DNA of 64,000 nucleotides from Sphaerodactylus townsendi (lineage: Eukaryota), in assembly GCF_021028975.2 (NCBI RefSeq), contig NC_059425.1, positions 24,304,001 through 24,368,000 on the forward strand, written 5' to 3'. Below, piece by piece: positions 1 to 64,000 of this stretch; the stretch's first letter is position 1, and each line of letters begins with the position of its first letter. Both the position numbers and the translations under genes were made by a program. The notes under the pieces are model-generated. The model had not been told where the DNA came from. It did no database searches and saw nothing but the letters and a program-made list of their open reading frames with translations.

Positions 1-353
1 CACACGGTGTCCACTGTGCCCTGTCTGCAACTGAACCTGGTTAGATAGTTAATCTGAAGTACAGCTAAGGATCTGTTGACCTCAGGATTATTGCTCATGA
101 GTTGGCAAGATGGGGGTGGGGTGGGGAGAATGCCACTGGTAACGTGCTAAAAAGGCCGCAGGGGAATTTCCCTAGTATTTCCCCATTACACAAGTTGCCA
201 AACAACTTTTTGAGTCAATACTGGGCTGTTGACGTATATCCTGGGGTATCCTGCAACAAGCAACATGCTCCAAGGGGGTTTATATGGGGCGATGGCAATC
301 AGAGTCTGAGAAGAAAAGCGAGAGATACTTACCCGCTTTGTACAGGTACCACA

Positions 354-3300
354 ATGCAGAAGTTTCATCCGCGAAGCAAACGTTGGAGAGCTCAGAGAGG
401 TGAGTAATAAAAGAGCAATGGAGTTGGGGCACTAGCATGGAGGTGGGGAAGGATTTACCCTGTTTTGTGGCAGAGATGGCCCATAATTTGGTTGAAGACC
501 AGAATACCAATCTGTTTCCAGCTCCTGTTGCTATGCCTTTATCAGAGGCATGATCTACAAGCTTTAAGGAGGTGTTTGTGCTTATCTTGAAAAATTTGTC
601 TTACTGATTTCTGCAAATCAAATTGCTATTTAAGGCAATGCACCAGGCCAGGCTGGGTTCCTGCTCCCTGGTCAGTTGGCAACTGTGGTTTAGATTACAC
701 TCAGCGCATAAAAGGTTCTATGTTTGATTTCCAGCATCCAAACACAAAATAATTCCTGACATCACAGCTGGGAAACATCTTTCTTTGAAAGTCTCACCTG
801 CAGAATGTCTGAATACCATGCAACTGCTAAAGGCACAGGAGTCCTGCCAGGAAAAGAACTGGCAACACTTTGAGATTGGCAGGAAAGGAGAGAGAAAAAT
901 TGCTTTCAAGACCAACTGTGACAGACAGCTGTTTTACTGTGCGGGAGCCCTTGTATAGATCTCAAGCGTTCAGAATATAAGCATTATCCCTGATCTGAAC
1001 CTAAATTCTGGGGCTGCCTGTTGGAGTGGCACTTGTCTGAACATAATGGCTGGAGGGAGGTTTGATCCTTTGCTCTCTATGGTATCCTGGCATTATCTGG
1101 ATTATAAGAGCGGGGTCACCAAGGCACAATAATGCCACAATTCTGTGTGAAGCAAAACAAGGCAAGAGACTGGCTCCTGTTCACAGAGAGATGGTGGAAG
1201 GCTATCAGGTCTTGCAGTGTATTAGTCCTGCCAGCTTGCTGTTTTAAAAAGTGTTGGCATTCAAAAGTGTTGACTTCTCTCTGTGATACACCTCTAAAGA
1301 TGCCAGCCACAGATGCAGGTGAAATGTTAGGAACAAGATCTACCAGACCACGGCCACACAGCCCGGAAAACTCACCACAACCTGTTGGCATTCAGTCTCT
1401 CTCCAACAACAGTGTTGCTTATTTATTTATTATTTATTATTTAAAAGTATATGTCGCCTCTCTAGAGACCAGGTGTTCTTCCAGTTGCCTTCAGCTCTAA
1501 CTAGCTGACAGTTGAGTTACAAGATTTTCTCCTGACGTACCTTTGTAGACACACACAAAAAGTTAATGGTGGGCAATGACCCTTCTCTTCAGGATACTCA
1601 AAGCAACAAAAAACAACATGACAGAACAGAGGCAGGCCAATGTTACAGCCAAGGTCGGTCACAGCCAAAGCAGCCAAGCTAGTTAGAGGCCAATAAACCA
1701 TCTGCTTGGAGCTGAGCAAGTGAGCTTCCTGCCCTCCAGCATTTCACAAATAGATCTAGGACAGTGGTGGCGAACCTTTTTGAGACCAAGTGCCCAAATT
1801 GCAACCCAAACCCCACTTATTTACCGCAAAGTGCCAACACGGCAATTTAACGCTTGAATGCTGAGGTTTTAGTTTAGAAAAACCGGTTGGCTCCTCTTCC
1901 TCAGCCCCCACCTCGGCTCGAGCAGGGCCAGCCTGCTCCCCAGCCTCCCAGCAAGTCCTCCACTCTGTGCCTCTTTAGCATCTCTGCCTCCTCTGCGCCC
2001 CCCCCCCCCCCTCGGGCAGCAGCTACCTGGAGCACAGGCACAAGGCCCGCCAGCCGAGTCCTCCCTGCTCACCACAGTGCACCACATCGTGCTCAGTGGC
2101 CCAGGCCAGCCTAGATGTGTGGGTGTGTGGGTGTGATTTTTCGCCCTCCACATGACGAACTCTGTGTGCGACTGCCCACAGGGAGGGCTCCAAGTGCCAC
2201 CTCTGGCACCCGTGCCATAGGTTCGCCATCACTAATCTAGGAGATCCACTTAGCATGCCTGTTTTCCTACCAGGAATCACTGCTTGAGTCTCCCCTCCCT
2301 CTTTTTATCATCACAACCACATTCCTGTGAGGTAGGCTAGGCTCAGAGAAAGAGTATGACAAGTGCATAGGGTTGCCAGCTCTAGATTGGGTAATAGCTT
2401 AAGGTGACCAGATGTTTAGGAGAATGGAAGAGCGTAGAGCCTGAGCATCCCGGTCAGAGGGCGGGTTAAGGCCCAGAAGGGACTTAAATGCCGCGGTATA
2501 GCCTTCTGGAGTCATACAGCCCCTTCCTGACGAAAGTGGCCATAAGGTAGTTCTGCAGGGCGTTAACTGATCTCTAACCCGGGACAATGTTCATTCCCGG
2601 TAAGACCCAGTGGGACACATCAGCGCAAAGCGTATTGCACTTTCAATCGGGACTGCTTTCAGTGCTCTAATGGCTTGATAGTTGGGGGTAAAGCTTGAAT
2701 AGCGGGGTTAAGGGAATCCCACTTTGCAATGGGGTACAGTTGTGAAAGTGGTTTGAAAACGCATTATTTTGCGTGTGCGGAAGGGGCCTCTGTCACTTGG
2801 AAATCAGTTATAATAGTGGGAGATCTCAAGTCACCACCTAGAGATTGGCGGCAACCCTACTCATGTGAGGTAATCCATCAAGCTTTCACAACAGAAAGGA
2901 GATTCAAATCTACAGTATCGCAGATCCTAGTCCGACATTCTAAACAGAACCTAGTATTTCTGTAACTTTTAATGTGCTCACTTGTACATGAAAACAATTA
3001 TGATGTCATCAAAATCCTGCTACACACCTGCTCCCACTGAAATACATGCAAAAAGGAGGGAGTAACTCTGCTTCAGATAGCACTATAACAGTGCCACGGT
3101 CTGGAAAGTCTTCCCAGAATCCTACTCAATAGGGTTTACTGCCAGAAAAGTCTTTAGTCTGGTGAAGGTAAAGATAAAGTTTGAACCAAGGACTTCTGAC
3201 CTTCTAACGTCAGACACTAAACGATGACAGCAACCTAGGGAACTCTGGAAACTGTACTTTGTAGGACTAATGCACGAAGATAATTAGTGGCAAATGAAGA

Positions 3301-5261
3301 AATAACCTTCTCTTTAATTTACAGTCGTCTTTTGTATGGCCATCCTTTCGTTGACTGTCTTGGGTTACACCACAGATGCCTCACAACACTGCCATCATAC
3401 CATGATGAATTTTCGGCTGGCAGCCAATTGCCAAGGTCAAAGTCACAATACAGTTCCCGAAGTTAACCCTTCCATTCAGGTCCTCCTGCTGAATTTTAAC
3501 CTGTTCTCCGCCATCTTGAATTCTACCTTGCCCGAAATGGATTCTCTGCAGATGTTGTCTTTTGGGAAGCAGTTGGGAGGATCCCTTTTTGTTGGAGAGA
3601 GGGCCTTTCAGAATGTGGCTGGTATCACATTCCTGGATCTTGGAGGCAACATGAACATAACACTACACCCCGCTGCTTTTGCAGGCCTGACCAAACTTGA
3701 GGTGTTACTGTTGGATGTGAATGGCTTTGATGAAAAGGTATTGGAAAGAAGATACTTCCAGGATTTGGTTTCCTTGAAGAGACTGGATCTTTCTGGAAAT
3801 CATATCCAGAGGCTAAGGCCTGATCCAACCTTTCAACAGCTTGGAAAGCTGAGCTTCCTGCAGCTGAAGCTCAACAGAATTGAGAGGATTTGTGGGGATG
3901 ACCTGCAACACCTGAAAGGACACCATCTTGCCTTGCTTGACCTGGCTTCTAACCGTTTACGCTACCACCACACCTGTACCAACCCTTTCCACAACATCAC
4001 TCTGGAAACCCTGGACATCTCTTCCAATCCATGGAATGTGATGCAAGTTGAGCAGTTTTTCACAAGCTTAAATGGCACATGGATCCAGAAGCTCAGAATG
4101 CAACACTCAGGGGCCATTGGGAGCTCATTTGGTTTCCGTAACCTGAAGGACATTTCAGTCAGGACCTTCTCTGGGCTTCATGATAGTGGCACCTTCTCTC
4201 TTTACATGTCCCATGGTTTCTTAAATGGAACTCCTCCCTTCTGTCTTCTCGGCCAGCCCTCAGATTCCACATCCTGCACGGAGGTCAATCAGATTACCAA
4301 GATCCATGATGGGGCCTTCATCAAGCTGAATCAACTGCATGTTCTTGATCTATCCAACAACCTTCTTGGGGAGCTGTACACAAAAGCATTGAGAAGTCTG
4401 AGGTCATCACCTCTCCACCATCTCATCCTGAAGTCCAACCACATTGGAATTGTTCAACAGGATGCCCTTGTGGGCCTGGACTTCTTGCAAATCCTTGACT
4501 TACAGGACAATGCTCTCTCACAAGTACCAAAGGGTAAACTCCCATCTCTACAGCGTCTGATGCTAGGGCAGAACAGGATCAAGGACGCTTGGGGCATCGA
4601 GGATCTTAGCCAGAACCTGACACACCTTGACTTGTCCTCCAATCACCTGAGTGACCTGGGGCAGCTCTGGGAGCAGCTAGGGAAGATTCCCTCTTTGCTT
4701 TTTTTGAATCTCTCAAACAACCACTTGGCAAGATGCTTCAGGATCCGGGAAGGCCCCATTCACCTCAGAGAACTGGATCTTTCTCATAACAACCTGGCAG
4801 GTGTTTGGAAAGCAGGACAGTGTATGGGCATCTTCCATCATTTAGAGAGGTTAATGGTCTTGAATCTCAGTTCCAGCAACCTCAAGGCCTTGCCTAAGGG
4901 TCTTTTCCAGGGGCTAGAGTCTCTGCAGACTTTGGACCTCTCCGAGAATCTCCTGCCATTACTTCCAGAGGAAGTATTCCTTGGCCTGCAGTCTTTGCGC
5001 ACCCTCAGCCTCCGTGGGAACCCTATGATGACCCTTACGCCATCCATATTCCAGCCATTGGTACTGTTGCAGACCTTGGACCTGCAAGATTTGACTTTGC
5101 TGTGTCACTGTGGGCTTGCTGACTTGAAGACCTGGTTGCTGACCAATAGCATGGCAGTGAAAAGATCTGCGACAGCAGGAATCCCATGCACTATTACAAC
5201 TCCATATTTCGTACAGGTCTCCTTGTCTGGATTCCTCCATCAAAACTGTGAGGTGTGGTAA
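354..5261 (+). CDS. Soluble TLR5-like LRR protein (TLR5S/TLR5L type), about 660 aa; predicted exons 354-399 and 3325-5261
   Basis: The 641-aa ORF 3336-5261 has many LxxLxLxxN repeats, TLR5-type motifs (LSFGKQL, FLDLGGN, LHPAAFAGL, IGSSFGFRNLKD, MSHGF) and a Cys-containing C-terminal cap, then a stop with no TM or TIR. A phase-1 acceptor (tttacag|3325) matches a phase-1 donor (399|gtgagt), giving the signal-peptide-like MQKFHPRSKRWRAQRVVFCMAILSLTVLGYTTDA. The upstream exon is inferred. Confidence 0.85.
1264..1382 (+). mobile_element. Penelope-like terminal-repeat fragment with a degenerate hammerhead
   Basis: Same family as 48860-49003; 12-bp TSD tgttggcattca (1252-1263, 1383-1394); core reads CTAAAGA...GAAATG. 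Confidence 0.75.
1762..2234. mobile_element. hAT-type non-autonomous DNA transposon
   Basis: TIRs cagtggtggcgaacc / ggttcgccatcacta; 8-bp TSD atctagga. Confidence 0.85.
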
Positions 5262-5311
5262 AATGACTCCTCACACTACAAATTGCAACAACTGAGTTTG
5301 CAGCTGGGGAA

Positions 5312-5317
5312 AATAAA
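5312..5317 (+). terminator. PolyA signal of the TLR5-like gene
   Basis: AATAAA about 50 nt after the stop codon. Confidence 0.55.
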
Positions 5318-5997
5318 TGTTTGAATTTGCTACGGAAGCTATGGAACATGTTTCAAAGGTAGCTTTTTGTCTGCTGCCTAGGAGATTGGCAGCTGTTTTT
5401 GATTGGGATATTGACTTTGGGTTCCATCATATATCTCCTCTTACAGGAAGGTATTTCCATCAGGAGGTATTTCCTCCCTTTTGTTAGTGGAAATTTACAG
5501 TGTGGTCCTATGGTGTCATCTTTTAGGATGAAACAAAACTGAATTGTTCCCTTTGCCATTCAGATGAAGTGTCTTACAATGCAATATTTGATTCTTTTAT
5601 GAATGTGAATCTCACATTTATGAATGTAAAGCTCAGCTGTTTTCTTGAAGCGCTTACTGGTAGAAAAACTTTAGATGAATTGTTTTATTTACAGTTAGAA
5701 AATGTACCAGCCATTCATAAATTGTAGCATTAGTAAATGTAAACTACAGTTTTGTTTTGTAATTTGGAACAGTTCCCAGGAAGTTTGCCCTTGACTAAGT
5801 GTCAGGTGGCTTCTTCCATTGGGCACCCGAGAATAAATAAGCTGCCTTACTTTGTTCTCCCACAGGCCACTGCAGCTAAAGCATATGCACAATAAACTTA
5901 ATAGAGAGATTTAGGTTGGGATGTCTCAAGAGAATTGCGTTTAAATCCTTCTCCTAATGTCAGATGAGGGTCGTGATGAAGGGGAGTTCACATGCAT

Positions 5998-6153
5998 TAG
6001 TGGTGGCGAACCCATTTGGATCCAGATCAGTATGGCACTACAGATTCAGGGACCATCCAGCCCCCTGCCAGCATGGCCAATTGGTCATGCTGGCAGGGGC
6101 TGATGGGAATTGTAGTCCACAACATCTGGAGTGTCAAAGGTTCGCCACCACAG
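5998..6153. mobile_element. Short hAT-type MITE
   Basis: TIRs tagtggtggcgaacc / ggttcgccaccacag; internal palindromic segment shared with other MITEs in the window. Confidence 0.7.
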
Positions 6154-7159
6154 CAATGTGTACAAGGAGGGTCTCTTCTGACATCACTGGTGATGCTATC
6201 ATGCTAGTTACTTGATGATTCTGAAAACAGTATAAAACTTGAAGTTTTGTTGTGTACTTTGCATCTGCCTCAATCTAAATTGGTGCCGCAGCCAAATATA
6301 TTATTATCCTATTTCCCCCTACCTCTCGCCTCTTTAGTCCATTATCGGGCCAGGGCTTTGGAGAACATAACTGATGTAAACTCTAGACACATCAATCCAA
6401 GCCATTCTTTCTCAGACAAGCACTCTATAGAACTGTTTGATTTATTTTAAACAGTTTAATTTTAAAATGTATGTGTAAATATGCATTTCTTTTGCGATCC
6501 TATGTTGTGTCATATTCTCAAGGGCGGCACAATTTCCATAGGCCTTCTGTGGGCAGACTGTATATGGCCGGTCCTCATAAAAATGGCACTAACCCCCCCC
6601 CCCCAAATTACCTTATTGTTTGAAAGGCAGTGCAAAATTAGGGGAGCTCTGGGTTCAAATTCCTCACACAGACATGAAGCTCATTGGATGACCCTGAGCC
6701 AGTCATTATCTCTCAACCTAACCTACCTCACCGAATTGTTGTAATAATAAAACGAGGGAGGACAGAACCCACGAATACTACCCAGATTTCCTTGGAGGAA
6801 AATGGGATAAAAACGTAATGGATAGAGAGGTCATTTCTAAACGTTTGCAGTGTTATTTTCAAGTGCTGCTGTTCTCATGTGCTGCTTGTCTGAGCAAAAC
6901 CATCGAAAGTTTCTACCCTGCAAGTTGGTAAGATCAACAGCTGCCCATCCAAGAGTATTCTCTGTTGTGGTTCCCACCTGGTGGGTCAGGAAAGATTCCG
7001 CATTCCATGGAATGCCAGAAACAGAATCATTCAAAAGGGCATTTTTTAAGAGTGCATAAGGTTGTAGTTGATGTGAGTGGAACTTTAGGCAATCTTCATT
7101 GTATATATTATGCTGTATTTATTGCCTTTGCAATTCTGTATTGTTCACATCATCCTTTG

Positions 7160-7250
7160 TTTTACTGCTTACCGTTTTACTGCTTTACTGCTTTACTGCT
7201 TACTGTTTTACTGCTTACTGTATACTGCTTTACGGCTTACTGTTTTACTG
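7160..7250. repeat. Degenerate (TTTACTGC)n-like microsatellite
   Basis: Repeated ttactgct/ttactgtt units. Confidence 0.8.
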
Positions 7251-7624
7251 ATCTCTAGTCCTGTAATGCCAGGTTTGTTATACTGTGTGGGTAGCACGGT
7301 TTTCGACAATTCTGTGTTGGTAGTATGTGTTATATCTTTTTTTCTTTCGTTGTAATCTGCTTTGAGTCTCATTGAGAAAGGTGGACAAAAATTAAGTAAA
7401 TAAATGTTATAATACTGTGTGAAATTGATGTTGTTTCACTTTGCTTTATTTTGCTCGCAATGAGGTTGTGAAGGGCCCTTTCCGCACAAGTCACATACAA
7501 TATTACCAGAACGTTATCGATCCACCCGCTCTTTAGCACAATGTTTGACCACACTCATGCCCTCAAAATGCTTGAGGGTTCAAAAAAATTCTTTGCTTGA
7601 TGCTCTGTAGCTCAAGTTTAATTG

Positions 7625-7790
7625 ATCATTGCCTTCCCCTATCCCCAGCAAGCTGGGGGCTCATTTTACCAACCTCGGAAGGATGGAAAGCTGGGTCAAC
7701 CTTGAGCCGGCTACCTGAAACAGGCTTCTGTCAGGATCAAACTCAGGTTGTGAGCAAAGCTTTGACTGCAGTACCACTTTGCGCCACTGG
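7625..7790. mobile_element. Sauria-type SINE fragment
   Basis: cccagcaagctggg...cattttaccaacctcggaaggatggaa...gagccggctacctgaa; related copy at 52215-52445. Confidence 0.65.
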
Positions 7791-9763
7791 GCTTTTCCCT
7801 GCATACTTTACCGGGTTCCAAAGAACTCTTTTCCTCTGACTCCATAGCACGTTGCGGCATCAGGAGTAGCAGCTCCAGCAGCTGGACCACAGGCTCCCTG
7901 CAGCGGAGCAGCTCTCGCCTCTGCCTTTCCTTTGCTAATCTTGGAGATCCTTTGCTAATCTTGGAGATCCAGATTGCAACGGACAGCAGCTGAACTGCAC
8001 TGCTAGCAAGCCAGACACTCCCCCCTGGTTCCTGATAGGTTTTCCAGCCTGGGATGTCATTCTTCTCCTAGGATGAGATTGGCTGCTGTCGGATGGGACA
8101 GGATGGGGAGAGGGGCGGGGGTGTGTGTGTGGTGGTGGTGGTGTTGCTGCAACCTGGTTTGGTGTGCAACACAGCTTGACAAACAGGTGAGCAAGATCTG
8201 TGGTCCTCAGCCAGGAACATACCTGAGTCCTTTGTAGTCCGCGCAGGTAAGACCATGACTTCCTGAGGGGGTGGGCGGCAGCACTTCAGGGCAGGTATCC
8301 CAGCCCCCACCAAGTGTCAGATGCTGGCTTCAGACAGCAAGAGGGGATATATGGCCATTTCTATCTTTCCCTGCTGGGGCTCTTGGCTTCCCACTGTTGG
8401 AGACAGAAAATTGGGGTGAGGCAAATCCAGATCCAGTATGTTTTAAACGCGACATCATAAAAGTGCCAGAGCCCTGCTTGGCAGGAGGGGAAGAGGCTTG
8501 GGAAGCAATAATTTGAATGAAAATATCACCAGAACAGCACTTGGACTGTGCGTCCCAGAAGTTCTGAAGAAGCTTAGGTTTACTTGCTGATCTTATTATT
8601 CAGGCTCTCTGTGAGACTTATTTAATATGCATATGACTGGAAACTTCTTCAGTGTGGAGAAGGTGTTGGGATGATCTCTCCTCTAGGGCAGATGAACAAG
8701 GGTACTTCTTTTGCCAACAGCTTCCAGAAGTGTGTAGAGAAGCTGGGATCCTTATTCCAAGAATGATCACTTGCAATGGGATCAGAGGCACTATGGACGT
8801 GCACTTTGGGAGAGGTTGTGACTTGGTGGGAGTGAGCATGCTTAGTACATAGAATCTCTCCCACTTTCAGCTCCTGGTATTTTCACTTGAAGGATCTCAG
8901 ATATGGGGAAGGGGGACTTCCGTTGCCTGGGACCCTGGAAAACACCAGATAACTAGATTATCCAATGATTTGACTCAGTATAAGGCAGTTTTCTGTATTA
9001 AATGCAACTTTCAGAAACAAACCCTAGCAATGGAAGCAGGGGGGTTCATTAGAAGAGCTGGGAGATGAGCACCGAAGGAAACTCTACTTGGGATTTGCTG
9101 ATATATACATACACAGCACTAGGATAGTTACCGTGAGCAAATACTCTGCTTCTGCAGAGTTTGGGACTTGTAGGATTTAACAGGAAGGAAAATGGAACAC
9201 CAGTATTTAACAGTAAAAAAAAAAGGTAGGAGCACTCTGCATGTGCTCTGGGTGCTCCTACAGTTTTTAAATTCAAACAAAGACATCAGACAGTTCTCAG
9301 CAGCAGCTTGAAACCTGCCCCCTCTGCTCGGGAATTCCAGCCATAAACCAATAATCCAGATTGTGTAGGAAGGCCAGCCGGCCGGCTATAGTTTACCCAG
9401 CACTGAGAGAGAAAAGGGCTACGTGCATGTTCTTCTGGTGATTCATTTCTAAAAGAAGAAAAGTAAATTTACTCCCCTGCCCTGCACTGTCAGAAGCCAG
9501 AATAAAATGAAGGGAGGGAGGGAGTTCTAATCTTCTCTGTGATTGTAAACATGAGACGGTGGTTGGGTCTTAGCCAGGAGTAACTAATTCATATGAAGAG
9601 AGCATCACTGGGTCCCCAAGAAGAAGAAGAAAAATACCATTTGGTCTAAATGAATTCTTTCCTCAGGCACGTGGCTCGTGAATAAGCCTCCCCCATTATA
9701 TGCAAGTCGAAACTTAAAACCACCGCAGGGGAGGCTCTCTGGTGGCACCTGGTCAAGAGAACA

Positions 9764-12700
9764 ATGGATCGACACAAGATCCCACGCACCAAAGAACTGG
9801 AATTTGGGGGTATTCTGGGTAAGAACAAAATCTTAGGGTAGGCCAAAGCTGGGAGGCGAACAAAACAGACAAAGAGCGCCAGTGTCTTCTGGGTTTTTTG
9901 GGCCCCTTCAAACCTGGCTGTCTTTTTTGTTTCAGGGGCTGCCTTCCTCCTCATCCTCTTGCCTGCCACTGTCTTTGCCCTGCTGCTGACTTGCAGGACA
10001 GAGCAGGCCAGTCTCCTGAATTTCCCCTTGCCTTTGCCCCTGCTCCATTCCCTGTGGGACCCCAAAGACTTTGCGCTGGTTTTGGCCTGGATAGGCCTGC
10101 AGGCTCTGCTGTATATGCTACCTTTGGGAAAGGTAAGAAGATTCACACCTTTATGTTGCTTAGTCTGGGACGTGTAGGTGCCGTTGCCTGGCTTTGGAAG
10201 GAGGCCGGGCTGATGCCTGAACATAATGGGGAGGGGGTGTTTGATGCAAGTCACTTGACATGTAGCCTACTTTGCAGGGCTGTTTGTGCTAAGTTCTTGA
10301 GAGGGAACTCTTTGAGGGCCTGCCAGGAGGAGATATTCTGCAAGACAGTGCATGGTTGAGGCAGTGCAGTCATACCAGCTACCTGGCCTTCTCTTCTCTC
10401 TCCCTTTCCCCCCTTCTTTTCCTTCCCTTTTCCCTTTCCCATCCCTTCCCTCTTCCTACCTCCTCCCCATTTCCCCCTTTCTTTCACTTTCTTGTTCTGC
10501 TTTTCCTTCTTTGTCCTTTGCCCCTTCCCTTTCTTTCATCAAATAGACTGAAATAAAGGGTAGATGAACTACAGTGATATAGTTGGATTTATTAAATGAG
10601 ATCCCCATTGGAAGTTAGATGAGGAACGATGGGGTGCCAATATTCTGTATACCTTGAAGGGCATATTGACTGAGATGAGTATTTTTAATCATTTTACTAT
10701 TACATTAATTCATGTTGGTATAGTGAATTGTGTATACTGTATGTATGTTATAAGCTGCCCTGAGCCCGGCCTTTGGCAGGAGTAGGCTGGGTTAAAAATG
10801 AAAATAAAGAAAAATAAAATAAAAGAGATGATGTATTGTCGAAGGCTTTCACGGCCGGAATCACTGAGGTGCTGTGTGGTTTCCGGGCTGTATGGCCGTG
10901 TTCTAGCAGCATTCTCTCCTGAAGTTTCGCCTGCATCTGTGGCTGGCATCTTCAGAGGATCTGTGGCTGGCATCTTCAGAGGATCCTCTGAAGATGCCAG
11001 CCACAGATGCAGGTGAAACGTCAGGAGAGAATGCTGCTAGAACATGGCCATACAGCCCGGAAACCACACAGCATCCCAAAAGAGATGATGTTAATGATTC
11101 TGTTCTACAGAAGTAGCCATACTGCTGAAACAGCCCCCCTAATAAAACTCTCCTTTCTTTATCTTGTATATAATTTTTACAGGTCACAGAAGGGACTGTT
11201 CTTCGAGACAAGAGCCGGCTCCAGTACCGTGTGAATGGTGAGTACCCATGGGAAACAGAGCTGATGCTGCAGCTTGTGAGACAAGTTATATGATTCAAGT
11301 GGTGTCTGGAGGTCTCCTGCTATTACCACTCTTTCAGGTGATAGAGATCAGTTAACCTGGAAAATATGGCCACTTTGGAAGGGGAACTTTATGGCATATA
11401 TCCCGACGGAAGTCCCTCCCTAAACCCTGCTCTTCTCAGGCTCCACCCACAAAATCTTGAGGTATTCCCAACCTGGAGCTGGCAACCTTATGTATAATTC
11501 AAGGAGGGGGGGATCAGTTCTGGAGAGAAGCAATATCTAGTGGCTAAAGCAGTGTTTCACAAAAAAGCAGTGTTTCACAAAAAATAGCCATCGAGTAGCT
11601 TGAAACAAATTTACCAGTTTCAGACTAAAAGCACACTGTTGCATTATTTCCAAAGAGCAGCTCCTTAATTAAAAGCTTGGATGAACTGAGATGTGTTGAT
11701 GCCTAAAAGAAAATCACATAAGCACCAGGTGAACCTCAAGGGAAGAGCATTCAAGCCAGGTGCCACTACTGAAAAAGCCCTGTTTCAGGTTGCCATCTGC
11801 CTCACCTCTGAAGGCAGGGGCACTACCAACTCCAGCTTGGTAAATTCCTGGAGATTTGGGGACAGTGCTTAGGAAAGGGCCTCAGTGACTGAGGCACTGT
11901 GTTGTTTATATGTCACCTGGAGGCAAATATCACTTTTATGCCCAAAAATGAAATGTTTGATTTTTTTTTTCAAAAACAGTTAATATTGTTTTCCTATGCC
12001 CCAGTGATTATGGATGCTGGATCAGCACTCTGTCCATACCTGTATCCCAACTAAGGAAGTCCTTTCAGCATTTCATGCTTGGAACTCCCTTATGACCATA
12101 ACAAGGACCACTGTCTATCCCAGGGATGGCGAACCTTTTTGAGACCAAGTGCCCAAACTGTAACCCAAAACCCACTTAGTTATCGCAAAGTGCCAACATG
12201 GCAATTTAACCTGAATACTGAGGTTTTGGTTTAGAAAAAACGGTTGGCTCAGAGGTGCACATTACTCGGGAGTAAGCTTGGTGAAGCAACCATGCAATGC
12301 TTCGAATGGGTGAATCATGATCCTAAGAGTGTTTACTCAGAAGAAACCCCATTGCCAGCAATCGAGCTTACTCCCAGGTAAAGGATTGTGCCCAGGCCAG
12401 CCTAGATGTGTGTGTGGGGATGTGGGGGTGTGATTCCCGCCCCCATGAACTGTGTGCACGTGTGCCCACAGAAAGGGCTCTGAGTGCCACCTCTGGCACC
12501 CGTGCCATAGGTTCGCCACCGCTGGTCTATCCCTTTCCCACTATTATACCTTGCTACAGATATAATTGTTTGCCATGTTGAAGAATTTGCCTTGTTCTGA
12601 GTCAGATCACTGGTCTATCAAAGATCACCCTTGTCTGTTTGAACTGGCAGCAAAAGGCAGCATCATGGGTTCGCATCTGTGCCTGAGGCAGCCTCCGGAC

Positions 12701-15700
12701 GGTCAGTTCTGCTTCTCACTAAACCCCCTTTTCCCCTTGGCAGGGCTCCATGCCATGTGGATCACAGCACTGGTGGTGGGGGTCGGCATGGCTGCAGGGC
12801 TGCGCCTCAGTTACATACATGACCATTTATTGCAACTTGCCTTCTCTGCATCTGTTATTGCTTTTGGGCTCAGCGTCCTCCTCTACATCAAAGCCCTGCT
12901 TGCTCCTGGGACCGCGCTGGCTCCAGGTGGGAATTCAGGTGAGCTCTACGTTCCACAGCATCTCATGTGTCAGTTCAAGGGACAGAAGTGTCCACATGAA
13001 CTCCAACTGGAAACACATACTTCTCTGCATCGCACTCAGCAAACAATCGCCTGCTGGTGATCCCTGGCCCAAAAAAGGTCCAGCTGACCTCAGCCAAGGC
13101 CAGGGCATTTTCAGCCTTGGACACACAGCCTGGTGGAACTCTCTGTCAGATGAGAACTCAAGGGCAGTAGAATGCAAAGGAACCAGAGAGGTGTAGTCAT
13201 TAAGAGCAGGTGGTCTCTAACGTGGAGAACTAGGTTTGATTCCCCACTCCTTCATGTGAACAGCAGAGTCCGATCTGGTGAACTGGATTTGTTTCCTAAC
13301 TCTTCCACATGAAGCCTGCTGAGTGACCTTGGGCTAGTCACAATTCTCTCTCTTCAGCCCCGCCTACCTCACAAGGTGTCTATTGAAGGGAGAGGAAGGG
13401 AAGGAGTTTGTAAGCTGCTTTAAAACTCCTTAGAGTTGAGAAAGGTGGGGTCTAAAACGAAACTCTTCTTTGCCATTTCTATGCAGAGTCAAATATACAC
13501 GGGAAAAGAACAGAGCAACTCTTTCACTATAGCAATGTTTTCTTGCTCTGCAGACTTAATGCGATTCATTGGAATCTTAATGCGATTCATTGCATTAATG
13601 CGATTCACTGCAGATTTAATGCGATTCATTGGAAATGACATCTCCATTCTCCGGTGTGCCCAAATGCAGAATAACTGAATTTGCTAATGAATTTCTCATT
13701 TTGTGGTTTCACATTGGGGCCTCTCTTCTGAAGCGCATGTGTGCTTGATTTTGATACACAGAGTCTTGGAGGGCTGCAGCAGGATTTCCTGGGAGCCTGA
13801 AATGTTCTCCTTGTTTTTGAGAAGAATCCCCTTCTGCTCACATTTTCTCATTCCATGGGGACAACAAAAAAAAACCCTGCCAAGATTGCTAAATTAGAAG
13901 TGCACTGAAGCATTGTTGATCACCAGGGTTTTTTCTGCCTTTCCCTCCCCAGGAAACCCCATTTATGACTTCTTCATGGGCCATGAGCTGAACCCCCGCG
14001 TTGGTACCTTTGACCTCAAGTTTTTCTGTGAGCTGCGCCCAGGTCTCCTTGGCTGGGTAGGTATCTCTGTCCTGGAGGTGGTAGAAGAAAAAGCGGGAGG
14101 GCTTATATAACGAAGGGATGATTCACCTATTGCAGGGGTCTGCAACCTGCGGCTCTCCAGATGTTCATGGACTACAAATCCCATCAAGCCCTGCCCTTGC
14201 ATGGCCAATGCTGGCGGATGCTGGCATGATAGAATTGATAGATTATGATCCATGGTTGCTGAGAAACCGCCAGGTGAACCTCGAACTGCTGTGCAGCCTC
14301 CCCTTGTCCCATGTGGCTACCCTCAGGACTTTGGACCAGGAATCCACTGCCCTCAGGACTTTGGACCAGGAATCCTGCCCCCACCCCAGGATATATGGCC
14401 CATGCAGAAAGGGCCTTAGTTTTGATGGTGCAAAACTGAAAAGTGTGTAACTTGGGTTTTAAAAAAACCTCCACTGCTTTGAAATAATGAAAAACACGAT
14501 CTCTTTGCTAAAGCCTTTGGGGTGTTAATTGAACAATGCAATAGTGCACTGAAGTGTGTTCTTGTTAAATTGCCAACAGTTGCTTTACTTAAATTTGCTG
14601 TGAAGGGTCCTAGGTTCAAGGAATAGCAATCTGGTGATGATGGGAGGGTTGTAGCAGAAAATAAATGGATGAGGAGCGATCAGGGCAGTGACCTAAAAAC
14701 ACCTTATGGTTGAAGCTTTTCTCATTTCTGTTGCATTTTAGGCCCTTATCAACATGGGTATGTTAGTGAAGGAGACGGAGCTGAGGGGTAGTCCTTCCTT
14801 GGCCATGATTCTTGTTAATGGCTTCCAGCTTCTCTATGTAGTAGACTCCTTTTGGAATGAGGTAGGTTCAATGCAATGAGAGATCCATACTGGGCTGGAA
14901 AAGTTTGGTGAAAGTTCATTTGTGGTAATTTCTGTCTCCTCATCCCCCCCAGCCCAATTATTTGTGAAAACATAAAGTTTGAAGGCCTAGGCTGCACTCT
15001 CATTAGTTTCAGAAAAGCCAGGGATTTTACTGGGAGATTGATTGACTGATCAATGGATTATGAGATTTTTATACCCCCCCCTTTTCACGCTCAGGCCGGT
15101 TTCCCACCTCCAATATAACAATATATAATACAATAAATAGTTTAAAACTTACAATGTAAAATATAAGTTTAAAATTGAAATAGCATTGGACTTCTGCAGG
15201 CAATTTGTACATCTATACTTGGTCCCTCTTCCTATTATAAGCTTTAATATTTATATTGGATGAGACTCCAGTAGAGAGGTTAATGAAGAGAAAAGAATAG
15301 GTAAGGTGGAGAAGAAAGAAAGGAAGAAATGTAAGGGGGGGAAGGGAAGAGAAAGGGGGCCCAATGACAGTCATACTGTAGTTGCCTCAACCGTACACCT
15401 GATGGAACAGCTCTGCCTTACAAGCCCTGTGGAATTGCATTAAATCCTACAGGGCTCTGGTCTCCCCACCCAGCATTCCAACAGGTAGGGCCAGGGAGAA
15501 AAAGTCCCCCGACCTTGGAGGAATGAGCAGTCATTGCAAGGACTATCTACTTTGATTGACAACAGCTTCTGGGCAGAAGTCTTTTGTTAACTGGAGATGC
15601 CCCGGATTGAACCTGGGCCCTTCTGAACAGAAAGCAAGTGATTTTCCACTGAGCCACAGTTCCACTCAACATTCCTTGTCTCTTTCTCAAGGAGGCCATC

Positions 15701-18700
15701 CTCACCACCATGGACATAGTTCATGAAGGTTTCGGCTTCATGCTGGCTTTTGGGGACCTGACTTGGGTGCCCTTCCTGTACAGTCTCCAGTCCTACTTCC
15801 TGGTCACTCATCCACAGAAGCTTAGCCTGCCTATGGCTGGAGGCATAATCCTGTTAAATGGTAAGTTGGACTATGAAGACAGAAAGTCCCAGAACTAACA
15901 ATGCCCAAGCATCCAACCAGCAAGTAACAATGCCCAAGCATACAACCAAGCATCCAATCTTGATCCTCCTTGATCTGAGATTGCAAATGCCTTAGCAGAC
16001 CAGGTGCTCAGGAGCAGCAGCAGCCGCAGAAGGCCATTGCTTTCACATACTGCATGTGAGCTCCCAAAGGCACCTGGTGGGCCACTGTGAGTAGCAGAGT
16101 GCTGGACTAGATGGACTCTGGTCTGATCCGGCAGGCTCGCTCTTATATTCTTAAGTGGAGAATAAATATCCCATGGGTCTCTTTTTAGGAACTTTGCCAA
16201 TAGCAGCCATCAAAAGATTCTGACCAATAGACTGCATGCTCCATGATTATATTATTGGATTATAATGAAAACAAGACTACTGCCCAATTAAAGGCCTCTT
16301 TGTCTACTCATATGTTTTAATCACTCAGTTGATGGGAAGGCAGGTTGGTCAAATGGCTGTTAGGCATGATGTCCAGAGGTGGGATCCAATCAGTTCTCAC
16401 CACTTCTCTAGAAGTGGTTACTAATTTTTTCTGAGTGCCGAGAAGGTGTTACTAAAGCAACCTCCCTGCCCAGTAGGGACTGGAGGTGCGGGTGTGCGGC
16501 GGCCCCACTGTTTGAATCCCACCACCATCGGAACCTGTTATTAAAATTTTTGGATCCCGCCACTGATGATGTCTGAATGAAACCTCCATGTTCAAAAGCA
16601 GTGTACCTTTAAATACCAGTTGCAGGGGTGGGTGCAATAGCAAGGGAAGGAGGCGCAGGGTGGCATGGACATTGAGGAGAACTTGCAACTCATATCTGAA
16701 TGAGATGTCCAGATCGAACCTGCAAAATCCGCAATGTGTGAAGCAGTATTGGTTACCGAAAGAGCTGGGTAACCAAAACAAATTTTAAATTGTACACCAT
16801 TAAAAGTAATATTTTGTGAGCTGATCAAAGTACGTAGGCTTCAATATATTTAAATACTTCGCATAGGACCATATTTACCCAAAGATTACTGTGGAATTCA
16901 CATAATCCCCTCCCTTTAATTACTGCATATACTTGTGACTTGTACGCAAATGCAAGATGACCCCTTTATTCTCGATGGTCCTTGTGCGGAAAAAGTTTTC
17001 CTTTTGGAGGAATGGGGGTTTATTTCTGCTGCTGAGGGGCCATTTTTGCCCCTCTTTACAAAAACATTCCCTCAGGATATTCATGTCTGTTCCCACTTTA
17101 CCCCTCTCCTCCTGCTCTAGGCCTCGGCTACACTATCTTTCGCAGTGCTAACTCCCAGAAGAACACTTTCCGCCGGAATCCTGCTGACCCCAAAGTAGCT
17201 GGTTTGTAACTCTGACAGCTGGTTTCTGTTTATTGTTTGCCAGGTGCAGGACAGAACACAGCACGCTTTCCTAAGAGACAACTTGTCTGCCCCTCATGCA
17301 GTGTAATAAAACTTTAATATAGCATGTAATAGAGGAATGAGAAAGCCAGTGAAGTGAAGTGGTTAAGAGTGGAAGACTCTCATCTGGAGAACTGGGTTTG
17401 ATTCCCCACTCCTCCACATGAAGCCTGCTGGGTGACCTTGGGCCAGTCAAGTTCTCTCAGAACTCATTCAACTGCATGGAGGTAGGCAATTGTAAACCAC
17501 CTCTGAATGGCTCTCACCTTGAAAACCCTATGGGGTCACCATACGTTAGCTCCGTTGACAGCATTTCCCACTACTAATAGAGGAGAGTGCTGATCTGTTA
17601 CATACAGGTAACTGTCTTTAGTTTGACAGTTATTCAGCTCAGAGGACAAGTGGTGAATTGCCATTTGTCTGTGCCTTTGAACGAAATATGCACTATTTCC
17701 TGAAGTTGGCTAATGAGAAATGTACGACTTCAAAGCCAAGTTTCTCAGGTCCCTGATTCTTTTAAACAGAGGCAGCAGGATCAAAGCTGGAATCTTCTGC
17801 ATTAAAAGTGTGCTGCAGGGCTTAAAGTATTGGACTCAGACGTGGGAGATTCAGGTTCAAATCCCCACGCAGCCATGGAAGCTTGCTAAGTGACTCTGGC
17901 CCAGCCAGACACTGTCAGCCTAACCTAGCTCACAGGGTTGTTATGCAGATACATTTGGGGAGGGAAGAAAAATGCTTTAAGCTGTTCTGGGTCTCCATTG
18001 AGGAGAAAAGTCTGCATCTGAGCTATGGCCCCTTTCCTAAAAGAGTATTAAGGCCTTTTGCTCTGGAATTCTCAATTGTGGAAGTCTCACTTTCAAAAGG
18101 ATATAGACAGATTAAGATAATTGGGGCCTGAAGACCAGGCCCTATGAGGAAAAGCTGAGGGATTTGGGAAGGTTCAGTCTGGAAAAGAGAAGATTGAAGG
18201 GGAACATGATTACTATCTTTAAGTATTTGAACAGCTGTCACTTAGAGGAGGGCAGGGAGCTGTTCCTGTTGGCTGCAGAGAATAGGAATTGCAATGATGG
18301 GTATAAATTCTGGGTGGAAAGGGACTGGTTCAATATTAGGGGAAATTATTTACAGTAAGAATAGCTCAGCAGTGGAATTGGCTGCTTAGGAAGGTGGTGA
18401 GCTGCCCCTCACTGGCAGTCTTCAAGCAGTAGCTGGACGAGGGATCTGCAACCTGTGGCTCTGGACTACAATTCCCATCAGCCCCTGCCACCATGACCAA
18501 TTGGCTACGGTGGCGGGGGCTGATGGGAACTGTAGTACATGAATATCTGGAGAGCCACAGGTTGCAGACCCCTGAGCTGGACAAACATTCATCAGGGATG
18601 CTTTAGGCTGGTCTTGCATTGAGCAGGGGGTTGGACTAGATGGCCTGTATGGCCCCTTCTAACTCTGTAATTCTGTGCTAAGATTTTTGGTGAAATGATT

Positions 18701-20458
18701 CTAAAATGTTAGCATCTATAAACGTGCTTTATGCTGAGTTGAAGCAATCCTATTGCAGACAGTTAGGATTATTTGACTGGTCTCCTGGCTGGCTAGATAT
18801 TTGAAAAGCTTCTGTTTTTGTGTTGGGAGTGGAGGCTGTTGGATTTGTGGTCATGCACAATTTCAGTGAAACCCCGGCCAAGTTTGGAAAGTGTCAATAC
18901 TTTTCTGTGTTCCAGGGCTCAGAACCATCCCCACAGCCACCGGGCGGCGCCTGCTGGTGTCAGGGTGGTGGGGGTTTGTGCGGCATCCCAACTATTTGGG
19001 GGACCTCATCATGGCTTTTTCTTGGTCCCTGCCCTGTGGTAAGTGGAAATCAGAAAGCTCTAGAAATCTGCTAAAGCAGGGTAATCACTGCGGTGTAATG
19101 GACCCAGGTTCTAACTCCACTGTGCCATAGAAGCTTGGTGGACGACCTTGGCCCAGCTGCATGCTCTCAGCCTAACCTAAAAATAAACAAGACCTCACAG
19201 GGTTGTTGTTTCTGAGGATCAAATGGAGGAGGGTGGAACATAAGTATAATCTGCCTTAGATCCCTTCTCCAGTTCCTTTTTTAACAATCCTAAAGAGTGT
19301 TACTCCATCTAAGCCAGGGGTAGGGAACCTGCGGCTCTCCAGATGTTCAGGAACTACAATTCCCATCAGCCCCTACCAGCATGGCCAATGGTTCTCCTGA
19401 ACATCTGGAGAGCCGCAGGTTCCCTACCCCTGATCTAAGCCCATTAATTTCAATTGAACGGTTAATAATTGTACCAAAAGTCGGGTATGTCTAAATTTAT
19501 ACCCTATTTGTACTCTTGAGAGTCATCGTGGTGTAGTGGTTAAGAGCAGGTGCACTCTAATCTGGAGAACCGGGTTTGATTCCCCACTCTGCCACTTGAG
19601 CTGTGGAGGCTTATGTGGAGAACTAGATTAGCTTGTGCACTCCAACACACACCAGCTTCCCTGTCTTCCTCCTCTCATTTATTTATTTTATTCTTTACAT
19701 TTGTAATCCGCCCTCCCCCACAGGGCTCAGGGTGGCAAACAACCAACAATGATAATAAAACAATAAAACAACTTCAGCCCCCCGATCTAAAAAAAAAAAT
19801 GCTGTTGCTGGGAATTGAGGACCCTTTGGAATGTCACGAGGGGGAGAGTCTGCAGCAGAAGGCAAGAGTAGGTAGAAATTTCCAATTTAATCTGGATCTA
19901 ACCTATTGTTAATTGTTCCCAATAGCTTTTTAAAAATTCCTGAGTGCTCAGACATACTTCTGACAGGTTGCAATTTAACATGTTGTTTATCTAGGAATGT
20001 CATTCTTAGAGCCTTTCCCTTTCCTTATTACATTTTATATCCCACCCTGTTATACTAGAGCCATGGTGGCGAACCTTTGGCACTCCAGATGTAATGGACT
20101 ACAATTCCCAGCAGCCCCTGGCCATGCTGGCAGGGGCTGCTGGGAATTGTAGTCCATTACATGCTGGCAGAGAACTACTAAAATATGATCAGTATCCTCA
20201 GATGGAACCGCCACCATAATCTAAATAATGGTGGAGATCCCACCAGTTGTTCCTATCTTCTCTCTCTACTTTCAGTGCAACATAACTTTTCTCAGAGTGT
20301 CGGCTACATCATGCCCTTATTTCTACATCCTCTACTTTACTGTGCTTCTGGTCCACCGGGAGGCCAGGGACGAGCACCAGTGCCTGAGGAAATATGGCCT
20401 GGCCTGGCAGGAGTATTGCCGCAGAGTCCCTTACCGGATCTTCCCATACCTCTACTGA
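9764..20458 (+). CDS. TM7SF2: Delta(14)-sterol reductase TM7SF2, about 419 aa; coding exons 9764-9818, 9936-10132, 11183-11237, 12744-12938, 13953-14056, 14742-14861, 15692-15860, 17121-17201, 18916-19038, ~20297-20458
   Basis: ERG4/ERG24 motifs [96 protein letters not shown] sites have consistent phases, there is no N-terminal Tudor domain (so not LBR), and the gene is next to ZNHIT2. The start of the last exon has apparent indel noise. Confidence 0.95.
10390..10540. repeat. Polypyrimidine low-complexity tract
   Basis: Almost pure C/T for about 150 nt in a TM7SF2 intron. Confidence 0.7.
10917..10960 (-). ncRNA. Minimal hammerhead ribozyme copy with altered stem III
   Basis: Reverse complement reads atcctCTGAAGAtgcc...ggcGAAActtcagga; ACGT is changed to ACTT. 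Confidence 0.55.
10984..11026 (+). ncRNA. Minimal type I hammerhead ribozyme
   Basis: TCCT-CTGAAGA-T-GCC[loop]GGT-GAAA-CG-TC-AGGA: stem I TCCT/AGGA, core CUGANGA and GAAA, palindromic ACGU stem III, GUC cleavage site. Confidence 0.75.
12121..12524. mobile_element. hAT-type non-autonomous DNA transposon (same family as 1762-2234)
   Basis: TIRs cagggatggcgaacc / ggttcgccaccgctg; 8-bp TSD gtctatcc. Confidence 0.85.
13188..13470 (+). mobile_element. tRNA-derived squamate SINE (Squam3-like)
   Basis: A/B-box-like head ggtgtagtcattaagagc...ggtttgattcccc; body gtgaccttgggctagtcac...cctacctcacaaggtg; ctctt tail. Confidence 0.7.
13555..13632. repeat. Short tandem repeat, about 4 copies of ttaatgcgattca(t/c)tg
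   Basis: Directly visible units of about 18-21 bp. Confidence 0.85.
14320..14376. repeat. Tandem duplication with 30-bp period
   Basis: ccctcaggactttggaccaggaatcc occurs twice. Confidence 0.85.
15955..16153 (+). mobile_element. CR1 LINE 3' end fragment
   Basis: Reverse complement of the 3' end of the CR1 copy at 43051-43250. Confidence 0.8.
16374..16565. mobile_element. hAT-type MITE
   Basis: TIRs cagaggtgggatcc / ggatcccgccactg; 8-bp TSD atgatgtc. Confidence 0.85.
17340..17570 (+). mobile_element. tRNA-derived SINE
   Basis: agtggttaagagt...ggtttgattccccactcctccacatgaagcctgctgggtgaccttggg. Confidence 0.65.
18125..18677 (+). mobile_element. CR1 3' fragment interrupted by a hAT MITE (~18440-18573)
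   Basis: Translates to [21 protein letters not shown] (CR1 ORF2 C-terminus); ends ctaactctgtaattctgtg. Confidence 0.8.
19315..19432. mobile_element. hAT-type MITE
   Basis: Long TIRs caggggtagggaacctgcggctctccagatgttcagga; 8-bp TSD atctaagc. Confidence 0.9.
19519..19660 (+). mobile_element. tRNA-derived SINE, 5' part
   Basis: tggtgtagtggttaagagc (A box) and ggtttgattcccc (B box). Confidence 0.7.
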
Positions 20459-22730
20459 GTCGTTTCTTGGCTGGCTATCCTTCTAATCACACTGACATAC
20501 ATCCGTCAGCTTTTTTTCCTTACGGCTATGGGGAAGTTCATGCCCAAACAGCCTGGTTGGCTAAGGCAGACAGGTGCTACTGTCCTTGCAGAGTCTCACA
20601 GCAGCCTGGTACAACCTCTGCCAGTCTGTTACCGGAATCAGAGGGTTTACAGTTTTCTGGGGACTGAAAGACCATTGCCCTCAAAACCAACATGGCTTAC
20701 TTCTCCAATGGGGAAATCCACTCATTTCCTGGTCAGAACCGGTGACGTTACTTTCATCTGGAGACTACCATTTTAAAAAAAAACAAAATCTTATGTACAG
20801 ATCTAATCCACGGATGCTTATGGACAGGGCTGGGCAGACCCTATGCTCATTACAAAATATTCTAATTGTATAAAGAACCACATTCTATAACTGGAATTAA
20901 TGATGCAAATTCATTCGTTTTTATATCATTGGGTCTGCTTCTGGAACCCCAGAACAAGGCTGTCTGCTGAAGAACCAGACAATGCCACAAGTCTTTCCCT
21001 GGCTTCTTTCGGTCTTGTAAGACTTCACAAGGTATCCGTTTGCAAGCTCTGAACCAGAAGGAAACTTCCTTTACGTTATAAAATGAAATAAAAGCTTCCC
21101 AGGATGTACATTTTCTGCAGCAGATACCAATCAAGCTGTGTATGAAGTCACGAAGTCTTATGACTTTTAAGTTAGGAGAGTAGAACCATGCCACAGCTTT
21201 TCAGTGAGAAAAGAAACCACTCAAAAATCTGGCGAGTGTTGGTTTAAGCTTCATGTTGGGGGACTGGATTTTAGCTTCTAGCAAGCATCAATTTTGATAA
21301 TGCAACTCGTCTCAGCTATCATGTGTTTTTAACATTCAAGTGCTCCGTTTCCTAGCTGTTCTCAGAAGGCAAGTAAGACATTTATGCAACGTCTGAATCC
21401 ATCCTGATCAGTGGGGAAAAAAAAGATTTTTTAAACTTATACTGTTTTCAAAATGATTTGCCAAGTTTTCCAGAAAATTTATTTGCAGAAAATAGATGCC
21501 ATTTTATTTTAACCCCCGAGTGGAGGCTTACTTACGCATGTAAGAAACTCATTGCTCCCAAAAAATATACTGAAGGAACAGTGGGGGAAGAATCTCAAAA
21601 TAATGTTTGGATTCACGGCACAACAGTTTTTTGGCAGAACAGAAACTAAGTCAAACATGACCTGGAGTGAAGATCAAATAGGGTTTGTATACTTACTAGA
21701 GCCAGGCTGGGTTAGGAATAACAGGCTTATTACCCTGGAAGTTTTTGAGAAGGGAGGTTGAGTAGTATTTATTTGAATAAAATTTATTAAAATGCTTCAG
21801 CCCAGATGCAGTGAAGTCTATTTTTTTTCCCTGAAATCACTTTAGCCAATAATGTTATTGGGAGGGGAAGTAGACAGTGAAGGGAGATATCCCTCTTCAC
21901 ACAGCAAGAATGACGACTCAAGTTCAATATTGCACATTGGTAAAGACTTTCCTCTGGTTGCTTTTCCATCTGCTGTGCAATAGTGTGCTCTCTGCTGATT
22001 TTAAAACCAACAATAATTTAAAGTTTGAATTATTTATATGATTTTAATAGTGAGCTATGAATAGAACCCATGTGTTTGGAAGAAGCCTACCAACCAAGTG
22101 TGCTGAGGAACCAAACACAGAGCTTCTCAAGAGTATTTTTGGCTTCTTTGGGGACATGGGCAGTTCTGAGGTTTTCTTTCCACAGTCCCATTTTAGACTG
22201 AAAGCTCTTCAAAGCAGGGGCTGATTCAAACCATCAGGAAAAAAAATACACCAATGCTATTTGGCTGGTTTTAAGGGTTCAAGTGAGAAAGGGAAGGGAA
22301 GGCGATCGTGAGCCTCTTTAAAAGGTAGAGAAAATCAGGGTCTAAAAAGCCCTCTTCATTATTTGAACACCACTCACTGAGTGTACTCTTGATACATTTA
22401 CTAATCTCTCACAATTGGAGTGGTTTGATTAGGTTAAAAGAAATCCCAAAAGAAAACAGGCAGTTTAGCAAGCAAGCTGAAATGTTATCACAGTCTCCAA
22501 CTTCTCAAAACGCCAGACACCCTCTGATTCAAAATATTCCCTTCCCTGGAAGAGAACTAATCTGTTCCAGTTGGAGCTGATCTGTGCTTGCGACTAATCC
22601 AGAATTTACCCTGATGCACAGGAATTTTAGTCTGTTTCCTGCTCAAACCCTAATCCGATCTCCAGCAGGGAGAATCTACTCTCCACCCAAGGTAGCTGGT
22701 GCACCAGTTCCAAGACTCCAGTCTAGCCTT

Positions 22731-24010
22731 TCAATCCAATTCTTCTATCAAGGTCTTTTTTTGGGGGGAGGCACTTTGGCCCCCCACATCTTCTCCAGCT
22801 CCTGGGTGACTGCTCCCACCTCCTTGATCGCATCCAGGTGGGCCTTGTATTCTCTCTGCACCTCCAAAGCCAGGAGGGTGAGCTCCCCTTCATTGTCGTT
22901 CACCCAGGACAAAAGAAAGTCGCACTTTTTCTTTGCAGAGAACAGCCTGGGTTGATCCTGGGCAGGCACCCGCCTCTTCCCCTTGCTCAGCAGCCGGGAT
23001 AGATGGGCGAGGGCGGCTAAGCTGTACCCCTTTTGCTTGGCTTGGCATTCTCCCATTAAGATCTGGGCCACTGCTGCCATCACCCCGGCGTTCCCCAGGA
23101 GGCATTCGGGGTATCGCCCGCGCGGTAACTTAGCCTGCAAGAGCCGCTTGTAAGGCCTCCCGCCGTGAGATCCGAAGCCCTGCCCTTTAGGGCCCCAGAG
23201 ACTGAGAGGGTCCAGAACCGTTTCACAAAACTCAGGCAGCAGCTGGGCCTCTTCCACGTCGCCGTTGTAAAGCGCCAGGGAATAGGCATAGGCGCACAGC
23301 ACGTTGGGCACCTGGAAGCGCACCAGGGGTGAGACGGGCAAACGGGTCAAGCTGCTCAGAGGAGGGATGGTAGTGGGCACCGGAGGCGCTGAGGTCGAGG
23401 CACCCGCCGGCTGTGCAGGGTTTGGACCACTTGCAGGGATCTCTTGCAAATGCACCGGAGTCTGAGCGTGTTGCACGGCTGCAGTGCCCTGGGAGGATTC
23501 CGGTTGTTGCAAAGGGGCGTGGAGGGTCCCGGGCCCTGTAGGGGCCTCCCCCAATTCTTGAATCAGCATTGCACCCCGGTCGCTCCCCGTCCACCATGGC
23601 TTCCAAAGGGGCAGGAGAGACGAGATCTCCCCACTGTCCAGCAATCGCTGGAAACGCTTTCTTTGCTCCAGGCTCAGCTGCTCCCACAGCTCCTCGAGTT
23701 CTGTCTGCTCCAAACTGGGGTCGAGGCCTAGCTGGAGATCCGCATCCCCGGGCTCGCGCAACTCCTGCAGCCTAAGAAGGGCCTCCCTCAAGCGGCGTTG
23801 CGAGGCCGGGTCCTCCCGCTGACCCTGGAGCAGGAGTTGCAACTCCCGGCGCTGAAAGTCCTGGGCGCAGGAGCCGTGTTCGCGGTAGCAAGGCACGGAG
23901 CAAAAAAAACGTAGAGTGGCAGCGTGCTGGGCAGAGTGTGAGGGGACTACCTTAGCCAGGCACAGCCCGCAGCAAGGGTCATCACCGGGATTCGAACCGG
24001 CGGCTTCCAT
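22731..24010 (-). CDS. ZNHIT2: Zinc finger HIT domain-containing protein 2 (single coding exon)
   Basis: ATG at 24010 (MEAAGSNPGDDPCCGLC...FCSVPCYREHGSCAQDF); motifs LLPLWKPWW, SPLVRFQVPNVLCAYAYSLALYNGD, KKCDFLLSWVN. Removing one A from a homopolymer restores the C-terminus KKTLIEELD* with the stop at 22731. Located between TM7SF2 and FAU. Confidence 0.92.
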
Positions 24011-24314
24011 GCTCCGTAACAGACGGCCGGGAGAGTTCGGGGATTTCCGCCAATTGTCGGTTAAGTCCGTCTCTGAAAACGATGAATTGGTAATTTCCGT
24101 CTTGCCTTCGTTTTTACCCGGACTGAGTGCCGGTGCGTTTGTCAGGCCTAGTGGTGAATCACAGCGGGCTAGTTGAAGGCTAATTGAGGCCGGTGCCCTG
24201 GCAGGGAACCTGGGACGCTCGAGTGTCGTTCGGCGCAAACTTTGGCAGTTGTTAATCGGTCGCTTTGTTGTGGCGTCATTTTGAGGCAGAACGCGCTACA
24301 AAGCTCACTTCCAA

Positions 24315-25830
24315 CCATAGAATTCGCATAGAGGTTGGAAAGAGACCCACGGGCTATCAGAGTCCAACCCCACCTGCAATGTACGGGAACACGCAATCAA
24401 AGCACTCCCAACATATGCTCATCCAGCCTCTGTTTAAAAACCTCCAGAGAAGGACTCCACAACTCTCCCAGGCAGTGAATTCCACTGTCGAACAGCCCTG
24501 ACGATCAGGAAGTTTTTCCTAATGTTTAGGTGGAATCTCTTTTCCTTCACCTTGAGATCCGTTATAGCTCATGTCCTAGTCTACTGAGGCAGCAGAAAAC
24601 GAAGCTTGCTCCCTCTTCGGGCAACATGACATCCCTTCAAATATTTAAACATGGGTGTCATGTCACCCCTTATACCCTCGCTTCTCCCAGACTCAAACAT
24701 CCCCAGCTCCCTAAGCCTGCCTCTACTTTTGTAGGGCATGGACTCCAGACCTTTGCCTACCATTTTGGTTGCTCTCCTCTGGGGACCCATCTCAGCCGGT
24801 CAATATTCTCTCCTGAAACTGTGGTGCCCCAGAACTGGTACACAATATTCCAGGTGGAGATCTAACCAATGCAAGAATAGAGAGGAGTACAATTACATCC
24901 CTTGATCTTGACACTATACTCCTATTGATACAACCCAGAATCGCATTGGCTTTCTTTGGCTGCTGCATCCTCTGCCTGCTGAAGCTCATATGTTGGATTT
25001 ATGAATACTAAGACTCCCCAGATCCCGCTTTCAAAGCCGTTTGTCAAAGCCGGAGGTACCCATCCTATATCTGTGCATTTCATTTTTTATTGCCTAAAGT
25101 GTAGTATCTTACATTTTATCTCTGTTGGGGAAACTCATTTTGTTTGTTTTAGCCCAGCTGTCCCCTGAAATCTGTCCAAGGTCATTTTGAATTTTGACCC
25201 TGCGCCTCCTGGTGTATTACCTACCCCTCCTAATTTGGTGTCATCTGCAAAATTTTATTAGCATGTCCTCTATTCCATTATCAGAAGTCGTTGGTGATAA
25301 AATATTACTGAATTGCGTTGGGCCGGGGCCGCACAACCCTGTGGCACCCATTAGTCACTTCTTTCTAGGATGAAGATAAGCCGATTAAATTAGCACCCTT
25401 GGGATTCAATCAGACAACCAGTTAGAAATCCATCTAATAGTGAAAAGCGTTGTCTAGTTCACATTTCACTAGATTTATTTGTAGAGAATATCTTATGGGG
25501 TTACCTTGTCCAAAGAAACTTCTACTAAAATCCAGGTATGCTACATCCACAGCATTCCACTTGCGGTCTACCTGAAGCTTGTCACTTTATTCCCATTGTA
25601 AGTTCGGTACTGTGGAATGACCCGTCTGCGATCTAACCTAGAATCTTCCCTGGTATTATTGAGTGTCAAGACTGACTGGGTGATGAGTATTCTGGTCCTC
25701 CCTTTTTTTTCCCTTTTTTTTTTGAAGAGTGGGGATAGCAGTAGCCCTCCCTCCGACTGGGACTTCTCTCATGTTCATAAAGACTATACTTGGCAAAGTG
25801 GTTCCTGAGAGATTACTTCTGCCATTTCTT
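24315..25830 (-). mobile_element. CR1 LINE fragment (RT region to 3' end), heavily indel-disrupted
   Basis: Translated pieces KKANAILGCINRSIVSRSRDVIV and RRATKMV.GLES.PY..RLRELGMF; 3' end catagaat at about 24317. Confidence 0.85.
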
Positions 25831-26984
25831 TTAATACCCTTATTCGTTTATAGTCCGCCTTTCTCGCTGAGGTGAGGCAGCTTACAAAACAATAACGCTG
25901 TAAGATCAGAATTAAAGAACTGGGAAACAAAGCAACAGAAAACTGACCGATGACATACTACAGGGGTCCCCCGTGTGGTGAACGTGGATGCACACCTTTT
26001 CTGGCACCTACCCAGTGTTTTGGGAAATAGGTGCCCAGCAAGATTTCTGATAGACTATTGGATCTGCTGTGCAGATTTTTTTAAATGCTGCATTTGTAGC
26101 AGCTACCACCATAGCACCAAAAATACGCTGTTACTGAAGTTAAACTGTGGCAATCTTGTGGCTTGCTTCTCCTCTTGTGCACAAAGCATCAGATGTGCGC
26201 AAAGGATCAATATGGTTGGAGACCCAGATATACCATAATGAAGAAAGGTCACAAAGATAGAGTACATTGTCATAAAAAAGGGAAAGCAATACATAGAATA
26301 AACATTGCAATACACTTTCTTACGGAGTCCATCTCTGGACATGTTCCATTATATTAAGTTTAGACCTTAGCAGTGTTGGGAGAAGAATAGCTAGATTTGA
26401 GTCTGATAGCACCTTAGAGATTTGTGAAGGGAACTTCGAATATTGAAATAATATTGAAACCCCCAAAATGTTGGTCTCTAAGGTGCTGAGCTCAAATACA
26501 GCAATTACATTAATATATAACCCTGATCCTGCACATTTCTGTTCTGCACATTCTGTGAAATGATAGAAATATGGGGGCCTTTCCGTCCACCTCTGGCAGG
26601 CTGCTCCATAAGCCTGAGAGCCCCTACCTCATCACTGAGGAGGAATGAAGATGAAGACTGACAGCTAAGGAATTATGAAAACTGCTGAACACCTTTTTTG
26701 CTTGTTTCCCCACTCATGAATTCAGCAATGAAATGATTTGAAAAGGACATTTTACCCATTGGAGTTTGAAAGCATAGAAATCCAAAGAAAGTATGGATGC
26801 ACAAGGGGAACCTCCATGTTCAGAGAAAGTATATTCTTGAATACCAGATGATGAAACAAGCTGAGCATTTACTGATTGCTTATGGAAACTTTCCTAGGGA
26901 GGCATCCTGGTTGGTCTCTGAAGAGGAGGCTGGATTAGACCTTTGATCTGATCCAGCAAGGATCTCCTGTTCATGACCAACAGT

Positions 26985-27258
26985 AGTAGGAGGTTAGGCA
27001 CCGTGTATCTAATCTGGAGAACCGGGTTTGATTCTCCCACTCTACTGCTGACAGGCTATCACAGAATTCAGATTAGCCTGTACCTCCACACATGCCAGCT
27101 AGGTGACCTTGGGCTGGTCACAGCTTCTCAAGCAGAGCTCTCTCAGCCCACCTACCTCACAGGGTGTTTGTTGTGAGGGGGGAAGGAGATTGTAAGCCCC
27201 TTTGAGTCTCCTACAGGAGAGAAAGGGGGGATATAAATCCAAACTCTTCTTCTTCTTC
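26985..27258 (+). mobile_element. tRNA-derived SINE (Squam3-like)
   Basis: tctaatctggagaaccgggtttgattc...cctacctcacagggtg...tataaatccaaactcttcttcttc tail. Confidence 0.75.
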
Positions 27259-27420
27259 AATGGGCCTCAGGGCTCTTTCCTATTCAGGTGTGATTATCTA
27301 TAACACTGAGCCAATTGGCATGAAGCCCTAAAGAGAAAGCCAACATTCACCCATCTGAAAGAAAAACCACACCAGGAGAGTGGTCCAAATATTAGCTTTA
27401 TTAGGGTAACTAGGTGCTAT

Positions 27421-30113
27421 TTAGGAGTTGGCATTGGGACCCTTCTTTCTTACTTAAGAGTTGGCACAATGTTAGCCAGCGAGGCTGGTTGTACTGCATG
27501 CGCCTCTTAGCACGGCCAGTCTTCTTTTTCTTCTTTTCTTGCTTGGCAACCTTAGGGAAGAAAAATCAAGCAGGCGTCAAGCCACAGGGCAGAAATGTTA
27601 CCAATCTGTACCTTTCACCATTTCTGTTTTAACCGAACTCTTCACCCAGAACCATTTTACCAGTTCAAATAACCATCATTTCACCCCACCCACCCACCCA
27701 CCCGTGCTTTCTTTCATGCCAGTATATCTTCCCATGAGAGGAAAAGTGACATCCGCTGGATTTCTGCCTGCCCTACAGCAATTGGAACAAAGAAGTCAGA
27801 AACAGGTACACCATCTATAGGACTTAACTGGCAAGAGGGCTCAGCTCTGCCAACTGTGTAGTGTTCTTTATGTACAGAGTCACAGCACCACCAGTGAAAT
27901 CTAGAGCCAGGATGAATAATGACTATTCTATGTTAAGCTCCCAGTTGTGAAAACCAGCTTCCACCCATATGAAAGGAAGGAGGCCAGGCCTGATGCTCCT
28001 CAACAATGTGCTGCAAAAGGACAAGCCAGGTCCTGGAGTTTGCCCGACTCAATAGGGAAGAAACAAAATCACTGCCTGACTGCTAAGAAGGCAACTATCA
28101 GTCCATTTGCTGAAGGAAGGAGGAAAATGAACAGAAGCAGACAGCTTCTTCCCACCAGCAGCTCAGCAGCAATTCCTCAAAAGCCACCACACTTGGCAGC
28201 TGGCCATCTGCAACAATCTGTCAAAAGCAGACCCCGAAGAGTGGAGAAATATGCCTCTGTCCCATCCACAATGTTCACTTCAGCTGTATCTGATTGCTCA
28301 CCTTAGGGGTCTGGCCTCTCACTTTGCCAGCACGCGCCAGGGAGCCATGAACTTTGCCTGGAAAGAGAAGACAAAGACAAGGCAATGAGACCAATATTTG
28401 TGCATTCAAGAATGCAACTCCCCTCTGCCCATCCCCCAAAAAACTGAGAGGAAATATTTTTTATAAATTATTTGACAGCTGAAGCCTTTTGGTCCTTGGT
28501 GAAGTGTAACTTAGGCCTAAATGTTGAACACTGAACCTGTTTACAGGAAACAGGCTGACAGCAAAACCAGAGGAAATTAACATAGTGAAGGTTTTCAGTT
28601 ATCCCAAAAGTGTATTCCAAGTTCACCATACTGTTTTACAGAAACATAGTCTGGGGCAATCCACAACTCTGATCTTCTAACAAACCTTCATCCAGTTCGT
28701 TCACCTGAACCAAAGGGGAGCTGAAATTTCTTCATCTGCTACACCCAATCTGGATAGACTTACTGCAACACCTCCCAGGACTTCAAACTTACCACCCAGC
28801 ATGCGTGCAGCAACCTCCACAGTTGCGAGGTCACTGATTCCACACTGGCCAATGATGGCATCATCTTCCAAGGGAATCCCACCCAAGAGAACCACCTGAT
28901 CCTCAGGTACAATGCCCTCCAAGGCCTCGATGTGAGCCTAAAACAAGAAGAAGTTCTGTATGAAAGGTCAAGAAAGTGCACCAGCCTGCTCATGAACACA
29001 GCAGCAAAATGCAAGTAGCAGCATAAAGGCCAAAGTGAAGCATAAAAAGATGTTTAGTAAAGCTTTAAGCAAGTCTTGCCTTGTTGCCCTCTAACAAATT
29101 CCTCAACAGCATTGAGCATCTGCAGCAAAGAAATGCTGAGAGGTGTGTTTGTCCACTGATTTTCTCTTGAGTTCACAACTGGATTACAGATACATGAACA
29201 AGGACAAAAACCTATCTACAACTCCCAATGGGAAAACAAAAGAGGAACTGGAGAGGAAGGAAAACTGCAGCAGAAAACTAATAACCTGGGAAAGGGAAAA
29301 CCATTCCCACAGCCCACTTCTGTTCCAAACTGCCTGTTCCCAAGCATGTTTTTCCTCAGAAGAAAGGCTTGGTTTCAGTTATAACATTTGTACCCCAAGT
29401 TTCCTCTCTTCCTTTTAACCCTTATGAGGAATACACTAGGCAAGAATAGACTAGACAAGCAAGCAACTAGCCCAAGATCACTTTGCAATCTTTATGGCTG
29501 AAAAGGGATTCACAACCTACGGACCATGGCAACTCAATAACTGGGTGACAAAGAAAACACACCCAGTATTTCAAAGCCTTCTACAAATCACGCATTTTAT
29601 GGCGATATATCCTATCTCAACTCTCTAAATCTGGAGCCCAAAGCAAGCAGCACACAAAATTAAACTGGCAAAATCTTGAAGCTTCCCTAGAAAAGGCGTA
29701 ACAGAGCTAGGAATGCACAAAGGGCTGACGGTGTTCATTTCCTCAGTTCTAAAGTGGGCACCATACTGTTTACGGAGAAACTGTGTTTGGGCTCACTACA
29801 GAAAGCCTCTATTAAGGATAGTAATGACCCAGGCTTTTGAGATATCAAATTGCCTCAAGCATCTCTTGGTAATTTTGCGATCCACCACCATTGCATCTAC
29901 AGTAGTTTATTTCTAATTTGCTGTAATTTGCCATGATGGTTTTATTAAAAGGCAGGATATAAATCTTCAAGCACAGAGAATATGGTGGGGGGAGTAAGCT
30001 GGGAGCATGCGAAGGGGGTAGGTGACCAATTCCTTACTGCTAGGGTGAGCAACTGTTTCCTGCCCGGACACCTCAAGGGTGTGCAGATTCTGAGCACGAA
30101 CAAAGAGCTGCAT
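27421..30113 (-). CDS. FAU: FUBI-ribosomal protein eS30 fusion; coding exons 30113-30038, 28937-28793, 28357-28302, 27550-27421
   Basis: [23 protein letters not shown] / [18 protein letters not shown]...RMLG / [19 protein letters not shown] / [21 protein letters not shown]...GPNANS*. Canonical splice sites and AATAAA at 27397-27402 (-). The first and last coding exons carry small indels. Confidence 0.97.
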
Positions 30114-30815
30114 GGTTCCAGCTGTGCTGCAAAAAGAACAGTGAGATTGGAATGTGATAAGCAGGTTTTGCTCCTGATGCCTGGGAAGATGGACCGACAC
30201 CCAGCACTGAAACCAAGAAGCAGAACCAGTGGCAGCACTTGGCTTCACTAGCTGCCAATAATATCATTTGAAGAGCCAGGGTACCTTATATCCTTATCCC
30301 CTGAAGAGGCCAGAAATACACTGCTCTTGACAAAGACAAACATTACTTTTCTCCAAAAAACAGATTACCATCAACAGGAACAGGGCCAGCCTCTTTGGAG
30401 GAGAATCAAGCCTGGCTGAATCTGTCTTCTACATGTTACAAGTAGTGTAATAGAAGGAGAGAAGATCCTGATTTTTATTATCGTAATGATAGAGAAGTCC
30501 ACTTCAGATCCTTCTCCCTAAAGGGCCATGAGGACTCCCTATCCCTTATATTGCTATGTTTCTTACCTTTCCCATTAGCCACTTCACGAAAAGTCTTAAC
30601 TCAGGAGACCATTTCCACTGGTCCACTCCCATCCCTCCTTTCCCCAAAAACGTGTCGTCCCAATTATTTAACTCTTACTAGATTCCCCTTCAAAAGCCCT
30701 GCAAGCTTCATCCCCACAGAAGAATGCGGAATTCTTCTTTTAATCCTGAAAGTTACACTTAACTTTCCGCCCTTCACCCGGCCCCCGACCCTCTTATCAA
30801 ACCCTTCAGCCTCAC

Positions 30816-30940
30816 CGGCCGCACTCCTTCCCAAGATGGAGGCCGGAGCGAAAAGGAACCTGCTTCTGGTTGTTCGGCGCACGCAGATGAGAGCCAGACA
30901 GACGAAGGGAGGGCGGGGTTTTGGATGCGCAGGCGCACTG
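30816..30940 (-). promoter_or_regulatory. FAU: FAU promoter and non-coding exon 1 (about 30856-30816) with a 5' TOP start
   Basis: Minus strand reads ttccttttcgctccggcctccatcttgg...ggccg|gtgag (pyrimidine initiator, YY1-like CCATCTT); GC box at 30911-30918; NRF1-like TGCGCAGGCGCA at 30926-30937. Confidence 0.8.
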
Positions 30941-31559
30941 AGGAAACGTCTATGGTTACGCAAAACCTTCCTCTCCATTCTCTCGTAAACGCAGAGAGTC
31001 GGCTTGGTGTCGTCATCAATCCGCGTATCCAGCTTGGCTATAGAGGTAGAAAAGAGATAAAGGAATAGTCACTTCTGGGATTAAAGACTCAGAAATGGCC
31101 ATTCCCCTCGTGTGTGACGAAGGGAGCTTTGACCCTCCAAAATTTATACCTTGAAAGTCTTGTTGGACTTGCTGGACTCGAATCGATTTATTCTACTGTA
31201 TTTGTCTGTAGGTGTAGAAAAGAGCAAGAGTTTAATTAGCGTGTAAAGACTTAACACCAAAGGGTTTCTGGACAGGGGAATTGTACCAGGGCTGAAGAGG
31301 TATATGAGGCAGAAAGAAGTGAAGCTGCTGACTCACAAGAAACAATTCCTGGGAAAAAGGGCCGAGTTGAGTCTTTTATGCATCGCGCCACTGGACTCTT
31401 GCTCTTTTCTACACCTGGGCCATTTGATTTGTTATTTATTTATTTATTAGGCATTTTTATACGCCCTATCCCGAGAGCTCGAGGTGATTGTGCAACAATC
31501 AAACATAATAAAATGGCAAAATCTTTAAAGCTCGATAAAAAAACAGTAAAGCTAAAATC

Positions 31560-31665
31560 TTATAAATACAATACAATGGAAATACAATAAAAATGCAATA
31601 ATAAATATAATACAATAAAATACATAAATAATAAATATAATACAATAAAAATGCAATAATAAATG
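31560..31665. repeat. AT-rich tandem repeat
   Basis: aatacaataaaa...ataataaatataa units. Confidence 0.7.
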
Positions 31666-34600
31666 TCAAAGTAAAAACCAGCTTGTCAAATTTGAAATCG
31701 ACCCTATGGCTCCCCAAGCGAAAAGAGGGGAGGAATAGGAGTCAGATGTCAGAGACTGGCCAAAAGCCAAGGCGAAGGGCCATGAAAGGGGGGGAGGCAC
31801 CATCAGTGGCGCGGTTCCTCAAAGGCCGGTGGAACGGCCTTAGTCTCAAATGCCCTACGGGCTGAACCTCGCCGAGACCGCGGGGTGGACAATTCGGAAG
31901 GAGGCGTTCCACCAGGCGGGACAGAGCCGTGAAGACGTCGAGGCCCTGGCCGAGGTGGAATGCTCCAAGTACTCCCGCATCACCGACCCAGGCGGGACCC
32001 ACAGAAGTAGTTTGGCCTTCAACTGAGTGAAGGGGCGGTACAGGGACATGTATGGGGTGATCTTTTGAATACAGTAGAATAAATCGATTCGATTTAACAT
32101 GGCTACGGCTACCCTTAGGAGCTTGCCTCTGATTGGCATTTCCAATCTTTTAAAAAATTGTTTTTTAAAGTGTGTTTTGCAGAGGCGTATCTAGGGAAAA
32201 CGTAGCCTGGTGCAAAATCTGAGTGTCCTCCCCCCATGCACGCTTAATTAGTTAACCTTAATTAAAATAGGAAGAAAACTCATTGAACATATGATTCTGC
32301 TTTATGCATGTGCCACATTGATCTCTTCCAACGGTTGTACAGAAGGGAGGGGAAAACACAAAGTAGGGAACTATGCCTGCTCCCTTCCTTGACCTGACTT
32401 CAATTATTCCAATTGGACTGGAAACACTTGTGCAGGACGAGCGTCCCTTTGCTGCTATGAGTGGCCCAAATCAACTGCAACTTGATGGCACTTCACTCAC
32501 ACCCAATGGGTTATATTTCTTTGCTTTATTGCATTTTTGTTGTTGTAAGCCACATCAGACACCACTTACAGCAAAGTGACTTATACATTGTTTGCACCCC
32601 AGAAGATCACTGCTGGATTGTAGGGTTGCCAATCTCCAGGTGGCACCTGGCTACCTCCCAGAATTGCAACAAACTTTCAGATGACTGCAATCAGTTCTCC
32701 TGGAGAAAACAGCTCCTCAAACTCTGCCCTCCCCATACTCTATACCAAAATCTCCAGGAATTTCCCTGCTCAAGAGTTTTACAGCTTAATCAAGGGGTTC
32801 ATCCTAGCAGTCGAAGTATCCAGCACTGGCCAGTCCTGATGCCAGACAGGAACGTCATGTAAACAAAGCCTGCTGTCTGCTCTGAAGCCAAAGGTCCAAT
32901 TAAGCTACTGTGGCTAAATGACCAGTGATAGACCTATTCTCCGTCATTATCCCACTGAAATAAAAAATAAGAGTCTTCCATGCTGATGTGCTTGAGTGCT
33001 CTATAAAGTTAATACGCCAAATGATTTCATACTTCAACCAGATGCCTTGCTTGATAATTTTCCTGGGCCCTCTTTGGCCTGCTGAAAAATGCTAAGGAAC
33101 TGAAAGTACCAAACCACTCAGTCCCCCCACAAGAGTACTCACAGACAAGAGAACTGGTTGCTTGTTTACTCCTGCTACTACTACTATTGTACCTGCATTC
33201 TGGAGGGTCTCAATTTTTTGAGGCCTTGTAGCAAACTCTGCCACTTTCTGCACAAACTGTGTCCTGGCTCTCTGCTACTGCTCAAAGACTGCCAAGAGGG
33301 AAGGAAAGAAATAGCATAAGTGGCTGGCAAAAAGGAGCTCCCCACTCTCCTCTGCCCAGTTTATAAGCACCAAGCCAGAGGAGTCTCTGGATAGATCAGG
33401 GCCGGGACCCTTGAATCCGAGTTCTTTCTGACGACCAGCTCCTGACACGTTGTCACCTGGCTCCCCCACAAAGGAAGCTGCCCTTGGCCTACCTTGCAAA
33501 CCTGCCTTTGGCTCATGGTTGCTTGCTCCCCATTCCCCACCCGGGCACGAGGCTGTGGGAGGCTCCCTGGCGGTGCCCTGCTTGCCTGGCAGCCTGTGTG
33601 TGTCTTGGGCTCCTAAACAACCCAACAGAATCCAGCACCACAGAAGACTCCGCCACCTTGCCCCCGGTTTGTGACATCAGAGGGGCAGCCTCCATCGGTT
33701 GGCCTGTGAGGCTAAGAGGAGGTCGGGACTTAGGAGGGCTTGGCCTGTGGGCCAGAAGCAGAGGCATATCTGGAAAGAAACGTGTGGCGGCAGAGGCTAT
33801 TCAGTCAGTGTATGGACAAGGGGGGGGGAGGAGGGGGTAGTCTGAGGGGCTGGTGGCACCTCAGTCTTTGGTTTCTTTGTCCCTGCCCAACCAACCACCC
33901 TCTCAAAACCACTCCCTGACTTGGGAGTTGAATCCACTCTGCAATGCTGTGGAGGTGGAGGGGTTTTGACAGGGATATTATTACCTGCTTTATGAAATGG
34001 ATTCTTAATGGTTCAGTAGAGGAGCAGAGCCAAGTGGAAGAGGACTTGTGGAGTGCGAGGCCCTGGCTGCCTCTTGAACCGTGGGGGTCTCTCCCAAGTC
34101 CCAAGGCCCCTCAGAGGGGAAAGGGCAGGCTGTCTGCTGATGCTTCAAGGCTACAAAGCAGGATCCTTATCCGAAGAGGATCTATCCTCACAAAGGTCTG
34201 CAGCAACAGGCTTCTTCTTTATTGAGATTCATCTTAAGAGATGAATCTCTGCCTTGCTACATGGGCACCATGTGGGCTCACGTGGTCCTAAGCAATGTAA
34301 CCAAGTTAGTGTTAGAATAGAAAGTTGTTCTTTGTTTTATTCCATGTAAACCGTTTCCCTTATTAGTAAGTAAACTCTTTTTTTTAATAATCACAGCAAC
34401 TGTCTCATGGTCTCTTATTCCGCACTCTGCTAATTATAAAGTTTAACAAACCCAACAAATATAAACAGGACACTGCTAGCACCATGGGATGCTGACCCAA
34501 GAAAATAAAATTTAACCTTAGAGAGAACAGCAAAAATAGAGAGGAAATGCTGGAGGTGTAACTTATTAATCTTTGGCATTCCTGTCCGGTGGTGAAAACA

Positions 34601-36589
34601 TTTTGGAGACAAAACATGAGAAGAAATTTGTCTAACTTGCTCTCTTCTCTGCATCCACTAAACTGTTTGGGAGGGGGGGTTGCCAAGAGGCAGACAAAAA
34701 AAAATGTTTCCCTTCAATCTGGCAGCCCTTAAGCAAAAGTGAGATGGTTTCTTCTCTCTGCCCAGCCCCTGCAAGGGCTCCTTAGCCATTCATTCACAAA
34801 GCAATCTTGCTGCTGGGCTCTGAGGAGTTTTGCCACCATCGAAGATTTGGTCTGGTCCAGGGGTAGGGAACCTGCGGCTCTCCAGATGTTCAGGAACTAC
34901 AATTCCCATCAGCCCCTACCAGCGGCATGACAGACAGAGGTGGTCCTAGTATCTCAGGCTGCAAGTCCCAGACCTCTGATCAAAAGCATGAAAGTCACCA
35001 GAGAAAACTCTAAGGTGTCTATCACGGGGGGACCCAGGCCCTTGAATTTTTAGTGTCCCCAGGAGCCAATCTGCCTTTGGCGACCTGGTTTTCTGTACAG
35101 ATATCCTTTCCATGTCACGACTCTCCACACTGCAGCCTTGATATATTGCGTGACGGCATTCAATGGGAATTTTTGGGTTGTTTTGTGGAAGACCCAGATG
35201 ACACGTAAAGCCAGCAGAAGACGCAGAAAAGGTTTACAAGCTCAGAAATACATAAAATATATGTATAATATTGTATAATAGCAACATATCTAAATATACA
35301 CAATTTCTTAGGGGTCATTGTTAGGACATTAGGAATGTATATAGAAGGATGAGTTTTTAAACCACATACCTTCTATTTACTATTTGAGAAAGGGGCTCAG
35401 CTGAGCAAACCATGAGATGCTGGTCATTTGAATTCTGCAAACAGCAGCAGGCCTTTTTTTGCTTTGATGAGTAAAAATGGGCACGGGGGAAGGGAACTTC
35501 TTCCTGCATTAGAGCCATCTACAGCCCCATCCTAAGACCCTGATGCTTGTGGAGCTATGAACTGGTGTCCAAGGCCTGCCCAACTCAGGACAATTTTCTG
35601 AAACATGTTGCCAGGGTTCACACAGCCCAGCAGCAGCACCAGTATCCTTGGAAACACCAGGAATGTCCACCACCACAAGGTGACTTCCCTGTGACAGGAA
35701 GAGAGAAGCAGAGCATGCTGGGAAGGCCAGCCTCCTGCCCACCACCACCCACAGAAGGCCAAACTCTCCCTCCAGCGCTGGGGTTTGAGTGGGAGGAGCA
35801 TCTTTTTGCCAGGCAAATGACTTACAGACTCTTAAGCAACACAATAGAAACGCAAGGGAGGCCTGGACTCAGGTTCTACTAGGAAGGCCCAAGTAAGGAT
35901 TTTGGTTTATGCTCCCCCTCATCTGTCAGGAGTGCTTTGATTGTTCCTGCATTGCAGGGGGTTGGACTTGATGGCCCTTGTGATCTCTGCCAACTCTATG
36001 ATTCTATGATCTACCATCTCCCTTATGTGGCATTGCCAATATCCAGGTAGGACCTGGAGGTAGCCTGGAATTACAATGCATACATTTCCATGTAGAAAGT
36101 AGCTCATTTGGGAGGTGGCCTTGAAACCTTTGTACCCTGCCCTCCCCTGGTTCCATCCCAAATTTCCAACCTGAAGTGTGTAATCTTGTCTATTCATTGC
36201 CACCTTACCTCCTGTTCATCCCAGCAGCCGTTGTGCCCCATTCCACGTACAAACCACACCCCTGACAAAATCCCACTCTGTGCCAGTGTCAGATTGACAC
36301 GTGCCTTATAATAGCAGGAGACCACTGTGGATTTGGGTGGGCATATCTCCTGACACATCCAAAGCCCCTAGGACAGGCCCTAAAACTAAAGTAACATCTT
36401 TAAAGAGCCAGAAATACAAGCCCCAAGAAGCACTTCTGGTTTGATCCACTGTGCATCAGCATCACCTCTCTCTTTTGTTTTCCTTGTGTCTCTCTGCCCC
36501 ACATCTGCCTTACATCTACTCTTTTTTCATAGCCATTTGAGAAAGGCATCTTTTCAGAGCTGAAGACGACTGAGTAGAAGAAGAAGGAG

Positions 36590-39500
36590 ATGGAAGAACA
36601 GGACCCAGAAGGAGTGGGACGAGGCAAGAGAGCAAGGAAAGCCCCCCGGCCCATCCAAGCTGGGAGTGGTCTTGAATTCTGGGAGAGAGGTGTGCCGGAT
36701 ATCTGGAATCAAGAACCCCTGAACGTGGAAGTACTTTGCAGACGCTTCCGGCAGTTCTGCTACCATGATGCTGATGTTCCCCGAGAAGTTTGCAGTCAGC
36801 TTCATGGACTTTGCAAACACTGGCTGAAGCCAGAGAGGCACTCCAAGAAGCAGATCCTGGACCTGGTGATCCTGGAGCAGTTCCTGACCATCCTGCCCCA
36901 AGAAATGCAGTACTGGGTTAGAGGATGCAGTCCAGAGACCAGTTCCCAAGCGGTGGCCCTGGCAGAGGGTTTCCTCCTGAGTCAAGCTGAGGAGAAGAGG
37001 CAGGCAGAACAGGTGAGGGCTTTTCTTTCCACTTCTTCTAGGGAATTTCTCATCCCTCCAGATAATTACCCAGGGTTGAAGGAAAACCCTACTAGGTCTG
37101 CTAATAGATAGGTGCATAGTCTGGGAATGGGGCAGGATGCATTCCTCAGTGTCTTTCATTCTGTCTCTTACCTGTCTCCCTCACTGTTACTTCAGAGATG
37201 TGGTCCATCCATGAAGATCAAAACTACATTCTCTGAGAGGGAAAGAGCTCAGTTGGAGGAAGGGCAGCATGTCCACGACCAGGAACTTGCCCAAAATGCC
37301 CTCTCACGCGGTAAGGACTCATTGTTCCAGGACGGGATTGAAACACCCAGTGAATTTGATGGGTAGAGAGTTCTGGTCAGGAAAAAAGTGAAATGCTTCT
37401 TCACACAACTGGTGACACTTGCTGTTCAGCAGTTGTGATGCGCATAAAAGGGGATTAGACAAATTCATGGAAGCAGTTCCACACATGGGTTACAATATTT
37501 ACATTGCTCCTTTTTAATTAGAGGGACTCAAGGTGGCTCAGCAGAAAAATCTCAGCCAAGCTCTTCAGTCTTGTGAATAAGCAGAGCCTCTCCCACAACG
37601 TACCAGAAAGTTTTACAAGTCTTTTTGAGTGTACATAGGGCAAAGATTTCACAGCCCTGGGAACGGAGTGCATGAAGAATGATTTACACAGCAAACAATA
37701 GGAAGTGGAAACTAATACTTTTTCTTCCATTTTTCCCTCCCTCACAGGCAGTGAAGAGAGAGTGTTGATCCCTTCTCTTTGTGGAGGTGTGAAAACAGCT
37801 GCGGCACCTCCAGCCAAGGTAGGAGAGATGAGCAGGGGACAGCCTGGTTCCCCATCTCTTTCTCAGGCAAGCTTTTCTCCTGCAGTTGGTGCTGAAGGGC
37901 AAGAGGCTGTAAATGCTACTCCTGATAATAATGTGAGCTCTCCATAATGCAGCCTCCCAGAGTACCCTCTTTCAGCATCCTATCTCTTCCTGATATGTCC
38001 TCTGACCAGCGAATCTGCTTTTTCTTACAGCCTCTGGTTTCCTTTGGGGAGGTGGCCGTGTATTTCAGAGAGGCAGAATGGGCATTACTGGATCCAGACC
38101 AAAGAGCTCTCTACAAGAGCGTCATGCTGGAGAACTTCAAGAGTGTGGCCTCTCTGGGTAAGGAGCTTTCATAGGCACACATTTCTGCCTTTGGGATGAG
38201 GCATGAATCAAAATCTTGAACAGCAATGCATTGTGTTGAGGCTTGTTCCATAACTTGCTCCCTTTTGGAGGCCTCGAGATGGCAGCGAAAGCAATACTTA
38301 GCATGGCCAAATAGAGTGACCCAAGCCACAAGGTTTGCCCAGGACAACTGAGGGCAGTGTTGTGGCCATCACCCAAGCCAGAGAGTGTGTCCTGACCGGA
38401 AGCCAATGGGGGACTCTAAGGCCCTCAGGAGGACTCTGAAAGGAGCCACATCCTAATTTCTCAGTGAACAACCATAAGAAAACATTTATCCTCTGGGAGT
38501 AGAGTGATGCCCTCTGACTGTGGTCTGAGAGGGGAGAAAAGGGTCTTAATTCCCGACTTCTTCACATGAGCTGGGTGATCTTGGGCCAATCCCAGTTCTC
38601 TTAGAACTCTCTCAGCCCCACCTACCTCAGAAGGTGCCTGTTGTGGGGAGGGAAAGGAATATGATTTGTAAGCTACCTTGAGGCTCATTAGGGTTCAGGA
38701 AAACAGGGTATAAAAATCTTCTCTTCTACTTGTCCTCTTTAATCATCAATAACAGAGAGTCAAAAGAGCTGTGTGGCAAGTCAAATGTGAATGGTGGAGG
38801 AAGGATTTCTTGCCACTTTGCCCTCTGGGATAAGGTGTAACCAGCAGATCAGTTGTGAGGAAAGCAATTCCGATAAAGAAAACATTCACCCATAAATGAG
38901 CAGTTCCTAATGGGTGGTGCCTAGTGCTGATTGGACTTGCCTAGTGCTGATTGGACCTTTTTCTTTCTTCCAGAAGCACAAGTAGAGGAGATAGTTGGAG
39001 TATTCCAGGGATTCTGTGTGGAAAAAGCCAAGGATCAAGATTCAAAAGGAAAGTTGGAGGATGGAGACAGGCCACAGAGTCAGGAGGAAAGCCATGCAGA
39101 CCAGAGAAGGGAGAAGCCCATTCTGTCCCTCGGAGGAGGCTTTTGTGAAGTCCCAGTCCAAGAAGTAAGATCAACCACATCAAACAAGAATGAAGCCATC
39201 CATGCTAACCAGGGAATCCTCTCCAGGCAGAATGAAAATGTGGCCTTTAGAAAGACCTTCAGTAAGAACATCAGTCTTATTTCCGAGAGACAAATTCCCT
39301 CTGGAGAGAAACTGTACGATTGTATGAAGTGCGCAAAGACCTTCAGTCAGAAATCAGATCTTTCTTCACATATAAGAATTCACTCAGGTGAGGAAGGGTA
39401 TAAATAGTTAGTTTGCAAACCAAGCCATTCTAATTCAGCAGATTTTAATGTCCTTTTAAATTGTATATTAATATACACTTTAATGTACTTCAGCAAAAAA

Positions 39501-40886
39501 GCCACTGAAGTGTTTTGTCTGTGGATAGAGCTTTAAGGAAAAATCAGATTTCCTGATGTGGGTGCTAACAGGATCCCTATTTTTATTACAGCAAGAGATG
39601 AGCAGTGGACAGAGAGCGATGAGCTATTGCCAGAGACAGTGAAGAATGGAGATTTGAAAGGAAACTTTAGTAATCAAAGCAAACTGGAAAAACAGGCAGG
39701 AAGTCCCATGGCTGAGAAGAGGGATGAATCCATTCCCAGCCAAGGATGGGATTGCCATGAAGAAATCCACACAGTAGAGGAAAGATATAAGTGCTTGGAG
39801 TGTAGAATGACCTTCTCAGATCACAGCCAGTATGAAATCCATTTGCAAATACACAGTGGAAAGAAGACCCATCAATGTTTGGAGTGTGGCATGACTTTCC
39901 TTTGCAGAGCAAAGTTCCTGAGGCATCAAAGAACACATCAAGAAGAGAAACCTTATAATTCCTCAGACTGGGGGAAGAGCTTTTCACAGAAATCAGATTT
40001 TTTTCAACACCAAAAGACTCATTCAGGAAAGAAGGCATTAATCTGCTTAGAGAGGAAAGTTACCTTTTCTGGTAGAAGAAAGGGTAATGTACTTATTCAA
40101 AAACACAGTATAATGAGAGCACAAAAATGCTTTCAGTGCGGAAAGTTCTTCAGCTACAGATCAAAGCTCCTTGTGCACCAAAGAACCCACACAGGAGAGA
40201 AACCTTTTGAATGCCCAGAGTGTCGGAAAAGATTCAGTCAGAGAAGCACTCTTCAACGGCATCAAAGAACTCACACAAATGAGAGACCTTTTGAATGCCC
40301 AGAGTGTGGAAAGAGATTCAACTACAATAGCAGTCTTCATCAGCATCAGAGAACTCACACAAAAGAGAGACCTTTTGAATGCGCACAGTGTGGAAAGGGA
40401 TTCAATCGGAGTAGCACTCTTCAGCAGCATCAGAGAACTCACACAAATGAGAGACCTTTTGAATGCTCAGAGTGTGGAAAGAGATTTAATGACAATAGCA
40501 GTCTTCAAAGGCATCAAAGAATTCACACAAAAGAGAGACCTTTTGAATGCCCAGAGTGTGGAAAGAGATTCAGTCAGAGTAGCAGTCTTAAACAGCATCA
40601 GAGAACTCACACAAAAGAGAGACCTTTTGAATGCGCACAGTGTGGAAAGGGATTCAATCGGAGTAGCACTCTTCAACAGCATCAGAGAACTCACACAAAT
40701 GAAAGACCTTTTGAATGCCCAGAGTGTGGAAAGAGATTCAACTACAATAGCGGTCTTCAACAGCATCAGAGAACTCACACAAAAGAGAGACATTTTGAAT
40801 GCCCAGAGTGTGGAAAGAGATTCAGTCAGAGCAGCATTCTTCAACAGCATAAAACAACTCACACAAAGGAGAGACCTTTTGAATGA
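36590..40886 (+). CDS. SCAN-KRAB-C2H2 zinc finger protein, about 814 aa; exons 36590-37012, 37196-37310, 37748-37818, 38031-38157, 38974-39387, 39592-40886
   Basis: SCAN ([53 protein letters not shown]), KRAB-A ([34 protein letters not shown]), 12 intact C2H2 fingers plus degenerate ones; all junctions are GT-AG and phase-compatible. Confidence 0.9.
38515..38730 (+). mobile_element. Diverged tRNA-derived SINE
   Basis: agctgggtgatcttgggcc...cccacctacctcag...ggtataaaaatcttctctt. Confidence 0.6.
40190..40886 (+). repeat. 84-bp tandem zinc-finger repeat array (about 8 units)
   Basis: Near-identical gagagaccttttgaatgc...cagagtgtggaaagagattc...catcagagaactcacac units. Confidence 0.9.
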
Positions 40887-42619
40887 TCTGAGTGTGAAAA
40901 GAAAACCAGAGTGGTGTTCTTCAACAACATCAAAGAGCACAGGGGAGGACCCTTATATATGCTTGGAATGTGGAAAGAGATTCAATCAGAGGGGTGCTGT
41001 TCAACAGCATTGAAAGATCCACACAGGGGAGAAACTTTTTGAGTGCTCAGAATATGGAAAGAGATTTAGTCAGTCTCACAATCTGGTCCAACACAGGCAA
41101 ACCTTTTCAAGTGCTCGGTATAAGACCCTTGTCTCCTCCTCAGCTGAGACACCTCAGTTTGATCCCCCATCTTTTCGTCGTTGTTTTTTTAAGAGTACCC
41201 CATATAAATCCTGAAGTAGAATGGGCATATCTTTGGGACAGGTTTGAGAGAGCCCATCTGCCTGCCATGGGCAGAGAACATTCCATCACAGAAGCAGGAG
41301 GTCACCAGGGTTTTTATATACCTCTCTCTCAGTTCCGTGGCCTGGGAACAGCAATATATCTTCTTCAATAGTATTTCATCAAACCAAAACAAGATCATGT
41401 CCAGTTAATGGGCAATCATTTCTGAGCCATCAAAGCAGCCTTCACATCTGAGCAACTCAGACACATCCAATCAATTCAGGCACACTGGGTGCTGTGAAAA
41501 TCTCCCCACATGGGAATGTCAGGGGTCACGTTCAACTCTTTCCACTGAATTTTGAGGGCAGTTACTTCAGATTGTTCAGTCAAATTCAACTTTGATTTTT
41601 TTGAACCAATCATGATCTTAGGAAAGACTGGTCCCATGTCAAACAATGGGATTATCCTCATAAAAGGGGAAACCCAGGTATGTGAAAAGGGTTTTCCAGC
41701 CCCCCCCCCCCCTTATTACCTGGATACCCCTGCAACTACTTTGGTGGAAAAAACTCCTTCCAAGCTATCTGTCTCTCTCCCTGGTTGGACTTCTGCTCCA
41801 TGTTCTGTCAGCAATACTCAGCTTCTCACTCACCTAGGAACAACTAATATTGTACTCTCTCTTTATCCTTGCTTCCCCCGCCCCCTTCTTAGTTTTTGCA
41901 TGTGCACTGGATAGGACTTAGGGAATTAGCTCTCAGGTACTTAATGTAGATTCTCTACTATTTTATTTCTATTCTCCTTTGTATCCAATAAAATTAAAAG
42001 TATTATTTCACCTTTTTTGTAATTTTATTTTTGGATAGCCCTACTGAGATCTACTCTTAGAAGAACTGATGTTTGAAATGTGGATTTTGATTAAAGTCAT
42101 CCTCATATTTTTAAGACCTCAAGTTTGTTAAATACATATAGTAGAGAATATATCAAAATTTCCATTTTCCTGTATTTGATAATACACAGTGAAATTGAAC
42201 CTGGATAACTTCAACCCCCCCCCCCCCTTAAAAAAGTCTCTAATCTGCTATTCATGATAGCCATCCCTCTGCAAGCATGAAACTTTCTGCTTGAGAACTT
42301 GGTTACTCTTGTGCTGTAACTGGTGCAAGTACAGGGTTTTCTGGAGTGGGAAGTTCGCCAGACTGGTTGGCCTGCTATAATGATGCTATTTCTTAGGTAG
42401 TGAGTTGTGATATTGAGTTTTTTTGTAGAGCTAGTGTTAGGAGTGGATCGTATTAGGCTTAGTCTAGGATTTGTTTTTGTTTTTTAGGTTAGTTATTGGG
42501 CTAGGTTTGCGACACTAGCACTGCTGTACTTGGTTTAGGGTTAGTCTGGGCCTTTATATATATTTTCGTAGTTTGAGGTGTAAAAGGGAGGAGTCGCCAT
42601 CTCTTGTTATTTTTATTGC

Positions 42620-42900
42620 TGACTAGTGATGCCATGATTACTGTTGTTTATTCATGTTCCTTGTTATTGGATGTGATTATTGGTGTTATTGATGCTTAAT
42701 TCTGTGCACATTTATAACGTTATGATTATTGATGTTATTTATATTGCCTATTTGTGATGTTATAATTACTGTTTTATCTAAGCTATTATTGTGATGTTAT
42801 GATTTCTGATGTTTATCTATGCTGTTATTGTGATGTTTACTGTTATTATGGTGATAGTATTGTTGATGTTTTGTTGTTTATGATTGTTGTTGTTTGCCGT
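42620..42900. repeat. Low-complexity TTA/GTT-rich tract
   Basis: Degenerate tgatgtt/tattg units. Confidence 0.65.
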
Positions 42901-43050
42901 CCTGAACCCTATGGGGGAGGGCTGGGTATAAATCAAAATGAATGAATGAATAAATAAATAAATATGCTACTTCGTGTTTGATTTAGGTCTGATGCTACAA
43001 AAATGACATATTAAAGGTGAGGAGAGCTGTGGCTGTGAGCTAGAGCACTT

Positions 43051-45008
43051 AAGAACATAAGAACAAGCCAGCTGGATCAGACCAAAGTCCATCTAGTCTA
43101 GCTCTCTGCTACTCGCAGTGGCCCACCAGGTGCCTTTGGGAGCTCACATGTAGGATGTGAACGCAATGGCCTTCTGCGGCTGTTGCTCCCGATCACCTGG
43201 TCTGTTAAGGCATTTGCAATCTCAGATCAAAGAGGATCAAGATTGGTAGCCAGAGATCGACTTCTCCTCCATAAATCTGTCCAAGCCCCTTTTAAAGCTA
43301 TCCAGGTTAGTGGCCATCACCACCTCCTGTGGCAGCATATTCCAAACACCAATCACACGTTGCGTGAAGTGGTGTTTCCTTTTATTAGTCCTAATTCTTC
43401 CCCCCAGCATTTTCAATGAATGCCCCCTGGTTCTAGTATTGTGAGAAAGAGAGAAAAATTTCTCTCTGTCAACATTTTCTACCCCATGCATAATTTTGTA
43501 GACTTCAATCATATCCCCCCTCAGCCGCCTCCTCTCCAAACTAAAGAGTCCCAAACGCTGCAGCCTCTCCTCATAGGGAGGGTGCTCCAGTCCCTCAATC
43601 ATCCTTGTTGCCCTTCTCTGCACTTTTTCTATCTCCTCAATATCCTTTTTGAGATGCGGCGACCAGAACTGGACACAGTACTCCAAGTGCGGTCGCACCA
43701 CTGCTTTATATAAGGGCATGACAATCTTTGCAGTTTTATTATCAATTCCTTTTCTAATGATCCCCAGCATAGAGTTTGCCTTTTTCATAGCTGCCATGCA
43801 TTGAGTTGACATTCCCATGGAACTATCAACTAAGACGCCTAAATCCCTTTCCTGGTCTGTGACTGATAGCACTGACCCCTGTAGCGTGTATGTGAAGTTT
43901 GGATTTTTGCCCCTATGTGCATCACTTTACATTTTGCTACATTGAACTGCATTTGCCATTTCTGAGCCCACTCACCTAATTTATCAAGGTCCGCTTAGAG
44001 CTCTTCGCAATCCTTTGTGGTTCTCACCACCCTACATAATTTGGTATCATCTGCAAACTTGGCCACCAGCTACCCACCCTACTTCCAGGTCATTTATGTA
44101 TAGGTTAAAGAGCACTGGTCCCAAAACGGATCCTTGGGGGACACCACTCCCGACATCTCTCCATTGTGAGAACTTCCCATTTACACCCACTCTTTGTTTT
44201 CTTGTTTCTCAACCAGTTTTTTAATCCATAGGAGGACTTCCCCTCTTATTCCTTCATTGCTGAGTTTTCTCAACAGTCTCTGGTGAGGAACTTTGTCAAA
44301 AGCCTTTTGGAAATCCAAGTAGACAATGTCCACCGGTTCACCCTGTCCACATGCCTGTTTACACCCTCAAAGAACTCTAGTAAGTTTGTAAGACAGGATT
44401 TGCCTCTGCAAAAGCCATGCTGACTCTTTCTCAGCAGGTCTTGCTTTTCTACATGTTTTATAATTTTATCTTTAATGATAGATTCTACTAATTTACCAGG
44501 AACAGATGTCAAACTGACTGGCCTGTAATTTCCCGGGTCCCCCCTAGATCCTTTCTTAAAGATTGGTGTGACATTGGCCATCTTCCAGTCTTCAGGGATG
44601 GAGCCTGATTTCAGGGATAAGTTGCATATTAAAGTGAGAAGATCAGCAATTTCATGCTTGAGCTCTTTAAGAACTCTTGGGTGAATGCAATCTGGGCCAG
44701 GGGATTTGGTAACATTTAGTTTATCAATGGCTGCCAGAACTTCTTCCTTGTCTACCACTATCTTCGCTAGTTCCTCGGATTCGCCTCCTAAGAAGCTTGG
44801 TTCAGGTGCAGGAATGTTCCTCACCTCCTCTTGGGTGAAGACAGATGCAAAGAATTCATTCAGCTTCTCTGCAATCTCCCTGCCATCTTTTAGCACACCC
44901 TTTGTTCCTTTGTCATCTAACGGGCCTACCGCTTCCCTTGCTGGCTTCCTGCTTTTGATGTACTTGAAGAACTGTTTGTTGCTGGTCTTGATGTTCGCAG
45001 CCATGCGT
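43051..45008 (-). mobile_element. 5'-truncated, relatively young CR1 LINE (about 2 kb of ORF2 RT)
   Basis: ORFs 44270-45004 (KSPGPDCIHPRVLKEL, PGNYRPVSLTSV, SQHGFCRGKSCLTNLLEFF) and 43237-43872 (RPHLEYCVQFWSP, FSLERRRLRGDMIEVYK); 3' tail ttatgttctt; only a few frameshifts. Confidence 0.95.
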
Positions 45009-45414
45009 TCCTCATTGTATGCATGCAGAATGTTCCATGTTCATTCTTTGGGATCTCCAATGAAGACTGACCTCAAACTGAAACCCTGGAGAGTCACTGT
45101 AAATCAGAAGATACTGGCCTTGGTAGACAAATGGGAGACAGTTTGTGGGAGCAAAACCGAGGCAGTAAAGACACAGTAAAAACCAGAAGAGCAAGACAGA
45201 AAAACTCCAACCCACCCACCTACCCGCCTATCTTACCTTTGGGAGATCAGGGAGATTTTTTCACATTTCTAATTTTGCTCCATCCCATTAAAATAGTCCC
45301 AATATTGCCTGCCCCCCACCCCCGGCTGCGGGAAACTGTCATCAATTTCATGTCGCGTCACTTTTGTCTGTCCTTTTGCAAGACACCTTTTCACTCTTGG
45401 GTTCCTTGGAGTGG

Positions 45415-46222
45415 GGGGATGCGCTCTAAGCAAGGAGTAGGTAAGGGGGGGTTCTCGGGTTCAACCCCCCATTACATGTCTGAAGAGCCGCCCCCCCATT
45501 TGTGGGGTTTTTTTTTGTATTTTTAGTGTTTTGTTTTTGGCCTGCCGGGGGCACAGTTTTTAGACTAGCAGCACCAACATTTCAGGGATTTGTTGGGAGA
45601 CTCTCCTGATGATTTACCCAGGTTTGGTGAGCTTGGTTCAGGGGGTCCAAAATTATGGACTTCCAAAAACATTGCCCCCATCCCCCATTGTTTCCAATGG
45701 GAACTAATAGAAGATGGCAGCTACACCTTTGAGGGTCCATAACTTTGGACCCCCTGAACCAAACCTCACCAAACCTGGGAGGTATAATCAGGAGAGTCTC
45801 TTACTGATAATCCACCCAAAAACAGCATCACTTTCAATGTTGTTTTAACTAGGGACCCCAGATTCTCCCTTTAAGGTGGATTTAAAAGGAGAATCTGGGC
45901 TCTCTAGTTCAAACACCATTGAAAGTGATGCTGTTTGGGGGTGGATCCCAGCATCACAGTGGTTGCCCATGGGGGGAACTCAGATTTTGCACCAGGCTCC
46001 AGTTTCCCTAGCTACGCCTCTGCCCAGAGGGGAGGGCAGAAGGGGCTGCCAGCTTCTGGCTGGGAGCCCAGTTGGTGGGAGGGGGCGGGGCAGGTGAGTC
46101 TGCTGTCCCCGGCCTCGGAGAGCTGCTTTTATAAGCACTGAGGCTGGGGGTGGGGCTTGGGGAGGCGTGGCCATACACCCTGAACCCCCTTCTCCATAAA
46201 AAATCTATACCTACATCCCTAG
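45415..46222. mobile_element. Composite or nested non-autonomous DNA transposon remnants
   Basis: Internal inverted repeats (ccaggtttggtgag.ttggttcagggggtccaaa / tttggaccccctgaaccaaacctcaccaaacctgg); terminus ctagctacgcctctg at 46022 matches 32180 in inverse. Confidence 0.55.
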
Positions 46223-47494
46223 CTCTAAGGGTTAAAAAAAGTTACAGAGAGAGGGAGGCACATTCCAAACTCCCGCCCCGGAGAACTTAAGGTTCCTTGA
46301 GATGGCCCTGGCCCCAAATATAGCTGGGGGGAAGGGGTGCTGCAATGCCAAGGAGAAAGGAGAAGGGCATGCTTCTGAAAAATGGTTTTTTTCTTAGCCC
46401 CCCCCTCCCCCCCCGCTCTTGCTCCAGCATTTGTGGGGCATTCCAGCACCTCCCATGGTTTCCCTGGCTTTTCAGCCACCTTTTCCAAATCTTTGAAGTT
46501 GATGTTCCCAAACATACAAGCCTCCACCTTAGATCAGGGGTGTTCAACTCATTTGTTACGAGGGTTGCAGATGACATAAATGTGACTTGATCGGGCCTTG
46601 GCTGGACATGGTTGGCCCTGCTGGAAGGGCTGTCTGAGCTGGTGAGTCCAGAATAGCAAAGGGGGAGAGGGTTGGCATCAGTAGGGGGGCGTGGCTCCTC
46701 AGCTGACGACCCTGCAAGTGGGCTCCCCAAGCCAGATTGGTACAGGAAGGCAGTCGCTTGCTGAGAGAAATCCAGAGCGGGGTCAAGTAGATGCCTGGTC
46801 TGGGGAGCTCACAGTGGGCCTCCGGGCACGATTGACACCCCTGCCTTTGCTTGTCTCCCCTCCCCAGTTCTTCCTCTTTCTGTTTGCAGTCCTTCTGTAA
46901 ATCGTAGTGTGTTTTTCTGCTCAACTGGGAATGCAGAAGCTCTTTTCGTTCCAAGCCCCTACAGATCATTAACCACAGTTCCTGGTGTAGAGAATGCAGG
47001 GAAGAGACTTGATCCTTCTCTGGCACATGTCTTAATTGGAGCCCCAGGCTCACTATCCAGGAGGAAGAGATGGCAGAGGGCTGAGGTGGTGGAGAAGATA
47101 GCATGAAATTTGGCATAGCTTAATGTGTAGATTCAAAGTAGCTTCTCTTTAGATTTCCTTCCATTTTTGAATTAATTATATTGTCATTAAAACTCAAAAC
47201 AACATACGTACAGAAAAAACAGACAGAACGTTAGATTCTACTCCAGTAACACCTCAGAGTCTAACAAGATTTTCAGGGTATAAACTTTTGAGAATCAAAG
47301 CTCTCTTCGTCAGACCCGTCTAAACACGTGTTGGTTTCTAAGGTGCTATCGGACTCGAATCTAACTGTTCTGCTGCAGACTAACAGGGCTACCAGCTGAA
47401 ACATAATGGATGAAAAGAGTGTCTTCGCAGCTTTTCACCATGGACATGTTAATGCCCAGAGCGGCCAATTCTACTTTTATTGCACCCTGCTTCC

Positions 47495-47635
47495 GATTTT
47501 AACCGGAAGTTCACCCAATATATTACCCTGGTATTTTTTTCTATCTCTATGGTGCATTTTCCTTCTCTCTCCCCGCCTTCCCTCCCCGCCTTTATTCCCG
47601 TCGGCCACCGCGTGAAGGGGAAAGATGGCGGCCCT
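47495..47635 (+). promoter_or_regulatory. MRPL49: MRPL49 promoter
   Basis: ETS/GABP-like CCGGAAGT (~47503-47510), GC boxes ccccgcc, and YY1-like AAGATGGCGGCC overlapping the ATG. Confidence 0.7.
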
Positions 47636-50600
47636 CGCGCTTGCGAGAGTTGGGTTGAGGCAGGCTCACTTGCTGGGAGGACGAAGGAGACGGTTCCTGT
47701 CCCTGGGAGTGACCCACCTGGTAGGGCTCGCAGGGGCATTCATGGGGCCGGAGCCTGGCAATAGGTAGATATAGCGTGGCTGTTGCGACAGGTGACAGGA
47801 AAGCTTGGAGGATGCCGCAAGGGAAGCTCAGAAAGGAAGGGGGGAAACGCTGGCTTTTTTTAATGTCCGGAAATTTCTTTGCCTGGTTTCTGTAGGTTTT
47901 GGCGTCTTTCCCCTTTCCTTTCCATCTTGCCTCTTAGAATCATAGAGTTGGGAGAGGCCCCCAAGGGCCATCAAGTCCAACCCCCTTCAATGCAGGAATA
48001 CACAATCAAAAAGTCTTAACTTTTAACGCACTCTTAAAGTTGTTCCGCCAGCAAAAGGACAAGAATGGAGAGGGTGATGTTGGGGACTGCATGATGTCTG
48101 TTTGTGGCAGGCAGGCATATACATGTTTTAAATGAATTATTTAAGACTTGTTGGTATATTGTACAGTTTCCCCCCCCCCCTTCCTCCGATAAATACAAGG
48201 TGGATTAGGTTTGTGTCCACCCACCCCTTAGTTTTATCCTTACAGCTGGCCCACCAGTCACCCAGTACGTTTCCTGGCCCAGCAGAGATCTGAACCTGGT
48301 TTAGTGCCTTTTGAAAGGAAGATTTAAGTGTTTGTGAGAACCTGCTTGTTTGTGAATGTACATAGTGAGTGAGCAGTGGCCCTCTGGGAAGTCCCAGTTG
48401 CAAACCCAGAGGTGAGCACAACAGTTACTCACTGCAGAAGATGGTGGCCACAGAGATTGAATGCTTGTGCTTTGCTCCACTCTTAATCAGATAAGAACCT
48501 CCCAATATCTTTCTTTTAGCCTCTCTCTTAGTTTTAACTGTTGTGCATTGTTAGTAAAGGTGATGTACAGTTTCTACTAAAGGATTGAAGTTAAATTTCA
48601 TTGAGTTGAAAGCGGCCTTTGACTCAGTGCCCAGGAAGAGATTATGGGCGAAACGACATAATTCCTCTATTGATAGGAGACTTTTAGCTCTTATCAAATC
48701 CTTCACTCCGACATCACTATAAGAGTTAGATACCATCAAAATGGTTTGCTCTCTGATACAATAAAAACCTATGGGGAAGTAAGACAAGACAGTCTACTAG
48801 CCATTTTCTATTTGAATAATCTGGTAGAAAATAATCTGGTAGAAAATCTGGTAGTAAAACTTTTCTCTGTGATACACCTCTGAGGATGCCAGCCACAGAT
48901 GCAGGCGAAACGTTAGGAACAAAATCCACCAGACCACGGCCACACAGCCCGAAAAACCCACCACAACCAGTTGAATCCGGCCGTGAAAGCCTTCGACAAT
49001 ACATACCCCCCAAAACAGTTTGTATTGTTTCCTTCATATGCTATATTTGGCCTGAGCAGAATCCCCCATTGTGTGTTGACTGCAGTTTCTTTGTGTTTCA
49101 GAGCCAGGAGTCAGTTGAACCCAACCCTGCAGATCTAAAATATCCAGGAATTGTTGAATCTACCGAGGAATACAAATTTGTGGAGAGGCTTATACCTGCC
49201 AGCAGAGTACCTGAACCCCCCAAACATGACACATACCCCACCCCATGTGGGTGGAGGCCTCCACAAGGTAAATATGGTGGGAAATGGGTGGGAAACCTTG
49301 AGAATCTGAGCATGACATGGACTTGTATCGATTGCATCTAGTAGGGTCTTGGACTAATGGCCACATTGTGCAGGTGGAGGATCACCATACTTTCACTTAC
49401 ATCAGAGATCTAATTGAGCGTGTTTGCACCTTGCCGTTTCTTTATGGAACTGGAGTATGTGGAGCCTGCCAGTATTGTGTGTAGGCACTGATGAGATCCA
49501 GAGCAGCTTAGTTTTATCAAGTCTGTTGCTTTCAGTGCACATTTCATTACTACCGTAGTAAGATCTGAATAAACCCATAGAGGCAGAAATGCTGGGTCAT
49601 GTTTCAGTTTCCTTTGCTTTCTTGTTAGATCCCCCTCCAGCCCTGCCTTATTTTGTACGGCGGTCTCGCATGCACAACGTTCCTGTCTACAAAGAAACTA
49701 CCCACGGCTGCAGAAAGATGACTCTTATCAGGAGGATTGAAGGTGATATTTGGGTAGGTGCTTGTCATGCTGTTGGTGTTGTGATGGCAGAGGATGGTGA
49801 GCATACAGTCCCCTAGCCCAGCTTTTCAACTACCAGGCAGTGGATTCTCTCATCAAGAGACTCACCCAGTTTTTGCAATAGAATATTAGCTCTCAGGTGA
49901 GGAACATGTTAAAAAAAAAACCAAACTGAAATCTGGCAAGTGCACTCAGGTTTCTGACAAACCTAACTGGGTGGGATTTCTCTTTTAACCGTTGTCTCTG
50001 GCACAGACTGTCCGATATCTGTGCACTGTATAGTTTCTGCTCCAGTTTGTTCCTTGCTTCGTCACTTCTATCTGCACAGCATTCTCTTTTCCATCTGAGG
50101 CCCCTTCCGCACATGCAGAATAATGCACTTTCAATTCACTTCCACAATAGTTTGCAAGTGGATGTTGCTGTTCCATATAGTAAAATCCAGCTGCAAAGTG
50201 GATTTAAAGTGCCTTATCCTGCATGTGCGGAAGGGGCCTGAGTGATGACACCCATGCCTCGTAACCCTTTTTCCACAAAATCCACTTCCACATTCCACTT
50301 TTGAAAGCTTCTTTGCTAAAGGAAGTATACCCTCTACAGCAGGGGTAGGGAACCTGTGGCTCTCCAGATGTTCAGGAACTACAATTCCCATCAGCCTCTG
50401 TCAGCATGGCCAATTGGCCATGCTGGTAGGGGCTGATGGGAATTGGAGTTCCTGAACATCTGGAGAGCCGCAGGTTCCCTACCCCTGCTCTACAGGGTCC
50501 ACTTGTTTTGTAACTTCCAAGAGCCTGTATAAGAAGTTGCCCCTTTAATAAGATGCAAAGTGCTTTTGTGTAGGCATTTGCCACCATCTGAAAGATGTTG

Positions 50601-51750
50601 CTTTGGCAGTAGCTGAGTGAGGGCTACTCTAGAACAACTCCAAGGGAGACTGAAATATGCTAGGACATGTGACTTGTTGCATAAGGTCATTTGGCCTTCC
50701 CATCATCCCTGTGACAAATTATGCTGGTATATGGGACCCCTCTGCTTGGCTTCTTATTTGTTCGGAATATTTCTGGGCCATCTCTTCAGAGTCCTGCTCA
50801 AGGCAGCTTACAATTAAAAACTTTTATATTAAAGTACTAACGATTGGACATAAGCAACATAAAAACTATCCATAAAACAGAAGCAGATAATTTAAAAAAA
50901 CCCTAATTAAAAGCCTGAGTAAAAAGATGTGTGTTTCAACTTGGTCCCTTAAAAAAGGGTAAAGTAGGGACTAGGCAAGCCTCAAGGGAGAAGTCATTCC
51001 CAAGATGAGGTGCCACTACACAAAATGCCTTCTCTCTAGTCACCACCCACCTCAACTCTGAAGTTGGGAGCACAGAGAGCAGGGTTTGAGAGCTAGCTGG
51101 CGGGCTGGATAGTATGGAAGGAGATAGTCCTTCAGATATGCTGACCCCAAGCCATATAGGGCTTTAAAGGTAATTGTATTGTTGCCAGAAACAGATGGGA
51201 AACCTGGGCAGATGTTTCAGCACTAGGGTGATAAGATCTCTGTAACCTCTCCCTGACAAGAACCTGGCTGTTGCATTTTGGAACAGCTGAAATTTCCAGA
51301 TTGTTTCCTTATCATGCTGCTCTAGCATAACAAAACTGGGTTTTGTATATCAACTGCGGAACAAGGGAATAACTGTGAGTAGGACAGAGCTTGAGGGAAA
51401 TCGAGGTGGAAATCCCAGCAACCCTGAATTGTTGAAAGTCAGCAGGTCCAGGTAAATCATTGGTAGAAAAGGGTAAGATGTGATTGTAAAGGGTTTGAAG
51501 AGGCTGCGTCATTCCTGCTTGGTACTTGCAGCTCGGGAGGGATGGGCATTTTTAAACAGAAAATATGTAAACTGGGTTTCTAACCTCCTCTTTTCTCCCA
51601 CAGGCCCTCGAGAAGGAAGTGAAGGAATTCCTCACAGAGCTCTCTGGAAGGACACCAGCCACCCAAGTCAACGAAGTTGCCTCTTTCATTCTCATCAAAG
51701 GTTATTTTGATGAGGAACTGAAGCAGTGGCTGATGGACAAAGGTTTTTAA
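47625..51750 (+). CDS. MRPL49: Mitochondrial ribosomal protein mL49, 177 aa; exons 47625-47720, 49102-49267, 49629-49753, 51604-51750
   Basis: Arg-rich presequence [13 protein letters not shown]...; [72 protein letters not shown]; exons sum to 534 nt in frame. Confidence 0.96.
48860..49003 (+). mobile_element. Penelope-like terminal repeat in MRPL49 intron 1
   Basis: Ends ccggccgtgaaagccttcgacaataca, the same terminus as the 10835 and 55838 copies; preceded by a short aataatctggtaga tandem. Confidence 0.8.
48877..48917 (+). ncRNA. Minimal hammerhead ribozyme
   Basis: CCT-CTGAGGA-T-GCC[loop]GGC-GAAA-CG-TT-AGG: intact core, ACGU stem III, GUU site. Confidence 0.7.
50099..50238. mobile_element. 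PIF/Harbinger-like palindromic MITE
   Basis: TIRs ggccccttccgcacatgcag / ctgcatgtgcggaaggggcc; 3-bp TGA flanks; related ends at about 2788 and 7473. Confidence 0.75.
50340..50487. mobile_element. hAT-type MITE
   Basis: Near-perfect palindrome with caggggtagggaacctg TIRs; 8-bp TSD ctctacag. Confidence 0.9.
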
Positions 51751-52214
51751 ATAAAGCAGCCTTGGGGAAGGGCCCCTCGTTTTGTCTTCTATGAAGATCT
51801 GTTTGTTAACTGCGATGGCATTAAAACAGGAATATGGCAAAATTTTCATCTTATTTAAAACATTTATCAACCACCTTTCTCCCTTATGGAGCTCAAGGCA
51901 GCTTACAATATAAATAAAATAGCTTACATACAGATACATAGAACCAAAATCACAATTTAGGACTGCTTTAATCCAATGTCCCCAATAATTTGGGGGAGGA
52001 GGGATTAGAAGCAGCCTTACTTTTTGCACAGTGCCTCAAATCTCACAATGAGCAGCATTTCTTGAAATACTTGTCTTTCTGCATGGGTACATGAAGAAAG
52101 AAGGCCTTCCTGGTGGTCTTCTCCCAAACAAACACTTTCCCTCTCATCCTGAATCTGACATACTGGGTGTGATCGTGTAGTGGCAGTTAGGTAAAAGAAA
52201 AGCATCGGGCTGAT

Positions 52215-52445
52215 ATCACTTCATGACGTTTACTAGGCAGACTATGTTTATGGAGTGGTTTGCCATTGTGCATCCCAGCTGTCTACACTTTACTCCCAGC
52301 AAGCTGGATGCTTTTTACCAATCTTGGAAAGATGGAAGGCTGAGTCAATCTTCGGCTGGCTACCTGAAACTAACCATTGGGACTGAACTCAGATCATGGG
52401 TAGATCTTCAGCAGCAGTACTGCAGCTCACGGCCATGTGCTACTA
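52215..52445. mobile_element. Sauria-type SINE fragment
   Basis: gtggtttgccattg...cccagcaagctgg...ttttaccaatcttggaaagatggaaggctgagtcaa. Confidence 0.65.
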
Positions 52446-54908
52446 TCGGAACTTTATGCCCATGACATCTGGTGGCAAAGATCTGAGGTTGCGTAGATAT
52501 GACACTACTGCCACTTTGTGTGTGATCTCCTTGTCTTTGTGTCTTTAACAAGAGACCGGCTCCTATCTTCGGCTCAGCTGACCAGTTACATTCACTCTGG
52601 CACCTTAGAAATAATGAAGCAACCCACCAGCTTCCTAGCGAAGCTGGACGTGCCTTAAGTGAATCTACAGCGTCCTGAAACATTTTAAATGAACAGCGTT
52701 GTTTTGGCTGTAGCAGACAACAAAAATGCTAAGCCTGCGGTTCGTAAACTTTAGCAAATAAAGGAACTCTCTTCCTATTTTGACTCACATACACAAGCCA
52801 GACTTTTTATTCATTTCTGATTAAACAGGAGAGAAGAACCCAGCAATCACGTCACTTAAAAGGGACCTGCGAACTAGCACTTAGAAAATACCTTTGGCTT
52901 GCACGAGATAATCATAAATTTTCTAAGGAGGAAAAAGCCAACAATCCTAGCTGTTTTTAGGGTTCCAGATATACATTGTTGGCTCTGCTGCTGTGCTCCA
53001 AAAAGCAGTTATACAGAAATTAAACAAGTGAAGTTCTTGCCAGTCTTTTGTCTATCTTATCAGGCAGTGTAAGAAAATGCTGCTCACTGCCACTAGCTTT
53101 GCTGCCTCCCATTTTCATAGCCTCGCAGTTCGTACTAGCTGGACCTGCTGCCTACCCAAAAGGAGAACAGGTGACAGCAAGTCTTTTATAGCTTCAAACA
53201 TCAGAGGTTACAGGAATGAGCATTCTCAAGCAAAGATCTAACCTGACTTTACAGTCCAGAGGGGCCACTATAGAGGTTCAGAAGTCTAATTGGAGACTCT
53301 CTCCAACCAATGCTTACCCAGCTTTTCTGTCCCTATTACCCACTACCATTAGACAGCATGGACATCCTCATGGCAGGTGTCAAGCCTAAGATTACTGACA
53401 GTCAACAGTATTTGCTAAGAAGTTGGGGCATATCAATCAATGGTTACATAATGATAAAATAATATTATCTTGAATTATGTAATCCCACCTGTCCAGAATT
53501 GGGTGCTTTTCTTGGCCTACTTAATCATTGGCGGCGTGTCTGAGTGGGCGGGGAAGGCAAAAGAGCTCACTCGACTGTTGCTGTGACAAATTTCCACCTA
53601 GGATAACCTACTCTAAAAACTAGATAACCCACCTAACTACATTCCATCTCCTGTTACAAGTGTGATTCCTAAAACAGACATTCAAGCAGAGCCAGTCCAG
53701 CATAATGCAGCTTGTTGATCATAAGTCAAAGTAGACCCACATACCCACTTTGTAACTGGACTCAAAAGCAGATGCTTCCTCCTGCACATTAAATAAGATG
53801 TTGTGATGTTTAACTTGGCCCAAAGATATCCTTATTTTCAGCTCTAAGAGAATGGAAATTGAACTTGATTCAACAGACTGTAATCCTATTTTGTCAATCG
53901 CATGGTCTTCTGTAGTACCTTTATGAATTCATGGTGCCTCATGATAGTGCAAAGCATCTCAAGTCAACAGAACTTAGACAGGATGCTAGCCAAGGTTCAG
54001 ATATACATGAAAGGGGAAACGTATACAGAGTGGAATTCAGTACTGGTGGTCCAAGATCTGGAACCTCTAGTCAAGGATAGTATATGTGGGACATCACCAC
54101 TACACAGTTTCCACAGCTCTACTCAACCTGTTGGAACCGAATGATTCATATATCAAAGTCATGGATAAATATTACTATTTGGACCCCCTCCCCCCCATCC
54201 TAAATTACATCTCAAGGGAAATCTAAAAAATCCCTGTAAACGCAGGATTGATTTGCTGGATATGCAACCACAAACAAACAAATCCAAACCACCTTTCAAA
54301 GAGAGAGAGACAGTGCTTAACACCAGTCCGAAATAGTTACAAATGTTTTAATAAAATTAATTATAAGTTACAGCTTCACAAACAGGAAATATCCTCCTGT
54401 TCTCCAGTTCCACCATGGAGAAAAAGCAAGGAGGGGCAAACACAATGGCCCCAGGTCCACTCCTCCAGCCCAAGAGCTTTCCAAGAGGCAAATGAAGCTG
54501 TGTGTCTGGCACAAATGGGTCAGATAGGCCCACCCCTTTCCTCTCTGGAATGACGAAGCCAATGAGACAACGGTAAGACTGGAAAGGAAGGAGGGCTTGC
54601 AAACAAGGGGGGCTGGTGGTCCCAGGCACTGTGGCCACCAAGAACAAGGGATGCTGCCCACCTGCTGCATGCAAAGGAGGGTATGTATGTAGACATGAAG
54701 GTGGGCTGTGTCAGAGGGAGACAGTGCTTGGTTTGCAATTCAGCCTGTAAGGCACTGAAGATGGCGCAGCGAGCGAGTGCACCCCCATGAAGGAGGGTAC
54801 AGATTGGAGACCAAACAGAATGACCCAAAGCTGACTGGAATGGAAGGCCATGGGCAGGAAGACTAATCCTTGGCGGTGTGTCTGCGTGGGTGGGGAAGGC
54901 AGAAGAGG

Positions 54909-57900
54909 TCATTCGAGGACAGCCATCAGGAGGTGCAGCTCACGAAAGGCACTGCCATGGCGGCCGCTCAGCCCACATTTGTTCTTGATGATGTTGCTAA
55001 TGTTCTTCAGCTGCTTGTAGCACAGGCGGCACTTCTGAAGCCTGCCAAAGACAAGAGAGGAAAGCTGAGGGCCCTCCTCGATGGGTCTGCTGTGAAGTGG
55101 TAGACTCAGAGCATAAGATCGTAACAAAAGCCATGCTGGCTCAGACCAAGGCCTATCAAGTTTGGCAATCTGCCCACGCGTTGCCTGTAGGATGCCAACA
55201 AGCAAGGCGAATGCAGCAGCATTATCCTGCCAGTGTCCTACAGGAATGCTCCTTTGATACTGCAGAGAATAGGCATGCATGACTAGTAACCATGGATAGC
55301 CCTATCCTCCATGAACAGATTCACTCCCCTCTTAAAGCCTTCCAAATTGGAAGCCATTCCTACATCCTGGGGCAGGTAGCTCCACAATTTAACCGTATGC
55401 TGTGGGATCGTTTTAAATTTTTCACCCTTCAGCTTCAGCAGAAGACCCAGAATTCTAGTAATATGAGAGAGGGAGAAAAGCTCCCTGTCTACTCTCTCCA
55501 CACCATGTACACACTATAGCAGGAACAAAACCAAGGAGTACATGAGGGAAGGAAGCCAAGCTGTGAGGGTACGCTGTCATCCTAGATGGGTTTTAATTAA
55601 AACAAAAACTGAAAATCCTCCACTAAATGCTGTCACTGGAAAAAACAATCATAAGAACATAAGAACAAGCCTGCTGGATCAGACCAGAGTCCATCTAGTC
55701 CAGGACTCTGCTACTCACAGTGGCCCACCAGATGCCTTTGGGAGCTCACGTGCAGGATGTGAAAGCAATGGCCTCCTGCTCCCAAGCACCTGGTCTGTTA
55801 AGGCATTTGCAATCTCAGATCAAAGAGGATCAAGATTTATTGTCGAAGGCTTTCACGGCCGGAATCACTTGGGTGCTGTGTGGTTTCCGGGCTGTATGGC
55901 CGTGTTCTAGCAGCATTCTCTCCTGACGTTTCGCCTGCATCTGTGGCTGGCATCTTCAGAGGATTATGATCCTCTGAAGATGCAACCACAGATACAGCCC
56001 TCGAGAAAATACTGCAAATACTGTTATATTCAACGCAAGATCAAGAACTGAAGCCATGAAATGCGACTTCTCCTCCATAAATCTGTCCAAGCCCCTTTAA
56101 AATATCTAGGTTAGTGGCCATCCCACCTCCTGTAGCAGCATATTCCAAACACCGTCACGTTGCGTGAAGAAGTGTTTCCATACAGTAGTCCCTAATTCTT
56201 TCCCCAGCATTTTCAATGAATGCCCCTGGTTCTAATATTGTGAGAAAAGAGAAAAATTTCTCTCTCTGTCAACATTTTCTACCCCATGCATAATTTTTGT
56301 AGGCTTCAATCATATCCCCCCTCAGCGCCTCCTCTCCAAACTAAGAGTCCCAAAGCGCTGCCTCTCCTCATAGGAAGGTGCTCCAGTCCCTCAATCATCC
56401 TGCGTTGCCCATCTCTGCATTTTTTCTATCTGGAGTATTCTTTTTTGGGGCGTTGTGACCAGACCTGAACACAATTACTCCAAGTGCAATTAATACAGCT
56501 ATATAAGGACATGACAATCTTTGCAGTTTTATTATCATTCCTTTCCTAATGATCCCCAGCATAGAGTTTGCCTTTTTCACAGCTGCCATGCATTGAGTTG
56601 ACATTCCCATGGAACTATCAACTAAGATGCCCAAATCCCATTCCTGGTCTGTGACTGATAGCACTGACCCCTGTAGCGTGTATGTGAAGTTTGGATTCTT
56701 TGCATCACTTTACATTTTGCTACATTGAACTGCAATCACCCTAGGGAAAGTTGAAGGCAGCAGGAAAAGAGAAAGACCCAACATGGAATGGATTGATTCA
56801 ATAAAGGAGGCCAGGGCCTTCAGTTAACCACACTGTTAACAGTGGGACCTTTTGGAAGACATTGATTTATACCGTTGTGATGGGTCAGAAGCAGTTTGAT
56901 GGCACTTCACACACACTGTGGAGTTAGCAGGCACATGAAGAAGGCAAAGGATTTACCAGACTCTGTGGGTCTCTCTCTGTCTCAGCCTAGTTGAAAGGAG
57001 CACAAAAGGATTTCCCACTAGGCCCTCAGGGGATAAACTATATGTGTATTTTTGGCAGCAGCTATAGTAACTGCTGCCAAAAGCATTTTTTAAAATCTGC
57101 ACAGCCAAACAGCAATCCTGCTAGCAAAAGCTCCACTGCACCCACCGACTTTATAAAAACTCTTGGTGGGCACCAGGAAAGGTATTGGTGCATGCCTGCT
57201 TTTTATGTTAAGGGACCCCGCTACAGAACCCAGAGGGACCAGGAAGATGTGTCAGCAGTGGGAATCAAGCCTTCAAGCAGATGTAACAGGAAAGGGCCTT
57301 TTGCTGGACTGTCACTACAGTTGCAGAAACTCAGAGCTTCACGAAAGACCTGCAAAACAGAGAAGTGAGCAGGATGCCATCCTGTCTCCAGGATATACTA
57401 CCTCTCCTCTCGGGAAATGTCCACCCCCACCGATGGCGGTGCAGCAAGAATGTCCGTAATCAGGGGCAGAAAACGCTGCAGGATTAGCTTCAGTGATGTG
57501 CAGCCAGTCTGGACGTAGCTGTCAAGACAACACAGACCACCAGTAAAAAGGAAAATGCCTTCAATCATCAACAATTCAGCCTGAAAAAGTGCAAAATGAG
57601 GGGCAGGAGGTGGCTCATGTTCAAAGGAATGTTCAGTAGGCCTGAGAAGTCTTACTGCTCAAGCCAAGGGATAAGACAACATTCTGTCAGGCTACGAAGC
57701 AGTGCTGTTAAGCGAGAATTTTCTCCCCTCAGGCCCAGGTTGCTGTTCTTCACAAAACCCACAGACTAAGCGGAAGCTTTCTGGATAAAGTCTCTCCAAG
57801 CCCAGTATTTACAAGTTTCTTCTCCTGTCACCATCTAGTTGGGCAATTCTCACTCTGAGAGATTTTACAGGAGCTTGGCCTGAACGGCAAGCAGCAATTA

Positions 57901-60900
57901 ACAAAAAAAAGGTCCATCTCCCTCAATTTGCCTGTTCCATTGGTTAAGCGCCTTGAAATGCTCTAGGACCCTACTGCCCTGGAGCCTCACCTTTCGTATT
58001 TGCTTTGGAGAAGTTTCTCTATCTGGGGCAAGACGACAGTGCACAGGTCGAGCTTCCAGAGAGACCTGGGGAAAGATGTGGTTTTGTCAGGGGGATTGTA
58101 TCTAGGCAATTGAGATACATTCCTAGCTCAATGTAATAGTTTCAAGATACAGATGTTATCACTACCGTTCTGGGACATTCTTTCCTGGATCTTTGCTTTA
58201 TGGCTTCCCACGTCAGGTAGATAACTAGGCTTACCCCTGACATTTTTGGTCTCATGGGAAACGCCTTAGCTCTGAACTAACTCTTTCTCACATTCCTTGG
58301 GAAAATGGGAGGGAGGACTGATATTGGAATAAAGGAGGTAGCAAAAGCCAGGTTCACCAGAACTGGTTTTGACAAGCTGGGTGTTTTGATGCCTATCGAT
58401 AAACGCTGCTGATTATCAATACAGAGTCCATTTATTACTTCAAAGTTCAAGACCTAACAAGTTTTCAGAGAGTTGCTAGACCCACCACAACCACCCTGTA
58501 AAGTCCCCAGAGCCCTTCACGGTTAAAATGAGGATCTGAAAATTTGAGGCAGAAAGCAATGCACGGGTTGACCAGAGGCCATTTTCCCCCACAGGAACAC
58601 TCATGTGGGATCCAAATTATTGCTAAAACTCCAGGGAATGACTTAAATGCTCTCTGTGTGTACATTAAGCCTTGCCCAAGGCCCTCAGAACCTTCCATTG
58701 CCTCCCAACGCTAGAGGGTGTCAAGAGGTATTTGAGATCAGCTGGTCAATGCTGGCTGAGGGCTTTGAACTTCTGATGTGCTAACCAAACTACACATCCA
58801 AGTGCACATTATGAACAATTCTCCCTCCCTCCTAAGCACACGCGTGACGTTCAAGTGACACATGAAGGCCATTAACTGCATTTTCAGATCCTAATTATTT
58901 AGGCATACAACTATTCAGCCAGGCCAGCCACCTTCCTCTCACGGAAGAAAAGCTTAGCTGGGACTCCGCGTGACTTCCTGGTTGGACGATGTTCAGGAGA
59001 TCTACAACAACGGAAAGGTCATTGATAGCAACAGCAGAGTCCACAGAAGTCTGAGAAAAAGGTAAAAGAAGCAGGAGGAGGATTAGAGTAGGGGTTATAG
59101 TCATGGTAAATTCTCAAGATGCAGAACTGCAGGGTGTCTGTCCTGAAGGCTTCAGCTCCATCTGCCAACCTGGGCAAGTTTCAGTCCTGCTGGTCCACGA
59201 ACCAGGCACAGAGTCAGTTACCAGCCCCCCACCCATCCCCAAAAAACTGAAGAGAAAACAGCCAACTTACTGGGCGAATTTAGCTACCGCCTCTGCACAT
59301 TTGGCCCTAAAGAAGATTTGCATCAAAGGAGAGATGTCCACCCTACCACCTCAGCCACTAGCACTGACCAAAAACATCACAGAAAAGCTTTTAGTACCAA
59401 TGAACTGCAAACCAAAACGACAACTGCTAGCATGAAGAACCTGCTCTATAAATAGCCAGTTGCAGAATGCACCAAAACCAGGTAACTGCAGCTCCATAGA
59501 TGTCAAGGAAGACTATTTCTTCAGACTGCAGAGACACCTAGGCATCTAATGAAGCAGGGCAGGAACTATGTGGCCCTGGAGCTAGGCAACCTCCTGCTTA
59601 CACAGTTGGTGGAATGGCAAGCCCCATTTTGTGCTCCTGCAGACCAGCAGAGGTGTGGGCTAAAATGGGCCAAGGAGCCCTGGTTGGGATTCCCAGCTCG
59701 TTTTATTCAGTCAGAAATGACACCTTTTGGGGAATGGTTGCCCCTCCATAGTGGCTCCACCCTTCAAAAGAAAGCCAGCTTCCACCCCTCTTGGCCTTTG
59801 TCCACCAGACTAGATAGGTCCTGGGTATGGCAAAGGCTGCTCTTGTGTTCTCAGCAGCCATCTATCAGGTCAAGCATCCCAGTGTGGTCATAGGAGTGCT
59901 GAGCAGAGATATCAAATGGAGAGCTCGGCTGGGCTCCCTTTCTCATCTTAACTAGCTAATTCAGGGGAAGGGAAAGCAGGAAAAAATCCAGTCCACAGAA
60001 TCTCTGGCATAGTGTAGTGGAAGAGCAGCTGGCTCTAATCTGGAGAACCAGGTTTGTTTCCCCCCTCCTCCACATGAAGCCTACTGTGTGAGCGTGAAGT
60101 ACGAGAAGGTCGCCAGCCTTCTCTCAAGAGCTCTCTCCAGTTCCATCCTACCCTCTGAATTGTCCAGTTGTGGGAATGTGACTGTAAAGCTGCCTTGAGA
60201 TTCAGCTTCACATCAAATTGGGGTATAAAAATGAATTTCTTCTTCCTCCACCTATGTTTGGCTGAAATGCTCCTTGGGAACCCTTTTGGTGGTAGTAGTG
60301 GGGCTTGAGGAGCTGGGATTGGAGAGTGATTAAAAAAGAATTAGGACCGAAAGTGGAATGGGGAAATGAAGCTGATGTTGACCTCTTACCAGAAGAACAA
60401 GCCTGATATCTTGGCATTGCCAATACTGCAAATGAGAGGACTGACTCACCAGAATATCCCTCTCCCCTCCCACTGATGGAAAGGAAGAGGGGGCAGAGGG
60501 ATTTGTGGACAGGATCGCCGGTTGCTTGAGGTCCCAGGGGGGGCTGGGAGGCTGAGGCACAGATTGCAGAGGCTCCAAACCAAGCAGAATGGTTGGAAAC
60601 CATGGTATGGTTGTAGCCTCTCCTGCACCCTTTCTCCAATGACTGAGAAATCAAGGCTAAGACCTGCTGCTTTCATCTGGTTCCCAGAACGTACAGCCTT
60701 GCAGTGCTGGGAGTTTTCCAGTCCAGAATTAGAGGCGTGAACTTCCACCAAGGGCCCAGACCTCATGAGGCAGTGTCACAGCAGAGCTGGGAGGGAGGAG
60801 GCTGGCTGGAATATGAAGGCTGGGACACTCCTTTTTGAAGCAAAAGCTCCTGGTGGCTTAAGGCGATTTGGAATCCCGGACGGCCACTGAGGGCCAAGGC

Positions 60901-62575
60901 TCCAGCCTCAAACCCTGCAGTGCTTGGAATCGCTTTATACCTCTCTCAAAGCAACGGCTTGCCTGTACTGGTATGTCTCCAGTGCTCCACACAGCCCACT
61001 TTGTTATCCAGGTTTCCTTGTGCCCGGCTGTGTAAGCTCTCACTGCTACGTAATGGTAGCCAGTGGCCCTTTGGGATTGGGACATGGTAAAATAGTCGTA
61101 ATCACGACTAATTTCTGTCAAGTTTTGGTTCTTCATAGCCCCTTAGGTAGAGGTGACACAAAAACCTGGAAGTCACAAAAGATTAGGTGAATCCAACACA
61201 GGGCGCATGCAAATGGGAGTTTCTCTCTCTACAGCCCCTTCTCCATGAGAGAAACTCACAAATTGGACAAGAGTCCAGTGCAGGCTTTTCAGCCCAATGA
61301 GAAATCATTCCCTGGCCAGCAGTGGAGTGTTCACATGAGGGATGCTCGACCCAACCCTGTGTGGGCCACAGGTGGAGGCGGCGACGCAAACTAGGTTAAG
61401 ATGAGGAGTCAGGCTGGAGGAAGAAGCAGAGAGATGGGGTCAGAGAGCAGCCCCTGTTGTTCCAGAGAAGGCTGTGTTTTACCGCCTCCCATTACATAGA
61501 AGACTCAGCTACAGCACTGGCTAGGCTCTATCCTTCGCCCCACCCTCCCACTTCCATCGCTTAGCAACCCAGTAGAGAACAGGTATCAAACTCAGGCTGG
61601 CCCCTCCAAGATGTTACATAGACTTCGGTTCCCATCATCACCCTGTAGCATCATGCACTGGCAGGGGATGATGGAAACCATCAATCCTGGAGAACCTGAG
61701 AATCTGGCTTACCCTATACAATGAAATGTGCTTGTCAGAAACTAAGGAAGTGGCCACACTCAAGATACCTGGAAATACGCCATTTAGTGTCACAGTTTAA
61801 GGGACCCCCCATTCTTACTTTACCTTTCTTTAAACATGTGTCACAAAAATGAGAAACAAACCACAGTGGAATCGCAGGCATCAGCCTGGGAACTAGGCTC
61901 CAATGACACAGACTGCTGAATCCTGCTTGGTATAGTCTGCTTTAACCTGTATTTCATGCTGTTGAATGCACCATCATAATGAACAACCTTTTAATGCAGC
62001 AGATAGAGGAAATATGAACGACTGCAAGGTACGTACGGTCTCCTGGCTTGGCAACGGGGTTTGGCTATCTGCAGCCTGACTTGACCTGGATGTTTCTTTT
62101 GCAAGCGTGGGCTCTGGAGGAACTGAGAAAGGAAGCCATTATATTTCGCTCACTCTGCCCCATGGTTGCTTAAACGGAAATAGATTTGAACTCCCTGGAA
62201 AAATCCAAGGTAGTCTCGGGGAGGGGGGGATCATAGAGGACTCAGGGCCCTTCTCTTATTCTGCACTGGGAAAAGCACCTGTCATTTTTACCAGACACAG
62301 TCTGTGGCTCTTCAAGGGCAAAGGGATCCCAGTATGATCGTGTTTGCATTAGGGAAGACTTGCGATGGCCAATCTGGAGATCTCAAAAGTCAATGGAAAA
62401 TCGGGCTCAGAAACTCCACCAGCCACACGGGTTTTGCAAGTGTTTGTGGGAAGATCAAGAACACAGCCACTGTTCCTGGGGTCTCCCTCTGCACCCATTC
62501 CCTAAACAATAAGTCCGAACTTACCATCCTCAGGAGGTGCAGGAAAGGGCTCGTTCTTGTAGGGTGGAGTCCGAG
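54909..62575 (-). CDS. KATNB1: Katanin p80 subunit B1, 3' part; exons 62575-62525, 62113-62037, ~61390-61260 (garbled), ~61140-60962 (garbled), 59050-~58970, 58065-57991, 57518-57402, 55041-54909; upstream exons not identified in the window
   Basis: [16 protein letters not shown]; [22 protein letters not shown]; [24 protein letters not shown]; [39 protein letters not shown]; [12 protein letters not shown]...[20 protein letters not shown], matching the con80 domain. Confidence 0.92.
55283..55515 (-). mobile_element. Old CR1 3' fragment
   Basis: Translates to [19 protein letters not shown]...FKRG. Confidence 0.7.
55838..55995. mobile_element. Penelope-like terminal repeat with a short inverted partial copy
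   Basis: tattgtcgaaggctttcacggccgg...catcttcagaggat-tatg-atcctctgaagatgc. Confidence 0.8.
55921..55963 (-). ncRNA. Minimal hammerhead ribozyme, best-preserved copy
   Basis: Reverse complement reads TCCT-CTGAAGA-T-GCC[loop]GGC-GAAA-CG-TC-AGGA. Confidence 0.78.
56737..56916 (+). mobile_element. RTE/BovB-like LINE 3' end fragment
   Basis: Translates to [24 protein letters not shown] (RTE ORF C-terminus); cacacac tail. Confidence 0.6.
60005..60250 (+). mobile_element. tRNA-derived SINE (noisy copy)
   Basis: gtgtagtgg.agagcag...tctaatctggagaaccaggttt...ctccacatgaagcc. Confidence 0.6.
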
Positions 62576-64000
62576 CTGCAAAAGGGAAGAAGTTCAGTCT
62601 CGGACCTGGCTTCATTGGCAGAAGCCACACAAGAGATCAGACCACCCAGCACTACTCTGTTTGCAAGCCTGAGACTTGTTTCCACTGATATATTTCTGCA
62701 AAGTGGAAAACTTGCTCACTGATATGACAGTCACTTCCCACTTGGTGACACAAGTGATTCCAGTTTTTTCATCCTTAAGAACCACCAATCTTTTCTACTG
62801 TTCTCTGCCTTACTGGGAAGCTGTGTGCCAAGTTTACTGCATGGATATTTTACCAACAACTGCTTTAAGTATGCAAAGAGAGAAACTGTTCTTGCTCTCC
62901 TTTGCTCCAGCAACCTGAGGACCTGTTTTGAAAACAGCACCATTTAAAATGATTCAGCAACAGTCTGGAAGCTTGCATCCCGTTCCTATGAAGAAGAACA
63001 CACTGCCTCCAGGTTCTTGGGAAAGCACTTTCTTCGTACCATTTTCCATTTGCCCACCACCCTTTTCTTTTTGTGTTGGACATGCACCTTGATGAAAAAT
63101 TCTAAGGAATTCAACAGGTTGCACACTGTTTTGTGATATTCTGGTGGGTCCTAATAAAAGGCACCGTACAATTTTGGTATAGGTTTTTTCTGTTTGAGAG
63201 TTGGGATTCACCTTAGTTCTAGATGAATGGCGGCACTGTCATGAAATATCCTGGACCAGCCACAAAGTGCTGGCTGGCTTCTGGAGCCAATTGCAAATTA
63301 AACCAGTGATGGTAAAGGAAAGAAGAAATGCTATAAAACACCTTACTAAAAGAGAACTTCTTGCCCAGTGCTATACCCTTTTCCACCAAACGATGACAGT
63401 AGAAGTGTATATTAATCTGCCATTTCCTGGACCTTCTTTGGGCGTTTCCCCACTTACCTTAAGCCGCGCGCTACTCTCCTCAAGTGGCAGGGTCCCTGTA
63501 ACCTCCCACTACAGGGGTGGCGTGACAAGCGCGGCTTCCCCGGCGCTACGGCTCGCGCCTCGAAGCGGCATCCTAAGCTCCTCGAAAGTAACGGCACGTT
63601 TTGGTGGCCAGCTCAGGAGGGATGCCGGTGCGTATAAGAGATAGTAGCGCTAGGTAAGCGTGCCGCCCAGCAAAGGTGAAGTGGGAAGCCCTTTTGTTCT
63701 AAAGATACTCCCGCTTGGGTCCCAGTGTCCACCCCAGTTTTCTGTCCCCCCCCCCAAGGCACTGGGACCCGGCAGAGCATTCTTGAGACAGAAGATGATC
63801 AGGAAATGGCAAAAAGGTCTCTAGTCTACTGTAATCTTTAGTGGAAGAAATATTCACCTTGACAACCATCTAAAAGACTGAACTTTAAGAAGCTGTGGTG
63901 GATGGGAAAATCCTCCACAGTGTTTCAACCAGGGAAGACTTAATCCAGGAAATCTTGAACCCCACCAACTGGCTATTTTAGTAGCACTCACTGATAGAAT

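Follow-up and report, generated by a model that had tools for sequence, protein, structure and literature searches.

The window analysed here, a 64,000-nucleotide stretch of gecko DNA, carries near its start a gene for a TLR5-type leucine-rich repeat (LRR) ectodomain, and raises the question of whether such a gene encodes a dedicated secreted protein or a truncated membrane receptor, where it came from and what it does. The gene comprises two coding exons on the plus strand (Table 1), spliced in frame to give a protein of 660 amino acids. The reading frame of exon 2 belongs to an open reading frame of 647 codons, stop to stop, at 3318-5261. A hydrophobic leader is followed by a full TLR5-type LRR ectodomain, a cysteine cap, the stop codon and AATAAA. 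The proposed gene start holds, as the splice is in frame and the exon 1 peptide is similar to the N-termini of the Heteronotia, Gekko, Lacerta and Rhineura orthologues. Repeat coverage within the intron is very deep at 1201-2800. The cap cysteines are C590, C592, C618 and C638 (numbered from the ATG at 3336), and the stop is a TAA at 5259-5261. These cysteines are retained in 93-100% of 55 orthologues, and in 51 of the 55 the protein ends no more than 6 residues past the last cysteine column. Two further AATAAA motifs lie downstream of the gene, at 5832 and 5891.

Table 1. Features of the gecko TLR5L gene and its neighbour in the window
Feature	Position	Strand	Description
Exon 1, coding part	354..399	+	ATG and basic n-region of the predicted signal peptide; GT donor (GTGAGT) at its end
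Intron	400..3324	+	Repeat-rich; GTGAGT donor, pyrimidine-rich ACAG acceptor
Alternative first exon matching public model P0002	2587-2599	+	Inside the intron
Exon 2, coding part	3325..5261	+	Hydrophobic leader, LRRNT, TLR5-type LRR solenoid, LRRCT, stop
Predicted signal peptide, hydrophobic core	3325..3381	+	Kyte-Doolittle 1.64 over 19 residues
LRR9 loop IGSSFGFRNLKD	4116..4151	+	Equivalent of the TLR5 flagellin hot-spot pocket
Likely mis-assembled stretch	4227..4287	+	Six single-base indels, net zero; residues 298-317 (LRR10) scrambled
C-terminal cysteine cap, four Cys	5103..5249	+	Followed by two residues (VW) and the stop
AATAAA, candidate polyadenylation signal	5312..5317	+	51 bases 3' of the stop
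TM7SF2, neighbour gene	9938..20455 (first to last matched exon)	+	Closest paralogue LBR 1.2 Mb from membrane TLR5

Several lines of evidence bear on the absence of a membrane anchor and a signalling domain. The Pfam matches of the protein are LRR families only, with no TIR among them. A tblastn search of the window and 40 kb upstream with three transmembrane (TM)-TIR tails of TLR5 gave a best E of only 0.066, while the same queries reached 1e-139 at the membrane TLR5 locus. Outside the leader the 19-residue hydropathy peaks at 1.43, against 2.1-3.3 for the TM segments of membrane TLR5 (24 of 24). The last 60 residues reach 1.11, and this tail is not hydrophobic, which rules out a GPI or TM tail. 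The original prediction that no TM/TIR exon precedes TM7SF2 is thus borne out over the searched interval. Together with the leader, the cysteine caps and eight N-glycosylation sequons, the lack of an anchor suggests that the protein is very probably secreted.

The ectodomain itself is of TLR5 type. Its closest PDB sequences are those of human TLR5 (E 1e-74, over residues 39-638) and of zebrafish TLR5b. A structural model of the Euleptes orthologue has a mean pLDDT of 85.8, and its top three fold matches are all zebrafish TLR5, with an rmsd of 2.2-2.8 Å; the LRR9 loop is the least confident part of that model (pLDDT 64). These sequence and fold matches, together with the careful tree described below, rule out a non-TLR5 LRR family. 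The TLR5 hallmarks, insertion loop and terminal cap with its stop and AATAAA that had been read from the letters are all present.

The gene is almost certainly the gecko orthologue of TLR5L. None of its top 58 homologues (P0002-P0059) has a TIR Pfam entry, and two of them are named 'Toll-like receptor 5L'. The TLR5L clade is supported at 100/100 in a careful tree (27 rows) and at 100 in a quick tree (50 rows), the latter placing the window gene among the gecko members; the careful tree and the AU tests drew on 27 of these 50, under LG+G4. The phylogeny that the original prediction had proposed as a check thus groups the gene with TLR5L and gives no placement in another LRR family. The window protein carries 18 of 19 TLR5L marker residues, which were defined without it. 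TLR5L is already known from amphibians and reptiles, among them a gecko, with its ligand listed as unknown (Liu et al., PMC6946030). Table S2 of that paper contains the Gekko japonicus and Anolis genes, whose mRNA accessions we infer to correspond to P0007 and P0021. The prediction of a stand-alone squamate gene was therefore right in that the gene is real, dedicated and free of TM and TIR, but the gene is not new. In databases TLR5L is masked by the label TLR5.

A truncated membrane TLR5 is ruled out by an intact, separate TLR5 locus and by the lack of hidden TM/TIR exons in the window and the 40 kb upstream. Membrane TLR5 lies at 62.46 Mb of gecko contig C1 (assembly G000), 38 Mb from TLR5L on the same contig. 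Within species the two proteins share about 40% identity (31-46% by region) and fall into separate clades, so that the predicted status of a dedicated gene is upheld. Orthology to teleost TLR5S is likewise rejected (AU p 3e-5). In both trees teleost TLR5S branches within teleost membrane TLR5, and two TLR5S sequences carry 0-1 of the 19 TLR5L markers; descent of TLR5L from teleost membrane TLR5 was recovered neither by the AU test nor in either tree.

One stretch of the window departs from its orthologues (positions 4227-4287). All four fully compared DNA runs disagree with it, by six indels summing to zero and 3-4 substitutions, and the indel at 4227 is also visible in run X1 and in one RNA read. 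The shifted frames of the window read as the LRR10 letters of orthologues, and the usual frame is restored in all four DNA runs, which come from three organisms. Runs X3, X4 and X6 each cover TLR5L in a single contig with no further indels. An assembly error is the most likely explanation, and the agreement of the DNA runs on the usual frame disfavours a genuine frameshift allele. The public gecko model has about 20 wrong residues adjoining the putative binding loop, which matters to anyone expressing the protein.

The same stretch could be read as a real damaged allele, the gene having begun to decay or come under relaxed selection in this lineage of geckos; some of the variation data point that way. 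Where the window and close DNA runs differ, a high share of the changes alter an amino acid (16 to 6 for X3, 19 to 10 over three runs), and pN/pS against X1-X3 is 0.47-1.11, near 1 for X3. The X3 and pooled counts exceed the prediction from the reptile TLR5L dN/dS of 0.236 (PMC6946030 Table 1; p 0.0006-0.012), whereas those of X2 and X1 do not. These counts cover X1-X3, with X4 and X6 left out, are at-least values for the partial X1, and mix polymorphism with possible window errors. Three RNA runs came from a relative (6-24% of each covered, tissue unspecified); in them coding-exon depth was 0-0.46, no spliced read across the TLR5L intron was seen, and the first TM7SF2 exon is about equally low; a search for sequencing runs listed no RNA run. 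The gene also appears to have been lost in crocodilians and birds. Against decay stand the usual frame in the DNA runs, the lack of stop codons among the listed variants of X1-X3, and a protein branch that, counted from the divergence from Euleptes, is short at 0.053 where the membrane TLR5 ectodomain has 0.098 (quick tree, 50 rows). We regard decay as very unlikely.

One hint to function comes from the LRR9 loop. According to PMC5247705, this loop of TLR5 forms the flagellin hot-spot pocket, a site that membrane TLR5 uses. The positions of zebrafish G270, H275 and N277 are G, F and N in all 55 orthologues, the F being the second F of the loop. The 11-residue loop window ranks 26th of 610 in conservation in TLR5L (0.80 against a median of 0.64), and 47th of 610 in 35 membrane TLR5 proteins. 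Only four of nine zebrafish pocket residues (G270, S271, S272, N277) are identical in the window protein; the remaining five positions are variable among membrane TLR5 too. In LRR12-13, the letters S340, N342, G345, N368 and G371 are kept at 90% or more in both TLR5L and membrane TLR5; PMC4938411 describes this region as the secondary dimerisation surface. TLR5L also has eleven near-invariant positions of its own.

Judging from the conservation of the loop, TLR5L probably binds flagellin. We lean towards the combined reading in which a secreted TLR5L, binding flagellin through the LRR9 loop, damps membrane TLR5 by competition. The leader would route the protein into the secretory pathway, with no part to retain it at the membrane, and the LRR9 pocket would receive the arginine that is conserved in the D1 domain of flagellin, in the manner of TLR5. 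Because membrane TLR5 needs the same flagellin site and TLR5L has no TIR, the default effect would be buffering or clearing of free flagellin. In frogs, TLR5L is upregulated in the spleen upon bacterial infection, as reported in PMC12179096. The reptile dN/dS and the short protein branch given above also count in favour of this reading, the low RNA depth and the amino-acid-rich variation against it.

Two other functions have to be weighed, both of which we consider unlikely. Trout TLR5S has an amplifying effect, and TLR5L might similarly be a secreted amplifier, acting as an acute-phase carrier that delivers flagellin to membrane TLR5, in a mixed complex, or as an opsonin. The conserved loop fits this equally well, the LRR12-13 surface is retained, and a title cited in PMC6946030 calls trout TLR5S an acute-phase protein with flagellin-recognition activity. 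A mixed complex, however, would supply a single TIR domain, the flagellin site is identical to that described for membrane TLR5, and a review (PMC13457159) has trout TLR5S competing for flagellin and soluble forms acting as negative regulators. Given flagellin binding, damping is only slightly favoured over amplification. Alternatively, TLR5L may serve a different ligand or partner, the loop being conserved because it helps the protein to fold or to contact a host protein. The ligand is not named in PMC6946030, and the eleven TLR5L-specific positions would suit this explanation, as would a divergence that, after long separation, leaves TLR5L and TLR5 of one species only 36-43% identical across LRRNT-LRR10. 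But the protruding loop is conserved as much as in membrane TLR5, or more, and a surface insertion without a ligand would be expected to drift. TLR5L and TLR5 have been apart for more than 400 million years. Our literature search found no paper testing the ligand or effect of TLR5L; its conserved LRR9 loop makes a flagellin-binding test direct.

TLR5L orthologues also occur in lungfish, bichirs, sturgeons and paddlefish, a range wider than in PMC6946030. Among 8000 scored candidates of 350-1120 residues none came from birds, crocodilians, mammals, teleosts, gar or sharks, which leaves absence unproven. A tetrapod (amphibian) origin is rejected (AU p 3e-50). Sharks group with bony-vertebrate TLR5 (96/95 in the careful tree, 89 in the quick tree), which would date the duplication before the jawed-vertebrate split, but the AU test does not reject a later one, after sharks had branched off (p 0.059). 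Members of three gene families lie near TLR5L and TLR5 alike, no more than 3 Mb away: TM7SF2/LBR, CAPN1/CAPN2 and CAPN8, and DMPK-coil kinases. B56 genes lie at 0.16 and 6.5 Mb from the two, pecanex and RapGAP at 1.5 and 24 Mb; the exon identities of B56 do not resolve the gene pairing. Three of the six families, chosen from the human gene map, are represented no further than 3 Mb from each of the two genes, a property shared by about 0.7% of the genome; five of the six turn up again on C2:120-170 Mb. The same location for TLR5L is indicated by two gene models, one from a skink in which it is fused with TM7SF2 and one from a caecilian labelled as an isoform of VPS51.

TLR5L therefore sits in a block paralogous to that of TLR5, and so likely arose as its twin when an early vertebrate genome duplicated, TM and TIR being lost from TLR5L before ray-finned and lobe-finned fishes separated. 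For amphibians, PMC6946030 proposes that the TLR5 ectodomain was copied locally or as part of a segment, which would suit the placement of both genes on contig C1, the result for a post-shark duplication and the lack of a shark orthologue among the scored candidates. The rejected tetrapod origin and the repeated families count against such a copy, which seems improbable to us. In the literature searched, which excluded subscription papers and the supplements of 10.64898/2026.03.23.713620, we found no prior synteny or ohnologue claim for TLR5L. While the gene itself is already known, the proposed origin is new and testable. Extending the genome-duplication reading, there is about an even chance that the twin took on the role of a secreted flagellin receptor early in jawed-vertebrate history. 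In this scenario bichirs, sturgeons, lungfish, amphibians, turtles and squamates would have retained it for more than 400 million years, teleosts, archosaurs and mammals would have lost it, and soluble TLR5 would then have been re-made from the membrane gene by teleosts and separately by lampreys and mudminnow. The wider range and paralogous neighbourhood would shift the origin of TLR5L from amphibians to early vertebrates and imply several origins of soluble TLR5. A soluble flagellin buffer would then be an ancestral, repeatedly re-invented component of vertebrate immunity that is missing in mammals.

Membrane TLR5 (human 3j0a; zebrafish TLR5b-flagellin 3v47 and 5gy2) has the fold, caps and LRR9 insertion in common with TLR5L, but possesses TM and TIR and signals, whereas TLR5L lacks both and occupies a separate locus. 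Teleost TLR5S is, like TLR5L, a TIR-less TLR5 ectodomain carrying the LRR9 loop, and the two likely do the same kind of job; TLR5S is, however, a separately derived gene whose results may not transfer. The TLR5L of amphibians and reptiles (PMC6946030) is without TM or TIR, about 650 amino acids long and in a clade distinct from TLR5 and TLR5S, and the window gene differs from it in nothing architectural.

The open frame of the gene gives Pfam matches to LRR families and none to TIR, and the closest solved relatives of its product are human and zebrafish TLR5. As originally predicted, translation can start at an upstream ATG: a 46-base exon splices in frame to the main exon, giving 660 residues, and its peptide is similar to the N-termini of four lizard orthologues. 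Databases already carry this product from Sphaerodactylus townsendi under the name 'toll-like receptor 5' (P0002, XP_048360393.1), with identity along the entire query. The first four residues of this public model fit a first exon within repeat-rich DNA, not the one at 354, and the model includes a scrambled LRR10. Only two residues separate the final cysteine of the cap from the stop, and AATAAA lies beyond it. The predicted lack of TM and TIR exons was borne out: three TLR5 TM-TIR tails found none (best E 0.066) when matched to the window plus the 40 kb preceding it, and outside the leader no segment of TLR5L attains the hydropathy of a TM helix.

Residues 298-317, in LRR10, are unlike an LRR, and the letters of the orthologues turn up in two other frames. 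All four DNA runs compared, from three organisms, differ from the window here by six single-base indels, net zero, and 3-4 substitutions; in three of these runs the whole gene lies in one contig with no further indel. The first indel is also present in sequencing run X1 and in one RNA read. The stretch is likely an assembly error, inherited by the public protein model.

Features of the window and of the gecko genome (C1, C2 and C7 are contigs; plain numbers are window positions)
Feature	Location	Strand	From TLR5L	From membrane TLR5	Remark
TLR5L exon 1	354-399	+			ATG at 354
P0002 first exon, best fit	2587-2599
TLR5L open frame	3318-5261	+			spliced from 3325
Suspect LRR10 stretch	4227-4287
AATAAA	5312
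Open frame, 515 codons	22751-24295	-			no Pfam match
SCAN domain, C2H2 zinc-finger array	36578-40883	+
Reverse transcriptase fragment	43240-45040	-			two open frames
VPS51 (Pfam match)	C1:24.287 Mb				upstream of TLR5L
TM7SF2			0.01 Mb		downstream of TLR5L
B56 gene			0.16 Mb	6.47 Mb (another)
DMPK-coil kinase			0.42 Mb	2.41 Mb (another)
RapGAP			1.44 Mb	~24 Mb (another)
Pecanex			1.47 Mb	~24 Mb (another)
Calpain			2.70 Mb		best match calpain-1
Calpains				0.30 Mb	best matches calpain-8, calpain-2
LBR				1.22 Mb	tudor domain; more similar to TM7SF2 than its C2 relative is
Membrane TLR5, intact	C1:62.46 Mb		38 Mb
Five of six families again	C2:120-170 Mb
ERG4/ERG24 family match, isolated	C7:1158215-1158469	-			internal stop; possibly pseudogene fragment

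VPS51 and TM7SF2 flank TLR5L; what is presumably the last VPS51 exon lies ~6 kb before TLR5L exon 1. Human TLR5 is near LBR and CAPN2, and human TM7SF2 near CAPN1. Six gene families were tested in the gecko genome; they were chosen from the human map, so the outcome is a prediction confirmed and not a blind test. Three of the six have members within 3 Mb of both TLR5L and membrane TLR5, and the other three do not; leaving the TLR5L region aside, the same coincidence occurs in ~0.7% of the genome, given approximate contig sizes. We assume these blocks to be products of the vertebrate genome duplications. The origin of TLR5L is likely tied to such a duplication, an origin stated by no paper found in our literature searches. 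Within the otherwise conserved gene run sits a zinc-finger gene; the 515-codon frame is likely ZNHIT2 by gene order, and the reverse transcriptase fragment presumably belongs to a CR1-type retroelement. Record P0016 (Lerista) fuses TLR5L and TM7SF2 in a single model, and P0035 (Rhinatrema) labels a TLR5L model as a VPS51 isoform; both are likely annotation artefacts of tight linkage or, less probably, reflect read-through.

Three RNA runs of a relative place few reads on the TLR5L coding exon and contain no TLR5L splice joint. Differences from the window tend to change amino acids: changing and silent ones number 16:6 in run X3, 6:4 in X2 and at least 5:2 in X1 (pooled, at least 19:10), small counts in which polymorphism is mixed with likely window errors. 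The resulting pN/pS among close runs, 0.47-1.11, touches the refuting condition of the original prediction, no expression with dN/dS near 1; in contrast, the protein branch of TLR5L is short (0.053, compared with 0.098 in membrane TLR5).

The hot-spot arginine of flagellin sits in a pocket made by the LRR9 loop of zebrafish TLR5, partly through main-chain contacts (PMC5247705, accessible part). Three positions of this loop never vary among 55 TLR5L orthologues, and in conservation the loop comes 26th of 610 windows. The window protein matches four of the nine zebrafish pocket residues, the remaining five being variable in membrane TLR5 too, and TLR5L retains the LRR12-13 surface letters (surface discussed in the accessible part of PMC4938411). 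A model of the Euleptes orthologue has a confident solenoid, lowest confidence in the loop and zebrafish TLR5 as best structural match. TLR5L is predicted to be secreted and to bind flagellin at the site used by membrane TLR5; because it lacks TIR, it would buffer the flagellin signal. Nearly as plausible is that it amplifies the response, favoured by an acute-phase role reportedly held by trout TLR5S, the teleost soluble form. Competition of trout TLR5S for flagellin, described in the accessible part of a review (PMC13457159), speaks against amplification. The function of TLR5L is testable.

Ectodomain trees of 50 rows (quick method) and of 27 of those rows (careful method) place the gene in a single TLR5L clade including lungfish, bichir and sturgeon (support 100; 100/100). 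This own clade and the separate, intact membrane TLR5 uphold the prediction of a dedicated gene and not a truncated copy. With a lamprey root, TLR5L falls outside the shark and bony-vertebrate membrane TLR5 group (89; 96/95) and TLR5S nests within it in both trees. Some of the rows (several) are unusual in amino-acid composition, and the rooting depends on long lamprey branches. In AU tests, duplication within tetrapods (p 3e-50) and a grouping of TLR5L with acanthomorph TLR5S (p 3e-5) were both rejected, and a duplication later than the shark split was not (p 0.059). Tetrapod TLR5L supplied 19 marker residues, of which five fish TLR5L proteins carry 12-14 and three jawed-vertebrate membrane TLR5 1-3; two lamprey proteins carry 7, and some markers are therefore ancestral. 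Reedfish has both forms (P0131, P0280).

TLR5L is likely far older than published: the accessible part of PMC6946030 proposes an amphibian origin, and Polypterus, Acipenser and Protopterus have no entry among those listed in its supplement. Great age is already hinted at, since PMC8455134, as far as accessible, leaves room for 'TLR5/5SL (possibly both)' in the ancestor of jawed vertebrates; the accessible part of PMC7058155 contains nothing on TLR5L. Incomplete TLR5-like sequences of several sharks (bioRxiv 10.64898/2026.03.23.713620, accessible part) could be TLR5L or something else, and a second coelacanth TLR5-family entry, AFYH01284233.1 (Latimeria row, Table S2 of PMC6946030, as accessible), could be TLR5L. 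Two Gekko kuhli proteins of the TLR5L cluster (P0286, P0287), on contigs of equal length, are a possible local duplicate. The TIR-less TLR5 of the mudminnow Umbra (P0143) sits with pike membrane TLR5, apart from other TLR5S, and TIR-less lamprey forms (P0090, P0095) lie beside lamprey membrane TLR5, which may merely reflect the root. Short TLR5 may therefore have arisen several times, unless gene conversion accounts for these placements. Lampreys are said to be without the TLR5 family in the accessible part of PMC13457159.

None of the best 58 protein matches has a TIR entry; they come from squamates, tuatara, turtles, amphibians, lungfish, bichir, sturgeons and paddlefish, and two are named 'Toll-like receptor 5L'. 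The TIR-less squamate gene was correctly spotted but is not new, because PMC6946030, in its accessible part, defines amphibian and reptile TLR5L by the absence of TM and intracellular domains and tabulates copies for Gekko and Anolis, with none for two crocodilians. The same part gives a reptile dN/dS of 0.236 and states the ligand as unknown. Frog TLR5L rises in the spleen after infection, according to the accessible part of PMC12179096; the placement of TLR5L as sister to TLR5S in that source differs from our trees, which do not support it.

Follow-up and report, generated by a model that had tools for sequence, protein, structure and literature searches.

A short palindromic insertion in an intron of TM7SF2, in a gecko of the genus Sphaerodactylus, raises two questions: how two copies of the 5′ end of a Penelope-like element (PLE) came to stand head-to-head between one pair of target site duplications (TSDs), and whether the hammerhead motifs that they carry matter to the host gene. 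TM7SF2, a cholesterol-synthesis gene, was located in the window (the whole 64-kb stretch of DNA analysed) by a protein search with exon 2, which returned proteins named TM7SF2, the top three being from geckos at 91, 89, and 83%. Alignment of the best gecko protein placed coding exons at 9764-9818, 9936-10132, 11183-11237, and 12745-12939, and the later exons gave a Pfam match to ERG4_ERG24. Based on this exon mapping, the insert lies in coding intron 2 (introns are numbered here by coding exons), as the original prediction had it, and the distance to the exon 3 acceptor, first put at about 100 nt, measures 91 nt from the TSD. The insert comprises 243 bases between the TSDs and is arranged as follows, with the flanking exons given for context.

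9936 to 10132, plus strand: TM7SF2 coding exon 2, from the protein search and alignment.
10821 to 10834, no strand: left TSD, of which the last 4 nt also match the family continuation (+116 to +119).
10835 to 10865, minus strand: PLE tail at this end only, spanning about +85 to +115 counted from the Poseidon ATG, from window BLAST and the published definition of the tail.
10835 to 10960, minus strand: copy of the Poseidon 5′ end that includes the tail, -11 to +115, with its ATG at 10949, from BLAST and comparison by eye.
10959 to 10982, minus strand: 24-bp duplication, a second partial copy (-9 to +15) flanked by short ATC(TG) microhomology, from the repeat search and family consensus.
10982 to 10985, no strand: self-complementary GATC common to both copies, the head-to-head junction, read from the sequence.
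10983 to 11077, plus strand: tail-less inverted copy, -11 to +84, with its ATG at 10994, from BLAST; +82 to +85 is a recurrent end in the family (loose ends at 10868).
11078 to 11091, no strand: right TSD, from the repeat search.
11183 to 11237, plus strand: TM7SF2 coding exon 3, from the protein alignment, its acceptor 91 nt past the right TSD.

The two copies of the TSD (AAAAGAGATGATGT, 10821-10834 and 11078-11091) are identical at 14 of 14 positions and lie exactly at the element ends, so the perfect 14-bp duplication first reported stands. As 4 nt of the left TSD and about 1 nt of the right one also match the Poseidon family's own continuation, 9-10 nt are independent of the element; the tailed minus-strand copy reaches +119 if the 4-nt overlap is counted. 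A repeat search defined inverted arms of 97 nt (10865-10961 and 10982-11078) that are 95% complementary and enclose a perfect inner palindrome of 25 nt with no spacer. Of 95 sites, 5 differ between the arms: three pair as G-U wobbles, two are mismatched, and none is a compensatory change. Two details of the original prediction need correction: the internal duplication is 24 bp long in two repeat searches, not 23 bp, and the two inverted repeats are real but not both terminal, the tail of about 30 nt (10835-10865) falling outside them. When folded, 10821-11190 has a z-score of -19, and none of 100 shuffled sequences folds equally well.

The predicted Penelope origin is borne out, and the element belongs to the Poseidon clade: 106 of 127 nt are identical, without gaps, to the Poseidon_Ac RNA template (-9 to +118; compared by eye), and the cleavage site lies 26 nt past the ATG, as described for that element. 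Poseidon_Ac (PAc) of Anolis carolinensis, as described in Frangieh et al. 2024 (PMC11167929), has the same ATG at the start of stem II, the same tailed end at +111 to +118, and an AT-rich target. The present insert differs in residing in a gecko and in belonging to a distinct subfamily, and the accessible text of that paper describes no head-to-head insertions. Open reading frames in the remnant reach at most 28-39 codons, and the reverse transcriptase (RT) and GIY-YIG domains are absent from it. A peptide search for the subfamily's RT or GIY-YIG coding sequence gave no matches, and none of 8 candidates passed; a second search gave 13 matches, none with an RT or endonuclease (EN) Pfam domain and most of them short translations of related elements or chance similarities. 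The insert is very probably a non-functional Poseidon remnant. A Sphaerodactylus gene model named caskin-1-like ends in a Poseidon N-terminal peptide, which could be annotation contamination or an exonisation of the same family.

The locus is one of very many fragments of Poseidon, a retrotransposon common in reptiles. BLAST inside the 64-kb window found three further loci (55839-55997, 48877-49000, and 1291-1375), and none of the three has the full structure of the TM7SF2 insert. The copy at 55839-55997 is near-identical and tailed; it lies on the minus strand, and its hammerhead is intact (G-C, ACGU, and GUC). A clear TSD was looked for there and none was found. It also carries a short inverted piece (55968-55997), which reverses direction at -11/-12, where there are about 3 nt of filler, and extends to near +19. 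The other two (1271-1380 and 48859-49004 at their full extent) form a second subfamily, about 80% identical to the TM7SF2 insert and with a GUU triplet; both stop at a common 5′ boundary at -27, and one is tailed and the other tail-less.

We surveyed the family in contigs of three DNA runs (X3, X4, and X5, from organisms A, B, and C) and one RNA run (X21, organism C), four of 23 candidate runs; the two with the best matches were set aside because they may derive from the source of the window itself. Matches in 36,216-47,997 contigs per DNA run point to a dispersed family of many copies. Each DNA run has 178-190 contigs that pass from the tail-less end of the family sequence into AT-rich flank, and 90-127 contigs at 10963 that indicate many copies extending upstream of -14. 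Joints numbered 417 in all; 14 of the 15 shown run from the antisense into the sense arm, at varied positions, and no empty-site joint is among those 15. We read the varied joints as other head-to-head loci, although their sides are short (18-41 nt) and chimeric contigs are possible, and their positions are biased by a reference that stops at -14. Fractions of variants inside the element are likewise skewed, as a read can match either arm. Few of the family sequences that cover position 10923 have the A found there. A T>A change at 10976 occurs in 36 of 89 RNA reads (X21) and is nearly absent from the DNA contigs; it is probably one expressed family copy with a change of core A6.

Contigs that span a junction and reach unique flank were found for the left side in organism A (X3), both sides in B (X4), and the right side in C (X5), at about the depth of the flanks. 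The three related organisms share the insertion, which is likely older than their split. Their flanks diverge from the window at 4 of 444, 12 of 390, and 13 of 487 positions (about 1-3%), and the differences between the arms, similar to this divergence and without compensatory change, are as neutral decay would give.

How did the two 5′ ends become joined? The Poseidon protein is reported to cut and extend both strands at AT-rich DNA, and to begin reverse transcription at two sites, one at +111 to +118 and the other separated from it by the tail of 30-40 nt (PMC11167929); from this tail length we infer a second start at +84. Set against these two starts, the spans of the copies describe two ends placed head-to-head, one with the tail and one without. 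The left end lies within the published in vitro start window of +111 to +118, the tail measures about 31-35 nt against the published 30-40, and the target flank is AT-rich, with ATT adjoining the minus-strand nick. Both arms, as well as the copy at 55839, turn at -11/-12 at their 5′ side. By the usual definitions of promoter motifs, we read in the consensus of upstream loose ends (agreement 0.47-0.66) a run resembling a TATA box near -43 and, near -13, an initiator-like YYANWYY, and a similar pair about 32 nt apart in the published stretch of the Poseidon_Ac template. The shared 5′ boundaries and these promoter-like motifs together suggest run-off at the 5′ end of the RNA. An intron 3′ splice site as the cause of the -11 boundary was discarded, as neither the second subfamily nor PAc has the AG.

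That the insert ends at the tailed and tail-less sites, while its arms stop near the predicted transcription start, suggests priming from both target nicks. In such a model the element's protein would nick both strands of the target with a stagger of 14 bp. Reverse transcription would be primed from the plus-strand 3′ end at about +115/119 and from the minus-strand 3′ end at about +84/85. Each cDNA would run to the 5′ end of the element RNA near -12, one of them would jump back 24 nt on short microhomology and recopy, and the two cDNA 3′ ends would then anneal at GATC and be filled in. The 24-bp duplication would follow from a 5-nt microhomology in the upstream consensus, and the zero-spacer centre from the family's own GATC. 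Among the models of formation, we put dual priming at somewhat less than an even chance. Its most specific form, in which a dimeric enzyme primes both nicks at two internal RNA starts and the cDNAs run off at the transcription start and anneal by their ends, is offered more tentatively. The primer overlaps of only 4 nt and 1 nt and the many family copies that extend upstream of -14 speak against dual priming, and its simple form does not explain why, in the 55839 copy, the inverted piece stops near +19 rather than at +84 or +115.

That short inverted piece fits more readily with a single priming event and a subsequent fold-back, self-priming on an antisense template, or switch to the nascent strand, a course of events that we regard as possible if on balance doubtful. 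Arkhipova et al. 2013 (PMC3846280) read head-to-head junction palindromes as self-priming on an antisense template, and the inner palindrome, 100% matched over 25 nt, agrees with this; the perfect centre and the 24-bp duplication may then have arisen by later quasi-palindrome repair. However, a simple snap-back cannot yield a centre without spacer, a single priming event does not by itself account for an inverted arm at the tail-less end with the other arm at the tailed end, and the protein is described as extending both strands in vitro. We consider it improbable that the palindrome was copied in one piece from a master locus as a non-autonomous unit of the retrozyme or MITE kind. Its small size, inverted arms, and TSD would suit such a unit, and retrozymes are reported to derive from the pLTRs of PLEs, but the 14 head-to-head joints shown do not share one junction position, none of the 3 other copies in the window has the full structure, and there is no tandem array. 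Non-LTR retrozymes, moreover, consist of head-to-tail units with sense ribozymes, whereas the insert is head-to-head with one full motif per strand. A close parallel to dual priming is L1 twin priming, in which both target nicks prime cDNA and the inversion is joined by microhomology; there the cDNAs copy different parts of one RNA, whereas those of the insert would begin at two internal starts and cover one and the same 5′ stretch. A search by title and abstract opening, with subscription literature mostly outside it, found no paper that proposed dual priming for PLEs.

The layout itself is not special, as an inverted pLTR with a tail and a TSD is the typical PLE insertion, described by Craig et al. 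2021 (PMC8557442) for PLEs and by Schostak et al. 2008 (PMC2377424) for Drosophila. According to these accounts and PMC3846280, a typical EN+ insertion has the same inverted 5′ copy, a 30-40-bp tail at one end, a junction palindrome, and a TSD. The TM7SF2 insert differs in being reduced to the two pLTR ends, in its TSD of 14 bp against 8-10 bp, and in its short duplicated piece, which is 3′-truncated and not the usual 5′-truncated tandem. As a locus it matters little, since neither the layout nor the idea of editing (see below) is new. It is, however, a clean example for an open question, the origin of the tandem and inverted arrangement of PLEs being described as undefined in Craig et al. 2021 (PMC8557442). 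If dual priming is correct, the ends of such insertions would track two RT starts and the junction the transcription start, which would tie the in vitro findings on Poseidon to genomic layout. A single mechanism would then cover the mass of solo copies of about 100-130 nt as well as the head-to-head repeat with its junction palindrome and its tail on one side. Thousands of lizard loci make the model testable.

The second question concerns the ribozyme. With hammerhead positions in the conventional numbering, a descriptor for the minimal type-I hammerhead was built from the text of Cervera and de la Pena. It matched at three places in the 64-kb window (C3 at 10988 on the plus strand and at 10955 and 55959 on the minus strand), against a mean of 0.02 in random 64-kb sequences (n=100). 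Two of the three lie in the insert.

10984 to 11026, plus strand: minimal type-I hammerhead on the pre-mRNA strand, with an intact core, the ACGU palindrome, a GUC site (cleavage after C11022), and a G10.1-U11.1 wobble.
10917 to 10959, minus strand: minimal hammerhead, antisense in the TM7SF2 pre-mRNA, with G16.2 changed to U, giving a UUC triplet, and the ACGU palindrome lost.

The CUGANGA, GAAA, and NUH core elements with helices I and II are present in both arms, in agreement with the claim of a core in each repeat, and the descriptor recovers the sense motif with its palindrome and its GUC ending at C11022 as originally described. The predicted double hammerhead does not hold at the RNA level: with the second motif on the other strand, a single hammerhead is left on the pre-mRNA, and a dimer in cis is impossible. 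The palindrome for the dimer helix III is kept in the sense copy and lost in the antisense copy, and neither strand offers a partner in cis. Only the antisense copy retains the G10.1-C11.1 pair; the G-U of the sense copy is a CpG-type change that is common in the family according to the contig survey. Minimal PLE hammerheads (Cervera and de la Pena 2014, PMC4209133) share with these motifs the type I form, a 4-bp helix I, an extra base after position 9, a palindromic 15.1-16.1, and the absence of helix III; by comparison, our sense copy lacks the G10.1-C11.1 pair and our antisense copy the palindrome. Pairs of hammerheads on opposite strands, 100-700 bp apart, are reported in the same work.

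A covariance-model search had been proposed as a check, with the absence of a hit to count against the ribozyme. Rfam gave no match at the gathering score across the window; at E up to 10 around the element it gave 28 matches, none a hammerhead, and the isolated sense motif drew a single chance match, also not a hammerhead. Since Rfam misses the intact copy at 55959 as well at the gathering score, the proposed refutation is not valid here.

Folding agrees with the predicted long hairpin that buries its own ribozyme. Adopting the ribozyme fold would cost 72.5 kcal/mol in the full context, 35.6 with only the inner palindrome present, and about 5 in isolation, by energies that omit tertiary contacts, dimers, and proteins. 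During transcription the antisense arm would be made first and could capture the ribozyme as it emerges. The hammerhead of the pre-mRNA is therefore predicted to be silent in its context, and with the ribozyme predicted to be locked in a long hairpin, an ordinary passenger is likely. Taken together, we consider it quite probable that the locus is a short Poseidon-type insertion with two head-to-head 5′ ends between TSDs, likely a neutral passenger, its hammerhead silenced by the predicted hairpin.

The helix of about 95 bp in the TM7SF2 pre-mRNA could serve as a bystander substrate of ADAR; the original suggestion to this effect is plausible as a model, and it is already known for the family. 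Over 40,000 hyper-edited sites are reported for Penelope in a lizard, and palindromic repeats that fold on themselves are described as strong targets of ADAR (Porath et al. 2017, PMC5625713); the TM7SF2 hairpin resembles such repeats. If dual priming is correct, the insertion process would itself build self-folding hairpins, and this would lead to the heavy editing of lizard Penelope. In the RNA run of organism C, sampled at about 6 of every 100 reads, depth was nil on exon 3 and most unique intron bins, and no pile-up of read ends was listed. At the family level, A>G changes occupied 10 places in RNA and 8 in DNA of this organism, under a 90% cut that hyper-edited reads would fail.

An effect on splicing is not indicated, as the hairpin ends about 55 nt before the putative branch region, which by its motif we take to lie near 11135-11143, and folding predicts that the element forms about 1.5 base pairs on average with 11120-11245, the branch and acceptor region. 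Separately, a C-to-T change at 11014 makes a donor-like CAG/GTGAAA (11010-11018) inside the hairpin, with no evidence of its use. Co-option by the host, in which the hairpin would gate a self-cleaving ribozyme or tune exon 3 splicing and ADAR editing could unlock it, seems to us highly unlikely. The catalytic core and GUC are intact on the pre-mRNA strand, the insert lies 91 nt from the acceptor, and its presence in three organisms also fits weak selection. Nevertheless, the sense hammerhead has the G10.1-U11.1 wobble and no second sense copy for a dimer in cis, the penalty of 72 kcal/mol opposes its fold, pairing with the branch and acceptor region is slight (about 1.5 bp), and the arms show no compensatory changes. 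The family's ribozyme is also reported to cleave only with its protein and to be dispensable for insertion in vitro (PMC11167929), and minimal PLE hammerheads are described as inactive as monomers and weak even as dimers. We give equally little credence to the production of defined small RNAs, miRNA-like or endo-siRNA, from the hairpin. The helix is long and near-perfect, and it draws sub-threshold matches to miRNA models; these matches, however, are all below the gathering score (28 of 28) and reflect pairing rather than sequence, as a generic hairpin would, and small-RNA reads would be inseparable from those of thousands of copies. A helix of about 95 bp is also longer than a typical pre-miRNA.

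Several other features were observed in the window. A 647-codon open reading frame rich in leucine-rich repeats lies upstream of TM7SF2, at 3318-5261 on the plus strand, and a 515-codon open reading frame at 22748-24295 on the minus strand had no Pfam match. A further repeat in TM7SF2 intron 3 (11293-11496) showed raised depth in all three DNA runs. The introns of TM7SF2 also contain an exact 18-bp tandem duplication and a repeat with a period of about 20 bp (11546-11584 and 13556-13634).
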